DNA of 64,000 nt from an uncultured Pseudomonadales bacterium (GCA_964430265.1 CAYSEI010000002.1:20769-84768); one strand, 5' to 3'; numbered from the stretch's first letter, positions 1 through 64,000 are shown. Made by a program: numbers and translations. Notes: generated by a model from the sequence alone, not told the origin.

Positions 1-156
1 TTTCCTGTAATGGAGTAATAAAGGATGAGTAAATTCATCTATTTTACTCTAGCATAAATATAAAAAAAACAACAGCATTACTTTTATTAAAAAGTTGTTT
101 CTAAAAAAAGAATATTTTTCCGTTATTGAAATAAGCTGTCTTTTTTAATAATTTAG

Positions 157-336
157 TTATTCTGTTTCAGTATTGTTTGTTTCCTTAGGTTGATTTTCCC
201 ACTCTCTGTTTTCCCAAGCTTTGATGTCTTTCTCTCTTTCTTCTTTTCTTTCATGTTCTTTTCTTTCATGTTCTTTTCTTTCATGTTCTTTTTTTTCTTC
301 AATATGACGGTCTAGTTCGGAGCCTATTAATGGCAT
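157..336 (-). CDS. Small (59 aa) highly charged protein containing three tandem EHERK repeats. It is absent from the ORF track because it is shorter than 60 aa.
   Basis: Hand translation of the minus strand gives MPLIGSELDRHIEEKK(EHERK)x3EEREKDIKAWENREWENQPKETNNTETE. A strong Shine-Dalgarno AAAGGAGAAAAAT lies directly upstream of the ATG. The repeat is coded by the 15-bp tandem DNA repeat at 239-293. Confidence 0.3.
   Translation of the reverse strand: MPLIGSELDRHIEEKKEHERKEHERKEHERKEEREKDIKAWENREWENQPKETNNTETE
239..293. repeat. 15-bp tandem direct repeat (ttcttttctttcatg, about 3.6 copies). It is not a CRISPR array.
   Basis: Three perfect consecutive copies plus a partial copy are visible in the sequence. 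There are no spacers. The repeat lies inside the small minus-strand ORF, where it encodes the EHERK repeats. Confidence 0.7.
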
Positions 337-492
337 ATTTTTCTCCTTTTTAAATTTTGTATATATATTATCCAGTTTAACAGAAATATTTTTTTGTTAA
401 AATACCAAAGATTTTTACTGGTTTTATTGTTTCTTTTAATTATGAATTTCTGTTAGGATAAAAATAATTAAATATAAAGGAGGTGAATTAAT

Positions 493-639
493 TTGAAAAA
501 ATATGAAGGTTTATCAGGATTAGAAAATTTCTTTTATTATCTTTTTGTTTTTTTGTCATTAGGGGCATTGTGGCTGTACAAAGTTGCTTGTAAAAAGGCG
601 GTTGCGGAAGTATTAAATCAGGAACAGGGAAGTAATTGA
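493..639 (+). CDS. Small (48 aa) putative single-TM membrane protein with a TTG start.
   Basis: A near-perfect SD AAAGGAGGTG lies 7-8 nt upstream of the TTG. The translation is (M)KKYEGLSGLENFFYYLFVFLSLGALWLYKVACKKAVAEVLNQEQGSN, with a hydrophobic core and a positively charged C-terminus. It is shorter than 60 aa and so not in the track. Confidence 0.25.
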   Translation: MKKYEGLSGLENFFYYLFVFLSLGALWLYKVACKKAVAEVLNQEQGSN

Positions 640-776
640 AAGAAAAAAGAATAAAGATTGTAAAATACTATAATAATAAAAACATGTCAAATTGACAGCA
701 GTGAAAAGAGCTAGATATTAGAGAAGTTAGTTTAAATAATTAGAATAAATAAAGAAAACTAGCTAAAACAAAAAAC

Positions 777-805
777 TTGACTATCTGTTTGTTTTAAACT
801 AATCT
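777..805 (+). promoter_or_regulatory. Putative sigma70-like promoter for the 813 ORF, implying a leaderless or near-leaderless mRNA: TTGACT-17-TAATCT, with the -10 element ending about 7 nt before the ATG.
   Basis: The hexamers are seen directly in the sequence. The spacing is 17 nt. Confidence 0.25.
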
Positions 806-812
806 ATGGTTA

Positions 813-2936
813 ATGGAAGTACCTAAAAAAGAATCTGATACAAAACACATTAATCAAGAAAGCAATTCTAAAAAATTTTCAAAAAAGATAAATGTTTTTA
901 AAAACATTTATTGGTTTTTTGTTTCATTACCTCTTTTGTTGGTGATTATTTTTGTTATTTACAGTTTATTTTCTGATCCAGTTCCCGGACCTGGACCAAA
1001 AGCTTCACTAAAGCCGCCGGATAAATCTAAGTTTAATTTATCAATGAAGAAATTTACCTCTTTAGAAGAAATGAAAGCATACTTGGAGGAAGCATCTGCG
1101 GCTGAAGATTTAGGTTTTTATTCAATAATTACTCCAAGAAGTATGGAAACATTTGATATTAATTCTTCCCAGTCAGACATTAATGTTGAGGCTCCTATTA
1201 TGGGGATTCCTGAGGCAGGTGGTGGAAGAGCAGAAAGAGTTTCTGAAACCAATGTTCAAGTAGTAGGAATTGATGAGCCGGATATTGTTAAGACAGATGG
1301 AAAAGAAATATATTATTCACAAGCTGGCTACTACCAATATTTTTCAACACCGACCATAGATAGATCAGATGGGGTTGTTATGAATCAAGAAGAAAAAGAC
1401 ACAAGAGTACCTTCTAAGCCAGAATATCTTACCAGGATAATCAGGGGATTTCCTCCGGAAGATTTAAAAGAATACAGTAGTATTGATAAAACAGGAGACT
1501 TACTTTTGGTTGATAATATGCTACTTGTTTTTCCAAGCGGGTCTTACTACGGATCCAACAGTTCCCAGACAATTAACGGATTTGACGTTTCGGACCCGAC
1601 AAATGCAAAAGAAGAATGGGATATAGAACTGGATAGCCGGGTGACAATAGTGGATGCCAGACTTTACAAAGACAAAATATATTTGGTAACTCAGCAAAGG
1701 ATAAACAGAAATAAACCTTGTCCAATAAAACCGATGTTGGTAAACGGAAGAGAAATAGTGATGGAATGCAATGACATTTATTATCCCGGAGTCAATGCAC
1801 CTGCAGATGTAACTTTTAATGTGATGAAGATTAATCCCCAGAACGGAGAAATTGAAGAAAAGTCTTCATTTATTGGTTCATCCGGAATGTCTATTGTATA
1901 TATGTCTCCCAATGCCATATATACAACCTACACTTATTACAACAGTATTTTTGATTTTCTCTATGGTTTTTTTGCGGAAAATGCAGGAGATTTAATTCCC
2001 GAGTCAATTGTAGAAGATATGAAAAGAGTTAAAGAGTATGATCTTAGTGATGCAGCTAAAATGACTGAGTTTGAGAATATAATTGTGGAATGGATGGATG
2101 GTTTAAGCGAAGACGAAATGCTTAGGGTTGAAAACGAATTAACAGATAAAATGGAAAACTATGCCCAAGAAAAAGGAAGGGATTTGGAAAGTACGGGAAT
2201 AGCAAAAATTAATTTGCAAAATCTGGAAGTAGATTCAACAGGAGTTGTTCCCGGGCATCCTTTGAATCAGTTTGCTTTGGATGAGTATAAAGATAATCTA
2301 AGAATTGCAGTAACAATAAACAATGATCTGGGTGGTGAAAGCGCAAATGATGTATATGTTTTAGATTCCAGTTTGAACGAAGTGGGTTCAGTTAAAAACT
2401 TAGGATTGGACGAAAGCATTTATTCAGTCAGGTTTATTAAAGACCAAGGATATCTGGTTACTTTTAAACAAATAGATCCTTTTTATGTATTGGATCTGTC
2501 TGATCCTACAAATCCTCAAATGACTGGGGAGCTAAAAATACCTGGTTATTCTTCATATTTACATCCTTTGACTGAAGAGATGATTTTAGGAATTGGCAAG
2601 GAAGAAGGAAAAGTAAAACTTGCAGTCTTTGACGTTTCTGATCCGTCTGATCCCAAGGAAAAAGACAAGTATATGTTGGATGAATACTGGTCAGATATTT
2701 TAGATACGCACCATGCATTTTTACTTGATTCTAAACATGAGATTTTCTTTCTTCCAGGAAATAAAGGCGGATATGTTTTTTCATATGATGAAGGTAATCT
2801 TTCTTTAGAAAAAGCGGTTAAAGACGTCCAAGCAGCTAGGGCAATCTATTTAGAAGACTACTTGTATATTTTAGGCAGAGAAATAACGGTTCTGAATGAG
2901 AACGACTGGACTGAAGTTAATTCCTTAAGTTTTTAA
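813..2936 (+). CDS. Secreted or membrane-anchored beta-propeller domain protein (Beta_propel-like, about 707 aa).
   Basis: There is an N-terminal TM anchor followed by a Pro/Gly linker. Motifs such as DPFYVLDLSDPTNPQMTGELKIPGYSSYLHPL and HAFLLDSKHEIFFLPG are typical of the secreted beta-propeller family found in Bacteria and Archaea. Confidence 0.55.
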   Translation: MEVPKKESDTKHINQESNSKKFSKKINVFKNIYWFFVSLPLLLVIIFVIYSLFSDPVPGPGPKASLKPPDKSKFNLSMKKFTSLEEMKAYLEEASAAEDLGFYSIITPRSMETFDINSSQSDINVEAPIMGIPEAGGGRAERVSETNVQVVGIDEPDIVKTDGKEIYYSQAGYYQYFSTPTIDRSDGVVMNQEEKDTRVPSKPEYLTRIIRGFPPEDLKEYSSIDKTGDLLLVDNMLLVFPSGSYYGSNSSQTINGFDVSDPTNAKEEWDIELDSRVTIVDARLYKDKIYLVTQQRINRNKPCPIKPMLVNGREIVMECNDIYYPGVNAPADVTFNVMKINPQNGEIEEKSSFIGSSGMSIVYMSPNAIYTTYTYYNSIFDFLYGFFAENAGDLIPESIVEDMKRVKEYDLSDAAKMTEFENIIVEWMDGLSEDEMLRVENELTDKMENYAQEKGRDLESTGIAKINLQNLEVDSTGVVPGHPLNQFALDEYKDNLRIAVTINNDLGGESANDVYVLDSSLNEVGSVKNLGLDESIYSVRFIKDQGYLVTFKQIDPFYVLDLSDPTNPQMTGELKIPGYSSYLHPLTEEMILGIGKEEGKVKLAVFDVSDPSDPKEKDKYMLDEYWSDILDTHHAFLLDSKHEIFFLPGNKGGYVFSYDEGNLSLEKAVKDVQAARAIYLEDYLYILGREITVLNENDWTEVNSLSF

Positions 2937-2953
2937 ACATTTAAAGTGTTTAA

Positions 2954-3403
2954 ATGAAGAAAAAAGATTTACTGCCACCGCAGATTTTAATAATATTTAT
3001 GGCGGGCATGGTTTTTTTTCATTTTGTCTTTCCCATTAATAAGATTGTTTTCTATCCTTTAACATTTTTGGGTTTGGCTATTTTTTTATTAGGTATGGCT
3101 TTTAGTATTTGGACAGACAGTTTTTTTAATAAATATAAAACAACAATTAAGCCTTTTGAAGAACCGACTTCTTTAATTACGGAAGGGCCTTTTTTATTTA
3201 GTCGTCACCCGATGTATTTAAGTTTTATTTTTATCCTTATTGGGTTGGCAGTTATGTTGGGTAGTCTAACTCCGTTTGTATTTCCCCTATTACTTTTTTT
3301 AGTTCTGGAGTTTATTTATGTAAAAAAAGAAGAAGAACATATGAAAGAAAATTTTGGACAGAAATATTTAGACTACAAAAAAAGAGTCAGAAAGTGGATA
3401 TAG
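2954..3403 (+). CDS. Isoprenylcysteine carboxyl methyltransferase / phospholipid methyltransferase family membrane protein.
   Basis: The protein has multiple TM segments and an RHPMY motif. The C-terminal EEEHMKENFGQKYLDYKKRV signature is characteristic of ICMT/PEMT-family methyltransferases. Confidence 0.65.
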   Translation: MKKKDLLPPQILIIFMAGMVFFHFVFPINKIVFYPLTFLGLAIFLLGMAFSIWTDSFFNKYKTTIKPFEEPTSLITEGPFLFSRHPMYLSFIFILIGLAVMLGSLTPFVFPLLLFLVLEFIYVKKEEEHMKENFGQKYLDYKKRVRKWI

Positions 3404-3464
3404 TTTCTTTTTGATTCTCCTCCTTTTATCCTTAATGGGTTCGTAATAAAATTACTTTAGAAAT

Positions 3465-4139
3465 ATGGAAATAAAAAGAATAATTCGTTCTAAACGTAGA
3501 AGTATTGGTTTGCAAATTAATTCTAGAGGAGAGCTTATTATTCGTGCACCTAAAAGAATATCTATAAAAAAAATAAATAGGGTTATTGAAAAACATAGTA
3601 ACTGGATTAGAAAAAAAATAATCCAAGCAAAAAAGCAAAAAAGTGAAGTTCCGCAAAAGAAATTTGTCCAAGGGGAAGAATTTCTTTTTCTGGGCTTAAA
3701 ATATTGGTTGGATTTTAGAAAACAAAATAAAAAAATAGTTTTAGACAAAAAAAATTCCCTAATTTGTATAAGTGATAAAAACAAAAAACAAACTAAAAAA
3801 ATAATAAAAGAATGGTACCAAAACAAAGCTGAAGAACTATTGATTAATAAAACAAATAAATTTGCTAAAGAAAAAGATTTGAAAATAAACAAAGCCAAAA
3901 TATCTTGGGCAAAAAAGCGCTGGGGATCCTACAGTAATAAGAGTAGAAATATAAATTATAACTGGAGACTAATTATGGCACCGGAGTTTGTCATAGACTA
4001 TGTGGTAATTCATGAATTGGTCCATTCAAAACAATCTAATCACTCTCAAAAATTTTGGAAAAAAGTTGAACAAATGTATCCGGAATATAAAAAGGCTAAA
4101 AAATGGCTAAAACAAAAAGGTCATTTGTTAAAACTATGA
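3465..4139 (+). CDS. YgjP-like metal-dependent hydrolase (DUF45 / M48-like, HEXXH).
   Basis: A C-terminal HELVH zinc-binding motif sits in the typical WxxY...VIHELVH context. The basic N-terminus is characteristic of the family. Confidence 0.8.
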   Translation: MEIKRIIRSKRRSIGLQINSRGELIIRAPKRISIKKINRVIEKHSNWIRKKIIQAKKQKSEVPQKKFVQGEEFLFLGLKYWLDFRKQNKKIVLDKKNSLICISDKNKKQTKKIIKEWYQNKAEELLINKTNKFAKEKDLKINKAKISWAKKRWGSYSNKSRNINYNWRLIMAPEFVIDYVVIHELVHSKQSNHSQKFWKKVEQMYPEYKKAKKWLKQKGHLLKL

Positions 4140-4194
4140 TAAAGAATTAAATCAGGCTAAAAAAACACCCCACTTTTATATATAATAAAGTAAG

Positions 4195-4593
4195 ATGAAA
4201 AATATTCAAATTCAGAGTGATAAATCAGATCAAATTATTGATATTACAAGTAAAATAAACAAATTTTTAGACGAAGCAAAAGCTGATACTGGTCTATGTG
4301 TAGTAACAACAGCACACACTACATGTTGTTTAACCACAGCAGATTTAGATCCCGGTACTGGCAAAGATCTATTAGAAGCTTTAAGAAAAATGTTTCCTAA
4401 AGGAAACTACCGCCATCCCCATAATCCTGAACATGTAGGAGACCATATTCTTTCTTCAATTATTGGGCCATCAATCAGTTTATCAGTTAAACAAGGTGAG
4501 CTTGTTTTAGGAACTTGGCAAAAAGCAATATTGGTTGAACTGAATGGGCCCAGAAAAAGGGAACTCAATCTCTGTTTTTTGACAGAGAAATAA
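4195..4593 (+). CDS. yjbQ: YjbQ/UPF0047 family protein (secondary thiamine-phosphate synthase-like).
   Basis: TTAHTTCCLT, HxGDH and GTWQ...L.E..GPR motifs match YjbQ along the full 132-aa length. Confidence 0.85.
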   Translation: MKNIQIQSDKSDQIIDITSKINKFLDEAKADTGLCVVTTAHTTCCLTTADLDPGTGKDLLEALRKMFPKGNYRHPHNPEHVGDHILSSIIGPSISLSVKQGELVLGTWQKAILVELNGPRKRELNLCFLTEK

Positions 4594-4613
4594 TTAAGTG
4601 CTATGCTTAAATT

Positions 4614-5093
4614 GTGAAAAGGATACTGCCCTTAACTATCTTATTGTTTCTAATATTTACTTCTGTATCTTTTGCTGCCGGGTTTAGTTTAAAATCAATT
4701 AATGGTGTAAGTACGGACGGAACCTGGTCATCTCAATGGTATCATACTGACTTACAGCCGACACTTAGCGGAGATGCACCAGCAGAAACTGAATTAAAAA
4801 TTCTAGTTGACGGTCAGGAATACACAACTACAGCTACAGATGAGGGTCAATGGTCCTGGACGGCACCTGAGTCTCTTTCTGCGGGAGATCATAATATGGT
4901 TTTACAAAACAGCGGAGGAGAAATTAGTTTTACCTTAACGCTGGGTGAAGAAAATGTAGATACAAATAAGTTTGCTTCAGGTAGTGGTAGTAAAATGCCT
5001 ACTGTGGGTATAGTCAGTCCTACTTTTTTTCTTTTAGGAGCAGGGACAATTCTATTGTTAATGCCCAAATTAAAAGAAGTTCTTCTTAAATAA
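4614..5093 (+). CDS. Small secreted Ig-like surface protein with a C-terminal sorting signal (MPTVG-IVSPT + TM + basic tail). GTG start.
   Basis: A signal peptide is present. The C-terminus KMPTVGIVSPTFFLLGAGTILLLMPKLKEVLLK carries the same motif seen in the ORFs ending at 34411 and 37543. Confidence 0.55.
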   Translation: MKRILPLTILLFLIFTSVSFAAGFSLKSINGVSTDGTWSSQWYHTDLQPTLSGDAPAETELKILVDGQEYTTTATDEGQWSWTAPESLSAGDHNMVLQNSGGEISFTLTLGEENVDTNKFASGSGSKMPTVGIVSPTFFLLGAGTILLLMPKLKEVLLK

Positions 5094-5122
5094 ATAACAT
5101 TTCCTGATAAAATAAAGGGGAA

Positions 5123-5926
5123 ATGTTTAGATTTTTTAAAAAATACCAAGCTACTTTTAATACCCAAATCAAAAATACCTTTGTTTACAGAGGAATGCTA
5201 ATAATTTGGATGATTGGTTGGTTATTATCTTTTTTAACTTCTGTCTTTCTCTGGAATTCTGCCCAAACAAAAGGAAGTTTAGCCGGTTTTACTAAGGACC
5301 AAATTATAAGTTATTATTTTATTGGTATGTTTGTCTGGCAGGTAGTTGGATGGTTTCCGTTTTATACAATAATAGAGAAAATAAGAAACGGAGAAATATC
5401 TAATATGGTTATAAAACCAATCAATTTTTATTGGTATATGTTTGTTCAAGAGCTTGCTTGGCACGTAGTTAATACTTTTATTTTTTCTTTATTGTTGTTT
5501 TTTATCTTTTTTTTAGTTAGAGCTAATCTTTTTTTGCAGTTTCAATTATCTAGTGTTTTCCTCTTTATCTTAGCTTTAGCAATTGCTGCTTTTATTGTTT
5601 TTGGGATGTCTATGATTTTAAGCACACTGGCTTTTTGGTTAATTCGTGCACAAGGAGTGGCTTCTTTATTTTGGATTCTTTTGTCCCTTTTAGGAGGGCA
5701 AATGCTTCCATTACGTTTTTTTCCCAGCCAATATCAGACTTTTATCAATATTACTCCTTTTAGGTTCATGTATTCTTTCCCTATTGAAATTCTCTTGGAA
5801 GATATGGGTAAAAATGAACTAATTTATTCTTTTTCCTTGGGAATTTTTTGGGTAATATTTTTTTACTGGCTTTTTCATTTATTATGGCAAAGAGGATTAA
5901 AAAATTTTACTGCCTGGGGAAGTTAA
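5123..5926 (+). CDS. ABC-2 family transporter permease (ABC2_membrane_6-like).
   Basis: Six TM segments. The N-terminus FKKY...NTFVYRG and overall architecture resemble ABC-2 permeases. No ATPase is adjacent. Confidence 0.55.
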   Translation: MFRFFKKYQATFNTQIKNTFVYRGMLIIWMIGWLLSFLTSVFLWNSAQTKGSLAGFTKDQIISYYFIGMFVWQVVGWFPFYTIIEKIRNGEISNMVIKPINFYWYMFVQELAWHVVNTFIFSLLLFFIFFLVRANLFLQFQLSSVFLFILALAIAAFIVFGMSMILSTLAFWLIRAQGVASLFWILLSLLGGQMLPLRFFPSQYQTFINITPFRFMYSFPIEILLEDMGKNELIYSFSLGIFWVIFFYWLFHLLWQRGLKNFTAWGS

Positions 5927-6721
5927 ATGAGGATCAAAAGGTATTTAAAACTGTTTTTGGAGTTTTTTAGATTTAGTTTTAAGGCTGATATTGAATTTCG
6001 CGGTAATCTGATATTTTATACAATTGAAAATATTTTGTGGCTGATTTTAGCAGTTGTAGGTATAAACTTAATATTCGGACAGATACATTCAATTGCAGGT
6101 TGGACAAAAAATGAAGTTTTTTTAGTGTTATTTATTGGTGCATTGTTTAGTGATTTATCTTGGACTTTAATATTTCGAAATTTAAACAAGTTTTCTCAGC
6201 TAATAAGAGAAGGAACTTTAGACTATTATCTTTTGAAACCTACTAACTTGCGTTTTTTACTATCTTTTCGAATCATAGAATTTGATCACTGGATAAGAAT
6301 TGTTCTGGAATTATTTTTAATTTATAAATACACACTTTTAACTAGCGGGTATTTATCATTTTTAAACATATTGTTATTTATTTTTGTTTTTATCTGCGGT
6401 TTTATTATTTTTTATTCAATATTTTTTGCAGCAACAATAACTAATATCTGGTTTGTTAAACTGGAAAACTTGGTTCATTTGTTTCAAAATATAAAAAATA
6501 TGGGTGATCGCCCGGTATATATTTATAAAAAAGGTTTTTTATTCTTTTTTTCCTTTATTCTGCCAATTGGATATATTGCCACCTTTCCTGCTCAGGCTTT
6601 GATGGGGGAAATAAGTACAATAAAATTAATTGCTGGTCCTATTTTGGCAATATTTCTTTATTGGCTATCGCATAGATTTTTCAAATTCGCCTTAAAATAT
6701 TATTCGTCAGCTTCAAGCTAA
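5927..6721 (+). CDS. ABC-2 family transporter permease, partner of the 5123 ORF.
   Basis: The IREGTLDYYLLKP motif is a hallmark of the ABC-2 permease family. The protein is polytopic. Confidence 0.6.
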   Translation: MRIKRYLKLFLEFFRFSFKADIEFRGNLIFYTIENILWLILAVVGINLIFGQIHSIAGWTKNEVFLVLFIGALFSDLSWTLIFRNLNKFSQLIREGTLDYYLLKPTNLRFLLSFRIIEFDHWIRIVLELFLIYKYTLLTSGYLSFLNILLFIFVFICGFIIFYSIFFAATITNIWFVKLENLVHLFQNIKNMGDRPVYIYKKGFLFFFSFILPIGYIATFPAQALMGEISTIKLIAGPILAIFLYWLSHRFFKFALKYYSSASS

Positions 6722-6744
6722 AACTTAGTATTAAACCTGTTAAC

Positions 6745-6772
6745 TTGACAAAAAATAGTAAAAGAGTATAAT
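6745..6772 (+). promoter_or_regulatory. Near-consensus sigma70 promoter TTGACA-16-TATAAT upstream of the DUF134 operon.
   Basis: Both hexamers are perfect in the sequence. The promoter lies about 45 nt upstream of the 6818 start. Confidence 0.45.
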
Positions 6773-6817
6773 AAGTTATGAACCATAGTTCAAAAGTTAA
6801 TTGATTAAATTAAAAAC

Positions 6818-7327
6818 ATGGTAAGACCAAAAAAACCAAGAACAATATCGCAAAAACCAAAAAACAGGTATTTCAAGCCTCGCTCTGTCCCATTGAATAA
6901 ACTGGAGCAAATAGAGCTTAAATTTGAAGAGCTGGAAGCGATTAAACTAGCTGATTTGAAAGATATGACGCATCAACAAGCATCGAAATTAATGAATATT
7001 TCTCGGCCAACGTTTACAAGGGTATTACAGTCAGCACGTTATAAAGTTGCCAAGGCGCTTAATAATGGCCAGGCAATTGAAATTAAAGGAGGTGAATATA
7101 AAATGAGTCCAAGAGGAAGAGGGTTTGGTCCAGGAAAAAGACAAGGTAGAGGTAGAGCAGCTGGTGGAAGAGGAAGAGGTAGGATGGGAGGACCTTTTGC
7201 AGCCGGTCCAGGGGGAAAATGTGTTTGCACAAATCCGGACTGTAAAAATGAAATAGAACATTTAGTAGGACAGCCCTGTTATCAAAAAAAATGTCCTAAG
7301 TGTGGAAGTCCAATGGTAAGAGAATAA
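6818..7327 (+). CDS. DUF134/UPF0251 predicted DNA-binding protein with a C-terminal Arg/Gly-rich (RGG) tract and a four-Cys zinc-ribbon extension.
   Basis: FKPRSVP...LKFEELEAIKLADL...ISRPTFTRVLQSARYKVAKALNNGQAIEIKGG matches DUF134 end to end. The tail GRGRAAGGRGRGR...CVCTNPDCKN...CPKCGSP is an add-on. Confidence 0.8.
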   Translation: MVRPKKPRTISQKPKNRYFKPRSVPLNKLEQIELKFEELEAIKLADLKDMTHQQASKLMNISRPTFTRVLQSARYKVAKALNNGQAIEIKGGEYKMSPRGRGFGPGKRQGRGRAAGGRGRGRMGGPFAAGPGGKCVCTNPDCKNEIEHLVGQPCYQKKCPKCGSPMVRE

Positions 7328-7365
7328 GTACAATTTAATAAAATATTAAAGAAGGGATTGCTGAT

Positions 7366-7752
7366 ATGACAAAAATTGCAATTGCAGCAACTGGGAATAG
7401 TAAACAAGATCAAGTAGATTCTCATTTTGGCAGGTGTCCGTATTTTTTCTTTGTCGACACTGAAAATGAAGAATATCATGCAGTTGAAAACCAGGCACAA
7501 AAAGCTTATGGAGGTGCGGGAATTTCAGCAGCTCAATTGATTGTTGATTCAAAAGCTGAAGCAGTGATAACAAAAAATATTGGGCCCAAAGCAGTTAGTG
7601 TTTTAAGTCAAACAGATGTAGATATATATCTGGCAGAGAAAGAACAAAATATTGAGCAAGCACTTAATGCCTTTAAAAAAGGTAAACTGGAAAAAATAAT
7701 AAAAGCAAATGTAGACATGGGAAGAGGCGGAAGAAGTAGAAAAAGTATTTAA
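7366..7752 (+). CDS. NifX/NifB-like dinitrogenase FeMo-cofactor-binding domain protein (Nitro_FeMo-Co family).
   Basis: HFGRCPYFFFVD, a central GGAG and the C-terminal VITKNIGPKA are typical of this domain. Confidence 0.8.
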   Translation: MTKIAIAATGNSKQDQVDSHFGRCPYFFFVDTENEEYHAVENQAQKAYGGAGISAAQLIVDSKAEAVITKNIGPKAVSVLSQTDVDIYLAEKEQNIEQALNAFKKGKLEKIIKANVDMGRGGRSRKSI

Positions 7753-7818
7753 ATTATTAAATAGAAAATATTAAAGTTTTGTAGATTTAAAAGAACTTAA
7801 TTATCAAATAAGGGAAAA

Positions 7819-9072
7819 ATGAATAATATAATGCAACTCAAAAAAGGTGAAAAGGTAGCACGCTCAGCCTTGATTTTAGAATCAATCTTGGCTGCAAGCA
7901 AAGCTATTGTCGGATACTTAAGTGGTAGTTTGGTTTTAATATCGGATGCAGTTCACAGTGCATCTGATCTTTTGCCTATTTTTGCCAGCTATTTGGGATT
8001 AAAAATTGCACAAAAAGATCCGGATGAGAAGTTTGCTTACGGATATTATAAAGCGGAAAATATTGCTTCTGCTATGGTTTCTGTATTAGTCCTTTTTGCC
8101 GGATATAAAGTTATTAGTTCTGGAATAAATAACCTGGATAAAATATCCTCCCCTAATATTCCTTTTATTGCTATGGCGGTGTCATTAGTAGATGCAGTTG
8201 TGCTTTTCTTTTTTGGTAAGTATGAAATTAAAGTGGCGGAGGAAATTAATTCAAACAGTTTAAAAACCATGGGTAAAGAAAACCGTACTCATATTTTTAC
8301 TTCTTCTACTGTGCTTGTGGGTATTTTAGCCAGCTACTTGGGAATTCCTTATTTAGAAGGAATATTTACAATCGGAATTTCCTTTTTAATATTTGAAATT
8401 GGGTTGACTTCAGGAAAGGATGCAATATTGGCTTTAATGGATGTTGTTCCGCAAAAAGAAATTGAAGAAAAAATTGCAAAAGCAATTGCTTCAGTTCCAG
8501 GAATTGAGGAATATTATGATTTAAAATTAAGACGTTCAGGACCATATATTTTAGGTGAAACTAAGGTAGGGGTAAGAAAATCGATTGATGTTAAAAAATC
8601 TCACGAAATCTCTGAAAAAGTGGAAGAAGCTGTTAAAAAAGAAGTTCAAGTAGTAGATTCTTTTACAGTTCATGTTGAACCGTTCAAAAGTGAGTATCAA
8701 CACCTTGTTTTACCAGTTAAGAGCAAAAAGGGTTTGCAAGCAGAAATTGCTCCCCAATTCGGCAGAGCTGCGTATTTCCTTTTTGTTAATTTGAAAAAGA
8801 ATGAAGTTAAAGGACATTTTACAACTGAAAATAAATATAAAAATAAAAAGGTTAGAGCTGGATTGGAAGCTGCAAAAATGATTGTACAAAAGAAGAGTAC
8901 TGCAGTTATAACTAGTGAGATGGGTGAAATTACTTTTCATTTTCTTAGGGATAATCTTTTTGATATTTTTAAAACAAGTGATAATAAAGCAGAAGGTGCA
9001 ATTGGAAAATTTAAAAAAGGACAATTAGAAATGTTGAAGCAGCCTACTAAGAAAGCAGAAGGAAATGAATAG
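7819..9072 (+). CDS. Cation diffusion facilitator (CDF) transporter fused to a C-terminal NifX-like (Nitro_FeMo-Co) domain.
   Basis: A CDF transmembrane domain (HSASDLL, six TM) and a CDF C-terminal domain are followed by QFGRAAYFLFVN...AVITSEMGE, which resembles the 7366 ORF. Confidence 0.8.
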   Translation: MNNIMQLKKGEKVARSALILESILAASKAIVGYLSGSLVLISDAVHSASDLLPIFASYLGLKIAQKDPDEKFAYGYYKAENIASAMVSVLVLFAGYKVISSGINNLDKISSPNIPFIAMAVSLVDAVVLFFFGKYEIKVAEEINSNSLKTMGKENRTHIFTSSTVLVGILASYLGIPYLEGIFTIGISFLIFEIGLTSGKDAILALMDVVPQKEIEEKIAKAIASVPGIEEYYDLKLRRSGPYILGETKVGVRKSIDVKKSHEISEKVEEAVKKEVQVVDSFTVHVEPFKSEYQHLVLPVKSKKGLQAEIAPQFGRAAYFLFVNLKKNEVKGHFTTENKYKNKKVRAGLEAAKMIVQKKSTAVITSEMGEITFHFLRDNLFDIFKTSDNKAEGAIGKFKKGQLEMLKQPTKKAEGNE

Positions 9073-9895
9073 AAAAAAAACTAAGAAAATTGCAATTACC
9101 GGAGGAAAAGGGGGAACAGGAAAATCAACTTTTTCTGTTTTATTAGCCAACAAATTATTATCAAAAGGTAAAAAAGTTGTTTTAATAGACGCAGATATTG
9201 AATGCCCCAATGATTACTTGTTATTAGGGGTTAAACTAAAAAATTCAGTAAAAGATATTAAAGCTCAATTTCCGCAATTGAACAAAGAGCCTTGTACTAA
9301 ATGTGGTAAATGTGTTTCCCAATGTCGATCCAATGCAATATTTCAAGCTCCGGGGAAGTATCCGATTTTTATCAGGGAATTATGTTCGGGTTGTGGTTTG
9401 TGCTGGCATATTTGTCCGGAAAATGTAATTGAAGTAGAAAAGGTTGTAATCGGAAAAACTTATGTTAATAAAATAAATTCTGATTTTACTCTTGTAACCG
9501 GAAGGTCAGTAGGAGTAGTGGATGAAACCGGACCGATTGTTACCAGTGTTAGGGAATACGTAGAAAAAAATTTAGATGCAGACATTATTTTAATAGATAC
9601 TTCGGTTGGATTGCACTGCGGTGTGATTCGTGCCTTAATTAATACTGATCTTGTTTATGCTGTTACTGAACCTACTCCTTTAGGAAAGCATGATTTACAG
9701 CTTATTCTTGAGCTGATTAATAAACTTGACCTTAAAAAGAAAGTGGTTGTAAATCAGGCTGATTTAGGGGATCAAACTCTTATTGACCCATTGATAAAAA
9801 AATATCAAACAGAAATCAGTTATAAAATTCCTTACTCAAAAAAATTAGTTGGTATGTATTCTCAAGGAAAATTAGGAGATTTAAACTTTTTATGA
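9065..9895 (+). CDS. MinD/ParA-superfamily P-loop ATPase with an inserted 4Fe-4S ferredoxin domain (COG1149-like).
   Basis: Walker A GGKGGTGKST. Two CxxCxxCxxxCP clusters (CTKCGKCVSQC, CSGCGLCWHICP). The start overlaps the upstream gene by 8 nt. Confidence 0.8.
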   Translation: MNRKKTKKIAITGGKGGTGKSTFSVLLANKLLSKGKKVVLIDADIECPNDYLLLGVKLKNSVKDIKAQFPQLNKEPCTKCGKCVSQCRSNAIFQAPGKYPIFIRELCSGCGLCWHICPENVIEVEKVVIGKTYVNKINSDFTLVTGRSVGVVDETGPIVTSVREYVEKNLDADIILIDTSVGLHCGVIRALINTDLVYAVTEPTPLGKHDLQLILELINKLDLKKKVVVNQADLGDQTLIDPLIKKYQTEISYKIPYSKKLVGMYSQGKLGDLNFL

Positions 9896-10770
9896 CAAAA
9901 AAAATAGCAGTTGCCTCTGGAAAAGGAGGAGTTGGTAAATCAATGCTAGCTTCTTCTTTGGCTTTATTACTTAGTAAGAGCAATAAAATAGTTGCTGTTG
10001 ATTGTGATGTTGATGCTCCCAATCTACATCTTTGGCTTGGGCAAAAAGAAGATTGGCAGGAAACAAAAAAAATTTCCACAAATGAAATTCCTGTAATTGA
10101 TAAAGAAAAATGTGCTTTATGCGGAAAATGTGTCTCAATTTGTGCTTTTGATAGTTTATCAATTGAAAACAAAGCTGTTAAACTGAATAAATTCTTTTGT
10201 GAGGGTTGTGGGGCTTGTGAAGCTGTGTGTCCGCAAAATGCAATTAAAATGAAAAAAATTCAAAACGCAGAAATCAGAATAAAACATGATGTTTTTGGTT
10301 TTCCTTTGGTGTCAGCCCAACTCTATCCAGGAGAAACAGGGTCAGGAAAAGTTGTTGAAGAAATAAAAGAGAAAGCAAAAAATTTTGAAAAAGAAATAAT
10401 GCTTATTGATTCTCCTGCAGGGACGGGATGCCCGGTTATAGCAGCTTTAAACGGGATAGATTTTGCAGTTTTAATAACTGAGCCAACGCCGTCAGGTCTT
10501 TCTGATCTCAGACGGGTATTACAAGTAGTCGATCATTTTAATATTCCTTTTAGAGTAGTAATCAATAAATGGGATATAAACAAACAAGTGACCAAAAAGA
10601 TTGAAAATGAATTTCAAGAAAAAATAATTGGTAAAATTTCTTATAACAAAAAATTCTTTCAAGCAATAGCCGAATTAAAACCAATAATGAAAACTAAGCT
10701 TCAGACAAAAAAGGAAATTAAATCAATATATAAAAATTTGGAGGCCTCGACCGGAATCGCACCGGTGTAA
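9892..10770 (+). CDS. Second MinD-like P-loop ATPase with a ferredoxin insert, paralog of the 9065 ORF.
   Basis: SGKGGVGKS Walker A. CALCGKCVSIC and CEGCGACEAVCP clusters. It overlaps the previous gene by 4 nt (ATGA). Confidence 0.8.
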   Translation: MTKKIAVASGKGGVGKSMLASSLALLLSKSNKIVAVDCDVDAPNLHLWLGQKEDWQETKKISTNEIPVIDKEKCALCGKCVSICAFDSLSIENKAVKLNKFFCEGCGACEAVCPQNAIKMKKIQNAEIRIKHDVFGFPLVSAQLYPGETGSGKVVEEIKEKAKNFEKEIMLIDSPAGTGCPVIAALNGIDFAVLITEPTPSGLSDLRRVLQVVDHFNIPFRVVINKWDINKQVTKKIENEFQEKIIGKISYNKKFFQAIAELKPIMKTKLQTKKEIKSIYKNLEASTGIAPV

Positions 10771-10813
10771 CTGGTTTTGCAGACCAGTGCATAAACTTCT
10801 CTGCCACGAGGCC
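10739..10813 (-). tRNA. tRNA-Cys (anticodon GCA), with U73 discriminator and an encoded CCA. The D-loop and T-loop are atypical.
   Basis: A GC-rich island sits in AT-rich DNA. On the minus strand there is a perfect 7-bp acceptor stem (GGCCTCG/CGAGGCC) and U8. The D-stem is GCAG/ATGC. The anticodon stem CTGGT/ACCAG carries loop CUGCAAA (U33, GCA, A37). The variable region is 4 nt. The T-stem is ACCGG/CCGGT with loop TGCGATT, followed by TCCA. G at position 55 and a single G in the D-loop are unusual. Coordinates are +/-2. Confidence 0.55.
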
Positions 10814-10876
10814 TTTCCTGTATATTTTATCACGCTTTCTTGTCAAGGCAAAATAACTGTGTTATTATCTATTTGA

Positions 10877-11838
10877 TGAAGCTCAGAAAGATTTTTTCTA
10901 TTTTAACCCTTTTTTTATTGACTTTCCTTCTTACGGGTTGTAATTTGCCTTTTATTGGTTCCAAAAAAAAGGCGGCACTACAAGTTATGTCTGAACCCAA
11001 AGCAACAGTATTTTTAAATGGTAATCATGTTGGTCAAACTTCATATTTTGATGAAGAACTTAAGCCTGGAGAATATACCTTAAAATTAATTCCGGAAGGT
11101 CAAGAAAACAAACAGTGGCAAAAAGATGTGCAATTAACTCCGGGCGTCTTAACAGTTGCCAATTACAATTTTAAAGAAACTGAAGAACAGTCAAATGGAT
11201 ATTTACTTAGTTTGGAACCGATTTCCCAAAAAGACAAGGCTCAACTTTCTATTATTAGTATGCCTGACGGAGCAGTTGTTTCTGTAGACGGAGAACCAAA
11301 GGGCTTTACACCTTTGTCATTGGATGAAGTAAATGAAGGGGAACACGTAATTAATATTTCCACTCCGGGATATCAAGAAACAGAAATTCAAGCAAAAACA
11401 ATAGCCGGATATAAACTCATTGCTAATGTGCAACTTGGTAGAAGTTTAGAAGAAGAAGCAACGGATTCTGCAGAAACTGATGAAGAAGCAACAGCATCAG
11501 CAGAAAAAGAGGATGCTGAAGATGAAACAATAGAAGAAAGTGACACTGAAGAAGAAACAACTACGGATACAGAAGAAACAGATACAGAGGAAGATGCACA
11601 AGTTTCTGATGAAGATATGGAAAGGCCGTATGTAGAAATAAAAGAAACTTCTACAGGTTGGTTAAATTTAAGAAGTGAACCTTCAACAGCTGAAGGAGAC
11701 GAAACAGTAATTAAAAAAATAGATCCCGGAGATAAATATCCTTTTATAGAGGTTAATGATACGGGTTGGTATAAAATAGAGTATGAAGAAGGAAAAGAAG
11801 GTTGGATTTCAGGAAAATACGCTGAATTGTACCGCTAA
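10877..11838 (+). CDS. Lipoprotein with PEGA domains, an acidic linker and a C-terminal SH3b-like domain.
   Basis: The lipobox LLTGC follows the internal Met (the track ORF starts 36 nt earlier at a TTG). PEGA-like segments (PEGQEN, MPDGAVVSVDGEPKGFTPL). A D/E/T-rich tract. A C-terminal TGWLNLRSEPS...WYKI...GWISGKY SH3b-type fold. Confidence 0.65.
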
Positions 11839-11841
11839 TAA

Positions 11842-12774
11842 TTAGCGCAGTCCGTATATAATTACAAATATAAAAAGACTCCATAAAACAACAGTTCCGA
11901 ATAAGGGTTTATCTGATATAAGAACTTCGGCTGGAGAATTACCTTCATTTTTTTGATAAATAAGCTGTAAATAGCGCATTACTCCGTATATTACTAAAGG
12001 AATTGTAATCATCATCAATTTTTCGCTGCGAAATGCTAAAGGAAGATCTCCCCAAATGTGGAGCAGCCTTCCACTAGGTTTCACCGGAGGCTGCAAAAAA
12101 GTAAATAAAGAATAAGTTAACCAAGTTGTGTTTCCAAACATAGCAATATATTGATCCAAAAGCTTTTCAGTATAGGTAAATAAGACCTTGCGGTGTTTTT
12201 CCGGTTCTTTTCCTTCAAGTAAAGTGAGTTCTGATCTTCTTTTCCCAACTGCTAAGAAAAGGGAAAAAGAAATAATACAAAGAAGTAACCATCCATTTAT
12301 ATGAGTATTAATTACTACTGCACCTGCATATACTCGTAAAATAAAACCCGAGGCTATGCTTATAACATCAAGAATCGGTACTGACTTTAAATAAACAGTA
12401 TATAAGACTTGCAGGATGAGATAAGCAAGGCAAGTAAGAAAGAAAAAAAAGTTAAGCTGTGAAGATAGGAAAAGACTGATTAAGACACCAGAAAAAGAGG
12501 CAAAAAGAGCTAAAGGAATAGGGAATTTGCCAGAAGCTATAGGTCGATGCTTTTTTAAAGGATGTTTTCTGTCCGAAGGTGCATCAACAATATCATTAAA
12601 TATATAAATAGAAGAGGTCAAAAAAGAAAATATAACAGTTGCAATAACAACAGTTAAAAATTTTTCAGGTATAAAAAGCCAACCGCTAAAAACTAATCCA
12701 GCAAATAAAGCTAGATTTTTTATCCATTGTATCGGTCTTGCTGATGTAAGGATGAGATTAAATAGTTTAACCAC
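11842..12774 (-). CDS. UbiA-family prenyltransferase resembling decaprenyl-phosphate phosphoribosyltransferase (DPPR synthase-like).
   Basis: The N-terminal RPIQWIKN and the NDIVDAPSD (NDxxDxxxD) motif. The protein is polytopic. Confidence 0.7.
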   Translation of the reverse strand: MVKLFNLILTSARPIQWIKNLALFAGLVFSGWLFIPEKFLTVVIATVIFSFLTSSIYIFNDIVDAPSDRKHPLKKHRPIASGKFPIPLALFASFSGVLISLFLSSQLNFFFFLTCLAYLILQVLYTVYLKSVPILDVISIASGFILRVYAGAVVINTHINGWLLLCIISFSLFLAVGKRRSELTLLEGKEPEKHRKVLFTYTEKLLDQYIAMFGNTTWLTYSLFTFLQPPVKPSGRLLHIWGDLPLAFRSEKLMMITIPLVIYGVMRYLQLIYQKNEGNSPAEVLISDKPLFGTVVLWSLFIFVIIYGLR

Positions 12775-13805
12775 AAAAGTATTCCTCCTAGGATAAATGT
12801 TAGTAAAATGATTGTATAAAATTTATCTCTGCTATTCAATTTGAGCGCTAAAATACCTAGTATAGCAGTAATTATCCAGTAAAAAACTGCTATTTTTCTT
12901 TTACTCCATCCAATATCAATTAATTTATGGTGTAAATGTCCACGGTCGCCCCAGACAGGAGATTTTCCTTGCGTAACTCTTCTAATGATTGAGTATACAG
13001 CATCCAACATAGGGACTCCGAGAACTAGCATTAAAGTATTTATCTTACTAGTTGAAAGTATGGAAAGTACGGCTAAGAGATATCCTGCAAGCGCACCACC
13101 CCCATATCCAGGCATAATTTTTTGGGGAAAAAAATTCCATGGTAAAAAGCCAAGAAAAGCACCAGCAGTTATAAAAGCAAAAAGAATGATTGGCCATTGG
13201 GTAATATCAGCACTATAACGCAAACTAAGAAAGCCAATGGTTAAGGCAGCAATTACTGCAATTCCGGGAAGTTGTCCGTCCAAACCTTTAGACCAATTAA
13301 CAAAATTCATGCACCAAACAATCCAGATTAAAGCTACAATATCAGAAAGTATCCAGACTGTATGCATTTTTCCAAAAAGATAAAAAGGTATTTGAGGTTG
13401 GTTTAAATGGATGATTCCATTAAAAGGGTTACTAATAAAAGCAATCCCGATACCGCCAGAGACAACAGCACCTGCAGCTAAAAAACCAGCAATTAAGCGT
13501 AAATAAGGATTTAAATCATAAAGATCATCCAAAACACCAATAATTACAATAATCAAAGCCCCTGCAAGTATTCCAATTAGATGTTTATCAATCGGAAGAA
13601 AAAAAATTACGGAAACTAGTAAAGACAGAAAAATAGGAATTCCTCCACCTCTGGGAACAGGATATTTATGGATTACTTTAGGATGATCATTTTCTTGCGG
13701 GTCATCCAACCAGTTATTTTTTTTATAAAACCAAATGGTTAACGGAGTAATAAGAAATGAAATTAAAAAAGAGACAGCCAGTGTTAAAATTAGATTGAGC
13801 TTCAT
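12720..13805 (-). CDS. Polyprenyl-phosphate N-acetylhexosamine-1-phosphate transferase (MraY/WecA/TagO-like GT4 family).
   Basis: HKYPVPRGGG, the DDLYDL Asp-rich motif, the NxxNxxDGLDG-like segment (NFVNWSKGLDGQ) and 10-11 TM segments. Confidence 0.8.
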   Translation of the reverse strand: MKLNLILTLAVSFLISFLITPLTIWFYKKNNWLDDPQENDHPKVIHKYPVPRGGGIPIFLSLLVSVIFFLPIDKHLIGILAGALIIVIIGVLDDLYDLNPYLRLIAGFLAAGAVVSGGIGIAFISNPFNGIIHLNQPQIPFYLFGKMHTVWILSDIVALIWIVWCMNFVNWSKGLDGQLPGIAVIAALTIGFLSLRYSADITQWPIILFAFITAGAFLGFLPWNFFPQKIMPGYGGGALAGYLLAVLSILSTSKINTLMLVLGVPMLDAVYSIIRRVTQGKSPVWGDRGHLHHKLIDIGWSKRKIAVFYWIITAILGILALKLNSRDKFYTIILLTFILGGILLWLNYLISSLHQQDRYNG

Positions 13806-14215
13806 TAGAAAACAGTTAGGCTAAAAATCATAAAAACATCAATAACGATTAATAGCACTATTAAGAAATTAGTCCAAATAGTAATTTGTGATAATATTTT
13901 ATTTCTTTTAAAAAAGATTGATGCTAGTCTTAGATTAATAATTACCATGATTAAGGAAGCTATAATTACTATAAGAAAAGTCTGTTTACTTACTAATTGT
14001 TCTTCTCCCCAAGGGCGATTATAAAAAAGAGGCATTTCTGGCGGCATTTGGTTATAAAAAATTAAGGTTGCTAAAAAAGTAGCTAAGATAAAGATAAGAG
14101 AAAAAATAATTGCCAGCCGAGAATTCTTCTGTGCAAACAGAGTATTAAATTCTTGCTTAGCTTTTTCCAAGGAATTGGATTGGAAAAATTTTAGTTGTTG
14201 GATGTTTTCAGCCAT
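13805..14215 (-). CDS. Small polytopic membrane protein (3 TM) of unknown function, inside the glycan operon.
   Basis: Hydrophobic profile only. It is tightly packed between the GT-C and MraY-like genes. Confidence 0.4.
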   Translation of the reverse strand: MAENIQQLKFFQSNSLEKAKQEFNTLFAQKNSRLAIIFSLIFILATFLATLIFYNQMPPEMPLFYNRPWGEEQLVSKQTFLIVIIASLIMVIINLRLASIFFKRNKILSQITIWTNFLIVLLIVIDVFMIFSLTVF

Positions 14216-15666
14216 GGTTTTCTTTTATAAATTGTGAAATTATCAAATTCTTTGATTTGAGAATATCCAGTAAGCAGCAGTTTATCCAGTTGTTCAAACT
14301 CTCTGTGTTCTTCCGTATCAGTAATAATAAGTTTGGGCGGATTATTATTTAAATCCTGGGTAGTCTCTTTGATCCCGTTAAAATCAGTGATATGAAAGTC
14401 TGTGACATATTTACCTGGAGGCAAACGGTCGGTCAATGCATATATACAGGAAGAACTATTGCTCCAGACAAAGATGTTTTCTTTTGGATTTGTAATTGAA
14501 CGAATATATCTGGCCATTTGGTATTCTAAATGAGTTTTATTTTCAAAATAATCAAAATACTGTTGGCGATTTTTTTTGCCGACTGCAAAAGAATAAAAGT
14601 TTTTGTAATAAGGAGCAACAGGATACCACCAAAACTCATACTTAAAAACTCCCCAAGACATTAATCCTATAAAAAACAAGCCTCCAGTTATTTGTACAAG
14701 TTTGTGATTAAATAAAATCTGTGTAATTAATAAAGCAATCCAAGGTGTCACTTGGATTAAATAGTGGGGATAAGGGCGTTCAGAAAGAAAAACGCCAAAT
14801 CCGCCCATTAAAGCCATCAAAAGAATCAAATAAAATTTAAAGCCAAGTTTTTTTCTAAAGATGTAAACAGCAATTAAAGAAGCAAGTAAAATAAGTGCCC
14901 GATAATATAGTTCGCTACCACTACTAGTATCTCCGCTCCAAGAAGAGATGTAACCAATATTTTGTAAAAGAGCAGAACGAATATAAGGTTCTGCAGCTCC
15001 ATGAAACCAATAGTATATTATTGATACTAAAATGGGAGTAAAAAAACCGATTAAAAGAAGATATATTTTTTTATTTTTGAAAATGGAAAGAAATTCTTTA
15101 ATACTTTTTTTTCTATAAAGAAAAAATGCTAAGCAAAGACCGGCAAATTCAAGTGCGATTGGTGGTTTATACAAAAACGCAATACTGAAGCTTAAGCCAA
15201 CCCAAGCCCAAAGATTAGGCTTTTGCAATTTTTCTGCTTTTAAAGCCAGGTAAAGTCCCAAAGTAGCAGGCATAATCATAAACAATTCGCCATTGGAAAC
15301 CCAACCCTCAGGAAGAAATGAAAAAACAGCAAAAAGAAAAGCTGCAATCAAACCTGCTGTCTTTCTTTGCTTTTTAACTAACATTTCTCCAACCTTGTAT
15401 ACCAAATAAACGTTAATCAAATTCCAAATGAGGCCAAATGCTCGGAAATAAGTAATTTTTCCTTGAGCTAGAGCTGTAGTTAAGAATATCAATGGTGGTT
15501 TATGGTCAAATATACGTTTATAAAAAACAAAACCTTTATTAAATGCCTGACCTAGGGTAATATAAATACATTCGTCTCCGTAATATAGCGGTTCAAACAA
15601 AGAAGGAATTCTTATTAAGAAAGTAAATAAAATAATCAGAAGCAAAATAAGTTTATACTTTTTCAT
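14191..15666 (-). CDS. GT-C fold glycosyltransferase (ArnT/PMT_2-like polyprenyl-phosphate-sugar dependent transferase).
   Basis: The N-terminal FLIRIPSLFEPLYYGDECIYITLGQAF loop with a DE motif, more than 10 TM segments and a C-terminal soluble domain. Confidence 0.65.
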   Translation of the reverse strand: MKKYKLILLLIILFTFLIRIPSLFEPLYYGDECIYITLGQAFNKGFVFYKRIFDHKPPLIFLTTALAQGKITYFRAFGLIWNLINVYLVYKVGEMLVKKQRKTAGLIAAFLFAVFSFLPEGWVSNGELFMIMPATLGLYLALKAEKLQKPNLWAWVGLSFSIAFLYKPPIALEFAGLCLAFFLYRKKSIKEFLSIFKNKKIYLLLIGFFTPILVSIIYYWFHGAAEPYIRSALLQNIGYISSWSGDTSSGSELYYRALILLASLIAVYIFRKKLGFKFYLILLMALMGGFGVFLSERPYPHYLIQVTPWIALLITQILFNHKLVQITGGLFFIGLMSWGVFKYEFWWYPVAPYYKNFYSFAVGKKNRQQYFDYFENKTHLEYQMARYIRSITNPKENIFVWSNSSSCIYALTDRLPPGKYVTDFHITDFNGIKETTQDLNNNPPKLIITDTEEHREFEQLDKLLLTGYSQIKEFDNFTIYKRKPWLKTSNN

Positions 15667-15673
15667 AAATTCA

Positions 15674-17161
15674 TTATACTTTTTCTGTTACTCGGTATTC
15701 AATATATTTGCCTAGCATTAATCTAGTATGGGCATCCAAGCCTGGCAAAGCTGAGAAAAAGAAACCAGCAACCGGTAATAATATTAATTCTATTGGTGTA
15801 ACAATCCAACGCCATAAAGGAATTTCTTTTTTCTTTGGACGCTGTTTTAAATCAACAAATACAATAAAAAGCATGGAAAGTAATGAAAAAGTTAAGATTG
15901 TGGAAGACACTTGGGGTAAAGTTTTTCCTAACACAGTTTGATTAAACTCTTGGTTTAAAAGGGGAGGAAGTGAAGCACCAATAGTAATTGCAAACCAATA
16001 TACGGGCCACAAAAAATGGTCCTCAATAACTCGGAGAACTTTGACTGTTTTTTTCCAAAAAGGTAAGTTTGGTACAGTTAGCCAATTTTTGATGATGTAT
16101 GCGTCATCTGCAGTTCCCCAAGCCCAGCGCTTAACTTGTTCATATTGATTAACTAAAGTTTTCCATAAAGTAGTTGATTGGGCGGCATCTTCATAAACTG
16201 GAAGGTAGATAGGATGGACTTCAAGTTCACCTTCAAGCTTAAAAAAGCTTTTAAAAAAGAGGCGGTAGTCTTCCGGTATAACATCTGTGTCCCAGTAGCC
16301 GATTTTATCAATCATTTTTAAAGAAGATGAATAGGTTGAGAAATTAATTAACCTATCTTTTCGGTAAAGCAGACCTAATTGGAATACACTAGAGTTTGCA
16401 TTAAAAACACGGGTTAAAATTGGAACTTCCCAGATATTATTATAAAAAAGAATTGCAGGCTGAAAAATCCGTCGGTATCTGTCAGGATCATCTAAAAATT
16501 TAAAGGTTAAACAAGAAAAGTAGTCTTTATGAAGAATTGCATCTGCATCTTCACTGGTTATTGTTATATAGTCTATGTTCCATCCATCTTCGTCCACTAT
16601 TTTTTTCTTAGCGATTTTTGCTGCCCAAGAAGTATTTGAAGACTTACCTTTTACCTCTCCGGGTAAATCAGGGTGAAAAGTAGTAATAAAATAGCCAAAT
16701 TTATCTTTAAATTCCTTTTTCAATTGTTCTGCTTTTTCAAAAGCATCTTTTCCCTCCCTTTTTTCAAAGGCCAAAACAACAGCAATGCGCTTATTGGGAA
16801 AACTTTGTTTAGTCAACTTACTTAAAGTTCTACGAAGAATATAGTCAGGTTCTTTATAAGTAGGTATGATAGTTATATGTAAGACTTTTTCCCAACCCGG
16901 AAAACTTTTGATTTCTCCTAACCAATCAAAATTTTGATATGCTTTAAGTTTAAAGTGTGCAAGTAAAGCACATAAAGCAATTGATATTGATCGATAAAAC
17001 CAGTAAACATCAAAAGCCAAAATATAATAAGCAACTGCAGTAGGAATAACAAAAGATCCCCAAAAGGGAAACAAGATTAATGACCAGGATACAAAACCCG
17101 GCAAGATTTCCAAAAATCTATTAACTCTTTTTTCGTTGTTTTCTACAAACTTTTTAATCAT
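15674..17161 (-). CDS. Processive family-2 glycosyltransferase (cellulose/chitin synthase-like) with flanking TM segments.
   Basis: DxD (DADAILHKD) and the QxxRW motif (QYEQVKRWAWG). TM helices at both the N- and C-terminus. Confidence 0.75.
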   Translation of the reverse strand: MIKKFVENNEKRVNRFLEILPGFVSWSLILFPFWGSFVIPTAVAYYILAFDVYWFYRSISIALCALLAHFKLKAYQNFDWLGEIKSFPGWEKVLHITIIPTYKEPDYILRRTLSKLTKQSFPNKRIAVVLAFEKREGKDAFEKAEQLKKEFKDKFGYFITTFHPDLPGEVKGKSSNTSWAAKIAKKKIVDEDGWNIDYITITSEDADAILHKDYFSCLTFKFLDDPDRYRRIFQPAILFYNNIWEVPILTRVFNANSSVFQLGLLYRKDRLINFSTYSSSLKMIDKIGYWDTDVIPEDYRLFFKSFFKLEGELEVHPIYLPVYEDAAQSTTLWKTLVNQYEQVKRWAWGTADDAYIIKNWLTVPNLPFWKKTVKVLRVIEDHFLWPVYWFAITIGASLPPLLNQEFNQTVLGKTLPQVSSTILTFSLLSMLFIVFVDLKQRPKKKEIPLWRWIVTPIELILLPVAGFFFSALPGLDAHTRLMLGKYIEYRVTEKV

Positions 17162-17963
17162 TTACTTTAAATAATTGAATAGTGTTTTTTGTTGTGATAT
17201 CTTCTACTTTAGATAAGGAAAGTCGTTTTATGTCGGCAATAGTTTGAGCCACAATTTTAACATTTTCAGGCTTATTTGGAAAGCGCTTTTCTTGACGTAT
17301 GGGTTCGGGTGTCAAATACGGAGCATCGGTTTCAATTAAAAGTTTCTCAATAGGGGTCATTGAAACGACTTCTTGCATCTGCTTACTAAATGTAACTATG
17401 CCTGTAATTCCAATATAAAAATCATTATTAAATGCCCATTTTAAAAGAGACTTTCTGCCTTGAAAACAATGGATAACTCCAAAGTGTCCAATTTCTTTTA
17501 ATGACTCCAACAGATCTACGCTTGCATCCCGGTTATGCACAATTAATGGCAGGTGGTGCTTTTTAGCCAATTCAATTTGTGCGCTAAAGAGTTTTTTTTG
17601 ATTTTGTTTGAATTTAGGGGTTATTTGATAATCATTGTATTTTGTTTTTTGGTAGCGATAATAATCTAGACCGCATTCACCAACTGCAACAGGATTGTAT
17701 TTTTTAATTAATTCAGTTAACTGATCAACTATTTTATTTAGTCCCGTACTTTCGATTAATGCAGTATGATGCGGATGTATGCCCACAGAAGCATAAATTT
17801 CCGGATATTTTTCTGCCAAAAAAACAGCTTGTTTGCTTGTTTTTAAATTTGATCCGGGAACAATAATTTTTTCAATGCCTTGCTGAACTGCACTGGTAAT
17901 AATTTTATTTCTCTGATTCTTGAAAGCTTTAAAATTAAGATGGCAGTGAGTATCAATCAACAT
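17154..17963 (-). CDS. tatD: TatD-family metal-dependent hydrolase/DNase.
   Basis: MLIDTHCHLNF start and conserved His/Glu/Asp positions (GIHPHH, GECGLDY, ETDAPYL). Confidence 0.85.
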   Translation of the reverse strand: MLIDTHCHLNFKAFKNQRNKIITSAVQQGIEKIIVPGSNLKTSKQAVFLAEKYPEIYASVGIHPHHTALIESTGLNKIVDQLTELIKKYNPVAVGECGLDYYRYQKTKYNDYQITPKFKQNQKKLFSAQIELAKKHHLPLIVHNRDASVDLLESLKEIGHFGVIHCFQGRKSLLKWAFNNDFYIGITGIVTFSKQMQEVVSMTPIEKLLIETDAPYLTPEPIRQEKRFPNKPENVKIVAQTIADIKRLSLSKVEDITTKNTIQLFKVND

Positions 17964-17982
17964 ATTTTTTTCATTTTAGCAT

Positions 17983-19413
17983 TTAAGAGATACGTGGGAA
18001 AAGAGGCTTTTCAGGAGACTTTATTTGTTTTCCTGTAAACACTTTTACAATTTTTTCTGCTGTTTCAGGAAGAAAAATTTTTATTGCGGAGCTTAATTTT
18101 AGGATTTCTTCACTTAAAGATAATAACAATGTCTTCAACTCTTTTCCTTCTTTTTCCCATGGTTTTTGTTTGTCAATTCTTTTATCCAGTTTTTTTACAA
18201 TTTTCCAGGTTTCTGTAATGGCCTTGTTAAATTCATAACTTTCAATGTATTTTGAAACCTTATTTTCTGTAGTGTAATAATTATAAACTGGATCAATTCC
18301 CTTTAGTTTTGCAATCTGACAAAGTTTGGCAGTTCTTTGAACCAGGTTACCCAATCCATTGGCAAGATCGGCATTATATACTTCTTCAAAATGTTGATAT
18401 GTAAAATCTCCGTCCCTTGTAGGAGGAATTTCTTTAAGAAAATAATAGCGAACTGCGTCAGTTCCATATTTATCTACTAATTCTTTAGGACTAATCACGT
18501 TTCCCAAAGATTTACTCATTTTTTGTCCGTTTGAGTTAATGAATCCGTGAATTAGTATTTGTTTAGAATTCTTTAATCCGGCTGACATTAGCATTGCCTG
18601 CCAAATTGCGGATTGCTGTCTGAGATTGTCTTTTCCTGCAACTTGAAAAGCAGGCCACCATTTATTAAATTTATCCATATTTTCAGGCCAACCAATAGTG
18701 GAAATGTAGTTTACTAGTGCATCAAACCAGACATACATAACATGTTTAGGATCACCGGGGACCTCTATTCCCCAAGGCATTTTTTCTTTTAGGCGGGAGA
18801 TGGAAAAATCTTTTAACCCGGATTTTACAAATTTCGTAATCTCTTTTAAACGGTGTTGAGGAACCACAAATTCAGGATTTTCTTTATATAGTTCTAAAAG
18901 TTTATCTTCGTACTTTGAGAAGCGAAAAAAATAGTTTTCTTCTTTATAAATTTCAATTTCTTTATTAGGATGAAGAGGACAGCGCCCGTTTTTAAGTTCA
19001 GATTCTGTTTTTTCCATTTCACAGCCGACACAGTATTTAATTTTTTGTTTTGCTTTGTAAATATCACCTCTTTTTTTACAGATTTTCCAAAATTTTTTGG
19101 CAGCTTTTATGTGTTGTTTTTGTGTTGTTCTTATAAAATTATTAAAATCCAGATTAAGAAGCTTTTTTAGTTCTTTAAATTTTTGTGAATATTGGTCTAC
19201 AAATTCCTGCGGAGTCTGGTTTGCTTTTTCTGCTTTCCGAGTTATTTTAAGTCCGTGTTCGTCAGTTCCCGTATTAAAAAACACATTATTACCTTTTTCT
19301 TTATGGTATCTTGCCAGGACATCCGCTTGGATGATTTCTAGGGCAAAACCAATGTGGGGTTCTGCATTTACATAAGGAAGGGTAGTAGTAATATAATAAT
19401 TATTTTTACTCAT
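17983..19413 (-). CDS. metG: Methionine--tRNA ligase.
   Basis: HIGH-like PHIGFALE and KMSKSLGN motifs. The CxxC...C knuckle CVGCEME...CPLH. Confidence 0.9.
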   Translation of the reverse strand: MSKNNYYITTTLPYVNAEPHIGFALEIIQADVLARYHKEKGNNVFFNTGTDEHGLKITRKAEKANQTPQEFVDQYSQKFKELKKLLNLDFNNFIRTTQKQHIKAAKKFWKICKKRGDIYKAKQKIKYCVGCEMEKTESELKNGRCPLHPNKEIEIYKEENYFFRFSKYEDKLLELYKENPEFVVPQHRLKEITKFVKSGLKDFSISRLKEKMPWGIEVPGDPKHVMYVWFDALVNYISTIGWPENMDKFNKWWPAFQVAGKDNLRQQSAIWQAMLMSAGLKNSKQILIHGFINSNGQKMSKSLGNVISPKELVDKYGTDAVRYYFLKEIPPTRDGDFTYQHFEEVYNADLANGLGNLVQRTAKLCQIAKLKGIDPVYNYYTTENKVSKYIESYEFNKAITETWKIVKKLDKRIDKQKPWEKEGKELKTLLLSLSEEILKLSSAIKIFLPETAEKIVKVFTGKQIKSPEKPLFPRIS

Positions 19414-19781
19414 TTGTCTCTTTTTACTATTTTATCAACTGTTTTAGTAATTTTCTTAGCCCATTCTTCTGCCCAACGTTCTGTTCTGATTTTATCAATA
19501 GCTAATTGAAAGCCTTTTTCTTTTCTGATTTTTTCCACATTGGCAATTGTAGCGCTGGAAACCTTAAGTTCTTCTTCTATTTTTTCATAAGATGCATTGT
19601 TTTCCAAATAAACTGCTATTGCCAGTCTTTTTGCGAGATTTAAAAGTTCGGTCTCAGTAAAAAAAGACTGCATGAATTTTTTTGCTTCAATGGATGAATT
19701 TAAGTCCGCTATTAACTGAAAAAGGGTATGATAAATGTAATCTTTAGTTTGTTGATCAACCTTTTTTTTAGAAATTTGCAT
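19410..19781 (-). CDS. TrpR-like (YerC/YecD family) small DNA-binding protein.
   Basis: Its length (123 aa) and the helix-turn-helix region LKVSSATIANVEKIRKE resemble Trp-repressor-family YerC proteins. It overlaps the metG start by 4 nt. Confidence 0.45.
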   Translation of the reverse strand: MQISKKKVDQQTKDYIYHTLFQLIADLNSSIEAKKFMQSFFTETELLNLAKRLAIAVYLENNASYEKIEEELKVSSATIANVEKIRKEKGFQLAIDKIRTERWAEEWAKKITKTVDKIVKRDK

Positions 19782-19880
19782 AAAAACCTCCCCAACGGAC
19801 AGGCTTTAAATAAATAAACAGAAAACTTTAATTATTTAAATTAATTTATCAAAATATTACTTTAATTTCAATCTAGATAC

Positions 19881-20219
19881 TTAGTTATTTGTTTGATTAA
19901 AGTAGACTTCCAAAGCAATTATTGCGGCCAATATTAAAATTAAATTGAGAGGATTTCCCAATCCTTGACTTTGTAATACTAGATAAAAGATTATACCGCT
20001 GGTAATAATTAGACTGTGTTTTGAATCAGCCAAAATAATAGCAATTGTGAAAAAAAGAGCCAAAAAAAGATTGAGAAAAAATAAAAAGTAGGAATTTGGC
20101 AGAATCAGATTTTTTATAGTTTCTGGTTCTACAAAAAAAATCATAAAAACCTGTAAAGTCCAAAAAAGAAGAATTAAAATTAGTGTTCCTAAAAAATTCT
20201 TTCTTTTTGTATTACGCAT
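19881..20219 (-). CDS. Small membrane protein (3 TM), unknown function.
   Basis: Hydrophobicity only. Confidence 0.35.
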   Translation of the reverse strand: MRNTKRKNFLGTLILILLFWTLQVFMIFFVEPETIKNLILPNSYFLFFLNLFLALFFTIAIILADSKHSLIITSGIIFYLVLQSQGLGNPLNLILILAAIIALEVYFNQTNN

Positions 20220-21266
20220 TTAATTAATAAAAGGGATTTTCTTTTTTAGGTCCAGCCATTTCCAACGCAAATTGTTGAGGGTTGTATAAATTTGGTATTT
20301 TGCCGGGTCCAAAATTAGGTCATAAGTACCCACAAATTCAATTAATTGAGGCTGATAGCCTTCTTTAAAACGGTGAAACCCATACCATGGATGGTCAGGG
20401 TCGGGATTAGGTCCAAGACTGCCCCACATGTCAAAGGTATGGCAGCCGATCTTTTTACCATATTTTATTACTTCCCACATCATTAGGTTAGACGGCATTT
20501 TTTTTCTATGTTTTCTGGAAGAGGCTCCATAAGGATAATAAATTACATTATTAAAAACAAAAATAACCCAAGTAACAACAGTTTCCCCTTCACATACTGC
20601 TTTAAAAAGTCGAGCAATTCCTTTTGGTTGTAATGTTTCCCACATTTGTTTATGATATTTTTGATTGTGAGCATAAAAACCTTGTCTGGATGTAGTTTTG
20701 CCCATTAGTTTTAAATATTCTTCAAAGGCTTGATCTGAATTATCTTCAACAATCTTAACACCGTTTCTTTTGGCATAGCGGACGTTGTAGCGTGTTTTTG
20801 ATTTCATATCCATCAAAATTTCTTCTTTGTCTTTAGTTAAATCAATTTGGAAAGTATAGTGTGTAAAATGAGGTCTGCCTTTTACAGCTCCTTGTTTCTT
20901 AAAAAATTTTTGGGTTTCTTCGAATTCAGGATTTGTTTGTTTTTGATCAGCAGGCTTGCCTATGTTTGGTTCAAATTTATAAAAAATACAACTTTCCTCA
21001 TTGCCTATTTTTTTTAATGCATTGATAAAATTTTCATTTATGGCATTGCATTTAGGAACATAAGCGATCTGATAATCAACTTTTGGTAGCGGGTGTAATG
21101 TAAACTGCAAACCATTTACGATTTTATCGTTTTCAAAAGCACCCAGTCTAATTGGCATAACACCGGTCTTTTTCCTGAATTCACCCCATTCCCAAGTTTG
21201 CAATGGATGATTAACAGTTTGATTAAAAGCTTCTTTTTCTTCTGGATAAATTTTGCGGACAATCAT
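20220..21266 (-). CDS. FemAB-family aminoacyltransferase (peptidoglycan interpeptide bridge formation).
   Basis: The N-terminal Q.WEWGEFRK and the C-terminal YYPYGASSRKHRK...MWEVIKYGKKIGCHTFDMWG match FemABX signatures. Confidence 0.65.
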   Translation of the reverse strand: MIVRKIYPEEKEAFNQTVNHPLQTWEWGEFRKKTGVMPIRLGAFENDKIVNGLQFTLHPLPKVDYQIAYVPKCNAINENFINALKKIGNEESCIFYKFEPNIGKPADQKQTNPEFEETQKFFKKQGAVKGRPHFTHYTFQIDLTKDKEEILMDMKSKTRYNVRYAKRNGVKIVEDNSDQAFEEYLKLMGKTTSRQGFYAHNQKYHKQMWETLQPKGIARLFKAVCEGETVVTWVIFVFNNVIYYPYGASSRKHRKKMPSNLMMWEVIKYGKKIGCHTFDMWGSLGPNPDPDHPWYGFHRFKEGYQPQLIEFVGTYDLILDPAKYQIYTTLNNLRWKWLDLKKKIPFIN

Positions 21267-21288
21267 ATTTATTTGATTTTAACAAGCT

Positions 21289-23106
21289 TTAAAAAAGAAA
21301 ACTAGGGTTTTCCGCCAGTTCCAGTAATTCGGGAGGTATTTCGCTGACAAACCTTGAGATTTGATTATATGTGCGGGAGCCGAAATATAGACGGTTTTGA
21401 GTATAGGTCAAAAATAGTTTTTTTCTGGCTCTAGTCATTCCTACATAACAAAGCCTTCTTTCTTCTTCGAGTTCCTCTTTATTTTTCATTGAACGTGAAT
21501 GGGGAAAAAGTCCTTCTTCCATTCCAACAATAAAAACAATATCAAATTCCAAGCCTTTAGCTGAATGCAGGGTCATTAACTTAATAGGCTCTTCTTTTTC
21601 GTTATGTTTGTCTGGAAAATATTGATTTTGTACTAAAGAAACATTTTCCAGAAAACTTTGTAGATCCGGAAATTCTATTGCTACAGATAGAAGTTCTTTA
21701 ATATTTTCAATACGAGAGTAATCTTCACTATCTTCAGGATCATATAAATCCCAATAACCGGATTTTTTCAAAACTTGATCCAGTATCTGATAAGTTTCAA
21801 TTTCTTTGTCATTGTCAATCAATTGCTTGCGAAACTTCTTGAATTTTTTAAATCTTCTTTTACCAAGTTTTTCAATTCGTTCATGCGAAACTGTATCTTT
21901 TGGATTAGCTATCAAGCGCAAATAGGCAATACAATCTTTTATTTCTTTTCTTTCATAAAAGCCGAAGCCGCCTACTAAAGAATAAGGGATGCTGTAGCGC
22001 AAGAAAGCTTCTTCTAAAGGTCGAGATTGAGCATTTGTTCGATAAAGAATTGCAATGGAAGGTTGATTATGAGTCTCACGTAATCTGTTTATTTTTTGAA
22101 TTATGAACTCTGCTTCTTTTTTTTCATTGCGTGCTTCATGGAGTTTGATCTTTTCACCGGTATTTTTATTGGTCCAAAGTTTTAAAATTGGATGTGTAGT
22201 GTTTTTATTGATTACTGCATAGGCAGCATCCAAAATGTTTTGTGTAGAACGGTAATTTCTTTCTAAATTGATTGTTTCCAAATTGGGAAAGTCTTTGTGT
22301 AATCTATTTAAATTTCGGTAATCAGCTCCGCGCCAGGCATAAATTGATTGGGAAGCATCTCCTACAACCGTGAGATTTTTCCATTTTTTTGCCAGAAGCT
22401 TTGTTAGACGGTATTGTGCTTGATTTGTGTCTTGATATTCATCAACTAAAATCCAGCGATATTGATTTTGGTATTTTCTTAGAACCTGGTCTTTTTGCTG
22501 AAAAAGTTTGACAGTTTTAAAAAGTAAATCACCAAAATCAAGCGCATTACTTTTTTTTAGTGCTTTTTGATATTGAAGGTATATTTTTGCAACTTCCTCT
22601 TCAAAGCCGGAAGAGACAAATTGTGGATATTCAAGTTCGGAAACTAATTCATTTTTGGCGGCGTTTATCATATACAAGATTTTTGAAGGGTTGTATTTTC
22701 TGGTAGAAAGATCCATTTGCTTAATAATTTGTTTCATCAATGCTTTTTGGTCATTGGTATCATAAATTACAAAGGAAGGTGGAATATCAATATTTTTTCC
22801 GTCTTTTCTCAAAATTCTTGCACCTAAGGCATGAAAAGTAGAAGCCAAGGGTGGTTTTTTTACCTTTTCTTTAACAATAATTCTTTTAATGCGTTCCTTC
22901 ATTTCACCCGCAGCTTTATTAGTAAAAGTTACCAAAAGAATTTGATTAGGATTGATTTCTTTTTCCAACACAAGCCAGACTGCACGATAAGTTAAAGTAC
23001 GGGTTTTGCCGCTACCGGCGCCTGCAAGAATAGAAAGAGGACCTTCACCGTAGGTGACTGCTTTTTTCTGTTCTTGGTTCAATTCTTTCAAAAGGTCTAG
23101 GGCCAT
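21289..23106 (-). CDS. uvrD: UvrD/PcrA/Rep-family SF1 DNA helicase (compact, 605 aa).
   Basis: Walker A GAGSGKTRTL. DEYQDTN, VGDASQSIYAWRGA, YRST and VGMTRARKKL motifs. Confidence 0.85.
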   Translation of the reverse strand: MALDLLKELNQEQKKAVTYGEGPLSILAGAGSGKTRTLTYRAVWLVLEKEINPNQILLVTFTNKAAGEMKERIKRIIVKEKVKKPPLASTFHALGARILRKDGKNIDIPPSFVIYDTNDQKALMKQIIKQMDLSTRKYNPSKILYMINAAKNELVSELEYPQFVSSGFEEEVAKIYLQYQKALKKSNALDFGDLLFKTVKLFQQKDQVLRKYQNQYRWILVDEYQDTNQAQYRLTKLLAKKWKNLTVVGDASQSIYAWRGADYRNLNRLHKDFPNLETINLERNYRSTQNILDAAYAVINKNTTHPILKLWTNKNTGEKIKLHEARNEKKEAEFIIQKINRLRETHNQPSIAILYRTNAQSRPLEEAFLRYSIPYSLVGGFGFYERKEIKDCIAYLRLIANPKDTVSHERIEKLGKRRFKKFKKFRKQLIDNDKEIETYQILDQVLKKSGYWDLYDPEDSEDYSRIENIKELLSVAIEFPDLQSFLENVSLVQNQYFPDKHNEKEEPIKLMTLHSAKGLEFDIVFIVGMEEGLFPHSRSMKNKEELEEERRLCYVGMTRARKKLFLTYTQNRLYFGSRTYNQISRFVSEIPPELLELAENPSFLF

Positions 23107-23146
23107 GTTAAAATCATAACGTAAAAGAATTAATCACTCAACAACA

Positions 23147-24175
23147 ATGTTTGGTAAAAAAAATAAAAGTTTAATTTATATTATCTTAGCAATTATCCTC
23201 ATCCCTCTTTTCTATTTAGGAGGACGTTTTTTATACAAAAAAATAAAAGCACCACAATTGGCTTATTCAATCATCTCTGCTGATACTTCTGTTTTGGCAT
23301 CTGACGATAACCATACTAATTTTTTAATTTTAGGCACAGGCGGAGAAAATCATACATCGGGTGATTTAACAGACACTATTATTTTTACATCGATAAATAT
23401 TAAAACAGCAGATGTTGTGATGTTATCAATTCCTCGAGATATATGGTTAAAATCTTTGAAAGCAAAAATTAATACTGCTTATCATTATGGAAATGAAAGA
23501 GGTGAGGGATTTGAATTAATAAAAGAATCCATAAAAGAAATTACGGGACAGCCTGTTCATTATTCGGTTTTAATTGATTTTCAAGGGTTTGTTGAATTAA
23601 TAGATTTATTAAATGGGATTGAAGTTGACGTGGAAAACAGCTTTGACGACTACAAATATCCAGTTCCGGGAAAAGAAAATGCGGACTGTAACGGTGATCC
23701 GGAGTATCAGTGTCGCTATCAACACCTGCATTTTGAAAAAGGATTACAGCATATGGATGGTAAAAGAGCGCTGAAGTTTGTACGTTCGCGCAATGCAGAA
23801 GGAGATGAAGGGACAGATTTTGCCCGCAGTAAAAGGCAGCAAAAAGTAATGCTGGCAATCAAAAAGAAAATCTTGTCCTATAAAACTTTATTAAATCCAC
23901 AAAAGCTTTTGGAAATCAAAAAGAATTATGAAAAAAACGTCAAAATAGAACCACAACTAGATGAAAAGGAAATGGGTGCTTTAGTATCTCTTTTTAGAAA
24001 ATTTACCAAAGAGAATAAAGACTTGCAAACAGTAAACTTAGATACAGGAACGGAAGAGAATCCGGGCTTTTTAATCAATCCTCCAATTGAAGAATATGAA
24101 CAATGGGTTTTGGTTCCCCGCAGTGGAAATTGGAAAAATTTTCATCGAGAAATAGAAGAAAAAATTTTTCAGTAG
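23147..24175 (+). CDS. LytR-CpsA-Psr (LCP) family cell-wall glycopolymer phosphotransferase.
   Basis: An N-terminal TM anchor. DTIIFTSIN...VMLSIPRD...VHYSVLIDFQGF...ALKFVRSR motifs. Confidence 0.8.
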   Translation: MFGKKNKSLIYIILAIILIPLFYLGGRFLYKKIKAPQLAYSIISADTSVLASDDNHTNFLILGTGGENHTSGDLTDTIIFTSINIKTADVVMLSIPRDIWLKSLKAKINTAYHYGNERGEGFELIKESIKEITGQPVHYSVLIDFQGFVELIDLLNGIEVDVENSFDDYKYPVPGKENADCNGDPEYQCRYQHLHFEKGLQHMDGKRALKFVRSRNAEGDEGTDFARSKRQQKVMLAIKKKILSYKTLLNPQKLLEIKKNYEKNVKIEPQLDEKEMGALVSLFRKFTKENKDLQTVNLDTGTEENPGFLINPPIEEYEQWVLVPRSGNWKNFHREIEEKIFQ

Positions 24176-24193
24176 AGAAAAACAAAATTACAA

Positions 24194-25129
24194 ATGGCGA
24201 AAAACAAAAGAAAAATAGATTTTATTGGAATTGGTGCGCCGCGCAGTGGTTCTACATGGCTGGCTCAATGCTTATATGAACATCCAGAGATTGAATTTCC
24301 CGGCAAAAATACTGCAAAAAAACTGCATCCTTTTGATAAGGAAATAAATTTTTTTTGTGAAACTCTTTTAAGAAGCAGTTATTCACAGAAAAATCGTTAT
24401 TCAAAAGGAATTGATTGGTATCTTAATTTATTTGATTGGAAAAATACTGAAAGAATAAGGGGAGAGTTTAGTGTAGGGTACTTTGCTGATAAAAAAGCTC
24501 CTAAAAGAATAAAAAAGCATTTTCCTAAAATTAAACTAATAGCTATTTTGAGAAATCCCGTTGAAATGGTGTATTCAATTTATCATCATCTTTGTGCTTT
24601 AGTACACACAGAAATGCCTAAGAATTTTGAAACAGCTCTAGAGCAAGAAAAATATAAAAAATTACGTCTGCATTGGGGATTGTATTACAAACAACTTTCA
24701 TATTATTTAAAGTTTTTTGACCAAGATCAGTTTTGTATTGTTTTATTGGATGACGTGAAAAAAAGTCCTAAAAAAGTTGTGCAGCAAGTATATTCATTTT
24801 TAAACGTTGAATCTGATTTTCAACCTTCGGTTTTAACGCAAAAAGAAAATCAAGCTGTGAGGCCTAATTCAAAAATCTTACAAAGAGTTGGTTATAAAAT
24901 GCTAAAAGCTACAGAGAAGCTAGGGTTTAAAAGTGTTCACAACGAATTAAGCAGAAATAGGTTTCTTAAATACATTTACAACAGATATAATCTTAAAAAA
25001 CACAAATATCCTCATTTAAAATTTCAAACAAGAAAAAAACTTTTTAAATACTATAAAAAAGATATTGAAAAACTTGAAGTATTATTAGATCGTTCGTTAA
25101 ACGATTGGCTAAAATATAAAACAAATTAG
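24194..25129 (+). CDS. PAPS-dependent sulfotransferase family protein.
   Basis: 5'-PSB motif GAPRSGSTWL. 3'-PB-like LRNPVEMVYSIYHH. Confidence 0.8.
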   Translation: MAKNKRKIDFIGIGAPRSGSTWLAQCLYEHPEIEFPGKNTAKKLHPFDKEINFFCETLLRSSYSQKNRYSKGIDWYLNLFDWKNTERIRGEFSVGYFADKKAPKRIKKHFPKIKLIAILRNPVEMVYSIYHHLCALVHTEMPKNFETALEQEKYKKLRLHWGLYYKQLSYYLKFFDQDQFCIVLLDDVKKSPKKVVQQVYSFLNVESDFQPSVLTQKENQAVRPNSKILQRVGYKMLKATEKLGFKSVHNELSRNRFLKYIYNRYNLKKHKYPHLKFQTRKKLFKYYKKDIEKLEVLLDRSLNDWLKYKTN

Positions 25130-25139
25130 AAAGGGAAAT

Positions 25140-26333
25140 TTGTTTGCAGAAATAATAATATTTATAAGCGTCTTTTTTATTTATTATATTTTAGGCAATA
25201 ATATTAATACAGGCCACGATTTTTTTGTTCCTCTTGCAGAGGCTTTTTTAAAAGGACGGCTTTATGTTAATAAAATGGCTTATGAGTTACACGAAATGGT
25301 CTCACTGGAGGAAGTAAAAACAGGGATATATAAACAGGTTGCTGACGGAAGCAAAGGAATTTTTTATGTTATTTATCCGCCAATGCCGGCAATTTTATTG
25401 ATGCCTCTTGTTTTAATTTGGGGTCAAGATTTTAACCAAAGCCTTTTTTCCATGCTTATTTGTTCTTTGAGTTCAGTTTTTGCTTTTAGACTTTTTAAAT
25501 CACTCAATTTAAGCATAAAAAAAAGCTTTTGGCTCTTAGCTCTTTTAGTCTTTGGATCAATGCAGTGGTATCACGGAACAATAGGATCCTCTTGGTATCT
25601 TTCTTTGGCATGCGCAATGCTTTTTTTATGGATAGCAATTAGTCTGACCCTAAAAAATAAATCACTTATTTTAATTGGTTTATTTTTAGGATTTGCATAT
25701 TTATCTAGGTTTTCCGTTATATTAAGCTTTCCTTTTTTCTTGATTAACACTCAAAAATTTTGGTTTAAGAAAAAAGGATTTAAAATTAAGCCATTACTTA
25801 TGTTTTTTTCGGGAATATTTTTATGTTTAGCTATTTCTTTTTTATACAATTATTTGCGTTATGGAACAATCTGGCATATTGGATATCACTTACTTGAAAA
25901 ACGTTGGTACAATATTGCAAATGAATATGCAGACGGTTCATATAGTCTGAGTTATTGGCCTCGTCACATCAAAGCTTTATTCTGGAGTTTTCCGCATAAA
26001 ATTAATGGATTTCCCTTTTTTGAACCCAATTATCATTCAATGGCAATTTGGATAGTTATGCCGGCTGTGATTTTGGCATTTTGGGCTCCCTTTAAGAAAA
26101 AGATTGTTTGGAGTAGCTGGTTAGTAATTATTTTAATTGCCTTATCACATTTTTTTCACGGCGGAGTTGGTGCAACTCAATTTGGATATCGATATGCAAT
26201 GGATTACTTTCCATTTTTATTCATTCTTTTTGTGCAGGCAATAAAAAAGAAATTTTACTGGTGGCAAAAAGTATTGATTATATTGAGTATTATTATTAAT
26301 TTGTGGGGCGTATATTTTAGTTTCTGGAGATGA
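25140..26333 (+). CDS. Polytopic membrane protein, probable GT-C-like glycosyltransferase or accessory protein.
   Basis: About 10 TM segments. It sits in the GT-C array. No diagnostic motif was recognised. Confidence 0.4.
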   Translation: MFAEIIIFISVFFIYYILGNNINTGHDFFVPLAEAFLKGRLYVNKMAYELHEMVSLEEVKTGIYKQVADGSKGIFYVIYPPMPAILLMPLVLIWGQDFNQSLFSMLICSLSSVFAFRLFKSLNLSIKKSFWLLALLVFGSMQWYHGTIGSSWYLSLACAMLFLWIAISLTLKNKSLILIGLFLGFAYLSRFSVILSFPFFLINTQKFWFKKKGFKIKPLLMFFSGIFLCLAISFLYNYLRYGTIWHIGYHLLEKRWYNIANEYADGSYSLSYWPRHIKALFWSFPHKINGFPFFEPNYHSMAIWIVMPAVILAFWAPFKKKIVWSSWLVIILIALSHFFHGGVGATQFGYRYAMDYFPFLFILFVQAIKKKFYWWQKVLIILSIIINLWGVYFSFWR

Positions 26334-27835
26334 AAATAAACTACAAATATTTAACTTTTGAAGTGCTAATTCTAATTTTAATTCTTGGATTACCTTTGTT
26401 GCTAATGTATCAGAGTATAGGCAAAAAAGGACCAACAATTGATGAACAAAATACATATATTCCAATAGTAGAAAATTTAATTCAAGGAAATAAATATTAA
26501 AATATATCCAAGAGCTATTTTCATCCACCATTGTCTTTTTATATTTCCTCTTTGACCTCTAAAATTTTTAAAACAAAAACATCTAGAATTACAATGTTGT
26601 CTGTTTTTATAACATTAGGAGTATTTTTTTTCTATGTTTCTAAGGCTAGCTTTAATAAGCTAACGGCTTTTTTATTATTGTTAATATATGCTTGGTTTCC
26701 GGAAATTTTAGCTCATTCTCGCTTAATAACGCCTGATATGACATTAGCATGTACGACTTTTATTTATCTTTATTTCTTATATTTGCTTTTGCAAAAGCAA
26801 AACTGGAAAAGAACTTTGTTTACGGGGCTAAGTTTAGGACTGGCTTTTATAAGTAAATATACAGCTTTAATGTTGATCCCTATCTCTTTATTATTACTTT
26901 TTGTAAATTTAATAAAACCCAAAAACAATATAAAAATGAAAATTTTTAGTTTGTTTGTAGTAATAATAACTGCTTTGTTTGTTATTAATTTCAGTTATAA
27001 TTTTCAGCAAAGTTTTTCTTTACCTGAATTTGAAAGTAGAACTTTTCAAAGATTAGAATCAAATCTTATAACTAATAAATTATTAAAAACAACACCATCT
27101 TTATATTTAAAAGGCTTAGATTTTCAACTTTATCAGTCAAGTTTGGATAATAGAAGAAATTTTTTTATGCAGCAAAGATCGTCCAAAGGAATTCCTCAAT
27201 ATTTTATTGGAACTTTTTTATTTAAAACTCCTTTACCGCTGTTAATTTTATTCTCAGCTAATATTTTATTTATAATTTTTATAAGTAAGGAAAAAAACTC
27301 TTTGCATTTTTTAATTCCGGTTTTGTTCTTTTTTGTTTACTTTAGTTTTTTTAATAATTTAAATATTGGTTTTCGTTACTTACTGATGATTTATCCATTA
27401 CTTATTTTTAGTTTAGGGGAATTTTTTGATTACATTTGCAAACAAAAAAAACAAATTTTTAAAATTATTCTTTTTTTATTGATAGCTTGGAATATATTAG
27501 AAACAATCAAAATACACCCTCATTATTTAGCTTATGCTAATCAATTAGCAGGAGGACCTCAAAATGGATATAAAATTTGGGCAGATTCTTCATTAGACTG
27601 GTTTCAAGACAATGATGCTTTTGGTAGATATTTAGACAAGAAACAGATTGATATCCCAATTGATCCACAACATCCTATTTTAGGAAAATTTGCTGTAAGT
27701 GTTTTTTCAATGAATAAAGAGAATTATTACGAATATCAGTGGTTAAGAGATTTAGAAAAAAAGCCTGTTGATCAATATGGATATACATGGTTAATTTTTG
27801 ATATAACAAAAGAAGATTTAGGGAAAATAGATTAA
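26330..27835 (+). pseudogene. GT-C (ArnT/PMT_2-like) glycosyltransferase gene interrupted by a single in-frame TAA at 26498-26500. It is either a pseudogene, a sequencing error or a recoding site.
   Basis: A 56-aa upstream ORF (MKINYKYLTFEVLILILILGLPLLLMYQSIGKKGPTIDEQNTYIPIVENLIQGNKY) lies in the same frame as the 26531 ORF. Reading through the TAA gives ...GNKY*NISKSYFHPPLSFY..., which restores the canonical TM1, DE-loop and HPPL N-terminus of GT-C enzymes. The ATG at 26330 overlaps the upstream TGA stop (ATGA). Confidence 0.55.
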
Positions 27836-27849
27836 ATAAATACTAATAA

Positions 27850-29502
27850 ATGAATAAGAAAATAAGAATACTGATACTTTTAATTTTTTTTACTTTAGGT
27901 TTAGTTTTAAGATTGTATAAATTAGGGTTAATACCGCCCGGTACTAATTGGGATGAAACAGTCGTTGGTTATACCGGTTATTCAATTCTAAAAACTGGGA
28001 AAGATGAATGGGGGAAAAAAATACCTATTTTTACTAAAGGTTTTGGTGATTATCGTTCCGCGGTATATTCTTATCTAACGACTGTTCCTATTAAGATATT
28101 TGGATTAACGCCTTTTGCTATACGGTTTCCTGCAGCTGTTTTAGGTTCAACCGGAATAATTGCCTTTTATTTTTTAATAAAAAATTTATTTGAATTTTAT
28201 AACTTAAAGGGGAAATCAAAGAATATCGCTGTTATTGGTGCGTTTTTATTTACAATTAATCCTTGGAACTTCTTTTTTAGCCGTTATGGCTTTGATGTGA
28301 GTAGTTGTTTTATATTTGGATTGTTCTCACTGACGTTTGTTTTTTTATTTTTAAACAAAAAAAAATATCTGCATTTATTTTTTTCAATTATTTTTGCTTG
28401 TTTAAGCATATATAGCTATCATAATGCAAGAATTGTGATTCCTTTTGTTTTTTTATTTTTATTTGTACAGAATTTTTCTATATTTATTAAAAATAGAAAG
28501 CAAATAGCATTAGTTTTTTTAACGGGTATTCTTTTATTTTTGCCTTTTTTGATATATGTAAAAACAGGCTTTCTATCAATAAGAACAAAAGAGCTTTCAA
28601 TATTTTCTAATTATTGGAAAAAACATGAATTAGAAAAATTACTAGTAAAAAGCACATTTTTAAGAAGTTTTGCTTTTTTTTATAAATATTTTTTTTACTT
28701 TCAGGAAATATTTAAAAATATCTTAAGAAATCTTTCTTTAAAATTTCTTTTCTTAGGAGAGGATTTACATTATCGTTTTGGAATTAAATACTACGGAAGG
28801 TTTTTATATCCTAGTTTAATTTTTTTGTTTTTAGGACTTTTCAAAATATGGACCAGGAATAAAAAATTGTTTGCTTTTTTAACATCTTTTATTTTAGTAT
28901 CTACGTTGCCAGCGGCATTAACAGTAGACAGCCCTCATCCTTTAAGAGTATATTTTCTTTTAATTCCTTTATTAATAATCATAACTTTTGGTATTTATTA
29001 TTCATTTAAAGGAAAAGCTATTAAATTTAAGCGCAGATTCTTAACAGGTGCTTTTATAGTCTATATGTTGTTTTTATCTTTATATATAAATGCTTACTTT
29101 AATTTTTTTAATGAGGAAGCGGATCAAAATTGGCAGTATTTTTATAGAGAATTAGTAGAATCTATAGATAATCAGTATAAAGATTATAATAGGATTTTAT
29201 TTGATATTCATTGGGGACAACCACATATATTTATGTTTTTTTATCAAAAAATAGATCCTTTAATTGTACAAAAAGAAATGAACAGAAAGGATCAGCTTAG
29301 CGAATCTCGTGGGGTTGTTAGCAGATTTCAAAATATTCATTTCAAAGATGTCCATGAGAGTGATATATTAAATTGTCATAATTGTTTAATAATTGAAGAT
29401 GAAAAGAGAACAAAGTTAGAGAAAAATAAAGTTGTAAAGGAATTAGAAAACATAAAACTGAATAACGGAAATACTATTTTTTGGATATATAAAACGATAT
29501 GA
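27850..29502 (+). CDS. GT-C fold glycosyltransferase, family 39/83-like (ArnT/PMT_2).
   Basis: The first loop NWDETVVGYTGYSILKTGKDEWGKKIPIF, a polytopic N-terminal half and a C-terminal soluble region. Confidence 0.7.
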   Translation: MNKKIRILILLIFFTLGLVLRLYKLGLIPPGTNWDETVVGYTGYSILKTGKDEWGKKIPIFTKGFGDYRSAVYSYLTTVPIKIFGLTPFAIRFPAAVLGSTGIIAFYFLIKNLFEFYNLKGKSKNIAVIGAFLFTINPWNFFFSRYGFDVSSCFIFGLFSLTFVFLFLNKKKYLHLFFSIIFACLSIYSYHNARIVIPFVFLFLFVQNFSIFIKNRKQIALVFLTGILLFLPFLIYVKTGFLSIRTKELSIFSNYWKKHELEKLLVKSTFLRSFAFFYKYFFYFQEIFKNILRNLSLKFLFLGEDLHYRFGIKYYGRFLYPSLIFLFLGLFKIWTRNKKLFAFLTSFILVSTLPAALTVDSPHPLRVYFLLIPLLIIITFGIYYSFKGKAIKFKRRFLTGAFIVYMLFLSLYINAYFNFFNEEADQNWQYFYRELVESIDNQYKDYNRILFDIHWGQPHIFMFFYQKIDPLIVQKEMNRKDQLSESRGVVSRFQNIHFKDVHESDILNCHNCLIIEDEKRTKLEKNKVVKELENIKLNNGNTIFWIYKTI

Positions 29503-30743
29503 AAATTTGGATAAAAACTCTAGTTGTATTTGGAATTTGTTTGCTAAGTTTATTATTGCGTTTTAAAGTCTTTCCATACAAAACTCATTGGTCGGACATG
29601 TTTTTTTGGAAGGACTGGGGAAGAGGAATACTTGAATATGGTACTAAAGGTTTTTATAAACAATTCGGCTCAGATTATCTACCATTTTATCCGCTTGTTT
29701 TGGGTGTAGTTAAAACAATTTATAATTATACACACGAACTTCTTAATATAAAAGATATTTATTACTACAAATTTCCCGCGGCAATTTCCGATATTTTTTT
29801 TGGTTATTTAATTTTTAGATTTTTAAAGGAAGTAAAGAATTATAAAGCCGGAATTTTAGGAATGATTTTATTTCTTTTTAATCCCGCTGTATTTGCAAAC
29901 TCAAGTATGTGGGGGCAAGTGGATGTGATAGGTACTTTATTTTTATTTGCCGGTTTTTATCTTTTATATAAGAAGAAATATTGGGTATCCGGATTGTTTT
30001 TGGGGTTATCTTTAGTTACTAAAGCCTTGTATTTAATAGCTATCCCGTATTTATTTTTACTATTTTTTAGAAAAGAGGATTTTTACATAAATATACATAG
30101 GAAAATTCTTAAAAAATGTTTCTTAGTTTTTCTGGGAATATTAGTTTCAATAATAGTTATTACTTTGCCTTTTGTAGAAGGTGGTCTTTTTGCAGTTTTT
30201 AAGTTTTTGTTTGAACGCTATAAGATTATTAGTGAAAGATATCCTTATACTTCAGTAAATGCATTTAATTTTTGGGGATTGGTGGAAAAAGAATTCTGGC
30301 TTTCTGATAAAAGAGGACCTTCCTTTTTGACTTATAACAAATGGGGAACACTAATTACTCTTTTATTGATTGCAGCTGTTTATATAAAAGGTTTTTTAAA
30401 TGCAATAAGAAAAAAATGGTTTTATTCTTTAGTTTTGGGGATATCTTTATTATTTTATTCCAGTTTTTTATTTTTGACCCGGATGCATGAACGGCACTTT
30501 TTTTATGTTATTCCCTTTTTAGCAGTTGCTGCGGTTATTAAGCACAGATTAATAATTGCTTATTTAATTACTAGTTTAACTTACTTATTAAGTTTGCACT
30601 TTGCTCTGGAATATTATTATCAGGCCAAAGCATATGTTTTTTCGTCTTTGCAGATCAATTTAATCAGCGGAGCCAATGTACTAGTGTTTTTTTGGTTATT
30701 GTTTGAGTTTTTACTTTTGACAAAAAATGAAAAAAAAATATAA
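29499..30743 (+). CDS. GT-C-like polytopic membrane protein, paralog A of a three-member tandem family.
   Basis: Shares YKFPAAISDIFFG, YPYTSVNAFNFW and LFLTRMHERHFFY motifs with the next two ORFs. Confidence 0.6.
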   Translation: MKIWIKTLVVFGICLLSLLLRFKVFPYKTHWSDMFFWKDWGRGILEYGTKGFYKQFGSDYLPFYPLVLGVVKTIYNYTHELLNIKDIYYYKFPAAISDIFFGYLIFRFLKEVKNYKAGILGMILFLFNPAVFANSSMWGQVDVIGTLFLFAGFYLLYKKKYWVSGLFLGLSLVTKALYLIAIPYLFLLFFRKEDFYINIHRKILKKCFLVFLGILVSIIVITLPFVEGGLFAVFKFLFERYKIISERYPYTSVNAFNFWGLVEKEFWLSDKRGPSFLTYNKWGTLITLLLIAAVYIKGFLNAIRKKWFYSLVLGISLLFYSSFLFLTRMHERHFFYVIPFLAVAAVIKHRLIIAYLITSLTYLLSLHFALEYYYQAKAYVFSSLQINLISGANVLVFFWLLFEFLLLTKNEKKI

Positions 30744-31938
30744 AAAACTTCTTATTTATTTAATAGTTGGATCAGTTATTTTAGTTATCCGCTATATTCT
30801 CAGTTTAAGAAAATATAATCTAGACATCTTAAATCATGCAGTTTGGACAGAAAAAGCCTTAGCTGATGGATTAAAAGGGTATTATAAAAGAATATATTCT
30901 CCCTATGCAGAAGCAAACTATCCGCCTTTTGCAAACCTGCTTTTTTATTTGTCACATAAAACTTATAGGATGCTAGGTTATTCCGGAGGTTTGAATAATC
31001 TTTTGGCTGCTTTTTATAAAATTCCTTTGATAATTGCTGATTTAATAATTGTTTTTTTATTGTTTAATATTTTTAAAAATAAAAAGAAAAAATTTAAAAA
31101 ATATTTTTATCCTTTCTTTTTTTTAATTAATATTGCTTTAGTTTATAACAGTGTTTACTGGGGGCAGTTGGAAAGTGTGATAACCCTGTTTTGTATGCTT
31201 TCCTTATATTTTCTTTTTAAAGAACCCAATTTATTAGCCTATGTTTTTTTTGCTTTGGCAGTTCTGACAAAACAGACAGCACTGGTTTTAACGCCGCTGT
31301 TTTTTTTACTCAGCTTAAAAAAACTTAATATAAAAAAAACAATTGTAGGAATGGGAATAATATATTTGATCATTTTTATCTTTTTTATTCCTTTTACAGG
31401 CAAAATTGATTTTTTTTATCCAGTGAGATTTTATTTGCAAACTTCAGGCGGACAACTTCACCAGAATCAAGCGACCGTAAATGCTTTTAATTTCTGGTTT
31501 TTATTAGGACAAAACAAAATTTCAGACAGCACCACCCTTTGGAAGTTGATTGATTATCGTCTGGTTTCAATTCTGATATGTTTATTATTTTTCTTGCCGA
31601 TATTAATAAAAGTATATAATAAAAAGCCTAAAATAATTTCAGTTTTTAAAGCTGCAGGACTTTTATTTTACATAGTCTTTCTTTTTTTAACCCGGATGCA
31701 TGAAAGGCATCTTTATCCTGCATTAGCGTTTTTAATTCCCGGTTTAAATTCAATTATTAGTCTATTATTGTATGTTATAATTTCATTTATACATTTTTTT
31801 AATATGGATTTTGTTTGGCAGGAAATGATGGCAGATCCTATACCTTCAACAATTTTTAAAGGTAAAATAATGGCAGGGATTCTTTTAGCAATGTTCGTTT
31901 ATTTTTATACAAATTTTTTGATAAGAAAAGAAAAATGA
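30727..31938 (+). CDS. GT-C-like polytopic membrane protein, paralog B.
   Basis: FYKIPLIIADL, QATVNAFNFW and LFLTRMHERHLYPAL motifs. Confidence 0.6.
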   Translation: MKKKYKKLLIYLIVGSVILVIRYILSLRKYNLDILNHAVWTEKALADGLKGYYKRIYSPYAEANYPPFANLLFYLSHKTYRMLGYSGGLNNLLAAFYKIPLIIADLIIVFLLFNIFKNKKKKFKKYFYPFFFLINIALVYNSVYWGQLESVITLFCMLSLYFLFKEPNLLAYVFFALAVLTKQTALVLTPLFFLLSLKKLNIKKTIVGMGIIYLIIFIFFIPFTGKIDFFYPVRFYLQTSGGQLHQNQATVNAFNFWFLLGQNKISDSTTLWKLIDYRLVSILICLLFFLPILIKVYNKKPKIISVFKAAGLLFYIVFLFLTRMHERHLYPALAFLIPGLNSIISLLLYVIISFIHFFNMDFVWQEMMADPIPSTIFKGKIMAGILLAMFVYFYTNFLIRKEK

Positions 31939-34406
31939 TCTTATGGGTTTTAGGTATTAGCTTCTTATTTCGTTTGTTTATTGCTCAATATGGCACTTTG
32001 CAACTGGATATGAATGCTTTTATTTATTGGAGCAACCGTCTGATTCAAGTAAATTGGACTAGTTTTTATGAAGTCTGGTGTGATTATTTACCTACGTATT
32101 TATATATTCTTGCAGGTTTAGGCTATTTAAAGAATTTTTTCGTTTCCGTTGGAATTAATCTACCGGAATTTGTAATTTATAAATTGCCTTCGATTTTTGC
32201 AGACATCGGTATGGGTTGGATGATTCATAAAATATTTAAGCAAAATAATAAAAAAAAGCTGGGAATAATTGCTGCGCTTGTTTATTTGCTAAACCCGGCT
32301 ATATTTGGCAATTCAACTTTATGGGGACAAGCAGATAGTTTATTTGCTTTTGCAACTCTATTAAGTTTTTATCTTTATTATAAAAAAAATTATTTATCTG
32401 CCAGTATGTTATTGGCGGCTACAAGTTTACTTAAACCTTTAGGATTTTTATTGGTACCAGTTTTTGTTTTTGATCTTTGGAAAAAAGAGAAAATAAAAGA
32501 AATAATCTATTCCGGTACAGTTTTTATTCTTTTTTCTTTTCTGCTTTTTTTGCCTTTTTCCAGTGGAAACATGTTAAATTTTATAATTTCTAGATTTTCA
32601 CAAACCTTTAACCAGTACCCTTATACTACTCTTAATGCTTTTAATTTCTGGCAGTTTCTTGATATGAACTGGGTTAAAGACTCGCTTAAGTTTATTGCGA
32701 TGAGCTATCAAAACTGGGGGATAATATTGTTTGCGCCTTTTTATTTTACTTTTTTAAAGCAGTTTTCCCAACAAAAAAGTATTTTTAAAAAGAGTTTAAT
32801 AATCGGTTTGGTTTTCTATTTTAATTTTTTGTTTACCACCCGAATGCATGAAAGACACTTGTTTACTGCCCTGCCTTTTTTACTGCTAGGAATGGGAGAA
32901 GATAAAACAATCGGATTTTTTTATGTTTTAGCTTCTTTAACTTACAGTTTGAACCTTTATTATGCCTGGCGTTCAATTGAAAAAAGGAATTTTGTTTTAA
33001 GCAGTTTTTTAATTAAAACACTTTCTTTAACAAACATTTTAAACGCAATGGCTTTATTTTTAAAAAATTCATTTGCTTTTATTAAAAACAATTGTGAAAA
33101 TTTATGCAGTAAAATATCTATTCTAGTACAGAGAATTGGATTAAAATCCAAACAAAAAAAATTAAATTATGAGAATATATTTTTATTAATTTTTGTTTTG
33201 TTTATTTTGTTTACCCGCTTTTATCAACTGGGTTATCCGCAAGACTATATTTATGATGAGGTTTATCATGCATTTACTGCCGGAGAAATGGCGGAAGGCA
33301 ATGTTAAAGCATGGGAATGGTGGAATAATGCACCGGAAGGCTTTGCATATGAATGGACCCATCCTCATCTTGCTAAGATTCTTATGTCTTTAGGAATCAA
33401 GGTTTTTGGTAATAATTCGTTCGGATGGCGGTTTGGTTCTGCTGTTTTTGGAACCGGAGTAATATTATTAACCTATTTGTTAGGTAAAGAAATATTTAAA
33501 AACAAAAAAATTGCTGTTGTTGCTGCTGTTCTGTTTTCTTTGGACGGAATGCTTTTAACAATGTCAAGAATTGGAATGACTGACGTTTATCTGGTATTTT
33601 TTATCCTTTTGACAATTTTATTATCCCTTAAAAAAAGAATATTTTTAGCATCCGTCAGTTTGGGAATGACAATCGGAGCCAAATGGACAGGGATTTATTT
33701 AATTCCCATAATAGGGTTAATATTAATTTGGAAGCAAGAAAAACATGACATCTTCAGTAAAAGCCTTTTAAAAAACATTTTGACATTTGTGTTTATAACA
33801 CCACTGGTTTATACAGCAACATACTTGCCTTTTTTTCTTACAGAACACACATTAACTCAGTTTTTTGAATTACAAAAAAGCATGTGGGGATATCATACAA
33901 AGCTAAAAGCAACCCACGGGTTTCAATCAGAAGCATATACTTGGCCGTTTATGATCAGACCTGTCTGGTTTTGGGTAGATTATCAAAAAAATAAAATAGC
34001 CAATATTTATAATTTAGGTAATCCTTTACTTTGGTGGAGTAGTTTAACAATTTTGCCAATATATATTTATCGTAGTATTGAAAAATATATGGAAAAAAAG
34101 AAAAAGAACATGCTTATTTTAATACCTGCATATTTTGTGTTCTGGGTTCCTTGGATTTTTTCACCCCGAGTTATGTTTTTGCATCATTATCTTCCAGCAC
34201 TGCCGTTTTTGTTTCTTATGAATGCGTGGTTTTGGGTTAAAGAGATAAAAGAATTAGTAACTGAAAATAAAACCTATTATTTAATTACCCTAACTTATTT
34301 GGCCATTATATTTATTACCTTTTTATATTTTTTACCGATTTATATAGGAATTCCTCTGCCAAAAAATCGCCTTGATTGGTGGTTTTGGTTTTCAACTTGG
34401 AAGTAA
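31935..34406 (+). CDS. Fusion protein: an N-terminal paralog-C GT-C domain fused to a C-terminal PMT-family (GT39) protein O-mannosyltransferase-like domain.
   Basis: The N-terminal half has IYKLPSIFADIG, YPYTTLNAFNFW and LFTTRMHERHLF. The C-terminal half has DEVYHAF...THPHLAKIL...FSLDGMLLTMSRIGMTD, typical of the PMT family, and a PMT_4TMC-like tail YHTKLKATHGFQSEAYTWPF. Confidence 0.75.
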   Translation: MILWVLGISFLFRLFIAQYGTLQLDMNAFIYWSNRLIQVNWTSFYEVWCDYLPTYLYILAGLGYLKNFFVSVGINLPEFVIYKLPSIFADIGMGWMIHKIFKQNNKKKLGIIAALVYLLNPAIFGNSTLWGQADSLFAFATLLSFYLYYKKNYLSASMLLAATSLLKPLGFLLVPVFVFDLWKKEKIKEIIYSGTVFILFSFLLFLPFSSGNMLNFIISRFSQTFNQYPYTTLNAFNFWQFLDMNWVKDSLKFIAMSYQNWGIILFAPFYFTFLKQFSQQKSIFKKSLIIGLVFYFNFLFTTRMHERHLFTALPFLLLGMGEDKTIGFFYVLASLTYSLNLYYAWRSIEKRNFVLSSFLIKTLSLTNILNAMALFLKNSFAFIKNNCENLCSKISILVQRIGLKSKQKKLNYENIFLLIFVLFILFTRFYQLGYPQDYIYDEVYHAFTAGEMAEGNVKAWEWWNNAPEGFAYEWTHPHLAKILMSLGIKVFGNNSFGWRFGSAVFGTGVILLTYLLGKEIFKNKKIAVVAAVLFSLDGMLLTMSRIGMTDVYLVFFILLTILLSLKKRIFLASVSLGMTIGAKWTGIYLIPIIGLILIWKQEKHDIFSKSLLKNILTFVFITPLVYTATYLPFFLTEHTLTQFFELQKSMWGYHTKLKATHGFQSEAYTWPFMIRPVWFWVDYQKNKIANIYNLGNPLLWWSSLTILPIYIYRSIEKYMEKKKKNMLILIPAYFVFWVPWIFSPRVMFLHHYLPALPFLFLMNAWFWVKEIKELVTENKTYYLITLTYLAIIFITFLYFLPIYIGIPLPKNRLDWWFWFSTWK

Positions 34407-34410
34407 AGCC

Positions 34411-35013
34411 TTAAAACATTAAACCCAGAGCCATTAATAATGCGCCACCAATAGCCAATAAAATGGTTGGTGAAACAATGCCTGCTTCCGGCATTTCTTG
34501 CTGCGGTTCTACAAACTCGGGAGAAGGAGAAGCTTGAGCAATAAATACGCTTTCTTCCGGTGTTGGTTCAGGAGTTGGAGAAGGGCTTGGGTTTGGTTCC
34601 TCTGACGGTGATAAACTGGGTGATGAAGAGGGGGATATGTTTGGCGAAGGTGTTGGTGATGGACTTGGAGAGGGGGATGGCGACGGAGAAGGATTTAATG
34701 ATGGGATTGGACTCGGTGATGGTGATGGAGAGGGGGTTAATGAGGGACTTGGATTGGGTGAAATAGATGGAGAAGGTGATGGAAGAAGAGAAGGTGAGGG
34801 GTTGGGTTGACCGACTGTAAAAGATATTTCGCAGGTTCCGTCAGCTTGGTAAAATGTTTCCGGTTCTTTGGGTGCTTCACTGACTGCTGGCTTTGGTGAT
34901 TCTTCCGGAAGTTTCTTTGATTGATAAAGTTTAAAAGCAGTATAAGCAGCAACAACTGCTAAAACAATAGTTACTGTAATAATACTAATACTTAATACTT
35001 TGTTTTTATTCAT
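34411..35013 (-). CDS. Ser/Pro-rich repeat surface protein with a C-terminal sorting signal (MPEAG-IVSPT + TM).
   Basis: An N-terminal signal anchor. A tract of about 90 aa made of (N)PSPSxS repeats. The C-terminus EMPEAGIVSPTILLAIGGALLMALGLMF. Confidence 0.65.
   Translation of the reverse strand: MNKNKVLSISIITVTIVLAVVAAYTAFKLYQSKKLPEESPKPAVSEAPKEPETFYQADGTCEISFTVGQPNPSPSLLPSPSPSISPNPSPSLTPSPSPSPSPIPSLNPSPSPSPSPSPSPTPSPNISPSSSPSLSPSEEPNPSPSPTPEPTPEESVFIAQASPSPEFVEPQQEMPEAGIVSPTILLAIGGALLMALGLMF
34560..34800. repeat. Degenerate short tandem repeats encoding the (PSPS)n tract.
   Basis: Repeated ggtgatgg/ggagaggg-type units on the plus strand. The region lies inside the 34411-35013 CDS. Confidence 0.55.
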
Positions 35014-35015
35014 AT

Positions 35016-36359
35016 TTAATTACCCGATTTACTATTCCAGCCACCTGCCTTACCCCAATCTGTGCATAGAGGAAATCCTTCAGTTGCACAAGCTCTGCAC
35101 TGAACAACATATTCACCTGCTCTTGACGGCACTGTTAAAGTGGCAGGAACACTTTGTCCTAGATTATCACTGTCTTCAGCAATATCTGTGGCAAATTCAA
35201 CTGTTTGTGTATTTCCTTCTTCAGTAATAAAATAACGGAAATCATAAACATTTGTAGCGTTGTAGGATACATTTAATGAATTGTGTTTACAAACCAGTTC
35301 AATTTCATCCCCAAACTGGTATTCTTCTTTGACCGGAGAATATTCTAAATTATCACATACAAAGTTTTGTTCTAGTTCTAAGGAGAGAGAATTACTACAG
35401 GCGGTACAAGCAGTTGTTGCTGTATTACAATGTCCCCCCGGATTACCGGTACACCATAAATTTTTCTGATCAAAGACATTAGCAATAACAGTATATGTGC
35501 CAGGCTTTAAATTGGAAGTATCCCAAGTAACTTGGTTATCAGATTCATTAGGATCAGAAATTTTCTGCCATGAAGCCTTGCAAAAATCTCCGGTATCAGT
35601 AGTGTAATGAAAAGTTGTTTTTTGCAATTGACCTTCAGGATCACTGATGGTAGCAGTAAGCAATTTTTGATTGTCTCCTTCACCTGTGTTTGTCACACTT
35701 AAGTTTGTACAGTCAGGTGGTTGATTTGCAGGAGGTTCTATCCACATCCACCAAGTTTTAAGATTTTTTTCTTGATTATGACTATGGTTAAAACTAAAGC
35801 AATCTAAATAGTTATCATCATCATTGTCTGGAGTTTCCCATCCAGGATCCCAGGAATAGTCACCTCTTTTGGCATTAAGATCACCTTCATTGTCCGCACA
35901 TAACCACCAAAATCCTTCTTCAGAGTTTTCGGCTGCTGAAGGTGGAGCATATCTGCCTATTTCAGAACGCATGGGATGAAGATAAGAGCGACTACCCCCA
36001 CAGGAAAAATCAGCATCACCATCTTCGTAAAATCTTCCATCTTCATTTGTTTGTTTTAGTTTACACCACTGGGTATCACTGCAAGCATCCTCATTTTCAT
36101 AACCGCCACAACCTCCGTCTGTATTAGTTTTATCTTTATTTAGCATCATAAACTTTTCATCAGTAATTGGAAAAAAGGTTTCTGTTGCATTATCTTTATT
36201 CTTCATTAAGTTGGTATCGCATTTGTTTACACAGTTTGCTGCTCCTTCTTTACAAATCCATGCCCATCCGGTCCATTCCCAATAAGCAAAAGCAGAATGA
36301 GGTTTAAATATGAAAAAGAAGAAGATTAAAAAAAATGGTAAGTATCTTAATTTTTTCAT
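35016..36359 (-). CDS. Secreted Cys/Trp-rich protein with an Ig-like domain. Possibly an adhesin.
   Basis: A signal peptide MKKLRYLPFFLIFFFFIFKPHSAFA. About 28 Cys residues. An Ig/PKD-like segment NLKPGTYTVIANVFD. Confidence 0.6.
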   Translation of the reverse strand: MKKLRYLPFFLIFFFFIFKPHSAFAYWEWTGWAWICKEGAANCVNKCDTNLMKNKDNATETFFPITDEKFMMLNKDKTNTDGGCGGYENEDACSDTQWCKLKQTNEDGRFYEDGDADFSCGGSRSYLHPMRSEIGRYAPPSAAENSEEGFWWLCADNEGDLNAKRGDYSWDPGWETPDNDDDNYLDCFSFNHSHNQEKNLKTWWMWIEPPANQPPDCTNLSVTNTGEGDNQKLLTATISDPEGQLQKTTFHYTTDTGDFCKASWQKISDPNESDNQVTWDTSNLKPGTYTVIANVFDQKNLWCTGNPGGHCNTATTACTACSNSLSLELEQNFVCDNLEYSPVKEEYQFGDEIELVCKHNSLNVSYNATNVYDFRYFITEEGNTQTVEFATDIAEDSDNLGQSVPATLTVPSRAGEYVVQCRACATEGFPLCTDWGKAGGWNSKSGN

Positions 36360-36360
36360 T

Positions 36361-37530
36361 TTATTTAATTCTTTTTATTAAGTAATAACAACTGATATAT
36401 ATATCATCATTCACTTCAATATCATCGTCTAAATATTCACCGTCATAAACAGGAGCTATTTCGTATTCACCTATATTCATTGTTTTTGCTGTGTTTTTTA
36501 ATTCTTCATTTTGGCTATTATAAGAGTCGTTCCCGATATTTTCTTCAAAAGCAACAGTATAATCACTATTTTGAGAAGTTAATTCTTGTTTTTTTTGCTC
36601 ACAAAGTTCAGAAAAGTTTTCTCTGTTTTCAGCTTTTTGTTTAATATCTTCCAATACGTTTTGAGTTTCTTGTTTTAATTGTTCTACCGGACTTATTGGT
36701 GGTTTAACGTTCCAAAAGCATATTCGACATTGATCTACCCAGGCAGAGCTTTCATCAACAGTTTTTGTTTTGATTAAAGCTGGATCGGCTTGAGATATTG
36801 GTTTTACTTGCTTTTCACTTTCTTGTTCTTGTTGAGAGTCTTCTTTTTGTTCTAAAGTATTATTCTGATTTTTATTCTGAGTTTCTTGAATATAATTTTC
36901 ATTTTTACTGAATAAGAAAGAGAAATTCATTTTGTTTTTTAAAATAAAGAAAAAAATTGCAATTAAAATAAGAGTTATTAGTAAGGGTAATAGAAAAATA
37001 ATTTTAGGTATACCTTTTGATTTTTGTTTTTCAGGTGTTTTAATATCATTTGGGGAAGTGTTATCGTTGTTCTGAATTTTGTGTGGTTTCTGAGGTGTTT
37101 CTAATTCCTTGTCTTGATTACTTTGTTTATCAGGTGATATTTTGTCATTTTGTATATTGTTTGATTCTGTTTTTGAGGTTTCCGGATTTTCCTTTGGAAC
37201 AGTAGAATCAATTCCTTCTTTTTCAATTTGTTTATCTACAAAGTTATTAGATACACTTTTATTATTAATAGGTTTTGTTACTGGTTCTGAGTTTTTTTTG
37301 CTCTTGTTTGATTTTTTTTTATTATGCCCTTCCGATGTTTCAGAGTCGGTTTTATTAGTAGAATTATCAAATGTATTTTCCATATTTTTATTCATAGGCT
37401 TAGGAGGCTCTGTTATTTTTTGCCCATTATCTGGGTTAGATTTTAGACTTGAATTTATTGCTTTCTGTGCCTGCTCTTCAAGATTAGATAATGAGTTATT
37501 TGAATTATTTGTTTCTTTTTGTTTATTCAT
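36361..37530 (-). CDS. Low-complexity N/K/Q/S/E-rich protein with a single central TM helix.
   Basis: A central IPKIIFLLPLLITLILIAIFFFILK helix. The compositional bias creates an antisense ORF, which is rejected. Confidence 0.5.
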   Translation of the reverse strand: MNKQKETNNSNNSLSNLEEQAQKAINSSLKSNPDNGQKITEPPKPMNKNMENTFDNSTNKTDSETSEGHNKKKSNKSKKNSEPVTKPINNKSVSNNFVDKQIEKEGIDSTVPKENPETSKTESNNIQNDKISPDKQSNQDKELETPQKPHKIQNNDNTSPNDIKTPEKQKSKGIPKIIFLLPLLITLILIAIFFFILKNKMNFSFLFSKNENYIQETQNKNQNNTLEQKEDSQQEQESEKQVKPISQADPALIKTKTVDESSAWVDQCRICFWNVKPPISPVEQLKQETQNVLEDIKQKAENRENFSELCEQKKQELTSQNSDYTVAFEENIGNDSYNSQNEELKNTAKTMNIGEYEIAPVYDGEYLDDDIEVNDDIYISCYYLIKRIK

Positions 37531-37542
37531 TATTTAGCTTAA

Positions 37543-38976
37543 TTATTGCTTTTTATAACTTTGCTTGTCAATTGAAAAAGATATAAATGACCCTCCTGCA
37601 AGTAAAATTAATCCAAAGATCAGTGTAAAAAATGTAGGACCAACAATTCCAGTTTCTGGAACACCACTATCTGTTGCAGGCATAGTGGCTCTGCTATCTG
37701 GTGATGGAGAGGGTGAAGGCTGAGGACTAGGTGATGTTTGAGCAGATGGGGTAGCTGTAAACTCGGGTTCATTTTCGGATGTTTCTAATATTTCAAAACT
37801 ACGGCTAATATTTTTTTGTGATCCACTATCGTCAATATATGTAATAGAAACACTATTCCTTCCGGTTGTAAGATTTTGACTTGGCTGAAACTCCCAATTC
37901 TTCTCTTCATTAATAGTTACAGTTTTAACAATTTCAGGGTCTTCAATTTCAACTGTTAAGACTTTTCCGACTGGTCCAGTCCCTCTAAATCTGGGTTTTT
38001 GCGTTGATAATTTTTGATTTGCTTCCGGATAAGTTATTTTTACTGAATTAATTGTCTCCCCTGAGTTATCAACGGGATCTAGAGGAAAGCTTTCAGGGGT
38101 TTGTCCTCCAGTTTCTGGTTGTTCCTGCTCTGATTCACTGGGAACAACGTTCTCTTCGTTTTCGTTTGGCTTAGCTGCTAGTTGATTGTTCTCATCAGAT
38201 TCCGGAGTTTCTGTAAAATTATAAGAAGCTTGTGCAAGGTTTATTACTTGAGGTAAAGGGGAAATATTTCCAGAACTTGCAATTATATCCGTTTTTTGTT
38301 CTCCGCCAAAAACCTCTATACTAATAGTAGTGTTTTTTTCATCTATTATTGCCCAACTGCCTAAATCTTTGCTGCGGCTTTTATTAAGCATAAGTACCCA
38401 TCCACCTTGTTTGTCACTTAAGGTTGCTTGTGGTGCGCTGTTAGGAGTAGTTAAAACAACAATTGCTCCTTCAGCAGGAGATTTGTCTTGATTAATAATA
38501 GTTCCGCTTGCCATTTGTGCTTTTCCCGGACTTCCTAAGGACGGACCGGTAACAATTTCATATGAAGATCCTTCATTATCATATAAGTTTTCTTTGATCC
38601 CTGTTCCTGCTCCAATTTTAAAATAATATTTTTTTTCCGGTTCCAAGTTTTTAATAGTTGCCAGATGGGTTTTAAACTCACTTTTTTCTCCGCTTTGTTC
38701 ATCACGATTATCGTTTGCAACTTGATCCAGTTTTGACGGGCTCTCGCCGTATTTGATAAACCCGACTTCAGGCTTATCTGTTGTCCAGCTAACGGTAAAT
38801 TCATTATCAGTAACTGAACTTATACGAATGTTTTTAGGAGATGAGGTTGTGGTTGGGGTAATATTTTTTAAAAAAGAATTCTTTCCCAAGATAAAAACTG
38901 CAACTGCAATACCAGCAGCTAAAATTGAAAGCCCAATAAGAGTGGGAATTCTTTTTTCAAAAAAACTTTTATTCAT
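37543..38976 (-). CDS. FN3-domain surface protein with a C-terminal sorting signal (VPETG-IVGPT + TM + KKQ tail).
   Basis: The start is taken at MNKSFFEKRI (internal Met, 8-nt overlap with the upstream gene). An FN3-like block ISSVTDNEFTVSWTT...YYFKIGAG. A PSPQPSPSPSP linker. The C-terminus GVPETGIVGPTFFTLIFGLILLAGGSF...KQSYKKQ. Confidence 0.65.
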   Translation of the reverse strand: MNKSFFEKRIPTLIGLSILAAGIAVAVFILGKNSFLKNITPTTTSSPKNIRISSVTDNEFTVSWTTDKPEVGFIKYGESPSKLDQVANDNRDEQSGEKSEFKTHLATIKNLEPEKKYYFKIGAGTGIKENLYDNEGSSYEIVTGPSLGSPGKAQMASGTIINQDKSPAEGAIVVLTTPNSAPQATLSDKQGGWVLMLNKSRSKDLGSWAIIDEKNTTISIEVFGGEQKTDIIASSGNISPLPQVINLAQASYNFTETPESDENNQLAAKPNENEENVVPSESEQEQPETGGQTPESFPLDPVDNSGETINSVKITYPEANQKLSTQKPRFRGTGPVGKVLTVEIEDPEIVKTVTINEEKNWEFQPSQNLTTGRNSVSITYIDDSGSQKNISRSFEILETSENEPEFTATPSAQTSPSPQPSPSPSPDSRATMPATDSGVPETGIVGPTFFTLIFGLILLAGGSFISFSIDKQSYKKQ

Positions 38977-39436
38977 TTTGATCTTCGCTTTCTGTTTCTT
39001 GTTCAGTATTTGATTCGTTAGTCTCTTCAGTCTCATTTTGATTTTCCGTGTCTTCCTCTGCTAGTGTTTCCTCTTCTCCTTCTTGTTGATTGTTTTCTGT
39101 TTCTGCTTCTGCTTTGTTGTTTTGTTCTGCACTTGGAGAAGAACTAAGATCTATAAATTCGCTTGAGGCAGTAGATTCCTCATTACTGAGTTCCAGGTTT
39201 TCTATGGAAACAAGCTGTTTTACTGTATCCAATTTACCTTCGGTGATATGTCTTTTTTGTTTAAGTGTGTCAATTGTTGTTGTACTGAGTTTGGGATCTA
39301 TGGGTTTAATTAATTTTTCCACATCTTCTGGTATTTCAGGATTTGTCAAAGTAATATAAATTTCCAATCCAACCCAGATGAAAATTGTGATAAAGGTTAG
39401 GATAGCAGCAGTAATTATTTTCTTATTTTTTTTCAT
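38969..39436 (-). CDS. Bitopic protein with an N-terminal TM helix and an acidic low-complexity ectodomain. Possibly a PilP-like pilus accessory protein.
   Basis: An N-terminal TM anchor. An E/T/N-rich C-terminus. A 4-nt overlap with the PilO-like gene. Confidence 0.45.
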   Translation of the reverse strand: MKKNKKIITAAILTFITIFIWVGLEIYITLTNPEIPEDVEKLIKPIDPKLSTTTIDTLKQKRHITEGKLDTVKQLVSIENLELSNEESTASSEFIDLSSSPSAEQNNKAEAETENNQQEGEEETLAEEDTENQNETEETNESNTEQETESEDQNE

Positions 39437-40053
39437 TTTTCATACCAATATAAGTAACCGGTTATATTTAATTTTAGTATATTTTGATCAGAAGTGTCTT
39501 TTGAAGAAAAAGAAAAACTTTCTAATTGATAAATTCGTCGTAAATTTTCAATTTCGGAAATAAAATTTACCAGGTTTTGATATTCACCACTAGCTATGAA
39601 AGTATAACTAAGTTTATTGAGTTTAGATTCTGTTTGTTCTATATTAGAAGATTGAATTGCCTGAAATCCTTCTGTTGATCCAGTTTCTAATGCTACACTT
39701 TGTTCTTTTGCTAAAAGTGCGATTTTTTTTAAAGCAGAAATAAAATAGATTTTTTCGGGCAAGGCTTCGTTTAAATAAATAAAGTTTGGTTTTAATAAAT
39801 TATAATTTTTTTCAGCCTCTTCCAATTGACTAATTTTTGTACTAAATTTCTGACTGATTTCTTGCTTTCTTTTTATTTTGTTTTGCAGATCAGCAATTGT
39901 TCTAACAGTCGGTCTAATGGCGACTAAAGTGAAAAAAGAAATTACAAATAGGGTTAAAGCGATTTCCAATGTTGCTTTAGTAATCGGGTTTTCATAAACT
40001 CGACTTATTTTATCTAAATATCCTTGTGTGTATTTTTTGTAATCCCAGTCCAT
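39433..40053 (-). CDS. PilO-like type IV pilus assembly protein.
   Basis: A short cytoplasmic N-terminus, a single TM, a coiled-coil segment and then an alpha/beta domain. It lies immediately downstream of a PilN-like gene. Confidence 0.45.
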   Translation of the reverse strand: MDWDYKKYTQGYLDKISRVYENPITKATLEIALTLFVISFFTLVAIRPTVRTIADLQNKIKRKQEISQKFSTKISQLEEAEKNYNLLKPNFIYLNEALPEKIYFISALKKIALLAKEQSVALETGSTEGFQAIQSSNIEQTESKLNKLSYTFIASGEYQNLVNFISEIENLRRIYQLESFSFSSKDTSDQNILKLNITGYLYWYEK

Positions 40054-40054
40054 T

Positions 40055-40639
40055 CTATTCTTTTAAGTTTTTACTTTCTAAGTTTATATTAATAATAAAG
40101 TTAATTTTAGGGTCTTTTTTACCGCCAGAAGTAATATTTTCTAAACTGATTTCTTTAAATTGTTCTTGCTGTTTAAGTCCTTCAAGAAAAATCTTTAGTC
40201 CTTGTGTAGAAAAAGAATACCCGTTAATAATAATAGTATCAGCTTTTTTTTGCAGGTCTGTAAATACGATATCTTTGGGAGTTACCTTTGCAACTTCTTG
40301 AGGAAGTAAAGAAAGGTGCAAGTAATTAGAGTGTAGATTTTCGATTTCTTCAACTCTTTTCTGAGTATTCAGAAATTCCTTTTCAAAGTCTGCATAGGCA
40401 ATTACTGTTTCTTTTTTTGATTTAATTATTTGGTTAAGTTCTTTGTGTTCCAAATCTAATTTGAAACGGAACAAAAAACAGGCTACAGCTACTAACTCTG
40501 TAAATATAATAATATAGCGACCAATTTGAATTGCCCACTTTATTATTCTTCCACCTAAGGTTTTATCCAAACCTGTTTTTGGTACTAGATTGATTTCTTT
40601 ATTTCGGGCAGTATTCACATCTCTAGTATAAGGAGTCAA
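40055..40639 (-). CDS. PilN-like type IV pilus assembly protein.
   Basis: An N-terminal EINLVP motif (PilM-binding INLLP-like), a TM helix and a periplasmic coiled-coil with a C-terminal domain. Confidence 0.5.
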   Translation of the reverse strand: MTPYTRDVNTARNKEINLVPKTGLDKTLGGRIIKWAIQIGRYIIIFTELVAVACFLFRFKLDLEHKELNQIIKSKKETVIAYADFEKEFLNTQKRVEEIENLHSNYLHLSLLPQEVAKVTPKDIVFTDLQKKADTIIINGYSFSTQGLKIFLEGLKQQEQFKEISLENITSGGKKDPKINFIININLESKNLKE

Positions 40640-40670
40640 AATTGGTTTGTAAAGAAGAAGTGATAGAAGA

Positions 40671-40907
40671 TTACTTCTTTAATTTTTTAGCGAGTTTAGC
40701 TTTTAATCTTCCAGCCTTATTTTTGTGGATTACTTTCTTTTTAGCTGCTTTATCGATTTCCGAGTATGCAGCTTGTAGGGTTTTTTTTGTTGGTTTCTCT
40801 TCAAAGTTTTTTATTGCTTGACGGTGGGTTTTCTTGACTTTGATATTTTGTTTTTCCCGTCTTTTGTCTCTTCTTAGTGCTTTTTTTGCTGAACTAGTAA
40901 TTGGCAT
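40671..40907 (-). CDS. rpsT: 30S ribosomal protein S20.
   Basis: SAKKALRRDKRREKQN...HRQAIKN is typical of S20. The protein is 78 aa and basic. Confidence 0.85.
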   Translation of the reverse strand: MPITSSAKKALRRDKRREKQNIKVKKTHRQAIKNFEEKPTKKTLQAAYSEIDKAAKKKVIHKNKAGRLKAKLAKKLKK

Positions 40908-40993
40908 TTTGTATCTTGAATTTGGTATTATACATCCTGTATATTAACATTTCTATCTTTAAAATACAACCAGGATAATTTATCATATACAAT

Positions 40994-42697
40994 ATGGTAC
41001 TTAAATTTTTTAAAAAGACGTTTTTACCATTTTGGAAGAACGGAAAAGCACTATTAATAAGAAGACAAAATAATATCCTTTCTGCGGCAATGGTTTTAAT
41101 GGTAATGATCTTTTCCTCCGGAATTTTGGGATTATTAAGGGATCGCTTGCTTGCTGGATATTTCTTTGCGCAAGGTGAACAATGGAAGCTTGATATATAT
41201 TTTGCTGCATTTCGTCTACCGGATATGCTTTTTCAGATTCTAGTACTTTCTGCATTATCTGCTGCTTTTATTCCTGTTTTTAGCGAATATTTGACAAAAG
41301 ACAAAAAAGAAGCAAACTATTTTGCTTCTTTGGTCTTAAACATTGGAACAATTTTGTTTTTGTTTGTTGCTGCACTAGTGTTTATATTTTCTAACTTTTT
41401 AAACGGACTGATTACTCACGGATTTGAACCAGAGCAAATGCAGGTTCTTAACCAATTAACCAGAATGCTTTTAGGAGCACAGTTTTTCTTTTTGCTTTCC
41501 AATTTCCTGAGTGGAATACTCCAATCAAACCAGAGATTTTTAATGCCGGCCTTTTCTTCTGTTTTGTATAATCTGGGAATCATATTGGGAATAGTTTTTT
41601 TAACTCCTCCAATGGGAATTTATGGACCTGTTTTAGGCGTTATTTTTGGTTCATTTCTTCATTTTATTATTCAGCTTCCGATTGCAAAAAGATTAGGATT
41701 TAATTATCAGTTTGTATTTAATTGGAATCACCCGGGTGTAAAAAAAGTAGGTCGTTTAATGCTTCCCAGGGTTATTTCTTTTACTGTTAACCAGCTGCGG
41801 TTAAATGTGATTGTTTATTTGGCAACTACTTTAAGTTCTGGTTCATTGGCAATGTATAATTTCGCGCAACATTTAAATTCATTACCTGTTAGTTTGTTTG
41901 GTTTAACAATTGGTCAAGCTGCACTTCCTACACTTTCTCGGGAGATAAAAAATAATCTAAAGAATTTTTCTGATTTATTTCTTTCTTCTCTTTTACAGAT
42001 AATATATTTTGCTTTTCCTGTGGGAATAATCCTGTTAGTTTTAAGAGTTCCAATGGTCAGATTAGCTTTTGGAGCTAAAAATTTTCCTTGGGAGGCGACC
42101 CTAACAACTGCCAAAGTTGTGGGTGTTCTGTCAATCTTTTTAGTTGCTAAAAGTACAACTCAGCTTCTAATTAGAACTTTTTATGCAATTCAGGATACAG
42201 TTATTCCTCTACTTTTAAGAGTAATTAATGTTTTGATCAATATTGTACTGGCTCTTGTATTTATCTATTCAATGGATATGGGTATTGTAGGCTTGGCGCT
42301 TGCTGAGGGAATTGCAGAAGTGGTGTTTGCTCTTACACTATTTTTACTTTTACATGTTAAAGTTGGCGGATTAATAAAAAGGGATTTTTTGCTTTCTTTG
42401 GGAAAGATAGTTTTAGGAGTATTTTTAACAGCCTTGTTTTTATGGATTCCAATGCGGATTTTAGACCGTTTTGTTTTTGATACTACTCTTACCTTAAATC
42501 TAATTCTTTTAACAATAATAACCTTATTAATTGGTGGAGGAGTATATGTTTTCTTTTCCTTCATACTGGATATTTCACAATTTAAAAGTTTGCTTGCGGT
42601 ATTAAAAAGATTTGGCAAGTGGAAAGAAATATTGGCAGAATCAGGAGAAGTTTTTGAAACCAGTCAGCCAGCCTCATTGCCACCGGAAAAAGATTAA
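40994..42697 (+). CDS. murJ: Lipid II flippase MurJ (MviN).
   Basis: 14 TM segments and N-terminal motifs (LLGLLRDRLLAGYF, DIYFAAFRLPDMLF). Confidence 0.85.
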   Translation: MVLKFFKKTFLPFWKNGKALLIRRQNNILSAAMVLMVMIFSSGILGLLRDRLLAGYFFAQGEQWKLDIYFAAFRLPDMLFQILVLSALSAAFIPVFSEYLTKDKKEANYFASLVLNIGTILFLFVAALVFIFSNFLNGLITHGFEPEQMQVLNQLTRMLLGAQFFFLLSNFLSGILQSNQRFLMPAFSSVLYNLGIILGIVFLTPPMGIYGPVLGVIFGSFLHFIIQLPIAKRLGFNYQFVFNWNHPGVKKVGRLMLPRVISFTVNQLRLNVIVYLATTLSSGSLAMYNFAQHLNSLPVSLFGLTIGQAALPTLSREIKNNLKNFSDLFLSSLLQIIYFAFPVGIILLVLRVPMVRLAFGAKNFPWEATLTTAKVVGVLSIFLVAKSTTQLLIRTFYAIQDTVIPLLLRVINVLINIVLALVFIYSMDMGIVGLALAEGIAEVVFALTLFLLLHVKVGGLIKRDFLLSLGKIVLGVFLTALFLWIPMRILDRFVFDTTLTLNLILLTIITLLIGGGVYVFFSFILDISQFKSLLAVLKRFGKWKEILAESGEVFETSQPASLPPEKD

Positions 42698-42698
42698 T

Positions 42699-44522
42699 AT
42701 GAAAAAAGACAGGATTCGCAATTTTTGTATTGTGAGCCATATTGACCATGGGAAAACTACTTTAACAGACCGTTTTTTAGAAGAGACAAAAACAATCGGT
42801 AAAAGAGACATGAAACAAAGAATTTTAGATTCACATCCGATTGCACAAGAAAAAGGTGTTACCATTAAACTTGCTCCTGTTAGAATGATTCATCCACTTC
42901 CAAGTGTGCATGAAGAATTATTTGGTTTTTCTGAAGCAATTTACAATCTTATAGACACCCCGGGACACGTGGATTTCTCTTATGAGGTTTCTCGTTCGCT
43001 TGCAGCTTGCGAGGGGGCAATTCTTTTAGTTGATGCTTCGCAAGGAATTGAAGCGCAAACCATGGCTACTGCAAGAGAAGCAATCAAACATAATTTGTTA
43101 ATGATTCCGGTAATAAACAAGATTGATTTGGATGAAGCACAAATTAAGGATACGGAAAGACAAATAGAGGATGCATTTGGCTTTAATAAGGAAGAAATAA
43201 TAAAAGTTTCGGCTAAATCAGGTGAGAATGTTACTAAATTGCTCAATGAAATAGTAATAAGAATTCCTCCGCCAAAAGGAGAGTTGAAAAAACCTTTTAA
43301 AAGTTTAGTGTTTAGTTCTGTTTATAGTCTTCATCAGGGAGTTATAGCTTATATTCGAGTTTTTCAGGGTCAAATAAAAAAAGGAGATAAGATAAGATTG
43401 CTTGCTTCGGAAGCAGAAAAAGAAATTGTTGACCTTGGCTATTTTGTTCCCCAGATGAAATCAACTGAAGTATTAGAAGCAGGAGAAGTTGGATGGATAG
43501 CTACTGGGCTAAAGGATGTCTCTCTCTGTCGTGTAGGTGATACGATTGTTAAAGCAGAGGATTACCAACAAGAAAAAATCCAGCCGCTCCCCGGATATAA
43601 AGAACCACAGCCAATGGTGTTTATTGATTTTTATCCTACGGATGATGAACGTTATGAAAGATTATTAAAAGCAGTGCGTAAACTTAAGTTAAATGACGCG
43701 GCTTTATATTACAAAGGAATTCATTCACCTCTTTTTGGACAAGGATTACAAATGGGGTTTTTGGGTGTTTTTCATGCAGAAGTTGTCCAGGAACGCTTGG
43801 AAAGGGATTTTGATATATCAGTTATTGCTACTACACCATCGGTTGGTTATAAGATTGTAACCCAGGATGATGAGGAAAAACTTATTTATTCTGCACAAAA
43901 ATGTCCACCTATGTATCAGATTAAAAAAGTGCTTGAACCTTATGCAAAAGTATCAATTTTTACACCGGTTGAATATATTGGCGGAATTTTACAGATCTGT
44001 CAAAGACACAGGGCTGAGATGATTGAACAGAAATCATTTGGTAAAAGAACACAAATTACTTATGAAATGCCCTTAATGGAAATGGTTTCCGGTTTTTATG
44101 ACCAGTTAAAGTCGGTCTCTTCTGGTTACGCAAGTATGGATTGGGAGCCTATTGATTTTAAAGAATTAAATGCAGCGCTTCTGGAAATATTAGTCAATCA
44201 GAATAAAATACCACCTTTAACTTTTATTGTTCCCAAAGAAAAAGCACAGGACAAAGCAAAAAAAATGGTTAAAAAACTAAAAAAAGAAATACCCCGCCAA
44301 CTATTTGAGGTAAATATACAAGGTTCAGTTGACGGTAGGATCATCTCTAAAGAACGTATTCCGCCTTTCAGAAAAAACGTAACTGCAAAACTGTATGGTG
44401 GTGATCAGACAAGAAAAGACAAACTCTTAAAAAAGCAGAAAAAAGGCAAAAAAAGAATGAAAGCTGTAGGGGAAGTGAATATTCCTCAGGAAGCTTTTAT
44501 GGAAGTCTTTAAAGAAGAATAA
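42699..44522 (+). CDS. lepA: Elongation factor 4 (LepA).
   Basis: IRNFCIVSHIDHGKTTL G1 motif, DTPGHVDF and NKID. The LepA-specific C-terminal domain ends the protein. The start is placed at the internal ATG (MKKDRIRNF) rather than the 42612 track start. Confidence 0.9.
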   Translation: MKKDRIRNFCIVSHIDHGKTTLTDRFLEETKTIGKRDMKQRILDSHPIAQEKGVTIKLAPVRMIHPLPSVHEELFGFSEAIYNLIDTPGHVDFSYEVSRSLAACEGAILLVDASQGIEAQTMATAREAIKHNLLMIPVINKIDLDEAQIKDTERQIEDAFGFNKEEIIKVSAKSGENVTKLLNEIVIRIPPPKGELKKPFKSLVFSSVYSLHQGVIAYIRVFQGQIKKGDKIRLLASEAEKEIVDLGYFVPQMKSTEVLEAGEVGWIATGLKDVSLCRVGDTIVKAEDYQQEKIQPLPGYKEPQPMVFIDFYPTDDERYERLLKAVRKLKLNDAALYYKGIHSPLFGQGLQMGFLGVFHAEVVQERLERDFDISVIATTPSVGYKIVTQDDEEKLIYSAQKCPPMYQIKKVLEPYAKVSIFTPVEYIGGILQICQRHRAEMIEQKSFGKRTQITYEMPLMEMVSGFYDQLKSVSSGYASMDWEPIDFKELNAALLEILVNQNKIPPLTFIVPKEKAQDKAKKMVKKLKKEIPRQLFEVNIQGSVDGRIISKERIPPFRKNVTAKLYGGDQTRKDKLLKKQKKGKKRMKAVGEVNIPQEAFMEVFKEE

Positions 44523-44527
44523 TAACC

Positions 44528-44565
44528 TTGACAAATAATTAGCACTCGTGTTATCCTTTTGCTAA
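44528..44565 (+). promoter_or_regulatory. CIRCE-like HrcA operator (TTAGCACTC-N9-TTTTGCTAA, arms TTAGCA/TGCTAA) overlapping a TTGACA -35 box upstream of hrcA.
   Basis: A perfect left CIRCE half. The right half matches 6 of 9 positions with a perfect 6-bp inverted arm. TTGACA lies 5 nt upstream. Confidence 0.5.
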
Positions 44566-44589
44566 GTATGTTTAAAATTTTCAATAAAA

Positions 44590-45321
44590 ATGATTGATCT
44601 TAATGACAGGCAAGTTCAAATACTTAAAGCGATTGTTCAGGAATATATTGAAACCGCAGAGCCGGTTGGTTCTGAAACTTTAGAAAAAAAGTATGGAGTG
44701 GGTGTATCACCGGCAACAATTAGAAATGAAATGGCAGTACTGGCAAGAGAAGGATTGCTGAATAAACCACATCCTTCAGCAGGAAGAATTCCTACACCTA
44801 TGGCTCTCAAGTTCTACATCAATCAGTTAATGGAGGAAAGAGAACTTTCTGTTTCCGAAGAAGTTGCAGTAAAGGAAAGAATCTGGGATTACCGCCACAA
44901 AATGCGTCGTTTGCTCAGAGAAGCAGCAAGGGTTTTAGCAGAACAATCTAAAACCTTAGCTTTAGTAACCACAAATAAAGGGAATATATACCACTCGGGT
45001 TATGCAAATATCTTAAATGCGCCGGAATTTTATGATATTGATGTTACCCGGGAAGTTCTAAGACTTATAGATGATGTTAATAGAATCAATAAATTGTTTT
45101 CCAAAACGTTTACTGAAAGATCGGTTCACATTTTGTTGGGGGAAGAATTGGAAGATCAGTATTTACGTTCTTGCGGAGTAGTTTTTACTGAATTCAAAGC
45201 AGGAAAAGACACAACAGGATACGTAGGTATAATTGGACCTTGCAGACTTAATTATTCACAAACAATTCCGACTGTCAGGTATTTGGGCAATTTGATTGAG
45301 GAAGTAATTGGAGGATGGTAA
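44590..45321 (+). CDS. hrcA: Heat-inducible transcription repressor HrcA (compact form).
   Basis: RQVQILKAIVQEYIETAEPVGSETL...VSPATIRNEM...GLL.KPHPSAGRIPT is the HrcA N-terminal wHTH signature. Confidence 0.8.
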   Translation: MIDLNDRQVQILKAIVQEYIETAEPVGSETLEKKYGVGVSPATIRNEMAVLAREGLLNKPHPSAGRIPTPMALKFYINQLMEERELSVSEEVAVKERIWDYRHKMRRLLREAARVLAEQSKTLALVTTNKGNIYHSGYANILNAPEFYDIDVTREVLRLIDDVNRINKLFSKTFTERSVHILLGEELEDQYLRSCGVVFTEFKAGKDTTGYVGIIGPCRLNYSQTIPTVRYLGNLIEEVIGGW

Positions 45322-45324
45322 GAG

Positions 45325-45777
45325 ATGGTTATTAAAAAGGGAAATGAAAATTCAAAAGAAAATATTAGAAACCTAAAAGCTAAAGTTGAAGAGCTGACAG
45401 ATAAATGGAAAAGGGCTTTGGCAGACTACCAAAACCTGGAAAAAAGAGTTGAAAGAGAAAAAAAAGAATTCGTAAAATTCTCAAATGCATCATTGCTTGA
45501 TAAACTTCTGGGTGTATTGGATGATCTGGAAAGAGCAGACAAACATTTGGATGATGAAGGTTTAAGCTTAGCAGTTAAGCAGTTTCATTCAATATTGGAA
45601 ACTGAAGGAGTTGAAGAAATTAAAGCAGAAGGAAAAGAGTTCGATCCAGAAATAATGGATTGCTCAGAACTTGTGCCCGGAGGTAAAAACAAAGTAGTTG
45701 AAGTTGTTCAAAAAGGATATTTATTAAATAACAAAGTTTTAAGACCAGCAAAAGTTAAAGTTGGCAAAGGAGGCTAA
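45325..45777 (+). CDS. grpE: Nucleotide exchange factor GrpE.
   Basis: [17 protein letters not shown] and the C-terminal [13 protein letters not shown]. An SD GGAGGA lies upstream. Confidence 0.85.
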
Positions 45778-45778
45778 A

Positions 45779-47671
45779 ATGGGAAAAATTATTGGAATTG
45801 ATTTAGGAACCACAAACTCGTGTGTGGCAGTTATGGAAGGGGGAAAACCCAAGGTTGTTCCTACTTCTGAAGGTGGAAGGTTAATCCCTTCAGTTGTAGA
45901 ACCGGAAAAGAATTTGGTTGGTGAAGTAGCTAAAAGGCAGATGGTTCTCAATCCGGAAAGCACAATATACAGTATTAAAAGATTAATGGGAAGAAGAATT
46001 GAAGATAAACAGGTAGAAAAAACAAAAAAAATGGTTTCGTATGAAATCAAAGCAGGTAAAAATGATATAGCAGTTGTGGAAGTTGAAGGTGAAGAGTATA
46101 CACCGCAGGAAATATCAGCAAAGATACTGCAAAAAGCAAAAGCAGATGCAAAAGACTATCTTGACGAAGAGATTGAAGAAGCAGTAATTACGGTTCCTGC
46201 ATATTTTGATGATGCACAACGACAGGCAACAAAGCAAGCAGGTAAAATAGCTGGATTAAAAGTAAAAAGAATATTAAATGAGCCAACTGCAGCAGCACTT
46301 GCTTATGGACTGGAAAAAAAAGAAGCAGAAAAGATTGCTGTGTATGATTTAGGCGGCGGAACATTTGATATTTCAGTTTTGGAACTAGGAGACGGAGTTT
46401 ATGAGGTAAAAGCTACAAATGGAGATACTTTTTTAGGCGGTGACGATTTTGACCAGAGGATTATCGATTGGATAGCAAAAGAGTTTAAAAAAGAACACGG
46501 TGTTGATCTGCGTAAAGATAAAGAAGCTTTACAAAGGCTTAAAGATGCTGCTGAAAAAGCCAAAATTGAATTGTCTTCTAAGCAGGAAACAGAAATTAAT
46601 CTGCCATATATAACGCAGGGAGAAAATAAGCAGCCGGTTCATTTAACGCAAAAATTAAGCCGTGCCAAACTGGAAAAACTTGTTGATGATTTGATTGATA
46701 AAACAATGGATCCGGTTAAATCTTGTTTAAAAGACGCGGATTTAGATCCTAAGGATATTGATGAGGTTATTTTAGTCGGGGGTCAAACAAGAATGCCTAA
46801 AATTCAGGAAAAAGTTAAAGAATATTTTGGCAAAGAACCAAATAAAACAGTTAATCCGGATGAAGTAGTCGCTATAGGTGCAGCTGTACAAGCAGGTGTT
46901 TTGTCAGGAGAAGTAAAAGATGTTCTTCTTTTGGATGTTACACCTTTAACACTAGGTGTTGAGACACTTGGTGGAGTAATGACTCCTTTGATTGAGAGAA
47001 ACACAACAGTGCCTACCAGCAAGTCAAAAGTATTTTCTACTGCTGAAGCAAACCAGACTCAAGTGGAAATTCATGTTTTGCAGGGTGAAAGACCAATGGC
47101 AAAAGACAATAAGTCCCTTGGCAGGTTTGTTCTTGACGGCATTCCACCAGCACCCAGAGGCATACCCAAGATTGAAGTAACTTTTGATATTGATGCTAAT
47201 GGTATTTTGACTGTAACTGCTGAAGATAAAGCAACTGGGAAGAAACAGGATATTATTATCAAAGACTCAACTGACCTGTCAGAAGATGAGGTTGAAAAGA
47301 TGAAAAAAGAGGCAGAAAAACATGCAGAAGAAGACAAGAGGAAAGAGGAATTGGTTAAAGTAAGAAACCAAGCAGACAGTTTAACTTTTCAAGCAGAAAA
47401 AACCTTGGATGAAGCAGGAGATAAAATAAGCAAAGACAAAAAAGAAGAAATGCAAAAAGAGATAGACAAAGTTAAAAAACTTTTAAAAGAAGAAGATATA
47501 AGCAAAGATAAGATTGAATCAGCAACAGAATCCTTATCGGAAAAACTGCAAAAAGTGGGAGCAGAAATGTATCAAGCACAGCAGGCAGAAGAATCAGAAA
47601 GTAAAGGAAAAAAAGAAGAGAAAGGTAAAAAGGAAGGAGATGTTGAAGAAGGGGAAGTAGTTGAAGAATAA
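45779..47671 (+). CDS. dnaK: Chaperone DnaK (Hsp70).
   Basis: [17 protein letters not shown] and [11 protein letters not shown] motifs. The start is chosen at MGKIIGID, with a perfect SD AAGGAGG 5 nt upstream. Confidence 0.95.
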
Positions 47672-47731
47672 TAGAGATTAAGAAACAGCGGACTTGTTAG
47701 ATTGTTAGACATTAATTTAGTAAACTAGTAG

Positions 47732-47760
47732 GGGACGCAGATTTGCGTCCCTTACAATTT
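47732..47760 (+). terminator. Rho-independent terminator after dnaK (GGGACGCA-gatt-TGCGTCCC followed by a T-rich tract).
   Basis: A perfect 8-bp GC-rich stem, a 4-nt loop and a downstream TTACAATTTTAATTTTT tract. Confidence 0.6.
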
Positions 47761-47783
47761 TAATTTTTAAATTGAAATAAAAT

Positions 47784-48656
47784 ATGGCAGACGAAAAAGA
47801 CTATTACCAAATCTTGGGAGTTTCAAAAAATGCAAGCAAAGATGATCTGAAAAAAGCTTATAGAAAGTTAGCGCTTAAATGGCATCCGGACAAAAACGAC
47901 TCCAAAGAAGCGGAAAAAAAGTTTAAGCAGATTAACGAGGCATACGAAATTCTTTCCGATCCGGAAAAAAGAAAAATGTATGATCAGTTTGGTCATACAG
48001 CTTTTGATCAAAGTCAAGGTTTTGGAGGTGCGCAATCAGGTGGAGGCCCTTTTACCTGGACTTACCGCTATTCAACCGGAGAAGGTCCACAGCAAGCAGG
48101 TTATCAAGATTTTGGCGGTTTTAGTGATCCATTTGAAATTTTTAGGGAGTTTTTTGGTGGTGGAAGTCCATTTGGTGGTGCAGCAAGACGGCAGCCAAGA
48201 CCGGGATACCAGTTGGAAATTGATTTTAAGGAGGCAGTAGAAGGAATAGAGAAAACTCTTGTTCACAGGGGAGAAGAAAAAAAGATCAAGATACCAGCAG
48301 GTATAAAATCTGGTTCAAGGATTAGATTTGAGGATTTCTATGTACGAATTAAAGTTAAGCCAGATAAAATATTTAAAAGAGAAGGAGACGATGTTATTGT
48401 GGAAAAGAAAATTTCTTTAACAACCGCTGTTTTAGGTGGGAGAGTAGAAGTTCCCACATTAGAAAATAAGGTAAAAATCAAAATCAGACCGGGAACCAAA
48501 ACAGGCACATTAATTCGTTTAAAAAATAGGGGAATTCCTCATTTAAGAGGCAGAGGCAAGGGAGATCAGTACGTAAAGATAGATGTTAATATACCCGAAA
48601 AATTAAACAAAGAACAGGAAAAAATTTTTAAAAAACTTCAGGATAGCGGATTATAA
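47784..48656 (+). CDS. dnaJ: DnaJ-family co-chaperone lacking the zinc-finger domain (CbpA/type-II-like).
   Basis: A J-domain (DYYQILGV...HPDKN), a G/F-rich region and C-terminal beta domains. There is no CxxCxGxG repeat. Confidence 0.8.
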
Positions 48657-48700
48657 TATTGTTTCTGGACAGAACGCGGAAAATATGCGAGAATTAAAAT

Positions 48701-49774
48701 ATGTTCCGTCCGAAATACAATATCTCCAATCAGATCTTAAAAAATGTATCTGCAATTGAAGCAGGCCGTGAAGTAATTGAACGTGCTCCCTTAATACCTG
48801 CATGGGAAGCCAAATTTAAAAAAGATGCCCAATTAAGAAGTATCCACTATGGAACACACATTGAAGGAAATAAGCTTTCTTTTTCCCAAGCCAAAAAAGT
48901 AGTGGAAGGAGAAGAAATAATTGGGAGAGAAAGAGATATACAAGAGGTAATTAACTACCGCAATGTTTTGGAATATATTGATAAACAAGGTGAAAAGAAA
49001 GCAGAGGGATTTAAAAAAGACAATAAAGTAAAGTATCAAGAGAAAACCCTTAAAAAAATACACAAGCTGACATTAGAAAAAATTTTAGACAAAGGTGAAT
49101 CTGGTAAATATCGCAAGAAAAAAGTAGTTATTCGTAACGGTAGTACAGGAAAAATTGCTTTTTCCCCTCCTCTTCCGCTGGAAGTTCCTTATCAGGTAGA
49201 AGATTTTTTAAAATGGCTAAATTCAGATATTAGTCAAAATATACATTCAGTACTCCGTGCAGGTATAACACATTATGAATTAGTCAGAATTCATCCCTTT
49301 ATTGACGGAAACGGACGTGTAGCAAGAGCTTGGGCAACATATATTTTATTTGTAGAAGGATATGATATAAAGAAACTTTTTTCTTTAGAAGAACATTTTG
49401 ATACAGATGCGCCCGCATATTATCAGGCATTACAGTCGGTTTCTAATATGGACGGAGATTTAACCAGTTGGCTGGAATATTTTACTCAAGTTCTAGCAGT
49501 TGAATTGGAACGCGTAAAAAGCAAGATAGAAGAACTATCATTGGATAAAAGGTTTAAAGACAAATTAGGTAGGCAGATTGCGCTTTCAGATAGGCAAATA
49601 AAGTTAGTGGAATATTTAAAAGATCATCAAAATCTACGTATGAATAAAGCAACGGAGTTATTGTCCATGGTTTCTGAAGATACAATTCTTAGAGATTTGA
49701 AGGACTTAATAAAAAAAGGTATAGTTAAAAAGAAAGGTAAAACAAAAGGAGCTCGATATTTGTTAGCTCAATGA
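48701..49774 (+). CDS. Fic-family protein (AMPylator) with a C-terminal winged-helix domain.
   Basis: The Fic motif HPFIDGNGRVARA. Confidence 0.85.
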   Translation: MFRPKYNISNQILKNVSAIEAGREVIERAPLIPAWEAKFKKDAQLRSIHYGTHIEGNKLSFSQAKKVVEGEEIIGRERDIQEVINYRNVLEYIDKQGEKKAEGFKKDNKVKYQEKTLKKIHKLTLEKILDKGESGKYRKKKVVIRNGSTGKIAFSPPLPLEVPYQVEDFLKWLNSDISQNIHSVLRAGITHYELVRIHPFIDGNGRVARAWATYILFVEGYDIKKLFSLEEHFDTDAPAYYQALQSVSNMDGDLTSWLEYFTQVLAVELERVKSKIEELSLDKRFKDKLGRQIALSDRQIKLVEYLKDHQNLRMNKATELLSMVSEDTILRDLKDLIKKGIVKKKGKTKGARYLLAQ

Positions 49775-49959
49775 ATACGGAAAGTACAGAATTTTTATTT
49801 ATGTCTTTAATACTTCCAAGTTTGTTTGGTTTGACTTTAATTGGAGAGGGACTTAATAAAATTCTTAAGAGTGAAGTAGCTGGATGGGTAAGCGTTATTA
49901 TGGGGATATTATTTATCATTGTGGTTATGTTTGCTTACAATATGATCACTCATATATAA
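49771..49959 (+). CDS. Small two-TM membrane protein (62 aa).
   Basis: Hydrophobic helices. A 4-nt overlap with the Fic stop. Confidence 0.3.
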   Translation: MNTESTEFLFMSLILPSLFGLTLIGEGLNKILKSEVAGWVSVIMGILFIIVVMFAYNMITHI

Positions 49960-49986
49960 CATATATAAAATAAGACGAAATTAAAT

Positions 49987-51750
49987 ATGAAATTTTCAGA
50001 ATTTTCCCGGTATTTACAGAATCTGGAAAATACAACATCCCGCAACAAGATGACTAATATACTTGGGGAGATGTTTAATAACCTTTCTTCAGAAGAAATT
50101 GAAAAAGCTTGCTATTTATCTCTGGGAAGACTAGCTCCAAAATATGAAGGTTTAAGACTTGATATGGCAGAAAAATTAATGATTAGGGCGATTGCACAAG
50201 CATTAAATATTAGTGAAGAAAAGATAGACCGAGAATACAAAAAAATAGGAGATCTAGGAGATACAATCTTTGAGTTAAAGAAGAAAAATAATAACAAAGA
50301 GAATAAAAAAATTACAGTTGCAGATGTCTATGCAATTTTACTTGAAATAGCAGAAGAAGAAGGAATTGGTAGTCAGGAAAGAAAAATTAACAGGATGGCG
50401 GTACTTATTCAAAACTTGGATAAATTAGGTGCAAAATATTTAGTAAGAATTCCGTTAGAAAAATTAAGACTAGGATTTTCAGATGTTACTGTTTTGGATG
50501 CTTTATCTTGGATGGAAAAAGAAAATAAATCTTTGCGACCAGAACTGGAAAGAGCTTTTAATGTTTTGGCAGATATTGGCAAGATTGCCAGTATTTTTAA
50601 AGAGTATGGAATTGAAAAAATAAAGGAAGTTAAGAGTGAAGTTGGCATTCCGATTAGAGCAGCTTTAGCAGAAAGACTTAATACGCCTGAAGAAATTTTG
50701 GAAAAGATGGACGGAAAATGTGCTCTGGAACCCAAATATGACGGGTTTAGGGTACAGATCCATTTTGATAAAAATAAAAAGCACAAAATTAAAAGAAAAG
50801 ACCAGAAAAGTCTTTTCAAAATAAATGAAGAAAAGCAATTTGTCAAAGTTTTTTCTCGTAATTTAGATGATACTACTCACATGTTTCCGGAGATTGTTGA
50901 AGCTGTACAAAAACTACCAGTTGAATCAATAATTTTGGATGGTGAGGCAATTGCATATAACGAAGAAACCGGAGAATTTTTGTCTTTTCAAAAAACGGTG
51001 CAAAGAAAGCGCAAATACGATATTAAACAAAAAGCAAAAGAATTACCTTTAAAAGTTTTTGTATTTGACGTATTGTATTTAAATGGAAAACCACAGCTTA
51101 ATAAAAGTTTTAAAAAGAGAAGAAAGGTTTTAGAAGATATATTGGATATAAAAAAAGACACGATTCTTTTAACAAAACAAAAAATTGTTAATAAAAAAGA
51201 ACAATTTAAAGAATTTTTTAATGCGGTTGTAAGTGAAGGATTGGAAGGATTAATGGCAAAAAAAATTCAAGCAGAATATCAAGCTGGAGCACGTAATTAC
51301 ACTTGGGTAAAGTACAAAGCAGCCATGCAGTCAGAATTAGCTGATACAGTTGATTGTGTTGTAATGGGATATTATCGAGGAAAGGGGAAGCGGTCTAAAT
51401 TTGGAATCGGTGCATTTTTAGTCGGAGTAAAACAAAAAGAAAAGTTTTTAACTGTTTCAAAAATAGGTACCGGAGTTACTGATGAACAATGGGAAGATAT
51501 TTACAAAAGACTTGAAAAAATTAAAACTGAAAAAAAACCCAAACAATATAAATTAGACAAAAATATTACTCCTGATGTTTGGTGTGCTCCCGAATTAGTA
51601 ATGGAAATTGAAGCTGATGAAATAACAGAATCTCCTTTGCATACTGCAGGTTTAGCATTGCGTTTTCCACGTTTGAAAAAAATTCGTGATGATAAAGATC
51701 CGGACCAGATAACAACAAAAAGTGAACTAAAAAAATTATATAATTTATAA
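49987..51750 (+). CDS. lig: ATP-dependent DNA ligase (archaeal/eukaryotic-type).
   Basis: The adenylation motif I EPKYDGFR (KxDG). The overall N-terminal DBD, NTase and OB architecture. Confidence 0.85.
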   Translation: MKFSEFSRYLQNLENTTSRNKMTNILGEMFNNLSSEEIEKACYLSLGRLAPKYEGLRLDMAEKLMIRAIAQALNISEEKIDREYKKIGDLGDTIFELKKKNNNKENKKITVADVYAILLEIAEEEGIGSQERKINRMAVLIQNLDKLGAKYLVRIPLEKLRLGFSDVTVLDALSWMEKENKSLRPELERAFNVLADIGKIASIFKEYGIEKIKEVKSEVGIPIRAALAERLNTPEEILEKMDGKCALEPKYDGFRVQIHFDKNKKHKIKRKDQKSLFKINEEKQFVKVFSRNLDDTTHMFPEIVEAVQKLPVESIILDGEAIAYNEETGEFLSFQKTVQRKRKYDIKQKAKELPLKVFVFDVLYLNGKPQLNKSFKKRRKVLEDILDIKKDTILLTKQKIVNKKEQFKEFFNAVVSEGLEGLMAKKIQAEYQAGARNYTWVKYKAAMQSELADTVDCVVMGYYRGKGKRSKFGIGAFLVGVKQKEKFLTVSKIGTGVTDEQWEDIYKRLEKIKTEKKPKQYKLDKNITPDVWCAPELVMEIEADEITESPLHTAGLALRFPRLKKIRDDKDPDQITTKSELKKLYNL

Positions 51751-51763
51751 TAGAATTGTATTT

Positions 51764-54274
51764 ATGACTGCCCTAGATAAAGGACTTACACAGCAAGAAG
51801 CAGAAAAAAAGTTGCAAGAATATGGTTTTAATCAAATACAAAAAAAGAAAAGAATTTCTGTTTTAAAATTAATTTGGGATCAGTTGAAGTCTCCATTAAT
51901 ATATATTTTAATTTTTGCAGGAGTTATTACTCTTTTTCTTCATGAATATAGTGATGCAATTGTAATTTTTCTAGCTGTGGGAATAAATGTTATTTTAGGA
52001 TTTATCCAGGAGTTTAAAGCGGAAAAGTCTTTGCAGGCTCTAAGAAAAATGGTTGTACCGCATGCTAAGGTGATTAGAAGTGGAAAAAGAAAAAAAATCG
52101 AGGCCAAGCATATTGTTCCCGGAGATGTTGTAATTGTAAATGCAGGAGACAGAATTCCTGCTGACGGAATATTGTTGGAATGTGTTGAAATGCAAGTAAA
52201 TGAAGCTATTTTGACGGGAGAATCCCGGCCCGTAGAAAAAAAAGTTTATGATAAAAAAAAAGATTATGATCAAATAGAAGATAGACACAAGGTTTTTATG
52301 GGAACAGCTGTAGTGGCAGGGAGGGGTAAAATTTTAATTAAAAGAACTGGGAAAAATACAAAAATGGGCAGAATTGCTAAAAAACTTGTACAAACAGCTG
52401 ACGAAGATACTCCTTTACGCAGAAGAATTAAATCTTTTTCTCAATTACTGACTTTTGTGTTTGTCGGTGCATGTACTGTGATTTTTATTGGTGGGCTTTT
52501 AAGAGGAGAAAGTCTAATTGAGATCTTTGAACTTTCAGTAGCAATTGCAGTAGCAGCAATTCCAGAGGGTTTGGCAATATCTTTGACTGTTATTTTGACT
52601 TTGGGTATGCGCAGGATTTTAAAAAGAAAAGGATTAGTCAGAAGGTTGTTAGCAGCAGAAACCTTGGGTTCAGTGGATGTAATTTGTGCAGATAAAACAG
52701 GGACATTAACACAAGGAAAAATGCAGTTGGTGGATATTGATACAGGAGAAAATAACAAAAAAGAAGTAATGCTACAGGCTGCAATACTTTGTAATAACCA
52801 AGATAATCATTTAGCTAGTGCAATGCTAGATTGGGTAAAAAAGGAAGGGCAAGATACTAAGAAAATTAACCAAGAATTTCCTCGTGAAATGGAAGTCCCT
52901 TTTTCTTCCCAAAGAAAATTTATCTCAGTTTTGGTTAAAGAAAACGAACAAGAAGGCAGAATAATATTAGGAGGAGCTCCAGAAAAAGTATTAAAAATGG
53001 CAAACGTAGCCGAAAAGGAATACTGGCACAAAAAATTGGAAGAATATACAAGCAAGGGGTTAAGATTAATTGCTTTTGCGCAGAAAAAAGATGAACTTGA
53101 AAACCTAAAAGAAAAGTTTAAACAAAATATAAAAAAAGGAAAAGCAATAGATATGGAATTTTTAGGGTTATTATTGTTTGAAGATCCTGTGCGTTTAGAA
53201 GTTAAAAATGCCTTAAAAGAGACGAAAAAAGCAGGTATTGATCTAAAAGTAATTACTGGCGACTACCAAAATACAGCAGAAGTAGTTTTAGAAAAGCTAG
53301 ACATTGTTGGAAGAAAATTAAAAGAAGAAGAAATGATGTCGGGTAATGAGTTAAAAGAAATTTCTCAAGATGAATTAAGAAAAGATATAAAGAAAATTAT
53401 TCTTTTTTACAGGACTACTCCGGAACAAAAGATACGTATTGTTGAAGCTTTACAAAGTTTAGACCATATAGTGGCAATGATGGGAGACGGTGTAAACGAC
53501 TCACTGGCTTTAAAAAAAGCAGATATTGGAGTGGTGGTTGGGGAAGCGTCAGAAGTTTCCAAAGAAACGGCGGATATGGTTTTATTGGATTCTAATTTTC
53601 AAACCATTATTGCTGCGATTGAAGAAGGCAGGGGGATTTTCAACAATTTAAGAAAAGTAGTTTTGTACCTTCTTTCGGATAGCTTTACTGAAGTTGTTTT
53701 GATCGGGGGTAGTTTGTTACTTGGATTACCTATGCCAATACTTCCGGCACAGATATTGTGGATAAATCTGGTTGAAGACAGTTTACCGGGACTGGCATTG
53801 GCATTTGAACCCAAAGAAGAAGGGCTGATGCAGGAAAAGCCTCGTAAAAAGGATGCACCCATTATTGACCAGGAAGTAAAAGATATTATTTTAATTGTGG
53901 GAGGAATAACAAATATTTTGTTATTTGCATTTTTTTATTATCTCTTAGGGCAAAATTTGGCAATAGAAAAAATTCGAAGTTTAATGTTTGCTTCATTTGC
54001 AATTGATTCTATACTTTACTTGTTTTCCTGCAAAACTTTAAAAAAGAATTTATGGGAAGACGATCTTTTGGATAACAAATTTTTGCTTGTTAGTGCTGTA
54101 ATTTCTTTCGGATTACTTTTAATAGGAATTTATCTGCCTTTTTTCAACTATTTATTAGGAAGTGTTCCTTTTGAAATTTATTACTGGCTTCTGATTTTTG
54201 CCATTGGTATTATTGGAGTAATTGGTATTGAATTTATCAAATGGATATTTAAAACTAAAAGTAGAAGAGTTTAA
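51764..54274 (+). CDS. P-type cation-transporting ATPase, probably Ca2+ (type II).
   Basis: DKTGTLTQ phosphorylation motif, TGES, MMGDGVNDSLALKKADIG and 10 TM segments. Confidence 0.9.
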   Translation: MTALDKGLTQQEAEKKLQEYGFNQIQKKKRISVLKLIWDQLKSPLIYILIFAGVITLFLHEYSDAIVIFLAVGINVILGFIQEFKAEKSLQALRKMVVPHAKVIRSGKRKKIEAKHIVPGDVVIVNAGDRIPADGILLECVEMQVNEAILTGESRPVEKKVYDKKKDYDQIEDRHKVFMGTAVVAGRGKILIKRTGKNTKMGRIAKKLVQTADEDTPLRRRIKSFSQLLTFVFVGACTVIFIGGLLRGESLIEIFELSVAIAVAAIPEGLAISLTVILTLGMRRILKRKGLVRRLLAAETLGSVDVICADKTGTLTQGKMQLVDIDTGENNKKEVMLQAAILCNNQDNHLASAMLDWVKKEGQDTKKINQEFPREMEVPFSSQRKFISVLVKENEQEGRIILGGAPEKVLKMANVAEKEYWHKKLEEYTSKGLRLIAFAQKKDELENLKEKFKQNIKKGKAIDMEFLGLLLFEDPVRLEVKNALKETKKAGIDLKVITGDYQNTAEVVLEKLDIVGRKLKEEEMMSGNELKEISQDELRKDIKKIILFYRTTPEQKIRIVEALQSLDHIVAMMGDGVNDSLALKKADIGVVVGEASEVSKETADMVLLDSNFQTIIAAIEEGRGIFNNLRKVVLYLLSDSFTEVVLIGGSLLLGLPMPILPAQILWINLVEDSLPGLALAFEPKEEGLMQEKPRKKDAPIIDQEVKDIILIVGGITNILLFAFFYYLLGQNLAIEKIRSLMFASFAIDSILYLFSCKTLKKNLWEDDLLDNKFLLVSAVISFGLLLIGIYLPFFNYLLGSVPFEIYYWLLIFAIGIIGVIGIEFIKWIFKTKSRRV

Positions 54275-54297
54275 AAAGCTATGTTATATTTAAAATT

Positions 54298-55299
54298 ATG
54301 ATTTTAATATTTTATCTAATCCTTTTAATCTTTTTCTCTTTTCTGCTTATTAAAGCAACAGAAATACTTATTGAGGCCTTAAATAGACTTTCCCGGATTT
54401 CTCAAATTAGACAATTTGCTTTGACTTCCTTTCTTTTGGCTTTAGCAACTTCTTTACCAGAAATTTTTGTGGGAGTTACTTCCGCTCTTGAAGGAAAACC
54501 AAGTTTATCTTTAGGGAATGTATTAGGTTCTAATATTGCAAATTTATCTTTGGTAATTGGAGGTTCTGCAGTGATTGGAGGAACTTTAAGTGTTGCGGGT
54601 GAGTTCTTAACCAAGGATGTTTTTTATGGATTTATAGCAGGAACTTTACCTCTTGTTCTTTTACTGGATGACAAACTGACTCAACCCGAAGGCTTGTTTT
54701 TAATATTGGTATACGGAATCTATAATTTTACGGTTTTAAAAGGCAAAAGAAGATTAAATCAAAAAGGATTTTTAAAAAGGATAGTTAAAAAATTGCAGCA
54801 TAAAGAAATGGATCGGCATATTGCCTGGGTTTTTGCAGGCGCAGCTTTACTGGTTTTTAGTGCAGATGGCCTTGTCAGGGTTTCGACAGCAATTGCCAAG
54901 AGTTTTAATGTTCCTATACTTTTGATTGGTTTGTTTTTGGTGTCAGTCGGGACAAGCTTGCCGGAGCTTTCTTTTGGACTTAAAGCAATTTCAAAAAAAC
55001 AGGTGGGCATGGTTTTTGGAAATCTTTTAGGCAGTATTGTTGCAAATTCAACCATTGTTTTAGGAATAACTGCTTTAATTGAACCAATATTTTTGGACGG
55101 GGGATTTCAAGTATATTTAACTGCCAGTTTAGTATTTGTTATGGTATTTTTCTTGTTCTGGTTTTTTGTTAGAACCAAGAAAAAACTGGAACGCTGGGAA
55201 GGTCTAGTTTTGTTTATACTCTATATCCTTTTTGTAATTTTTGAGTTTATGCGGGTGAGCGGAAACATTCCTCAATTACCGATTAGTGTTAAGCATTAA
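54298..55299 (+). CDS. CaCA-family Na+/Ca2+ exchanger (YrbG-like).
   Basis: Two alpha-repeats (GNVLGSNIANLSLVIGGSA and GTSLPELSFG...GNLLGSIVANSTIVLG). Confidence 0.8.
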   Translation: MILIFYLILLIFFSFLLIKATEILIEALNRLSRISQIRQFALTSFLLALATSLPEIFVGVTSALEGKPSLSLGNVLGSNIANLSLVIGGSAVIGGTLSVAGEFLTKDVFYGFIAGTLPLVLLLDDKLTQPEGLFLILVYGIYNFTVLKGKRRLNQKGFLKRIVKKLQHKEMDRHIAWVFAGAALLVFSADGLVRVSTAIAKSFNVPILLIGLFLVSVGTSLPELSFGLKAISKKQVGMVFGNLLGSIVANSTIVLGITALIEPIFLDGGFQVYLTASLVFVMVFFLFWFFVRTKKKLERWEGLVLFILYILFVIFEFMRVSGNIPQLPISVKH

Positions 55300-56443
55300 T
55301 AAGAGTACAAACCTTTTTCAAAAGTCTCATTTCTGCTTTTTGATTGTATTCTTTTTGTTTTTTTAAAGGCTTTTTAAAATTCTCAAGTTGTTGAGGATTT
55401 CTAATAATATTTTTTATTAATTTATTTGCTTTAAGCGGATTTTCTTGGACATAACCTAATTTTTTTTCTTTAATAATATCCAAATTTCCATCTTCCTGTC
55501 CGCTGATATGAGTAATTGCAAAAAAGGGTTTTTTACAGGCAACTGTTTCAAATAGTAAGTTTGGTCCGGCCTTTCCCACAACAATATCGGAAACATTAAT
55601 TAATTGAGGCATTTGGTTTGTGAATTGAAATATTTTTAGTTTTAAACGGTTATTAATGTTTTTTAAATGCTTGATGTCCAAGTTTTTAAATTTATTTAAC
55701 AAATTTTTAAAAGAATTAGCTGCTTTATATAATTCATTGTTGTTCCCGCATATAATAATTAATTGCATTTTTTTGTCCATTGAAAGTAAACTAGGCAGAA
55801 TTTTTAAAATCATGCTGGTACCCTCGCTACCGCCGCAAATCAAGGCAGTAAAACATTTTGGATCAAATCCAAGTTGATTGTTTATTTTCTCAATTTCATG
55901 GTTCTTGTAAAATTGTTTGCGTACAAACCATCCGCCAGCAAAAAGTTTTTCTTTTTTGAGTCCAAACTTATTTCCCAGTTCTAATGCTTTTGAATCATAA
56001 ACCCAGTTTAAATCTGCTTTAGAAGAAAATTCTAAAGGGTGTAAAACCCAAGTATTTGCAAGAATATTTATGAACGGAATAGGGTGAGTTTGAAAATTAT
56101 TTATTTTTTCAATTACGGGATTATAAAGAAAATATGTGGAAATAATTAAATCAGGTTTAAATGATTTAATTACTTTAATAGTCTCTTCTTTTAACCGATT
56201 GGTCATTAACTTATTAACAGCTTTTTGAATGTGGTCTTTTTTGGCAAGGTTATAGGGAAATTTAACCAAGTTGGGAAAATAACGGTATAAGGTAGTGTAA
56301 AAATCAAAAATTTTAAAATCATAAGGATTAGTTATTTTAACCTCGTAATCTTTATCAAGAATTTGCTTAACTGCTTTTGCTATACTTACATGTCCTTGTA
56401 CGGCTGTGAAAATTAATATTTTTTTCATCTGATTATCTCCCAT
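55289..56443 (-). CDS. GT28-family glycosyltransferase (MGDG synthase / UgtP-like diacylglycerol glycosyltransferase), paralog 1.
   Basis: The C-terminal DIVVGKAGPNLLFETVACKKPFFAITHISGQEDGN is the MGDG_synth/GT28_C signature. A paralog is at 57190-58326. Confidence 0.75.
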   Translation of the reverse strand: MGDNQMKKILIFTAVQGHVSIAKAVKQILDKDYEVKITNPYDFKIFDFYTTLYRYFPNLVKFPYNLAKKDHIQKAVNKLMTNRLKEETIKVIKSFKPDLIISTYFLYNPVIEKINNFQTHPIPFINILANTWVLHPLEFSSKADLNWVYDSKALELGNKFGLKKEKLFAGGWFVRKQFYKNHEIEKINNQLGFDPKCFTALICGGSEGTSMILKILPSLLSMDKKMQLIIICGNNNELYKAANSFKNLLNKFKNLDIKHLKNINNRLKLKIFQFTNQMPQLINVSDIVVGKAGPNLLFETVACKKPFFAITHISGQEDGNLDIIKEKKLGYVQENPLKANKLIKNIIRNPQQLENFKKPLKKQKEYNQKAEMRLLKKVCTLINA

Positions 56444-57186
56444 TCACCCAAGTTTTTCCCGGTAATTTTGACCCACAAATTATTTATAACATACAAAAAA
56501 ACAACTTCCTTAATAATCCATTTTAAAAATCTTCCCTTGGTTCTGCGCGGAGAGGAAACAACCTCCAATTTAGGGTCAAGAACTGATTTTCCACCAATTT
56601 TATTTAATTTTTTTAAAATTGACAGCTGGTCAGTGTGGTAGCGCAAATCATAACCGCCGATTTTAATAAAGGCGGACTTTTTGATTGCGACGTTTCCGCC
56701 GTAATAAGCAGGTGGTTTTTTAAAAATATTTTGCCAGTTTAAAATAATTTTGGTAAGAAACTTGTTCCAGTTATCTTTTTCTTCTTTTTTTGAAATACAA
56801 CGGTACGGTCCGGTAACCAAAGCTATTTTTTCATCATTTTTAAAATGAGAGTAAATATTTTGCAGCCAATTTTTGGGCACTAAACAATCAGCATCTAAAT
56901 TAATAAAATATTTACCTTTTGATTTTTTAAACCCAGCATTGCGTGCATATAGCAAACCTTTCCTTGACTCGTCAATCAATTTTACAGGAAATTTTTTGGC
57001 TATTTCAGCACTATTATCAGTTGAGTTATTATTAACTACAATAACTTCATAACTTTTTCGAGGAAAATCTTGATGAAAAAGATTATTTAAACAAGAAGCA
57101 AGAATCTTTTCCTCATTGTAGACCGGAATTATCACAGAAAAAAGCAGAGACTTTTCTTTATTCATAAAAAAATTATAGCACAGCAA
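56425..57186 (-). CDS. Family-2 glycosyltransferase (DPM/DPG synthase-like).
   Basis: FSVIIPVYNEE...NNNSTDNS and the DAD motif. Confidence 0.8.
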   Translation of the reverse strand: MLCYNFFMNKEKSLLFSVIIPVYNEEKILASCLNNLFHQDFPRKSYEVIVVNNNSTDNSAEIAKKFPVKLIDESRKGLLYARNAGFKKSKGKYFINLDADCLVPKNWLQNIYSHFKNDEKIALVTGPYRCISKKEEKDNWNKFLTKIILNWQNIFKKPPAYYGGNVAIKKSAFIKIGGYDLRYHTDQLSILKKLNKIGGKSVLDPKLEVVSSPRRTKGRFLKWIIKEVVFLYVINNLWVKITGKNLGEWEIIR

Positions 57187-57189
57187 AGT

Positions 57190-58326
57190 TTAGATTAGCT
57201 GTTCAACAGTTTTCAGTAATTTTATGCCGGAAGCTAAATTGTATTGCTTTTCTTTGGCTATGCTTTTTTCAAATTTTCTTAGTTCATTTGGATTATTAAT
57301 GATTTTATTCAATAGTTTGCGTGCTTTAAGGGGATCTTCTTCAACAAATCCTAATTCCTTTTTTTGTATCAGCTCCAAATTTCCAGTTTCTTGTCCTTCA
57401 ATATGTGTAATAGCAAAAAAGGGTTTTTTTGAAACCACAGTTTCAAAAAGTAAGTTGGGACCGGCTTTACCAATAACCATATCTGCCACCTGCATTAACT
57501 GTGGTATTTTGTCAGTAAAATTTAAAATTTCCATTTTACAATTTTTAGCTATAAAGCCATTTAATTTTTTTATTAGTTCTTTAAAGGACTTTGCTGCTTT
57601 ATAAAGATCTTTGTTTTTACCACAGATGACAATAATCTGTAAAGGCTTTTCTGTTTCTAAAAAGGTAGGAAAGACTTTTAATATTTGATTTGTTCCTTGA
57701 CTCCCCCCGCAAATTAAAAATGTAGGAGTGTCTTCTTCAAATTTAAAGCGTTGATAATATTTTTTTAAATCATATTTGTTATAAAATTGATTTCTTATAA
57801 ACCAGCCGGTTTTTAATAACTTTTCCGGTTTTATCCCATATTTTTGGGCTTGTCTTATTGTCTCTTGATCATAAACTAAGTTTAAATCAGCTTTTATACT
57901 TAAACTTAAAGGATGAATTGTCCAGGGATCAGTAACAATGTTAATAAAAGGTATAGGTTGTTTTTGGTAGCTTAGAAATTCTTCAATTGCTGGATTAAGA
58001 AATAAATAAGTAGAAATAATTAAATTTGGTTTTTCTTTTTTGATAATTTTTTTAATTACTTCTAACAGCTTTTTTTTCAAAAATTTTTTAAATGCTTTTT
58101 GTAGTGAGTCTTTTTTACCCAGTTCAAATGGAATTTGTATTAGATTGGGAAAATAACGATATAAAGGAGAATAAAATTCAAACATATTTAAACTTTTACG
58201 CATGTCGATTAACCGAGTTTGATATTTTTGTTGCAGAGTCTGTTGCACAGATTTAGCAATGCTGTAATGTCCTTGTGGAGCAGTAAAAATAAGGATTTTT
58301 TTCTTAGTTGCAGGTTTTGCTTGCAT
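57190..58326 (-). CDS. GT28-family glycosyltransferase (MGDG synthase/UgtP-like), paralog 2.
   Basis: VADMVIGKAGPNLLFETVVSKKPFFAITHIEGQETGN. It is collinear with the 55289 ORF. Confidence 0.75.
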   Translation of the reverse strand: MQAKPATKKKILIFTAPQGHYSIAKSVQQTLQQKYQTRLIDMRKSLNMFEFYSPLYRYFPNLIQIPFELGKKDSLQKAFKKFLKKKLLEVIKKIIKKEKPNLIISTYLFLNPAIEEFLSYQKQPIPFINIVTDPWTIHPLSLSIKADLNLVYDQETIRQAQKYGIKPEKLLKTGWFIRNQFYNKYDLKKYYQRFKFEEDTPTFLICGGSQGTNQILKVFPTFLETEKPLQIIVICGKNKDLYKAAKSFKELIKKLNGFIAKNCKMEILNFTDKIPQLMQVADMVIGKAGPNLLFETVVSKKPFFAITHIEGQETGNLELIQKKELGFVEEDPLKARKLLNKIINNPNELRKFEKSIAKEKQYNLASGIKLLKTVEQLI

Positions 58327-58344
58327 ATGAGAAAATTATAACAT

Positions 58345-59655
58345 ATGCGAGTAGTTACAGATCTTCATATTCATTCAAAATATTCTCGTGCTGTATCGCC
58401 GAAGATGACTTTAAATGGATTGGCAGAATGGGCGGATAGGAAAGGTATTGATTTGATTGCCAGTGGAGATTGGACCCATCCTATTTGGATAAGAGAAATT
58501 AAAAGTAAGCTTGACCAAACAAGTGAAGGAATATATAGTCTTAAGCAAAGCAAAAGTAAAGCAAATTTCTTGTTGTCAACGGAAATTTCTTCTATATACA
58601 GAGAAGGAAACAAAACTCGAAAGATCCATAATCTTGTTTGGGTGCCTTCAATTGAAACAGCTCAAAAAACAAGTGAAAAGCTTTTAAAACAAGGAGTAAA
58701 TTTAATGAGCGACGGCAGACCGATTATTGGTCTGAGCTCCAAAGAATTAGCAGAACTTGTTTGGTCAGTTAATAAAAATTCAATAATTATTCCAGCGCAT
58801 ATTTGGACGCCTTGGTTTGCTATGTTCGGCTCCAAATCTGGGTTTGATTCCTTAAAGGAATGTTGGGGAGAATATGCAGAAAAAATCTATGCAGTGGAAA
58901 CCGGTTTGTCTTCAGATCCGGAAATGAATTGGAGTGTAAGTGATTTAGACAATTGCAGCTTAGTTTCTTTTTCGGATGCGCATTCTCCGTCTAAACTTGG
59001 CAGGGAATTAACAATTTTTGAACTAGAAAATTTGTCTTTTGAAAATATTTCAAAGGCGATAAATAAAAATATAAAAGATGAAAATAATAAGATTATAAGT
59101 ACAATAGAATTTTATCCTGAAGAAGGTAAATATCATCTATCCGGCCATAGAAAATGTGACATTACCTTTTCATCAAAAGACATTGAAAAAAGAGGAACTA
59201 CATGTCCGGTTTGTGGTAAAACATTGACTTTAGGTGTTGTTTACCGTGTAGCTGAGCTGGCAGATCAAGAAGTGAAAATAATGAAAAAGAAAAATGAAAA
59301 TGGTTTAATGCAGTATTTTAATGAAAATGCACAAGAAAGAGCACCTTATGTGAAACTAGTTCCTTTGGCAGAAATTCTTTCACAGGTTTTGGATGTTGGT
59401 GTTAATACAAAAACTGTAAAAACAGAGTATGACAAGCTTCTTGATAGAATTGGGTCTGAACTGAAAATATTAACCAGAAGTAAGATTAAAGATATTGTCA
59501 AAGTTTCAGGTAAAAAAATTGGCAATGCAATCAAAAAGGTTAGAGAAGGGGAAATATTTGTAAAGCCGGGATTTGATGGTGTATTCGGAGAAGTAAAAAT
59601 ATGGGCGGACGAAGAAGAAAAAAACCAAGAAGAGCAAATGTTTATGTTTTCATAA
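58345..59655 (+). CDS. Endonuclease Q-like PHP-fold nuclease with a C-terminal zinc finger.
   Basis: The N-terminal VTDLHIHSKYSRAVSPKMT...GIDLIASGDWTHPIW resembles the EndoQ family. A C-terminal CxxC...C/H cluster (TCPVCGK). Confidence 0.55.
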   Translation: MRVVTDLHIHSKYSRAVSPKMTLNGLAEWADRKGIDLIASGDWTHPIWIREIKSKLDQTSEGIYSLKQSKSKANFLLSTEISSIYREGNKTRKIHNLVWVPSIETAQKTSEKLLKQGVNLMSDGRPIIGLSSKELAELVWSVNKNSIIIPAHIWTPWFAMFGSKSGFDSLKECWGEYAEKIYAVETGLSSDPEMNWSVSDLDNCSLVSFSDAHSPSKLGRELTIFELENLSFENISKAINKNIKDENNKIISTIEFYPEEGKYHLSGHRKCDITFSSKDIEKRGTTCPVCGKTLTLGVVYRVAELADQEVKIMKKKNENGLMQYFNENAQERAPYVKLVPLAEILSQVLDVGVNTKTVKTEYDKLLDRIGSELKILTRSKIKDIVKVSGKKIGNAIKKVREGEIFVKPGFDGVFGEVKIWADEEEKNQEEQMFMFS

Positions 59656-59694
59656 AAATTATAAGCTTAAGTATAATAAATAAAAATTGAAAAT

Positions 59695-60345
59695 ATGTTT
59701 AAAAACAGAAAAGTAGCAGCACAAAAACTAGCTCAAGAAATCCAAAAACATAAGGAAATACAAAAAAAAGGAAACTTGGTTATTATGGGAATTCCTAGAG
59801 GAGGTGTAATCCTTTCGCAAGTAATAAGTCATAAGCTTAAATGTCCAATGGATGTGATTGTAGTTAAAAAAATTAACCCACCGCATAATGAGGAACTGGC
59901 AGTGGGTGCAATTGGAGAGACAAAAGGATCACAGCACTTAAATAACAGAATAATTGATGAACTAAATATAAAAAAAGAATATTTGAAAAAAGAAATTGTC
60001 AGAAAAGAAAAAGAAATAAAAAAAAGAGAAAGTTTTTATCGGCAAAAAAGAAAAGTATTGAAGTTAAAAAACAGAACAGTAATTATTGTTGATGACGGTG
60101 CTGCTACAGGAGAAACTATGATAGCTGCTGCCAGAGAAGTTTGGAACCATCAGCCGCAAAAAGTAATAGCAGCAGTTCCAGTTATATCCCGAGAGGCACT
60201 GGAAAAATTAGAAAAAGAAGTAGATGAAGTAATATATTTAAATTCACCAGAACTATTTTTTGCAGTCGGACAATTTTATAAACAATTTAATCAAATAAAC
60301 GATCCTCAGATATTAGAAATATTAGAGAAAGGTAAAGATGAGTAA
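59695..60345 (+). CDS. Phosphoribosyltransferase-family protein.
   Basis: PRPP-binding motif RTVIIVDDGAATGETM. Confidence 0.7.
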   Translation: MFKNRKVAAQKLAQEIQKHKEIQKKGNLVIMGIPRGGVILSQVISHKLKCPMDVIVVKKINPPHNEELAVGAIGETKGSQHLNNRIIDELNIKKEYLKKEIVRKEKEIKKRESFYRQKRKVLKLKNRTVIIVDDGAATGETMIAAAREVWNHQPQKVIAAVPVISREALEKLEKEVDEVIYLNSPELFFAVGQFYKQFNQINDPQILEILEKGKDE

Positions 60346-60643
60346 GAAAATTAAAGGAATGCAGTCTTTAAAAAATATATTGGATAATTATGATTATGAA
60401 GATAGTAAAAAATATATATCCCGTGAATTTCAAGATTATGGGCTAAGACTGGCAAAAGAACTGAATGATGAGCAGCATAAAAGTTTATATATAAAACTGG
60501 CAAAGGAGATATCACGGGGATTACTTGAAGAAGCAAGGACTTTTGTTAAAGATGCGTACAATGTTCGCAGTAAAGCAAAGCTTTTTATGTGGAAGTTAAA
60601 ACAACTACGTAAAGAAACAAATAAAGAAAAAGAGGAAAAATGA
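60338..60643 (+). CDS. Small K/E-rich hypothetical protein.
   Basis: ORF only. It is translationally overlapped with the genes on both sides. Confidence 0.4.
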   Translation: MSKKIKGMQSLKNILDNYDYEDSKKYISREFQDYGLRLAKELNDEQHKSLYIKLAKEISRGLLEEARTFVKDAYNVRSKAKLFMWKLKQLRKETNKEKEEK

Positions 60644-60909
60644 AAGCAGTACATGTATATGTATCTGGCAAAGTGCAGGGTGTATTTTATCGAGCAAATA
60701 CAAAAAACAAAGCAAATGAATTGGGAATAAATGGATGGATTAAAAACCGCAAAGACGGCAGGGTTGAAGCTTTTTTTGAAGGTGAAGATGAGAAAGTACA
60801 ACAAATGATAAGTTGGTGTTGGAAGGGATCGCCTATAGCGGAAGTTGATGATGTAATGGTGGAAGTATCAAAGTCTCAAAATTTGCAATCTTTTGAAATA
60901 AAAAGATGA
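60640..60909 (+). CDS. acyP: Acylphosphatase.
   Basis: VSGKVQGVFYR signature and GWIKNRKDGRVEAFFEG. Confidence 0.85.
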   Translation: MKAVHVYVSGKVQGVFYRANTKNKANELGINGWIKNRKDGRVEAFFEGEDEKVQQMISWCWKGSPIAEVDDVMVEVSKSQNLQSFEIKR

Positions 60910-61817
60910 AAAACAAAAAGTCCTTAGTTTTAACTTCAGGAGGGCTGGATTCTTTATTAGCAATAAAACTTCTCTTGTTAAGCAATGTTCAAGTAACCGG
61001 ATTAGTTTTCCGCTCCTGTTTTTTTGGTACAAAAAAAGCAGAAAAAGGCTGTCGGCAATTAAATATTGATTGTGTTATAAAAGATATTTCAGAAGAACAT
61101 CTGGAAATAGTTAAGAATCCTGTTTTTAACAAAGGCAAAGGAATAAATCCTTGTATTGACTGTCATTTATTAATGCTTAAAAAAGCCAAAAAAATTAAAA
61201 AAGAAAAAAACTTTGACTTTGTTGCAACAGGAGAAGTTTTAGGACAAAGGCCTTTTTCACAGAATAAAAAAGCCTTAGAAATTTTAAAAAATCAATCCAA
61301 TTTAGATGGATGTTTACTTAGGCCCCTTTCTGCTAAGCTTCTGCGTAAAACCATACCGGAAAAAAAAGGATGGGTAGATGAAAAAAACCTTTTAAATATC
61401 CAAGGGCGTTCAAGAAGTAGACAAATATATTTAGCAGAAAAACATCAAATTCATTATCCCCAGCCTGCTGGTGGTTGTATATTAACTGATTTACATTTTG
61501 CAACCGAATTAAAAAAAATGTTTTTAAAATGGCCGAATTGCAGATGCGAAGATATTAATCTTTTAAAACTAGGAAGACATTTTTGGGAAAGAAGAACATT
61601 AATTACTTTAGGCAGAAACGAAAAAGAAAACAAAAGACTTGAATTAATAAAAAAAGAGAAAGATAAATTTGTTGATCCCAAAAATTTTCCTGGACCTAGT
61701 GCATTGTTAAGAAATCTAGCTACAAAAGTTATTTCCAAAGATGTTAAAAAAGCCAGAAAATTAATTTTAAAATATTCAAAAGAAAACAAAATGAAATCTA
61801 ATCCTAGGTTCAAATAA
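60906..61817 (+). CDS. PP-loop ATPase related to tRNA 2-thiouridylase MnmA (truncated or divergent).
   Basis: SGGLDS PP-loop. NPCIDCH and FVATGE resemble MnmA's PNPCxxCN and ATGHY. The protein is about 60 aa shorter than MnmA. Confidence 0.5.
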   Translation: MKNKKSLVLTSGGLDSLLAIKLLLLSNVQVTGLVFRSCFFGTKKAEKGCRQLNIDCVIKDISEEHLEIVKNPVFNKGKGINPCIDCHLLMLKKAKKIKKEKNFDFVATGEVLGQRPFSQNKKALEILKNQSNLDGCLLRPLSAKLLRKTIPEKKGWVDEKNLLNIQGRSRSRQIYLAEKHQIHYPQPAGGCILTDLHFATELKKMFLKWPNCRCEDINLLKLGRHFWERRTLITLGRNEKENKRLELIKKEKDKFVDPKNFPGPSALLRNLATKVISKDVKKARKLILKYSKENKMKSNPRFK

Positions 61818-61837
61818 CTTATGTTATACTAGATTCA

Positions 61838-62395
61838 ATGAACAAAAAGAAAAAACTTTTACTTGCTTATTTGTCAATAATTTTTATTAAAATTACATTT
61901 AGTAATTTCAGTTTGAACTCAGTGCTTTCTTTATCTACAGTATATAACTTTATGGCTTGGTTTTTAGGTGGATTTATTGGTTGGAATCTTTTGCTTGTGG
62001 ACCAATTTGTTTGGGTTTATTTCACTCACCCAGAGGAAAACTTATCTTTTAATACTAAACACTTTATAGAAAAAGGAAATTATCTTAAAGCCATCAGATA
62101 TTTACTTCAAAATAAAGACAAACAAAATCATTTAGCGTTCAGAAATCTTTATTTTCAAATTGCTTGGCTAGTTTTGGCTTTATTTACAATCACAACTACA
62201 ATTACACTTTTTGGAAAGGCGCTTGTAATGGCAGTAGGTTTGCATTTACTTTTGGACCAGTGGTTTTCATACAAGGAAAAAGGTCATTTTGATTGGCTTT
62301 TCTGGCAATTGAATAAAAAATTAGCACAAGACGGTCAAAAGGCCTATCTTTACCTCATAACTAGCTTATTTGCAATTTTTTCTTTGATGCTGTGA
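61838..62395 (+). CDS. Polytopic membrane protein, unknown function.
   Basis: 4-5 TM helices. A 4-nt overlap with lgt. Confidence 0.4.
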   Translation: MNKKKKLLLAYLSIIFIKITFSNFSLNSVLSLSTVYNFMAWFLGGFIGWNLLLVDQFVWVYFTHPEENLSFNTKHFIEKGNYLKAIRYLLQNKDKQNHLAFRNLYFQIAWLVLALFTITTTITLFGKALVMAVGLHLLLDQWFSYKEKGHFDWLFWQLNKKLAQDGQKAYLYLITSLFAIFSLML

Positions 62396-63171
62396 ATTTA
62401 TACGGTTTGTTAATCGTTGCTGGGATAATTGCTTCTTTATCAGTTGCTCAAAGATTGAAACCGCAAAATATAAAAAAAATAGATTTATTCAACATCTTAC
62501 CCTACATTCTTTTACCGGCAATCATTGGTGCACGGCTTTACCATGTAATTGATTTTTTTAGTTATTACTCACAAAAGCCCTTACAAATTCTATATATTTG
62601 GCAGGGTGGCTTGGGAATTTTGGGGGCAATTCTTGGTGGAATAATTGGACTCTTTATTTATGCCAGAAAAGAAAAATTGGATGTTAAACAAAGAAAGGCT
62701 TTACTTAATTTAGTAAGTTTAGTAATGCCTTTGGGTCAGGCAATTGGCAGATTGGGCAACTATTTTAATCAAGAGCTTTATGGCAAGCCAACTCAATTAC
62801 CTTGGGGGATATATATAAATCTGGAAAACAGAGTAATGAAATTTAAAAAATTTTTGTATTTTCACCCTCTTTTCTTTTATGAAAGCCTTTTTAACTTAAT
62901 TGTTTTTGCTTTTTTAATTTGTTTATTGAAATACAAAAAAATAAAAATAAGTTCAGGTATATATTTCTATTTATATCTTTTGTTCTATTCTTTTGCTAGA
63001 TTTATGCTTGATTTTTTAAGAGTCAGAAATTGGGAAATATCATTACCATGGGTTGGTATGGTTGCAGTCAGCCAAGTAATTGCTATAGGTTTAATAGTTT
63101 TTTCTCTGACTCAAATAGTTCGTATTGTGCACAGAAATTTGCTGATTTTAGATGTTTTTGCAAAAAAGTAA
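62392..63171 (+). CDS. lgt: Prolipoprotein diacylglyceryl transferase.
   Basis: Lgt signature GRLGNYFNQELYG and WQGGLGILGAILGG. Confidence 0.85.
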   Translation: MNLYGLLIVAGIIASLSVAQRLKPQNIKKIDLFNILPYILLPAIIGARLYHVIDFFSYYSQKPLQILYIWQGGLGILGAILGGIIGLFIYARKEKLDVKQRKALLNLVSLVMPLGQAIGRLGNYFNQELYGKPTQLPWGIYINLENRVMKFKKFLYFHPLFFYESLFNLIVFAFLICLLKYKKIKISSGIYFYLYLLFYSFARFMLDFLRVRNWEISLPWVGMVAVSQVIAIGLIVFSLTQIVRIVHRNLLILDVFAKK

Positions 63172-63913
63172 AATCTATAGTAGAATAAACAACGGTATGC
63201 CTAAGCCTAAATATAAACGAATCTTACTCAAACTTTCTGGAGAAACCTTTTTAGGAAACCGAGAATACGGTATTGACCCTAATTTTGTAATATCCTTAGC
63301 TAAAAGAATTAAAGCAATTCAAGACCTAGGTATAGAAGTTGCAATTGTAGTAGGCGGCGGCAATATTTTCCGAGGGCTAGCAGGTGCAAAAAAAGGGATG
63401 GATAGGGTTACAGCTGACTATATGGGTATGTTGGCAACGATTTTAAACGCTTTGTCTTTAAGGTCTGCTTTTGACAATTTAAATATAGAAAATAGGGTAA
63501 TGACTGCAATTGAGATGCGTGCAGTTGCTGAACCGTATATTTATTTACGTGCAATCAGACATATGGAAAAAGGTAGAATTGTGATACTTGGAGGCGGTAG
63601 TGGACTTCCATATATGACTTCGGATACACCGGCGGTTCTAAGAGCATTAGAATTAAAATGCGATTTAATTTTAAAGGCTACGAAAGTAAATGGTGTTTAT
63701 GATAAGGATCCGGAAAAATATCCGGAAGCAAAAAAATATGCAGAAATCTCACATATTGATGCTTTAAATAATCAGGATATTACAGTAATGGATGCTTCAG
63801 CAATTTCTTTATGTATGGAAAATGATCTACCCGTAATTGTATTTAACCTATTAAAAGAAGGAAATATTAAGAGAGTTGTAATGGGAGAAGACGTAGGAAC
63901 GATAATCAAATAA
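63152..63913 (+). CDS. pyrH: UMP kinase.
   Basis: KRILLKLSGE and VVGGGNIFRG. An alternative start is the ATG at about 63197 (MPKPKYKRILL), which would remove the overlap with lgt. Confidence 0.9.
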   Translation: MFLQKSKIYSRINNGMPKPKYKRILLKLSGETFLGNREYGIDPNFVISLAKRIKAIQDLGIEVAIVVGGGNIFRGLAGAKKGMDRVTADYMGMLATILNALSLRSAFDNLNIENRVMTAIEMRAVAEPYIYLRAIRHMEKGRIVILGGGSGLPYMTSDTPAVLRALELKCDLILKATKVNGVYDKDPEKYPEAKKYAEISHIDALNNQDITVMDASAISLCMENDLPVIVFNLLKEGNIKRVVMGEDVGTIIK

Positions 63914-63943
63914 TTAAAAATATTCTGATTAACAAAGAAAATA

Positions 63944-63966
63944 GCCCCGAAAGCGGGGTTTTTTTA
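63944..63966 (+). terminator. Rho-independent terminator after pyrH (CCCCG-aaag-CGGGG followed by T7).
   Basis: A GC stem followed by a 7-T run, visible in the sequence. Confidence 0.6.
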
Positions 63967-64000
63967 ATATGAAAACATTTAAAATTATTACCTTTGGCTG

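Follow-up and report, generated by a model that had tools for sequence, protein, structure and literature searches.

What does a PilN/PilO pair do when no other pilus gene is encoded beside it and a row of surface and secreted proteins follows it? This question is raised by positions 34411-40639 (minus strand) of a 64-kb window, the whole stretch of DNA analysed here (64,000 nucleotides), which comes from a single-membrane bacterium of the Microgenomates type (CPR). The initial annotation had described seven tightly packed genes on this strand, and all seven ORFs were confirmed at the positions assigned to them (Table 1). Spacings are +1 nt (pilN/pilO), -4 (pilO/g3), -8 (g3/g4), +12 (g4/g5), +1 (g5/g6) and +2 (g6/g7); the range of -1 to 8 nt first proposed for the overlaps was slightly off, as the g4/g5 gap is wider. 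The g4 start was taken as 38976 (NCBI call, with which the homologues agree), although the first in-frame ATG is at 39036.

Table 1. Features of the pilN-pilO locus and of the region directly upstream (window coordinates).
Feature	Coordinates	Strand	Description
g7	34411-35013	minus	200 aa; 47% P+S+T; TM at each end
g6	35016-36359	minus	447 aa; 20 Cys; secreted
g5	36361-37530	minus	389 aa; low-complexity N-terminal half; bitopic, TM ~171-189
g4	37543-38976	minus	477 aa; FN3/beta-sandwich/Ig protein; sorting signal
g3	38969-39436	minus	155 aa; pI 4.2; small bitopic protein, single N-terminal TM
pilO	39433-40053	minus	206 aa; bitopic; PF04350
pilN	40055-40639	minus	194 aa; TTG start, in-frame alternative GTG at 40618
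rpsT	40671-40907	minus	ribosomal protein S20, 78 aa; PF01649 on homologues
Promoter-like site	40927-40955	minus	TAGAAA-17-TATAAT; 10/12 matches; ~20 nt upstream of rpsT start

The first two proteins are homologues of PilN and PilO and share their fold. Run against Pfam, both matched the expected models above the curated cut-offs (PilN, PF05137, 42.4 bits with a cut-off of 22.8, E 7e-11; PilO, PF04350, 39.9 bits with a cut-off of 22), and the original PilN-like and PilO-like assignments were therefore correct. PilN has a cytoplasmic N-terminus, where the INLVP motif already reported is present at residues 16-20, followed by one TM, a long coiled coil and a small beta-beta-alpha-beta-beta domain. 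Its AF2 model (pLDDT 81) shows a helix at 28-118 and the beta-beta-alpha-beta-beta fold at 124-187, the ferredoxin-like domain expected of PilN. Foldseek searches with this model returned the periplasmic domains of EpsL/XcpY/PulL at the top (TM 0.74), then PilO and PilN of T. thermophilus, and a profile of 14 PilN homologues matched the PilN chain of the Myxococcus T4aP machine model 3jc8. The PilO TM lies at residues 26-44 and precedes a conserved FAI(R/K)PT..TI..L segment (alignment of 16 homologues). The pilO gene starts 1 nt past the pilN stop codon, and it directly follows pilN in all related loci. The I-x-L-x-P motif was invariant in the PilN alignment (14 homologues), and an I-[NE]-[LF]-[LIV]-P motif was kept at the N-terminus of 43 of 50 homologues (mean identity ~43%). 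In diderm bacteria the INLLP-type N-terminus of PilN is the segment that binds PilM, as in the PilM-PilN complexes of T. thermophilus and P. aeruginosa. A PilM-binding role is also given to this motif in the literature (PMC6916266), and the PilN encoded here is predicted to interact with PilM.

The rest of the pilus machine was not found nearby. Neither a T2SSE-type Walker A motif (G[PS]TGSGK[ST]) nor a class III pilin motif occurred in any frame of the 64-kb window, and reading of all its ORFs together with extra Pfam scans detected no PilM, PilB, PilC, PilT or PilD; the absence of PilM, pilin and ATPase noted initially was thus borne out by motif scans, ORF reading and Pfam scans alike. The gene upstream of pilN is rpsT and PilM is missing from the window, so the locus does not have the pilMNO arrangement. 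The comparison was extended to 83 distinct related loci, all of the CPR/Microgenomates type (873 kb in total). The pilus ATPase motif was absent within 10 kb of the module in 83 of 83, a looser scan of these loci revealed no PilM-like N-termini, and the ORF scan had a single exception, in L093, where a pilin-like ORF (3-266) lies at the edge of the contig. Because the ATPase motif is lacking both in the window and within 10 kb in the 83 loci, gene context does not support a pilus link; what suggests such a link is the PilN/PilO homology and the conserved motif of the PilM-binding type. For Ch65, a closed Microgenomates genome, the published list gives only one type IV pilus locus, which comprises PilA, minor pilins, PilD, PilB, PilT, PilC and PilM (PMC7143001). 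PilN and PilO are missing from this published list, an absence from a list and not a test (PMC7143001), which fits pilN and pilO being encoded elsewhere.

The order pilN-pilO-g3-g4 was present in all 43 loci, of the 83, that were long enough to judge. Median spacings between these four genes were +1/-4/-4 nt, with stop and start codons that overlap or abut. The order also holds in L020, where the upstream neighbour is not rpsT, and both flanks differ in L020 and L012. The wider neighbourhood is conserved as well, with hrcA-grpE-dnaK-dnaJ, lepA, murJ and rpsT, and then PMT-type genes (O-mannosyltransferases), an LCP-family gene (LytR_cpsA_psr), UvrD and FemAB. This universal synteny of four genes was observed directly, and it is strongly supported that they form one functional unit. 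The five surface or secreted proteins had been taken as one unit with the pair; this stood for g3 and g4, which accompany pilN-pilO in each of the 43 loci, and did not stand for g5-g7, which vary.

The pair had also been placed at the head of the operon. However, rpsT lies directly upstream on this strand, 31 nt from pilN, and the gap contains no terminator-like site; pilN is therefore probably not the first gene. In the relatives, rpsT was immediately 5' of pilN in 54 of 74 loci (strict count) or in ~61 of 74 when ORF-start artefacts were allowed for, and it is the probable first gene of the unit. The site at 40927-40955 is a candidate promoter for the whole unit, and it is given as a candidate because promoter-like sites in the region are found at a frequency near chance (29 found vs. 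24.5 expected).

In the product of the third gene, g3, the N-terminal TM contains an invariant Trp, ~50 extracellular residues are conserved, and the acidic tail is variable. Each complete related locus has a g3 homologue (66-178 aa) between pilO and g4. There was no match to g3 in Pfam, NCBIfam or PDB (the best PDB profile hit was not better than E 0.3) and, judged by these searches, g3 belongs to no described family. The homology-region (HR) beta-sandwich of PilP/GspC was not found in g3 or g4 by Pfam, NCBIfam, profile searches or the g4 model, and neither protein has detectable similarity to PilP, GspC or any known pilus protein.

The fourth gene, g4, encodes a protein with a (K/R)-I-P-T motif, a TM, an FN3 domain with a DDRDQ-type motif, a second beta-sandwich and a disordered linker in its N-terminal part, and a Big_13 Ig-like domain, a P/S-rich linker, VPETG, a TM and a basic tail in its C-terminal part. 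Three Pfam models matched above their cut-offs: Pur_ac_phosph_N (48.8 bits, cut-off 30), fn3 (29.3, cut-off 25) and Big_13 (32.3, cut-off 27). The AF2 model (pLDDT 81.6) shows three beta-sandwich domains, mostly >90, and a C-terminal helix at 446-476, after which comes the tail ..DKQSYKKQ. Both the profile and the model matched generic FN3/Ig arrays only. A pentapeptide [VIL]Px[STP]G was present in 43 of 50 homologues, most commonly as VPDSG, and is a variant of LPXTG, not the canonical form. Full-length relatives are uniform in length (435-570 aa), and all family members whose context was looked up adjoin pilN/pilO. Mean pairwise identity was ~44-45% for g4, 43% for PilN and 35% for PilO, which makes g4 the best conserved of the four-gene core. 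This conservation, together with the universal presence of g3 and g4, makes g4 look like a structural machine part and not a diversifying adhesin. The protein is anchored at both ends and lacks a pilin-like N-terminus, which excludes it from a pilus fibre.

The positions of g5-g7 are variable across relatives: most often they hold a Cys-rich, hypervariable protein together with an LPEAG-sorted one, and in some relatives they are empty. No variable genes follow g4 in L019, L022, L023 and L072, though pilN-pilO-g3-g4 is kept. BLAST found no homologue of g5 among the downstream genes of 15 related loci and g5 had no family match; by sequence comparison, it is lineage-specific. The signal peptide of g6 ends in ..HSAFA ahead of YWEW, and its C-terminus carries a QCxxC...CxxWG motif common to the post-g4 gene of several relatives. 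No family matched g6 above the cut-off, its putative Ig-like character being seen in sub-threshold Pfam matches only (E 0.04-0.4), and its own family has 6 members among 16 loci. The gene after g4 encodes at least 8 Cys in 28 of 37 loci and the QCxxC...CxxWG end motif in 7 of 37, and these Cys-rich proteins are hypervariable (25% identity among aligned copies). In g7, the N-terminal TM is followed by P/S repeats (in the DNA, 34646-34761 is an imperfect 42-nt tandem array), then by MPEAG and a C-terminal TM. Relatives have LPEAG or LPKAG, and a C-terminus of the LP[EK]AG+TM type was found in 17 of 37 loci; g7 is without the Cys-knot domain present in most of its homologues. An adhesin or attachment role would plausibly be limited to this variable tail. 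Elsewhere in the window, a third protein (4614-5093) bears a similar sorting signal.

The C-termini of g4 and g7 resemble those of Gram-positive LPXTG proteins, with [VIL]Px[ST]G, a hydrophobic helix and a basic tail after a P/S-rich spacer in g4, and (L/M)PEAG followed by a helix in g7. However, both pentapeptides are non-canonical, g7 has no basic tail, and both proteins keep a long N-terminal helix that is anchor-like rather than a cleaved signal peptide. No sortase gene was found in the window: the sortase motif TLxTC was absent from every frame of the 64 kb, and also from the related loci, and at E values of up to 1 no NCBIfam anchor model matched g4 or g7. Nearly all Microgenomates have sortase, and PilM/N/O/B/C/T occur widely across CPR (PMC6744442). 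Both g4 and g7 may be processed by sortase.

Compared with the diderm PilM-PilN-PilO(-PilP-PilQ) sub-complex (P. aeruginosa, M. xanthus, T. thermophilus), PilN and PilO here are homologous and of the same size. They are likewise bitopic, with a coiled coil, a ferredoxin-like domain and the INLLP-type motif, and pilO directly follows pilN. By contrast, there is no pilM upstream and no pilP/pilQ downstream; g3 and g4, unrelated to PilP/PilQ in sequence, take that place, and the unit is usually headed by rpsT, with no other pilus gene within 10 kb. The pilus loci of monoderm and CPR bacteria (S. sanguinis pil; pilM1N1O1 and pilM2N2O2 of the Saccharibacteria TM7x) share with the locus described here a single membrane, the lack of a secretin and an assembly machine in which PilM/PilN/PilO are expected (PMC6916266, PMC12206443), but there pilM/pilN/pilO are grouped with pilB, pilC, pilT and pilins. 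Firmicutes have a PilO far longer than their PilN; the PilO described here has an ordinary size, and g3 and g4, as separate proteins, supply the extra extracellular modules. Type II secretion (GspL-GspM-GspC) is similar in that the periplasmic domains of GspL are the closest structural matches of the PilN model and the pair is followed by a third bitopic protein, which is GspC in type II secretion and g3/g4 in this locus. It differs in that the locus described here, in a monoderm, has no GspL-type cytoplasmic domain, HR, PDZ, secretin, ATPase or pseudopilin.

The explanation towards which we lean, with moderate confidence, is that the PilN/PilO of a type IV pilus machine have been relocated and joined to the lineage-specific envelope partners g3 and g4, to which variable surface proteins are appended. 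The pair would have been split in this lineage from pilM, pilB, pilC, pilT, pilD and the pilins, and fixed in a translationally coupled operon, usually rpsT-pilN-pilO-g3-g4. The cytoplasmic INLLP-type N-terminus of PilN would bind a PilM encoded elsewhere, while PilN and PilO would build the extracytoplasmic ring of the platform. The proteins g3 and g4 would associate with this ring in a physical complex. With its N-terminal membrane anchor, three beta-sandwich domains, two flexible linkers and LPXTG-like sorting signal, g4 may act as a wall tether that links the ring to, or spaces it from, the cell wall or outer layers. It would then do the job of PilP and the secretin in two-membrane bacteria, and also the one suggested, speculatively, for the long C-terminal PilO extension of Firmicutes. 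Surface-exposed passengers, possibly adhesins, would be encoded by the variable genes after g4, which in this locus are g5, the Cys-rich g6 and the sorted g7.

A different, unlikely explanation is that a repurposed pair of PilN/PilO fold forms with g3 and the doubly anchored g4 a pilus-independent, CPR-specific scaffold between membrane and wall, used for export, attachment or display of surface proteins, for example as a platform for surface assembly that depends on sortase or on glycosylation. It would account for a module that is never near pilus core genes in the 83 loci, is always joined to envelope proteins with sorting signals and sits among wall and envelope genes (murJ, the O-mannosyltransferases, the LCP-family gene and FemAB), and proteins of PilN/PilO fold do serve in non-pilus machines such as type II secretion (GspL/GspM). 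However, conservation of the INLLP-type motif family-wide is not what one would expect had PilM ceased to be a partner, the supposed cargo genes are absent in four loci that keep the core, and the pilus locus of Ch65 is reported with PilM and without PilN/PilO (PMC7143001). If correct, this scaffold would be a new kind of envelope machine, organising hypervariable Cys-rich and sorted proteins.

Somewhat less probable still is a host-attachment module, as suggested by the initial annotation, in which the five downstream proteins would serve an episymbiotic lifestyle as adhesins or attachment factors, on a pilus or together with one. Domains like the FN3 and Big_13 of g4 occur in giant adhesins (SiiE) and S-layer proteins, the low identity of the g6-type Cys-rich proteins as against that of g4 fits surface exposure and diversification, and Saccharibacteria bind their hosts by means of type IV pili (PMC12206443). 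Against this, g3 and g4 occur universally, g4 exceeds PilN/PilO in conservation, unlike typical adhesins, and its double anchoring and lack of a pilin-like N-terminus rule out a fibre component; moreover, g5-g7 are dispensable in some relatives and no binding domain of known specificity was found. That the adjacency is meaningless, with pilN/pilO lying beside unrelated envelope genes in a vertically inherited syntenic backbone, is very improbable: the neighbourhood from hrcA through FemAB is indeed conserved too, but the four core genes overlap or abut and stay together even where the flanks have changed, while the rpsT linkage and the post-g4 genes do vary.

It is not settled how monoderm pili cross the wall or are anchored in it, and one proposal assigns this role to an extended PilO (PMC6916266). 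If PilN/PilO do form a pilus platform with g3 and g4, this operon may reveal the way in which the pilus machine is tied to the wall in single-membrane cells, and g3 and g4 would be the long-sought wall-crossing or wall-anchoring part of the monoderm type IV pilus machine, which would be new.

Seven open reading frames (ORFs) were found on the minus strand of the window, arranged as the initial annotation had described. Intergenic spacings from pilN to g7, in order, are +1, -4, -8, +12, +1 and +2 nt, and the lengths of the first, second, fourth and sixth products (194, 206, 477 and 447 aa) were confirmed by public gene calls for the same sequence. The first two products matched the Pfam PilN (42.4 bits, cut-off 22.8) and PilO (39.9 bits, cut-off 22) models, bearing out their original naming. 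In g4, the Pur_ac_phosph_N/fn3 and Big_13 matches exceeded the Pfam cut-off; g3, g5, g6 and g7 had no match above cut-off in Pfam or NCBIfam.

Features of the cluster, of the predicted g4 protein and of related Cys-rich genes (nucleotides of the window or of the locus named; residues for g4)
Feature	Position	Strand	Description	Basis
PilN-like	within 34411-40639	-	194 aa
PilO-like	within 34411-40639	-	206 aa
g3	within 34411-40639	-	155 aa, acidic, bitopic
g4	within 34411-40639	-	477 aa, hydrophobic helices at N- and C-terminus
g5	within 34411-40639	-	389 aa, low-complexity, bitopic
g6	within 34411-40639	-	447 aa, secreted, 20 cysteines
g7	within 34411-40639	-	200 aa, 47% Pro+Ser+Thr, helix at each end
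g4 TM helix	10-37		preceded by conserved (K/R)-(I/L)-P-T	AF2
g4 FN3 domain	48-142		conserved DDRDQ.SG loop	AF2
g4 second beta-sandwich	155-254			AF2
g4 disordered linker	267-308			AF2
g4 Big_13 Ig-like domain	313-396			AF2
g4 disordered P/S-rich linker	between Big_13 domain and C-terminal helix			AF2
g4 C-terminal helix	446-476			AF2
Cys-rich gene after g4, L075	12868-14355
Cys-rich gene after g4, L092	12841-14304
Cys-rich gene after g4, L057	2940-4298

In the AF2 model of PilN (pLDDT 81), the N-terminus, which includes INLVP, is disordered and is followed by a continuous helix (28-118, transmembrane plus coiled coil) and a beta-beta-alpha-beta-beta domain. Structurally, its closest matches were periplasmic domains from EpsL, XcpY and PulL (TM-score 0.74, rmsd about 2 Å); next came P. 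aeruginosa PilO, T. thermophilus PilN and PulM. By homology and fold, the first two proteins firmly belong to the PilN and PilO families. The I-x-L-x-P motif was invariant in 14 aligned PilN homologues, and this conservation argues that a PilM partner still exists. The small bitopic protein g3 has an N-terminal TM segment with an invariant Trp, some 50 conserved residues (..P.L.P.LD..TI..I..R..I.E.EL) and a variable, often acidic tail; its profile retrieved nothing meaningful from the PDB sequences.

PilM, pilins and a pilus ATPase had been reported missing from the window, and so they were: motif scans found no pilus ATPase Walker motif, class III pilin motif or sortase motif in any frame, and PilM, PilB, PilC, PilT and PilD were not found when every ORF was read and two further Pfam scans were run. 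The PilB, PilT, pilin and sortase scans used simple patterns, though aimed at very conserved signatures. An Rfam scan of the window returned one tRNA only. GC content ranges from 26 to 38%; horizontal acquisition, raised by the higher GC at 34-36 kb, was rejected, as synteny is vertical, and the rise was attributed to the P/S-repeat and Cys-rich coding sequence.

PilN had been thought to head the operon. However, rpsT lies on the same strand 31 nt upstream with no terminator-like site in the spacer, so pilN is probably not the first gene of its unit. A promoter-like site precedes rpsT, but promoter and terminator scans did no better than chance on such AT-rich DNA and do not settle the operon structure. 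Gene spacing suggests that the cluster is co-transcribed. The rpsT-pilN spacer (40618-40670, minus strand) also contains a promoter-like match, TTTACA-17-TATACT, at 40653-40625. The end of its -10 element is 7 nt short of an in-frame GTG (40618). Starting from this GTG would give PilN an N-terminus equal in length to that of its homologues, and the transcript would then possibly be leaderless. No clear Shine-Dalgarno sequence was found before any of the seven genes.

Related loci were collected by PilN-profile scans of species-representative genomes and JGI metagenomes, together with the contexts of g4 and PilN family members, giving 100 loci (83 distinct by PilN sequence, 873 kb in total); HMMs built from alignments were run against all their ORFs. 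Profiles were needed for the more distant relatives, a word-indexed search with PilO as sole query having returned two proteins only. The first relative, L001, carries rpsT-pilN-pilO-g3 at 27-35% identity. For every window protein, the best relatives were in CPR genomes assembled from metagenomes; where the names are informative, they are Microgenomates, Chisholmbacteria, Gottesmanbacteria or 'Patescibacteria group'. Several species-representative MAGs with the module (L002, L005-L008, L011, L012) bear the titles 'uncultured Pseudomonadales', 'Gammaproteobacteria', 'Bathyarchaeia archaeon' or 'Lentimicrobiaceae', but in gene content and synteny they resemble Microgenomates, which suggests that these titles are mislabels or placeholders.

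The genes pilN, pilO, g3 and g4 occurred in this order on one strand in all 43 loci that extend 3.3 kb or more beyond the pilN start (median spacings +1, -4 and -4 nt), and every apparent absence was a contig end. The order was kept in L020, although the upstream gene is not rpsT, and in L019, although the genes after g4 are unrelated. On a strict count, rpsT was directly upstream of pilN in 54 of 74 evaluable loci, and it was close by on the same strand in seven more. The wider order common to relatives is hrcA-grpE-dnaK-dnaJ, lepA, murJ, rpsT, the cluster, PMT-type glycosyltransferases, an LCP-family (LytR_cpsA_psr) gene, UvrD and FemAB. No second pilN or pilO was present in any collected locus, and no ORF of at least 100 aa there had a pilus ATPase or sortase motif. 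The only class III pilin-like ORF in the 873 kb (MKSNTKGFTLIELLVVISIIG..., L093, 3-266, minus strand) is at the very edge of its contig, 3.3 kb upstream of pilN. L091 and L096, otherwise identical to L093, have hrcA/dnaK genes at that distance, and the ORF may reflect a strain difference or an assembly join.

Mean pairwise identity over 50 distinct complete modules was 43% for PilN, 35% for PilO, 34% for g3 and 44% for g4. By contrast, the gene after g4 encoded a Cys-rich protein (8-40 Cys) in 28 of 37 evaluable loci, with 25% identity where alignable versus 45% for g4. The unit thus divides into an invariant core (pilN, pilO, g3 and g4) and a variable tail. In some relatives the Cys-rich protein has 27-40 cysteines, and it is essentially unalignable between lineages; seven of the 28 share the g6 terminal motif QCxxC...CxxWG. 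A g7-type protein was present in 17 loci, with a helix at the N-terminus, in most cases a small Cys-knot domain (conserved CWDTC..D.DC....L.C.......RCVNP.C..E.DC.C, which matched no family in this analysis) and LP[EK]AG ahead of a C-terminal helix. The g7 of the window has lost the Cys-knot and has a P/S repeat in its place. For g5, no homologue was detectable among the downstream genes of 15 related loci compared.

In the AF2 model of g4 (pLDDT 81.6), VPETG lies immediately before the C-terminal helix, and 43 of 50 family members have [VIL]Px[STP]G followed by a helix and a basic tail. In its three-part layout the g4 C-terminus corresponds to a sortase sorting signal, except that the pentapeptide is non-canonical; g4 would accordingly be a predicted sortase substrate. 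An exosortase/PEP-CTERM-type signal was considered, VPDSG being the commonest g4 motif, but is less favoured than sortase, which is reported to be near-ubiquitous in Microgenomates (PMC6744442). The N-terminal hydrophobic helices of g3, g4 and g7 raised the possibility that one of them is pilin-like; this was rejected, the G/F-T-L-I-E class III signal being absent. A third small surface protein (4614-5093, plus strand, 159 aa) has a signal peptide, a Big_13 Ig-like domain and a C-terminal MPTVG-IVSPTFFLL followed by a basic tail, a signal of the same type as in g4 and g7. The P-x-x-G-I-V-x-P-T pattern shared by the three proteins suggests one sorting enzyme with a genome-specific motif.

The g4 family was discrete in a word-indexed search (302-619 bits, then a drop to 136). 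An exhaustive full-library search with the g4 profile added many more full-length members, all of 435-570 aa. Its top 150 matches included no fusion of g4 with g3, PilO or another module protein, the remainder being giant Big_13 repeat proteins. Searches with the g4 profile and model retrieved generic FN3/Ig arrays only and no pilus protein.

Other envelope genes surround the cluster. Six membrane glycosyltransferase-like genes (25140-34406, plus strand) converge on it, four of them matching PMT_2, PMT or GT87; 25140-26333 and 29499-30743 had no Pfam match. The last of the run (31935-34406, plus strand, 823 aa) matches PMT and PMT_4TMC, is of the protein O-mannosyltransferase type and stops 4 nt from the g7 stop. 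The same PMT-type gene adjoins the module in L002, L004, L006, L014 and L019. In g4 and g7, the P/S- and P/T-rich linkers are of a kind that would typically be targeted by O-glycosylation. The window also holds a further PMT_2 gene (14191-15666, minus strand) and two envelope or surface-type proteins: a Beta_propel (PF09826) protein of 707 aa that has a TM segment at its N-terminus (813-2936, plus strand) and a lipoprotein-like PEGA+SH3_3 protein whose linker is acidic (10840-11838, plus strand). In many relatives (L005, L008, L017, L019, L020 and others) an amine-oxidase/NAD_binding_8 flavoprotein of about 405 aa, then PMT_2 and DUF2298 membrane proteins, recur 0-3 kb after the module; the flavoprotein is absent from the window. 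The longest lepA ORF (TTG at 42612) overlaps the murJ 3' end by 86 nt (42612-42697). LepA is probably translated from a later start, since its conserved N-terminus sets in close to the internal Met of 'MKKDRIRNF'.

Type IV pili are believed to play a central part in host attachment and DNA uptake by CPR bacteria. PilM, PilN, PilO, PilB, PilC and PilT are widespread in CPR-wide surveys (PMC6744442). In the closed Microgenomates genome Ch65, all type IV pilus genes were described at one locus, listed as PilA, minor pilins, PilD, PilB, PilT, PilC and PilM; PilN and PilO are unmentioned, and the supplements contain nothing on them (PMC7143001). A list with PilM and without PilN/PilO is as expected if pilN and pilO lie elsewhere in Microgenomates, as in the window. 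In monoderms, PilM, PilN and PilO are core assembly proteins, while PilP and the secretin are lacking; the passage of the filament through the wall, or the anchoring of the machine to it, is acknowledged to be an open question, with the unusually long PilO of Firmicutes put forward speculatively for that role (PMC6916266). The module differs from Firmicutes in that its PilO is of ordinary length and its extra extracellular parts are separate, co-translated genes.

We favour, with moderate confidence, the reading in which PilN and PilO are still working parts of the pilus machine, with g3 and g4 as its lineage-specific envelope partners. PilN would contact PilM, g4 could tether the membrane platform to the wall or set the distance between them, and the Cys-rich and sorted proteins of the variable tail might be surface passengers. 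Alternatively, the pair may have been repurposed as a pilus-independent surface-assembly scaffold; pilus genes are wholly absent nearby and the neighbourhood is one of envelope genes, but the PilM-type motif is conserved in PilN and some relatives retain the core without any 'cargo', which makes this unlikely. The adhesin or attachment module proposed initially is plausible for g6 and g7 but fits g3 and g4 poorly, g4 being universal, the most conserved member and anchored at both ends, and we consider it distinctly improbable. A meaningless adjacency within a syntenic backbone is scarcely credible, given that the genes overlap and that all four remain linked even where both flanks differ.

The cluster is therefore a real and well-delimited feature, and more than was first seen in it. 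A lineage-wide four-gene module detaches PilN/PilO from the other pilus genes and couples them to a conserved FN3/Ig protein with a membrane anchor and a predicted wall-sorting signal. Pilus-gene censuses that rely on co-located genes would miss pilN and pilO in Microgenomates. The hypervariable Cys-rich surface proteins are candidates for host recognition, and g4, with a membrane anchor at one end and a putative wall-sorting signal at the other, is a concrete, testable candidate for the missing link between machine and wall in monoderms.
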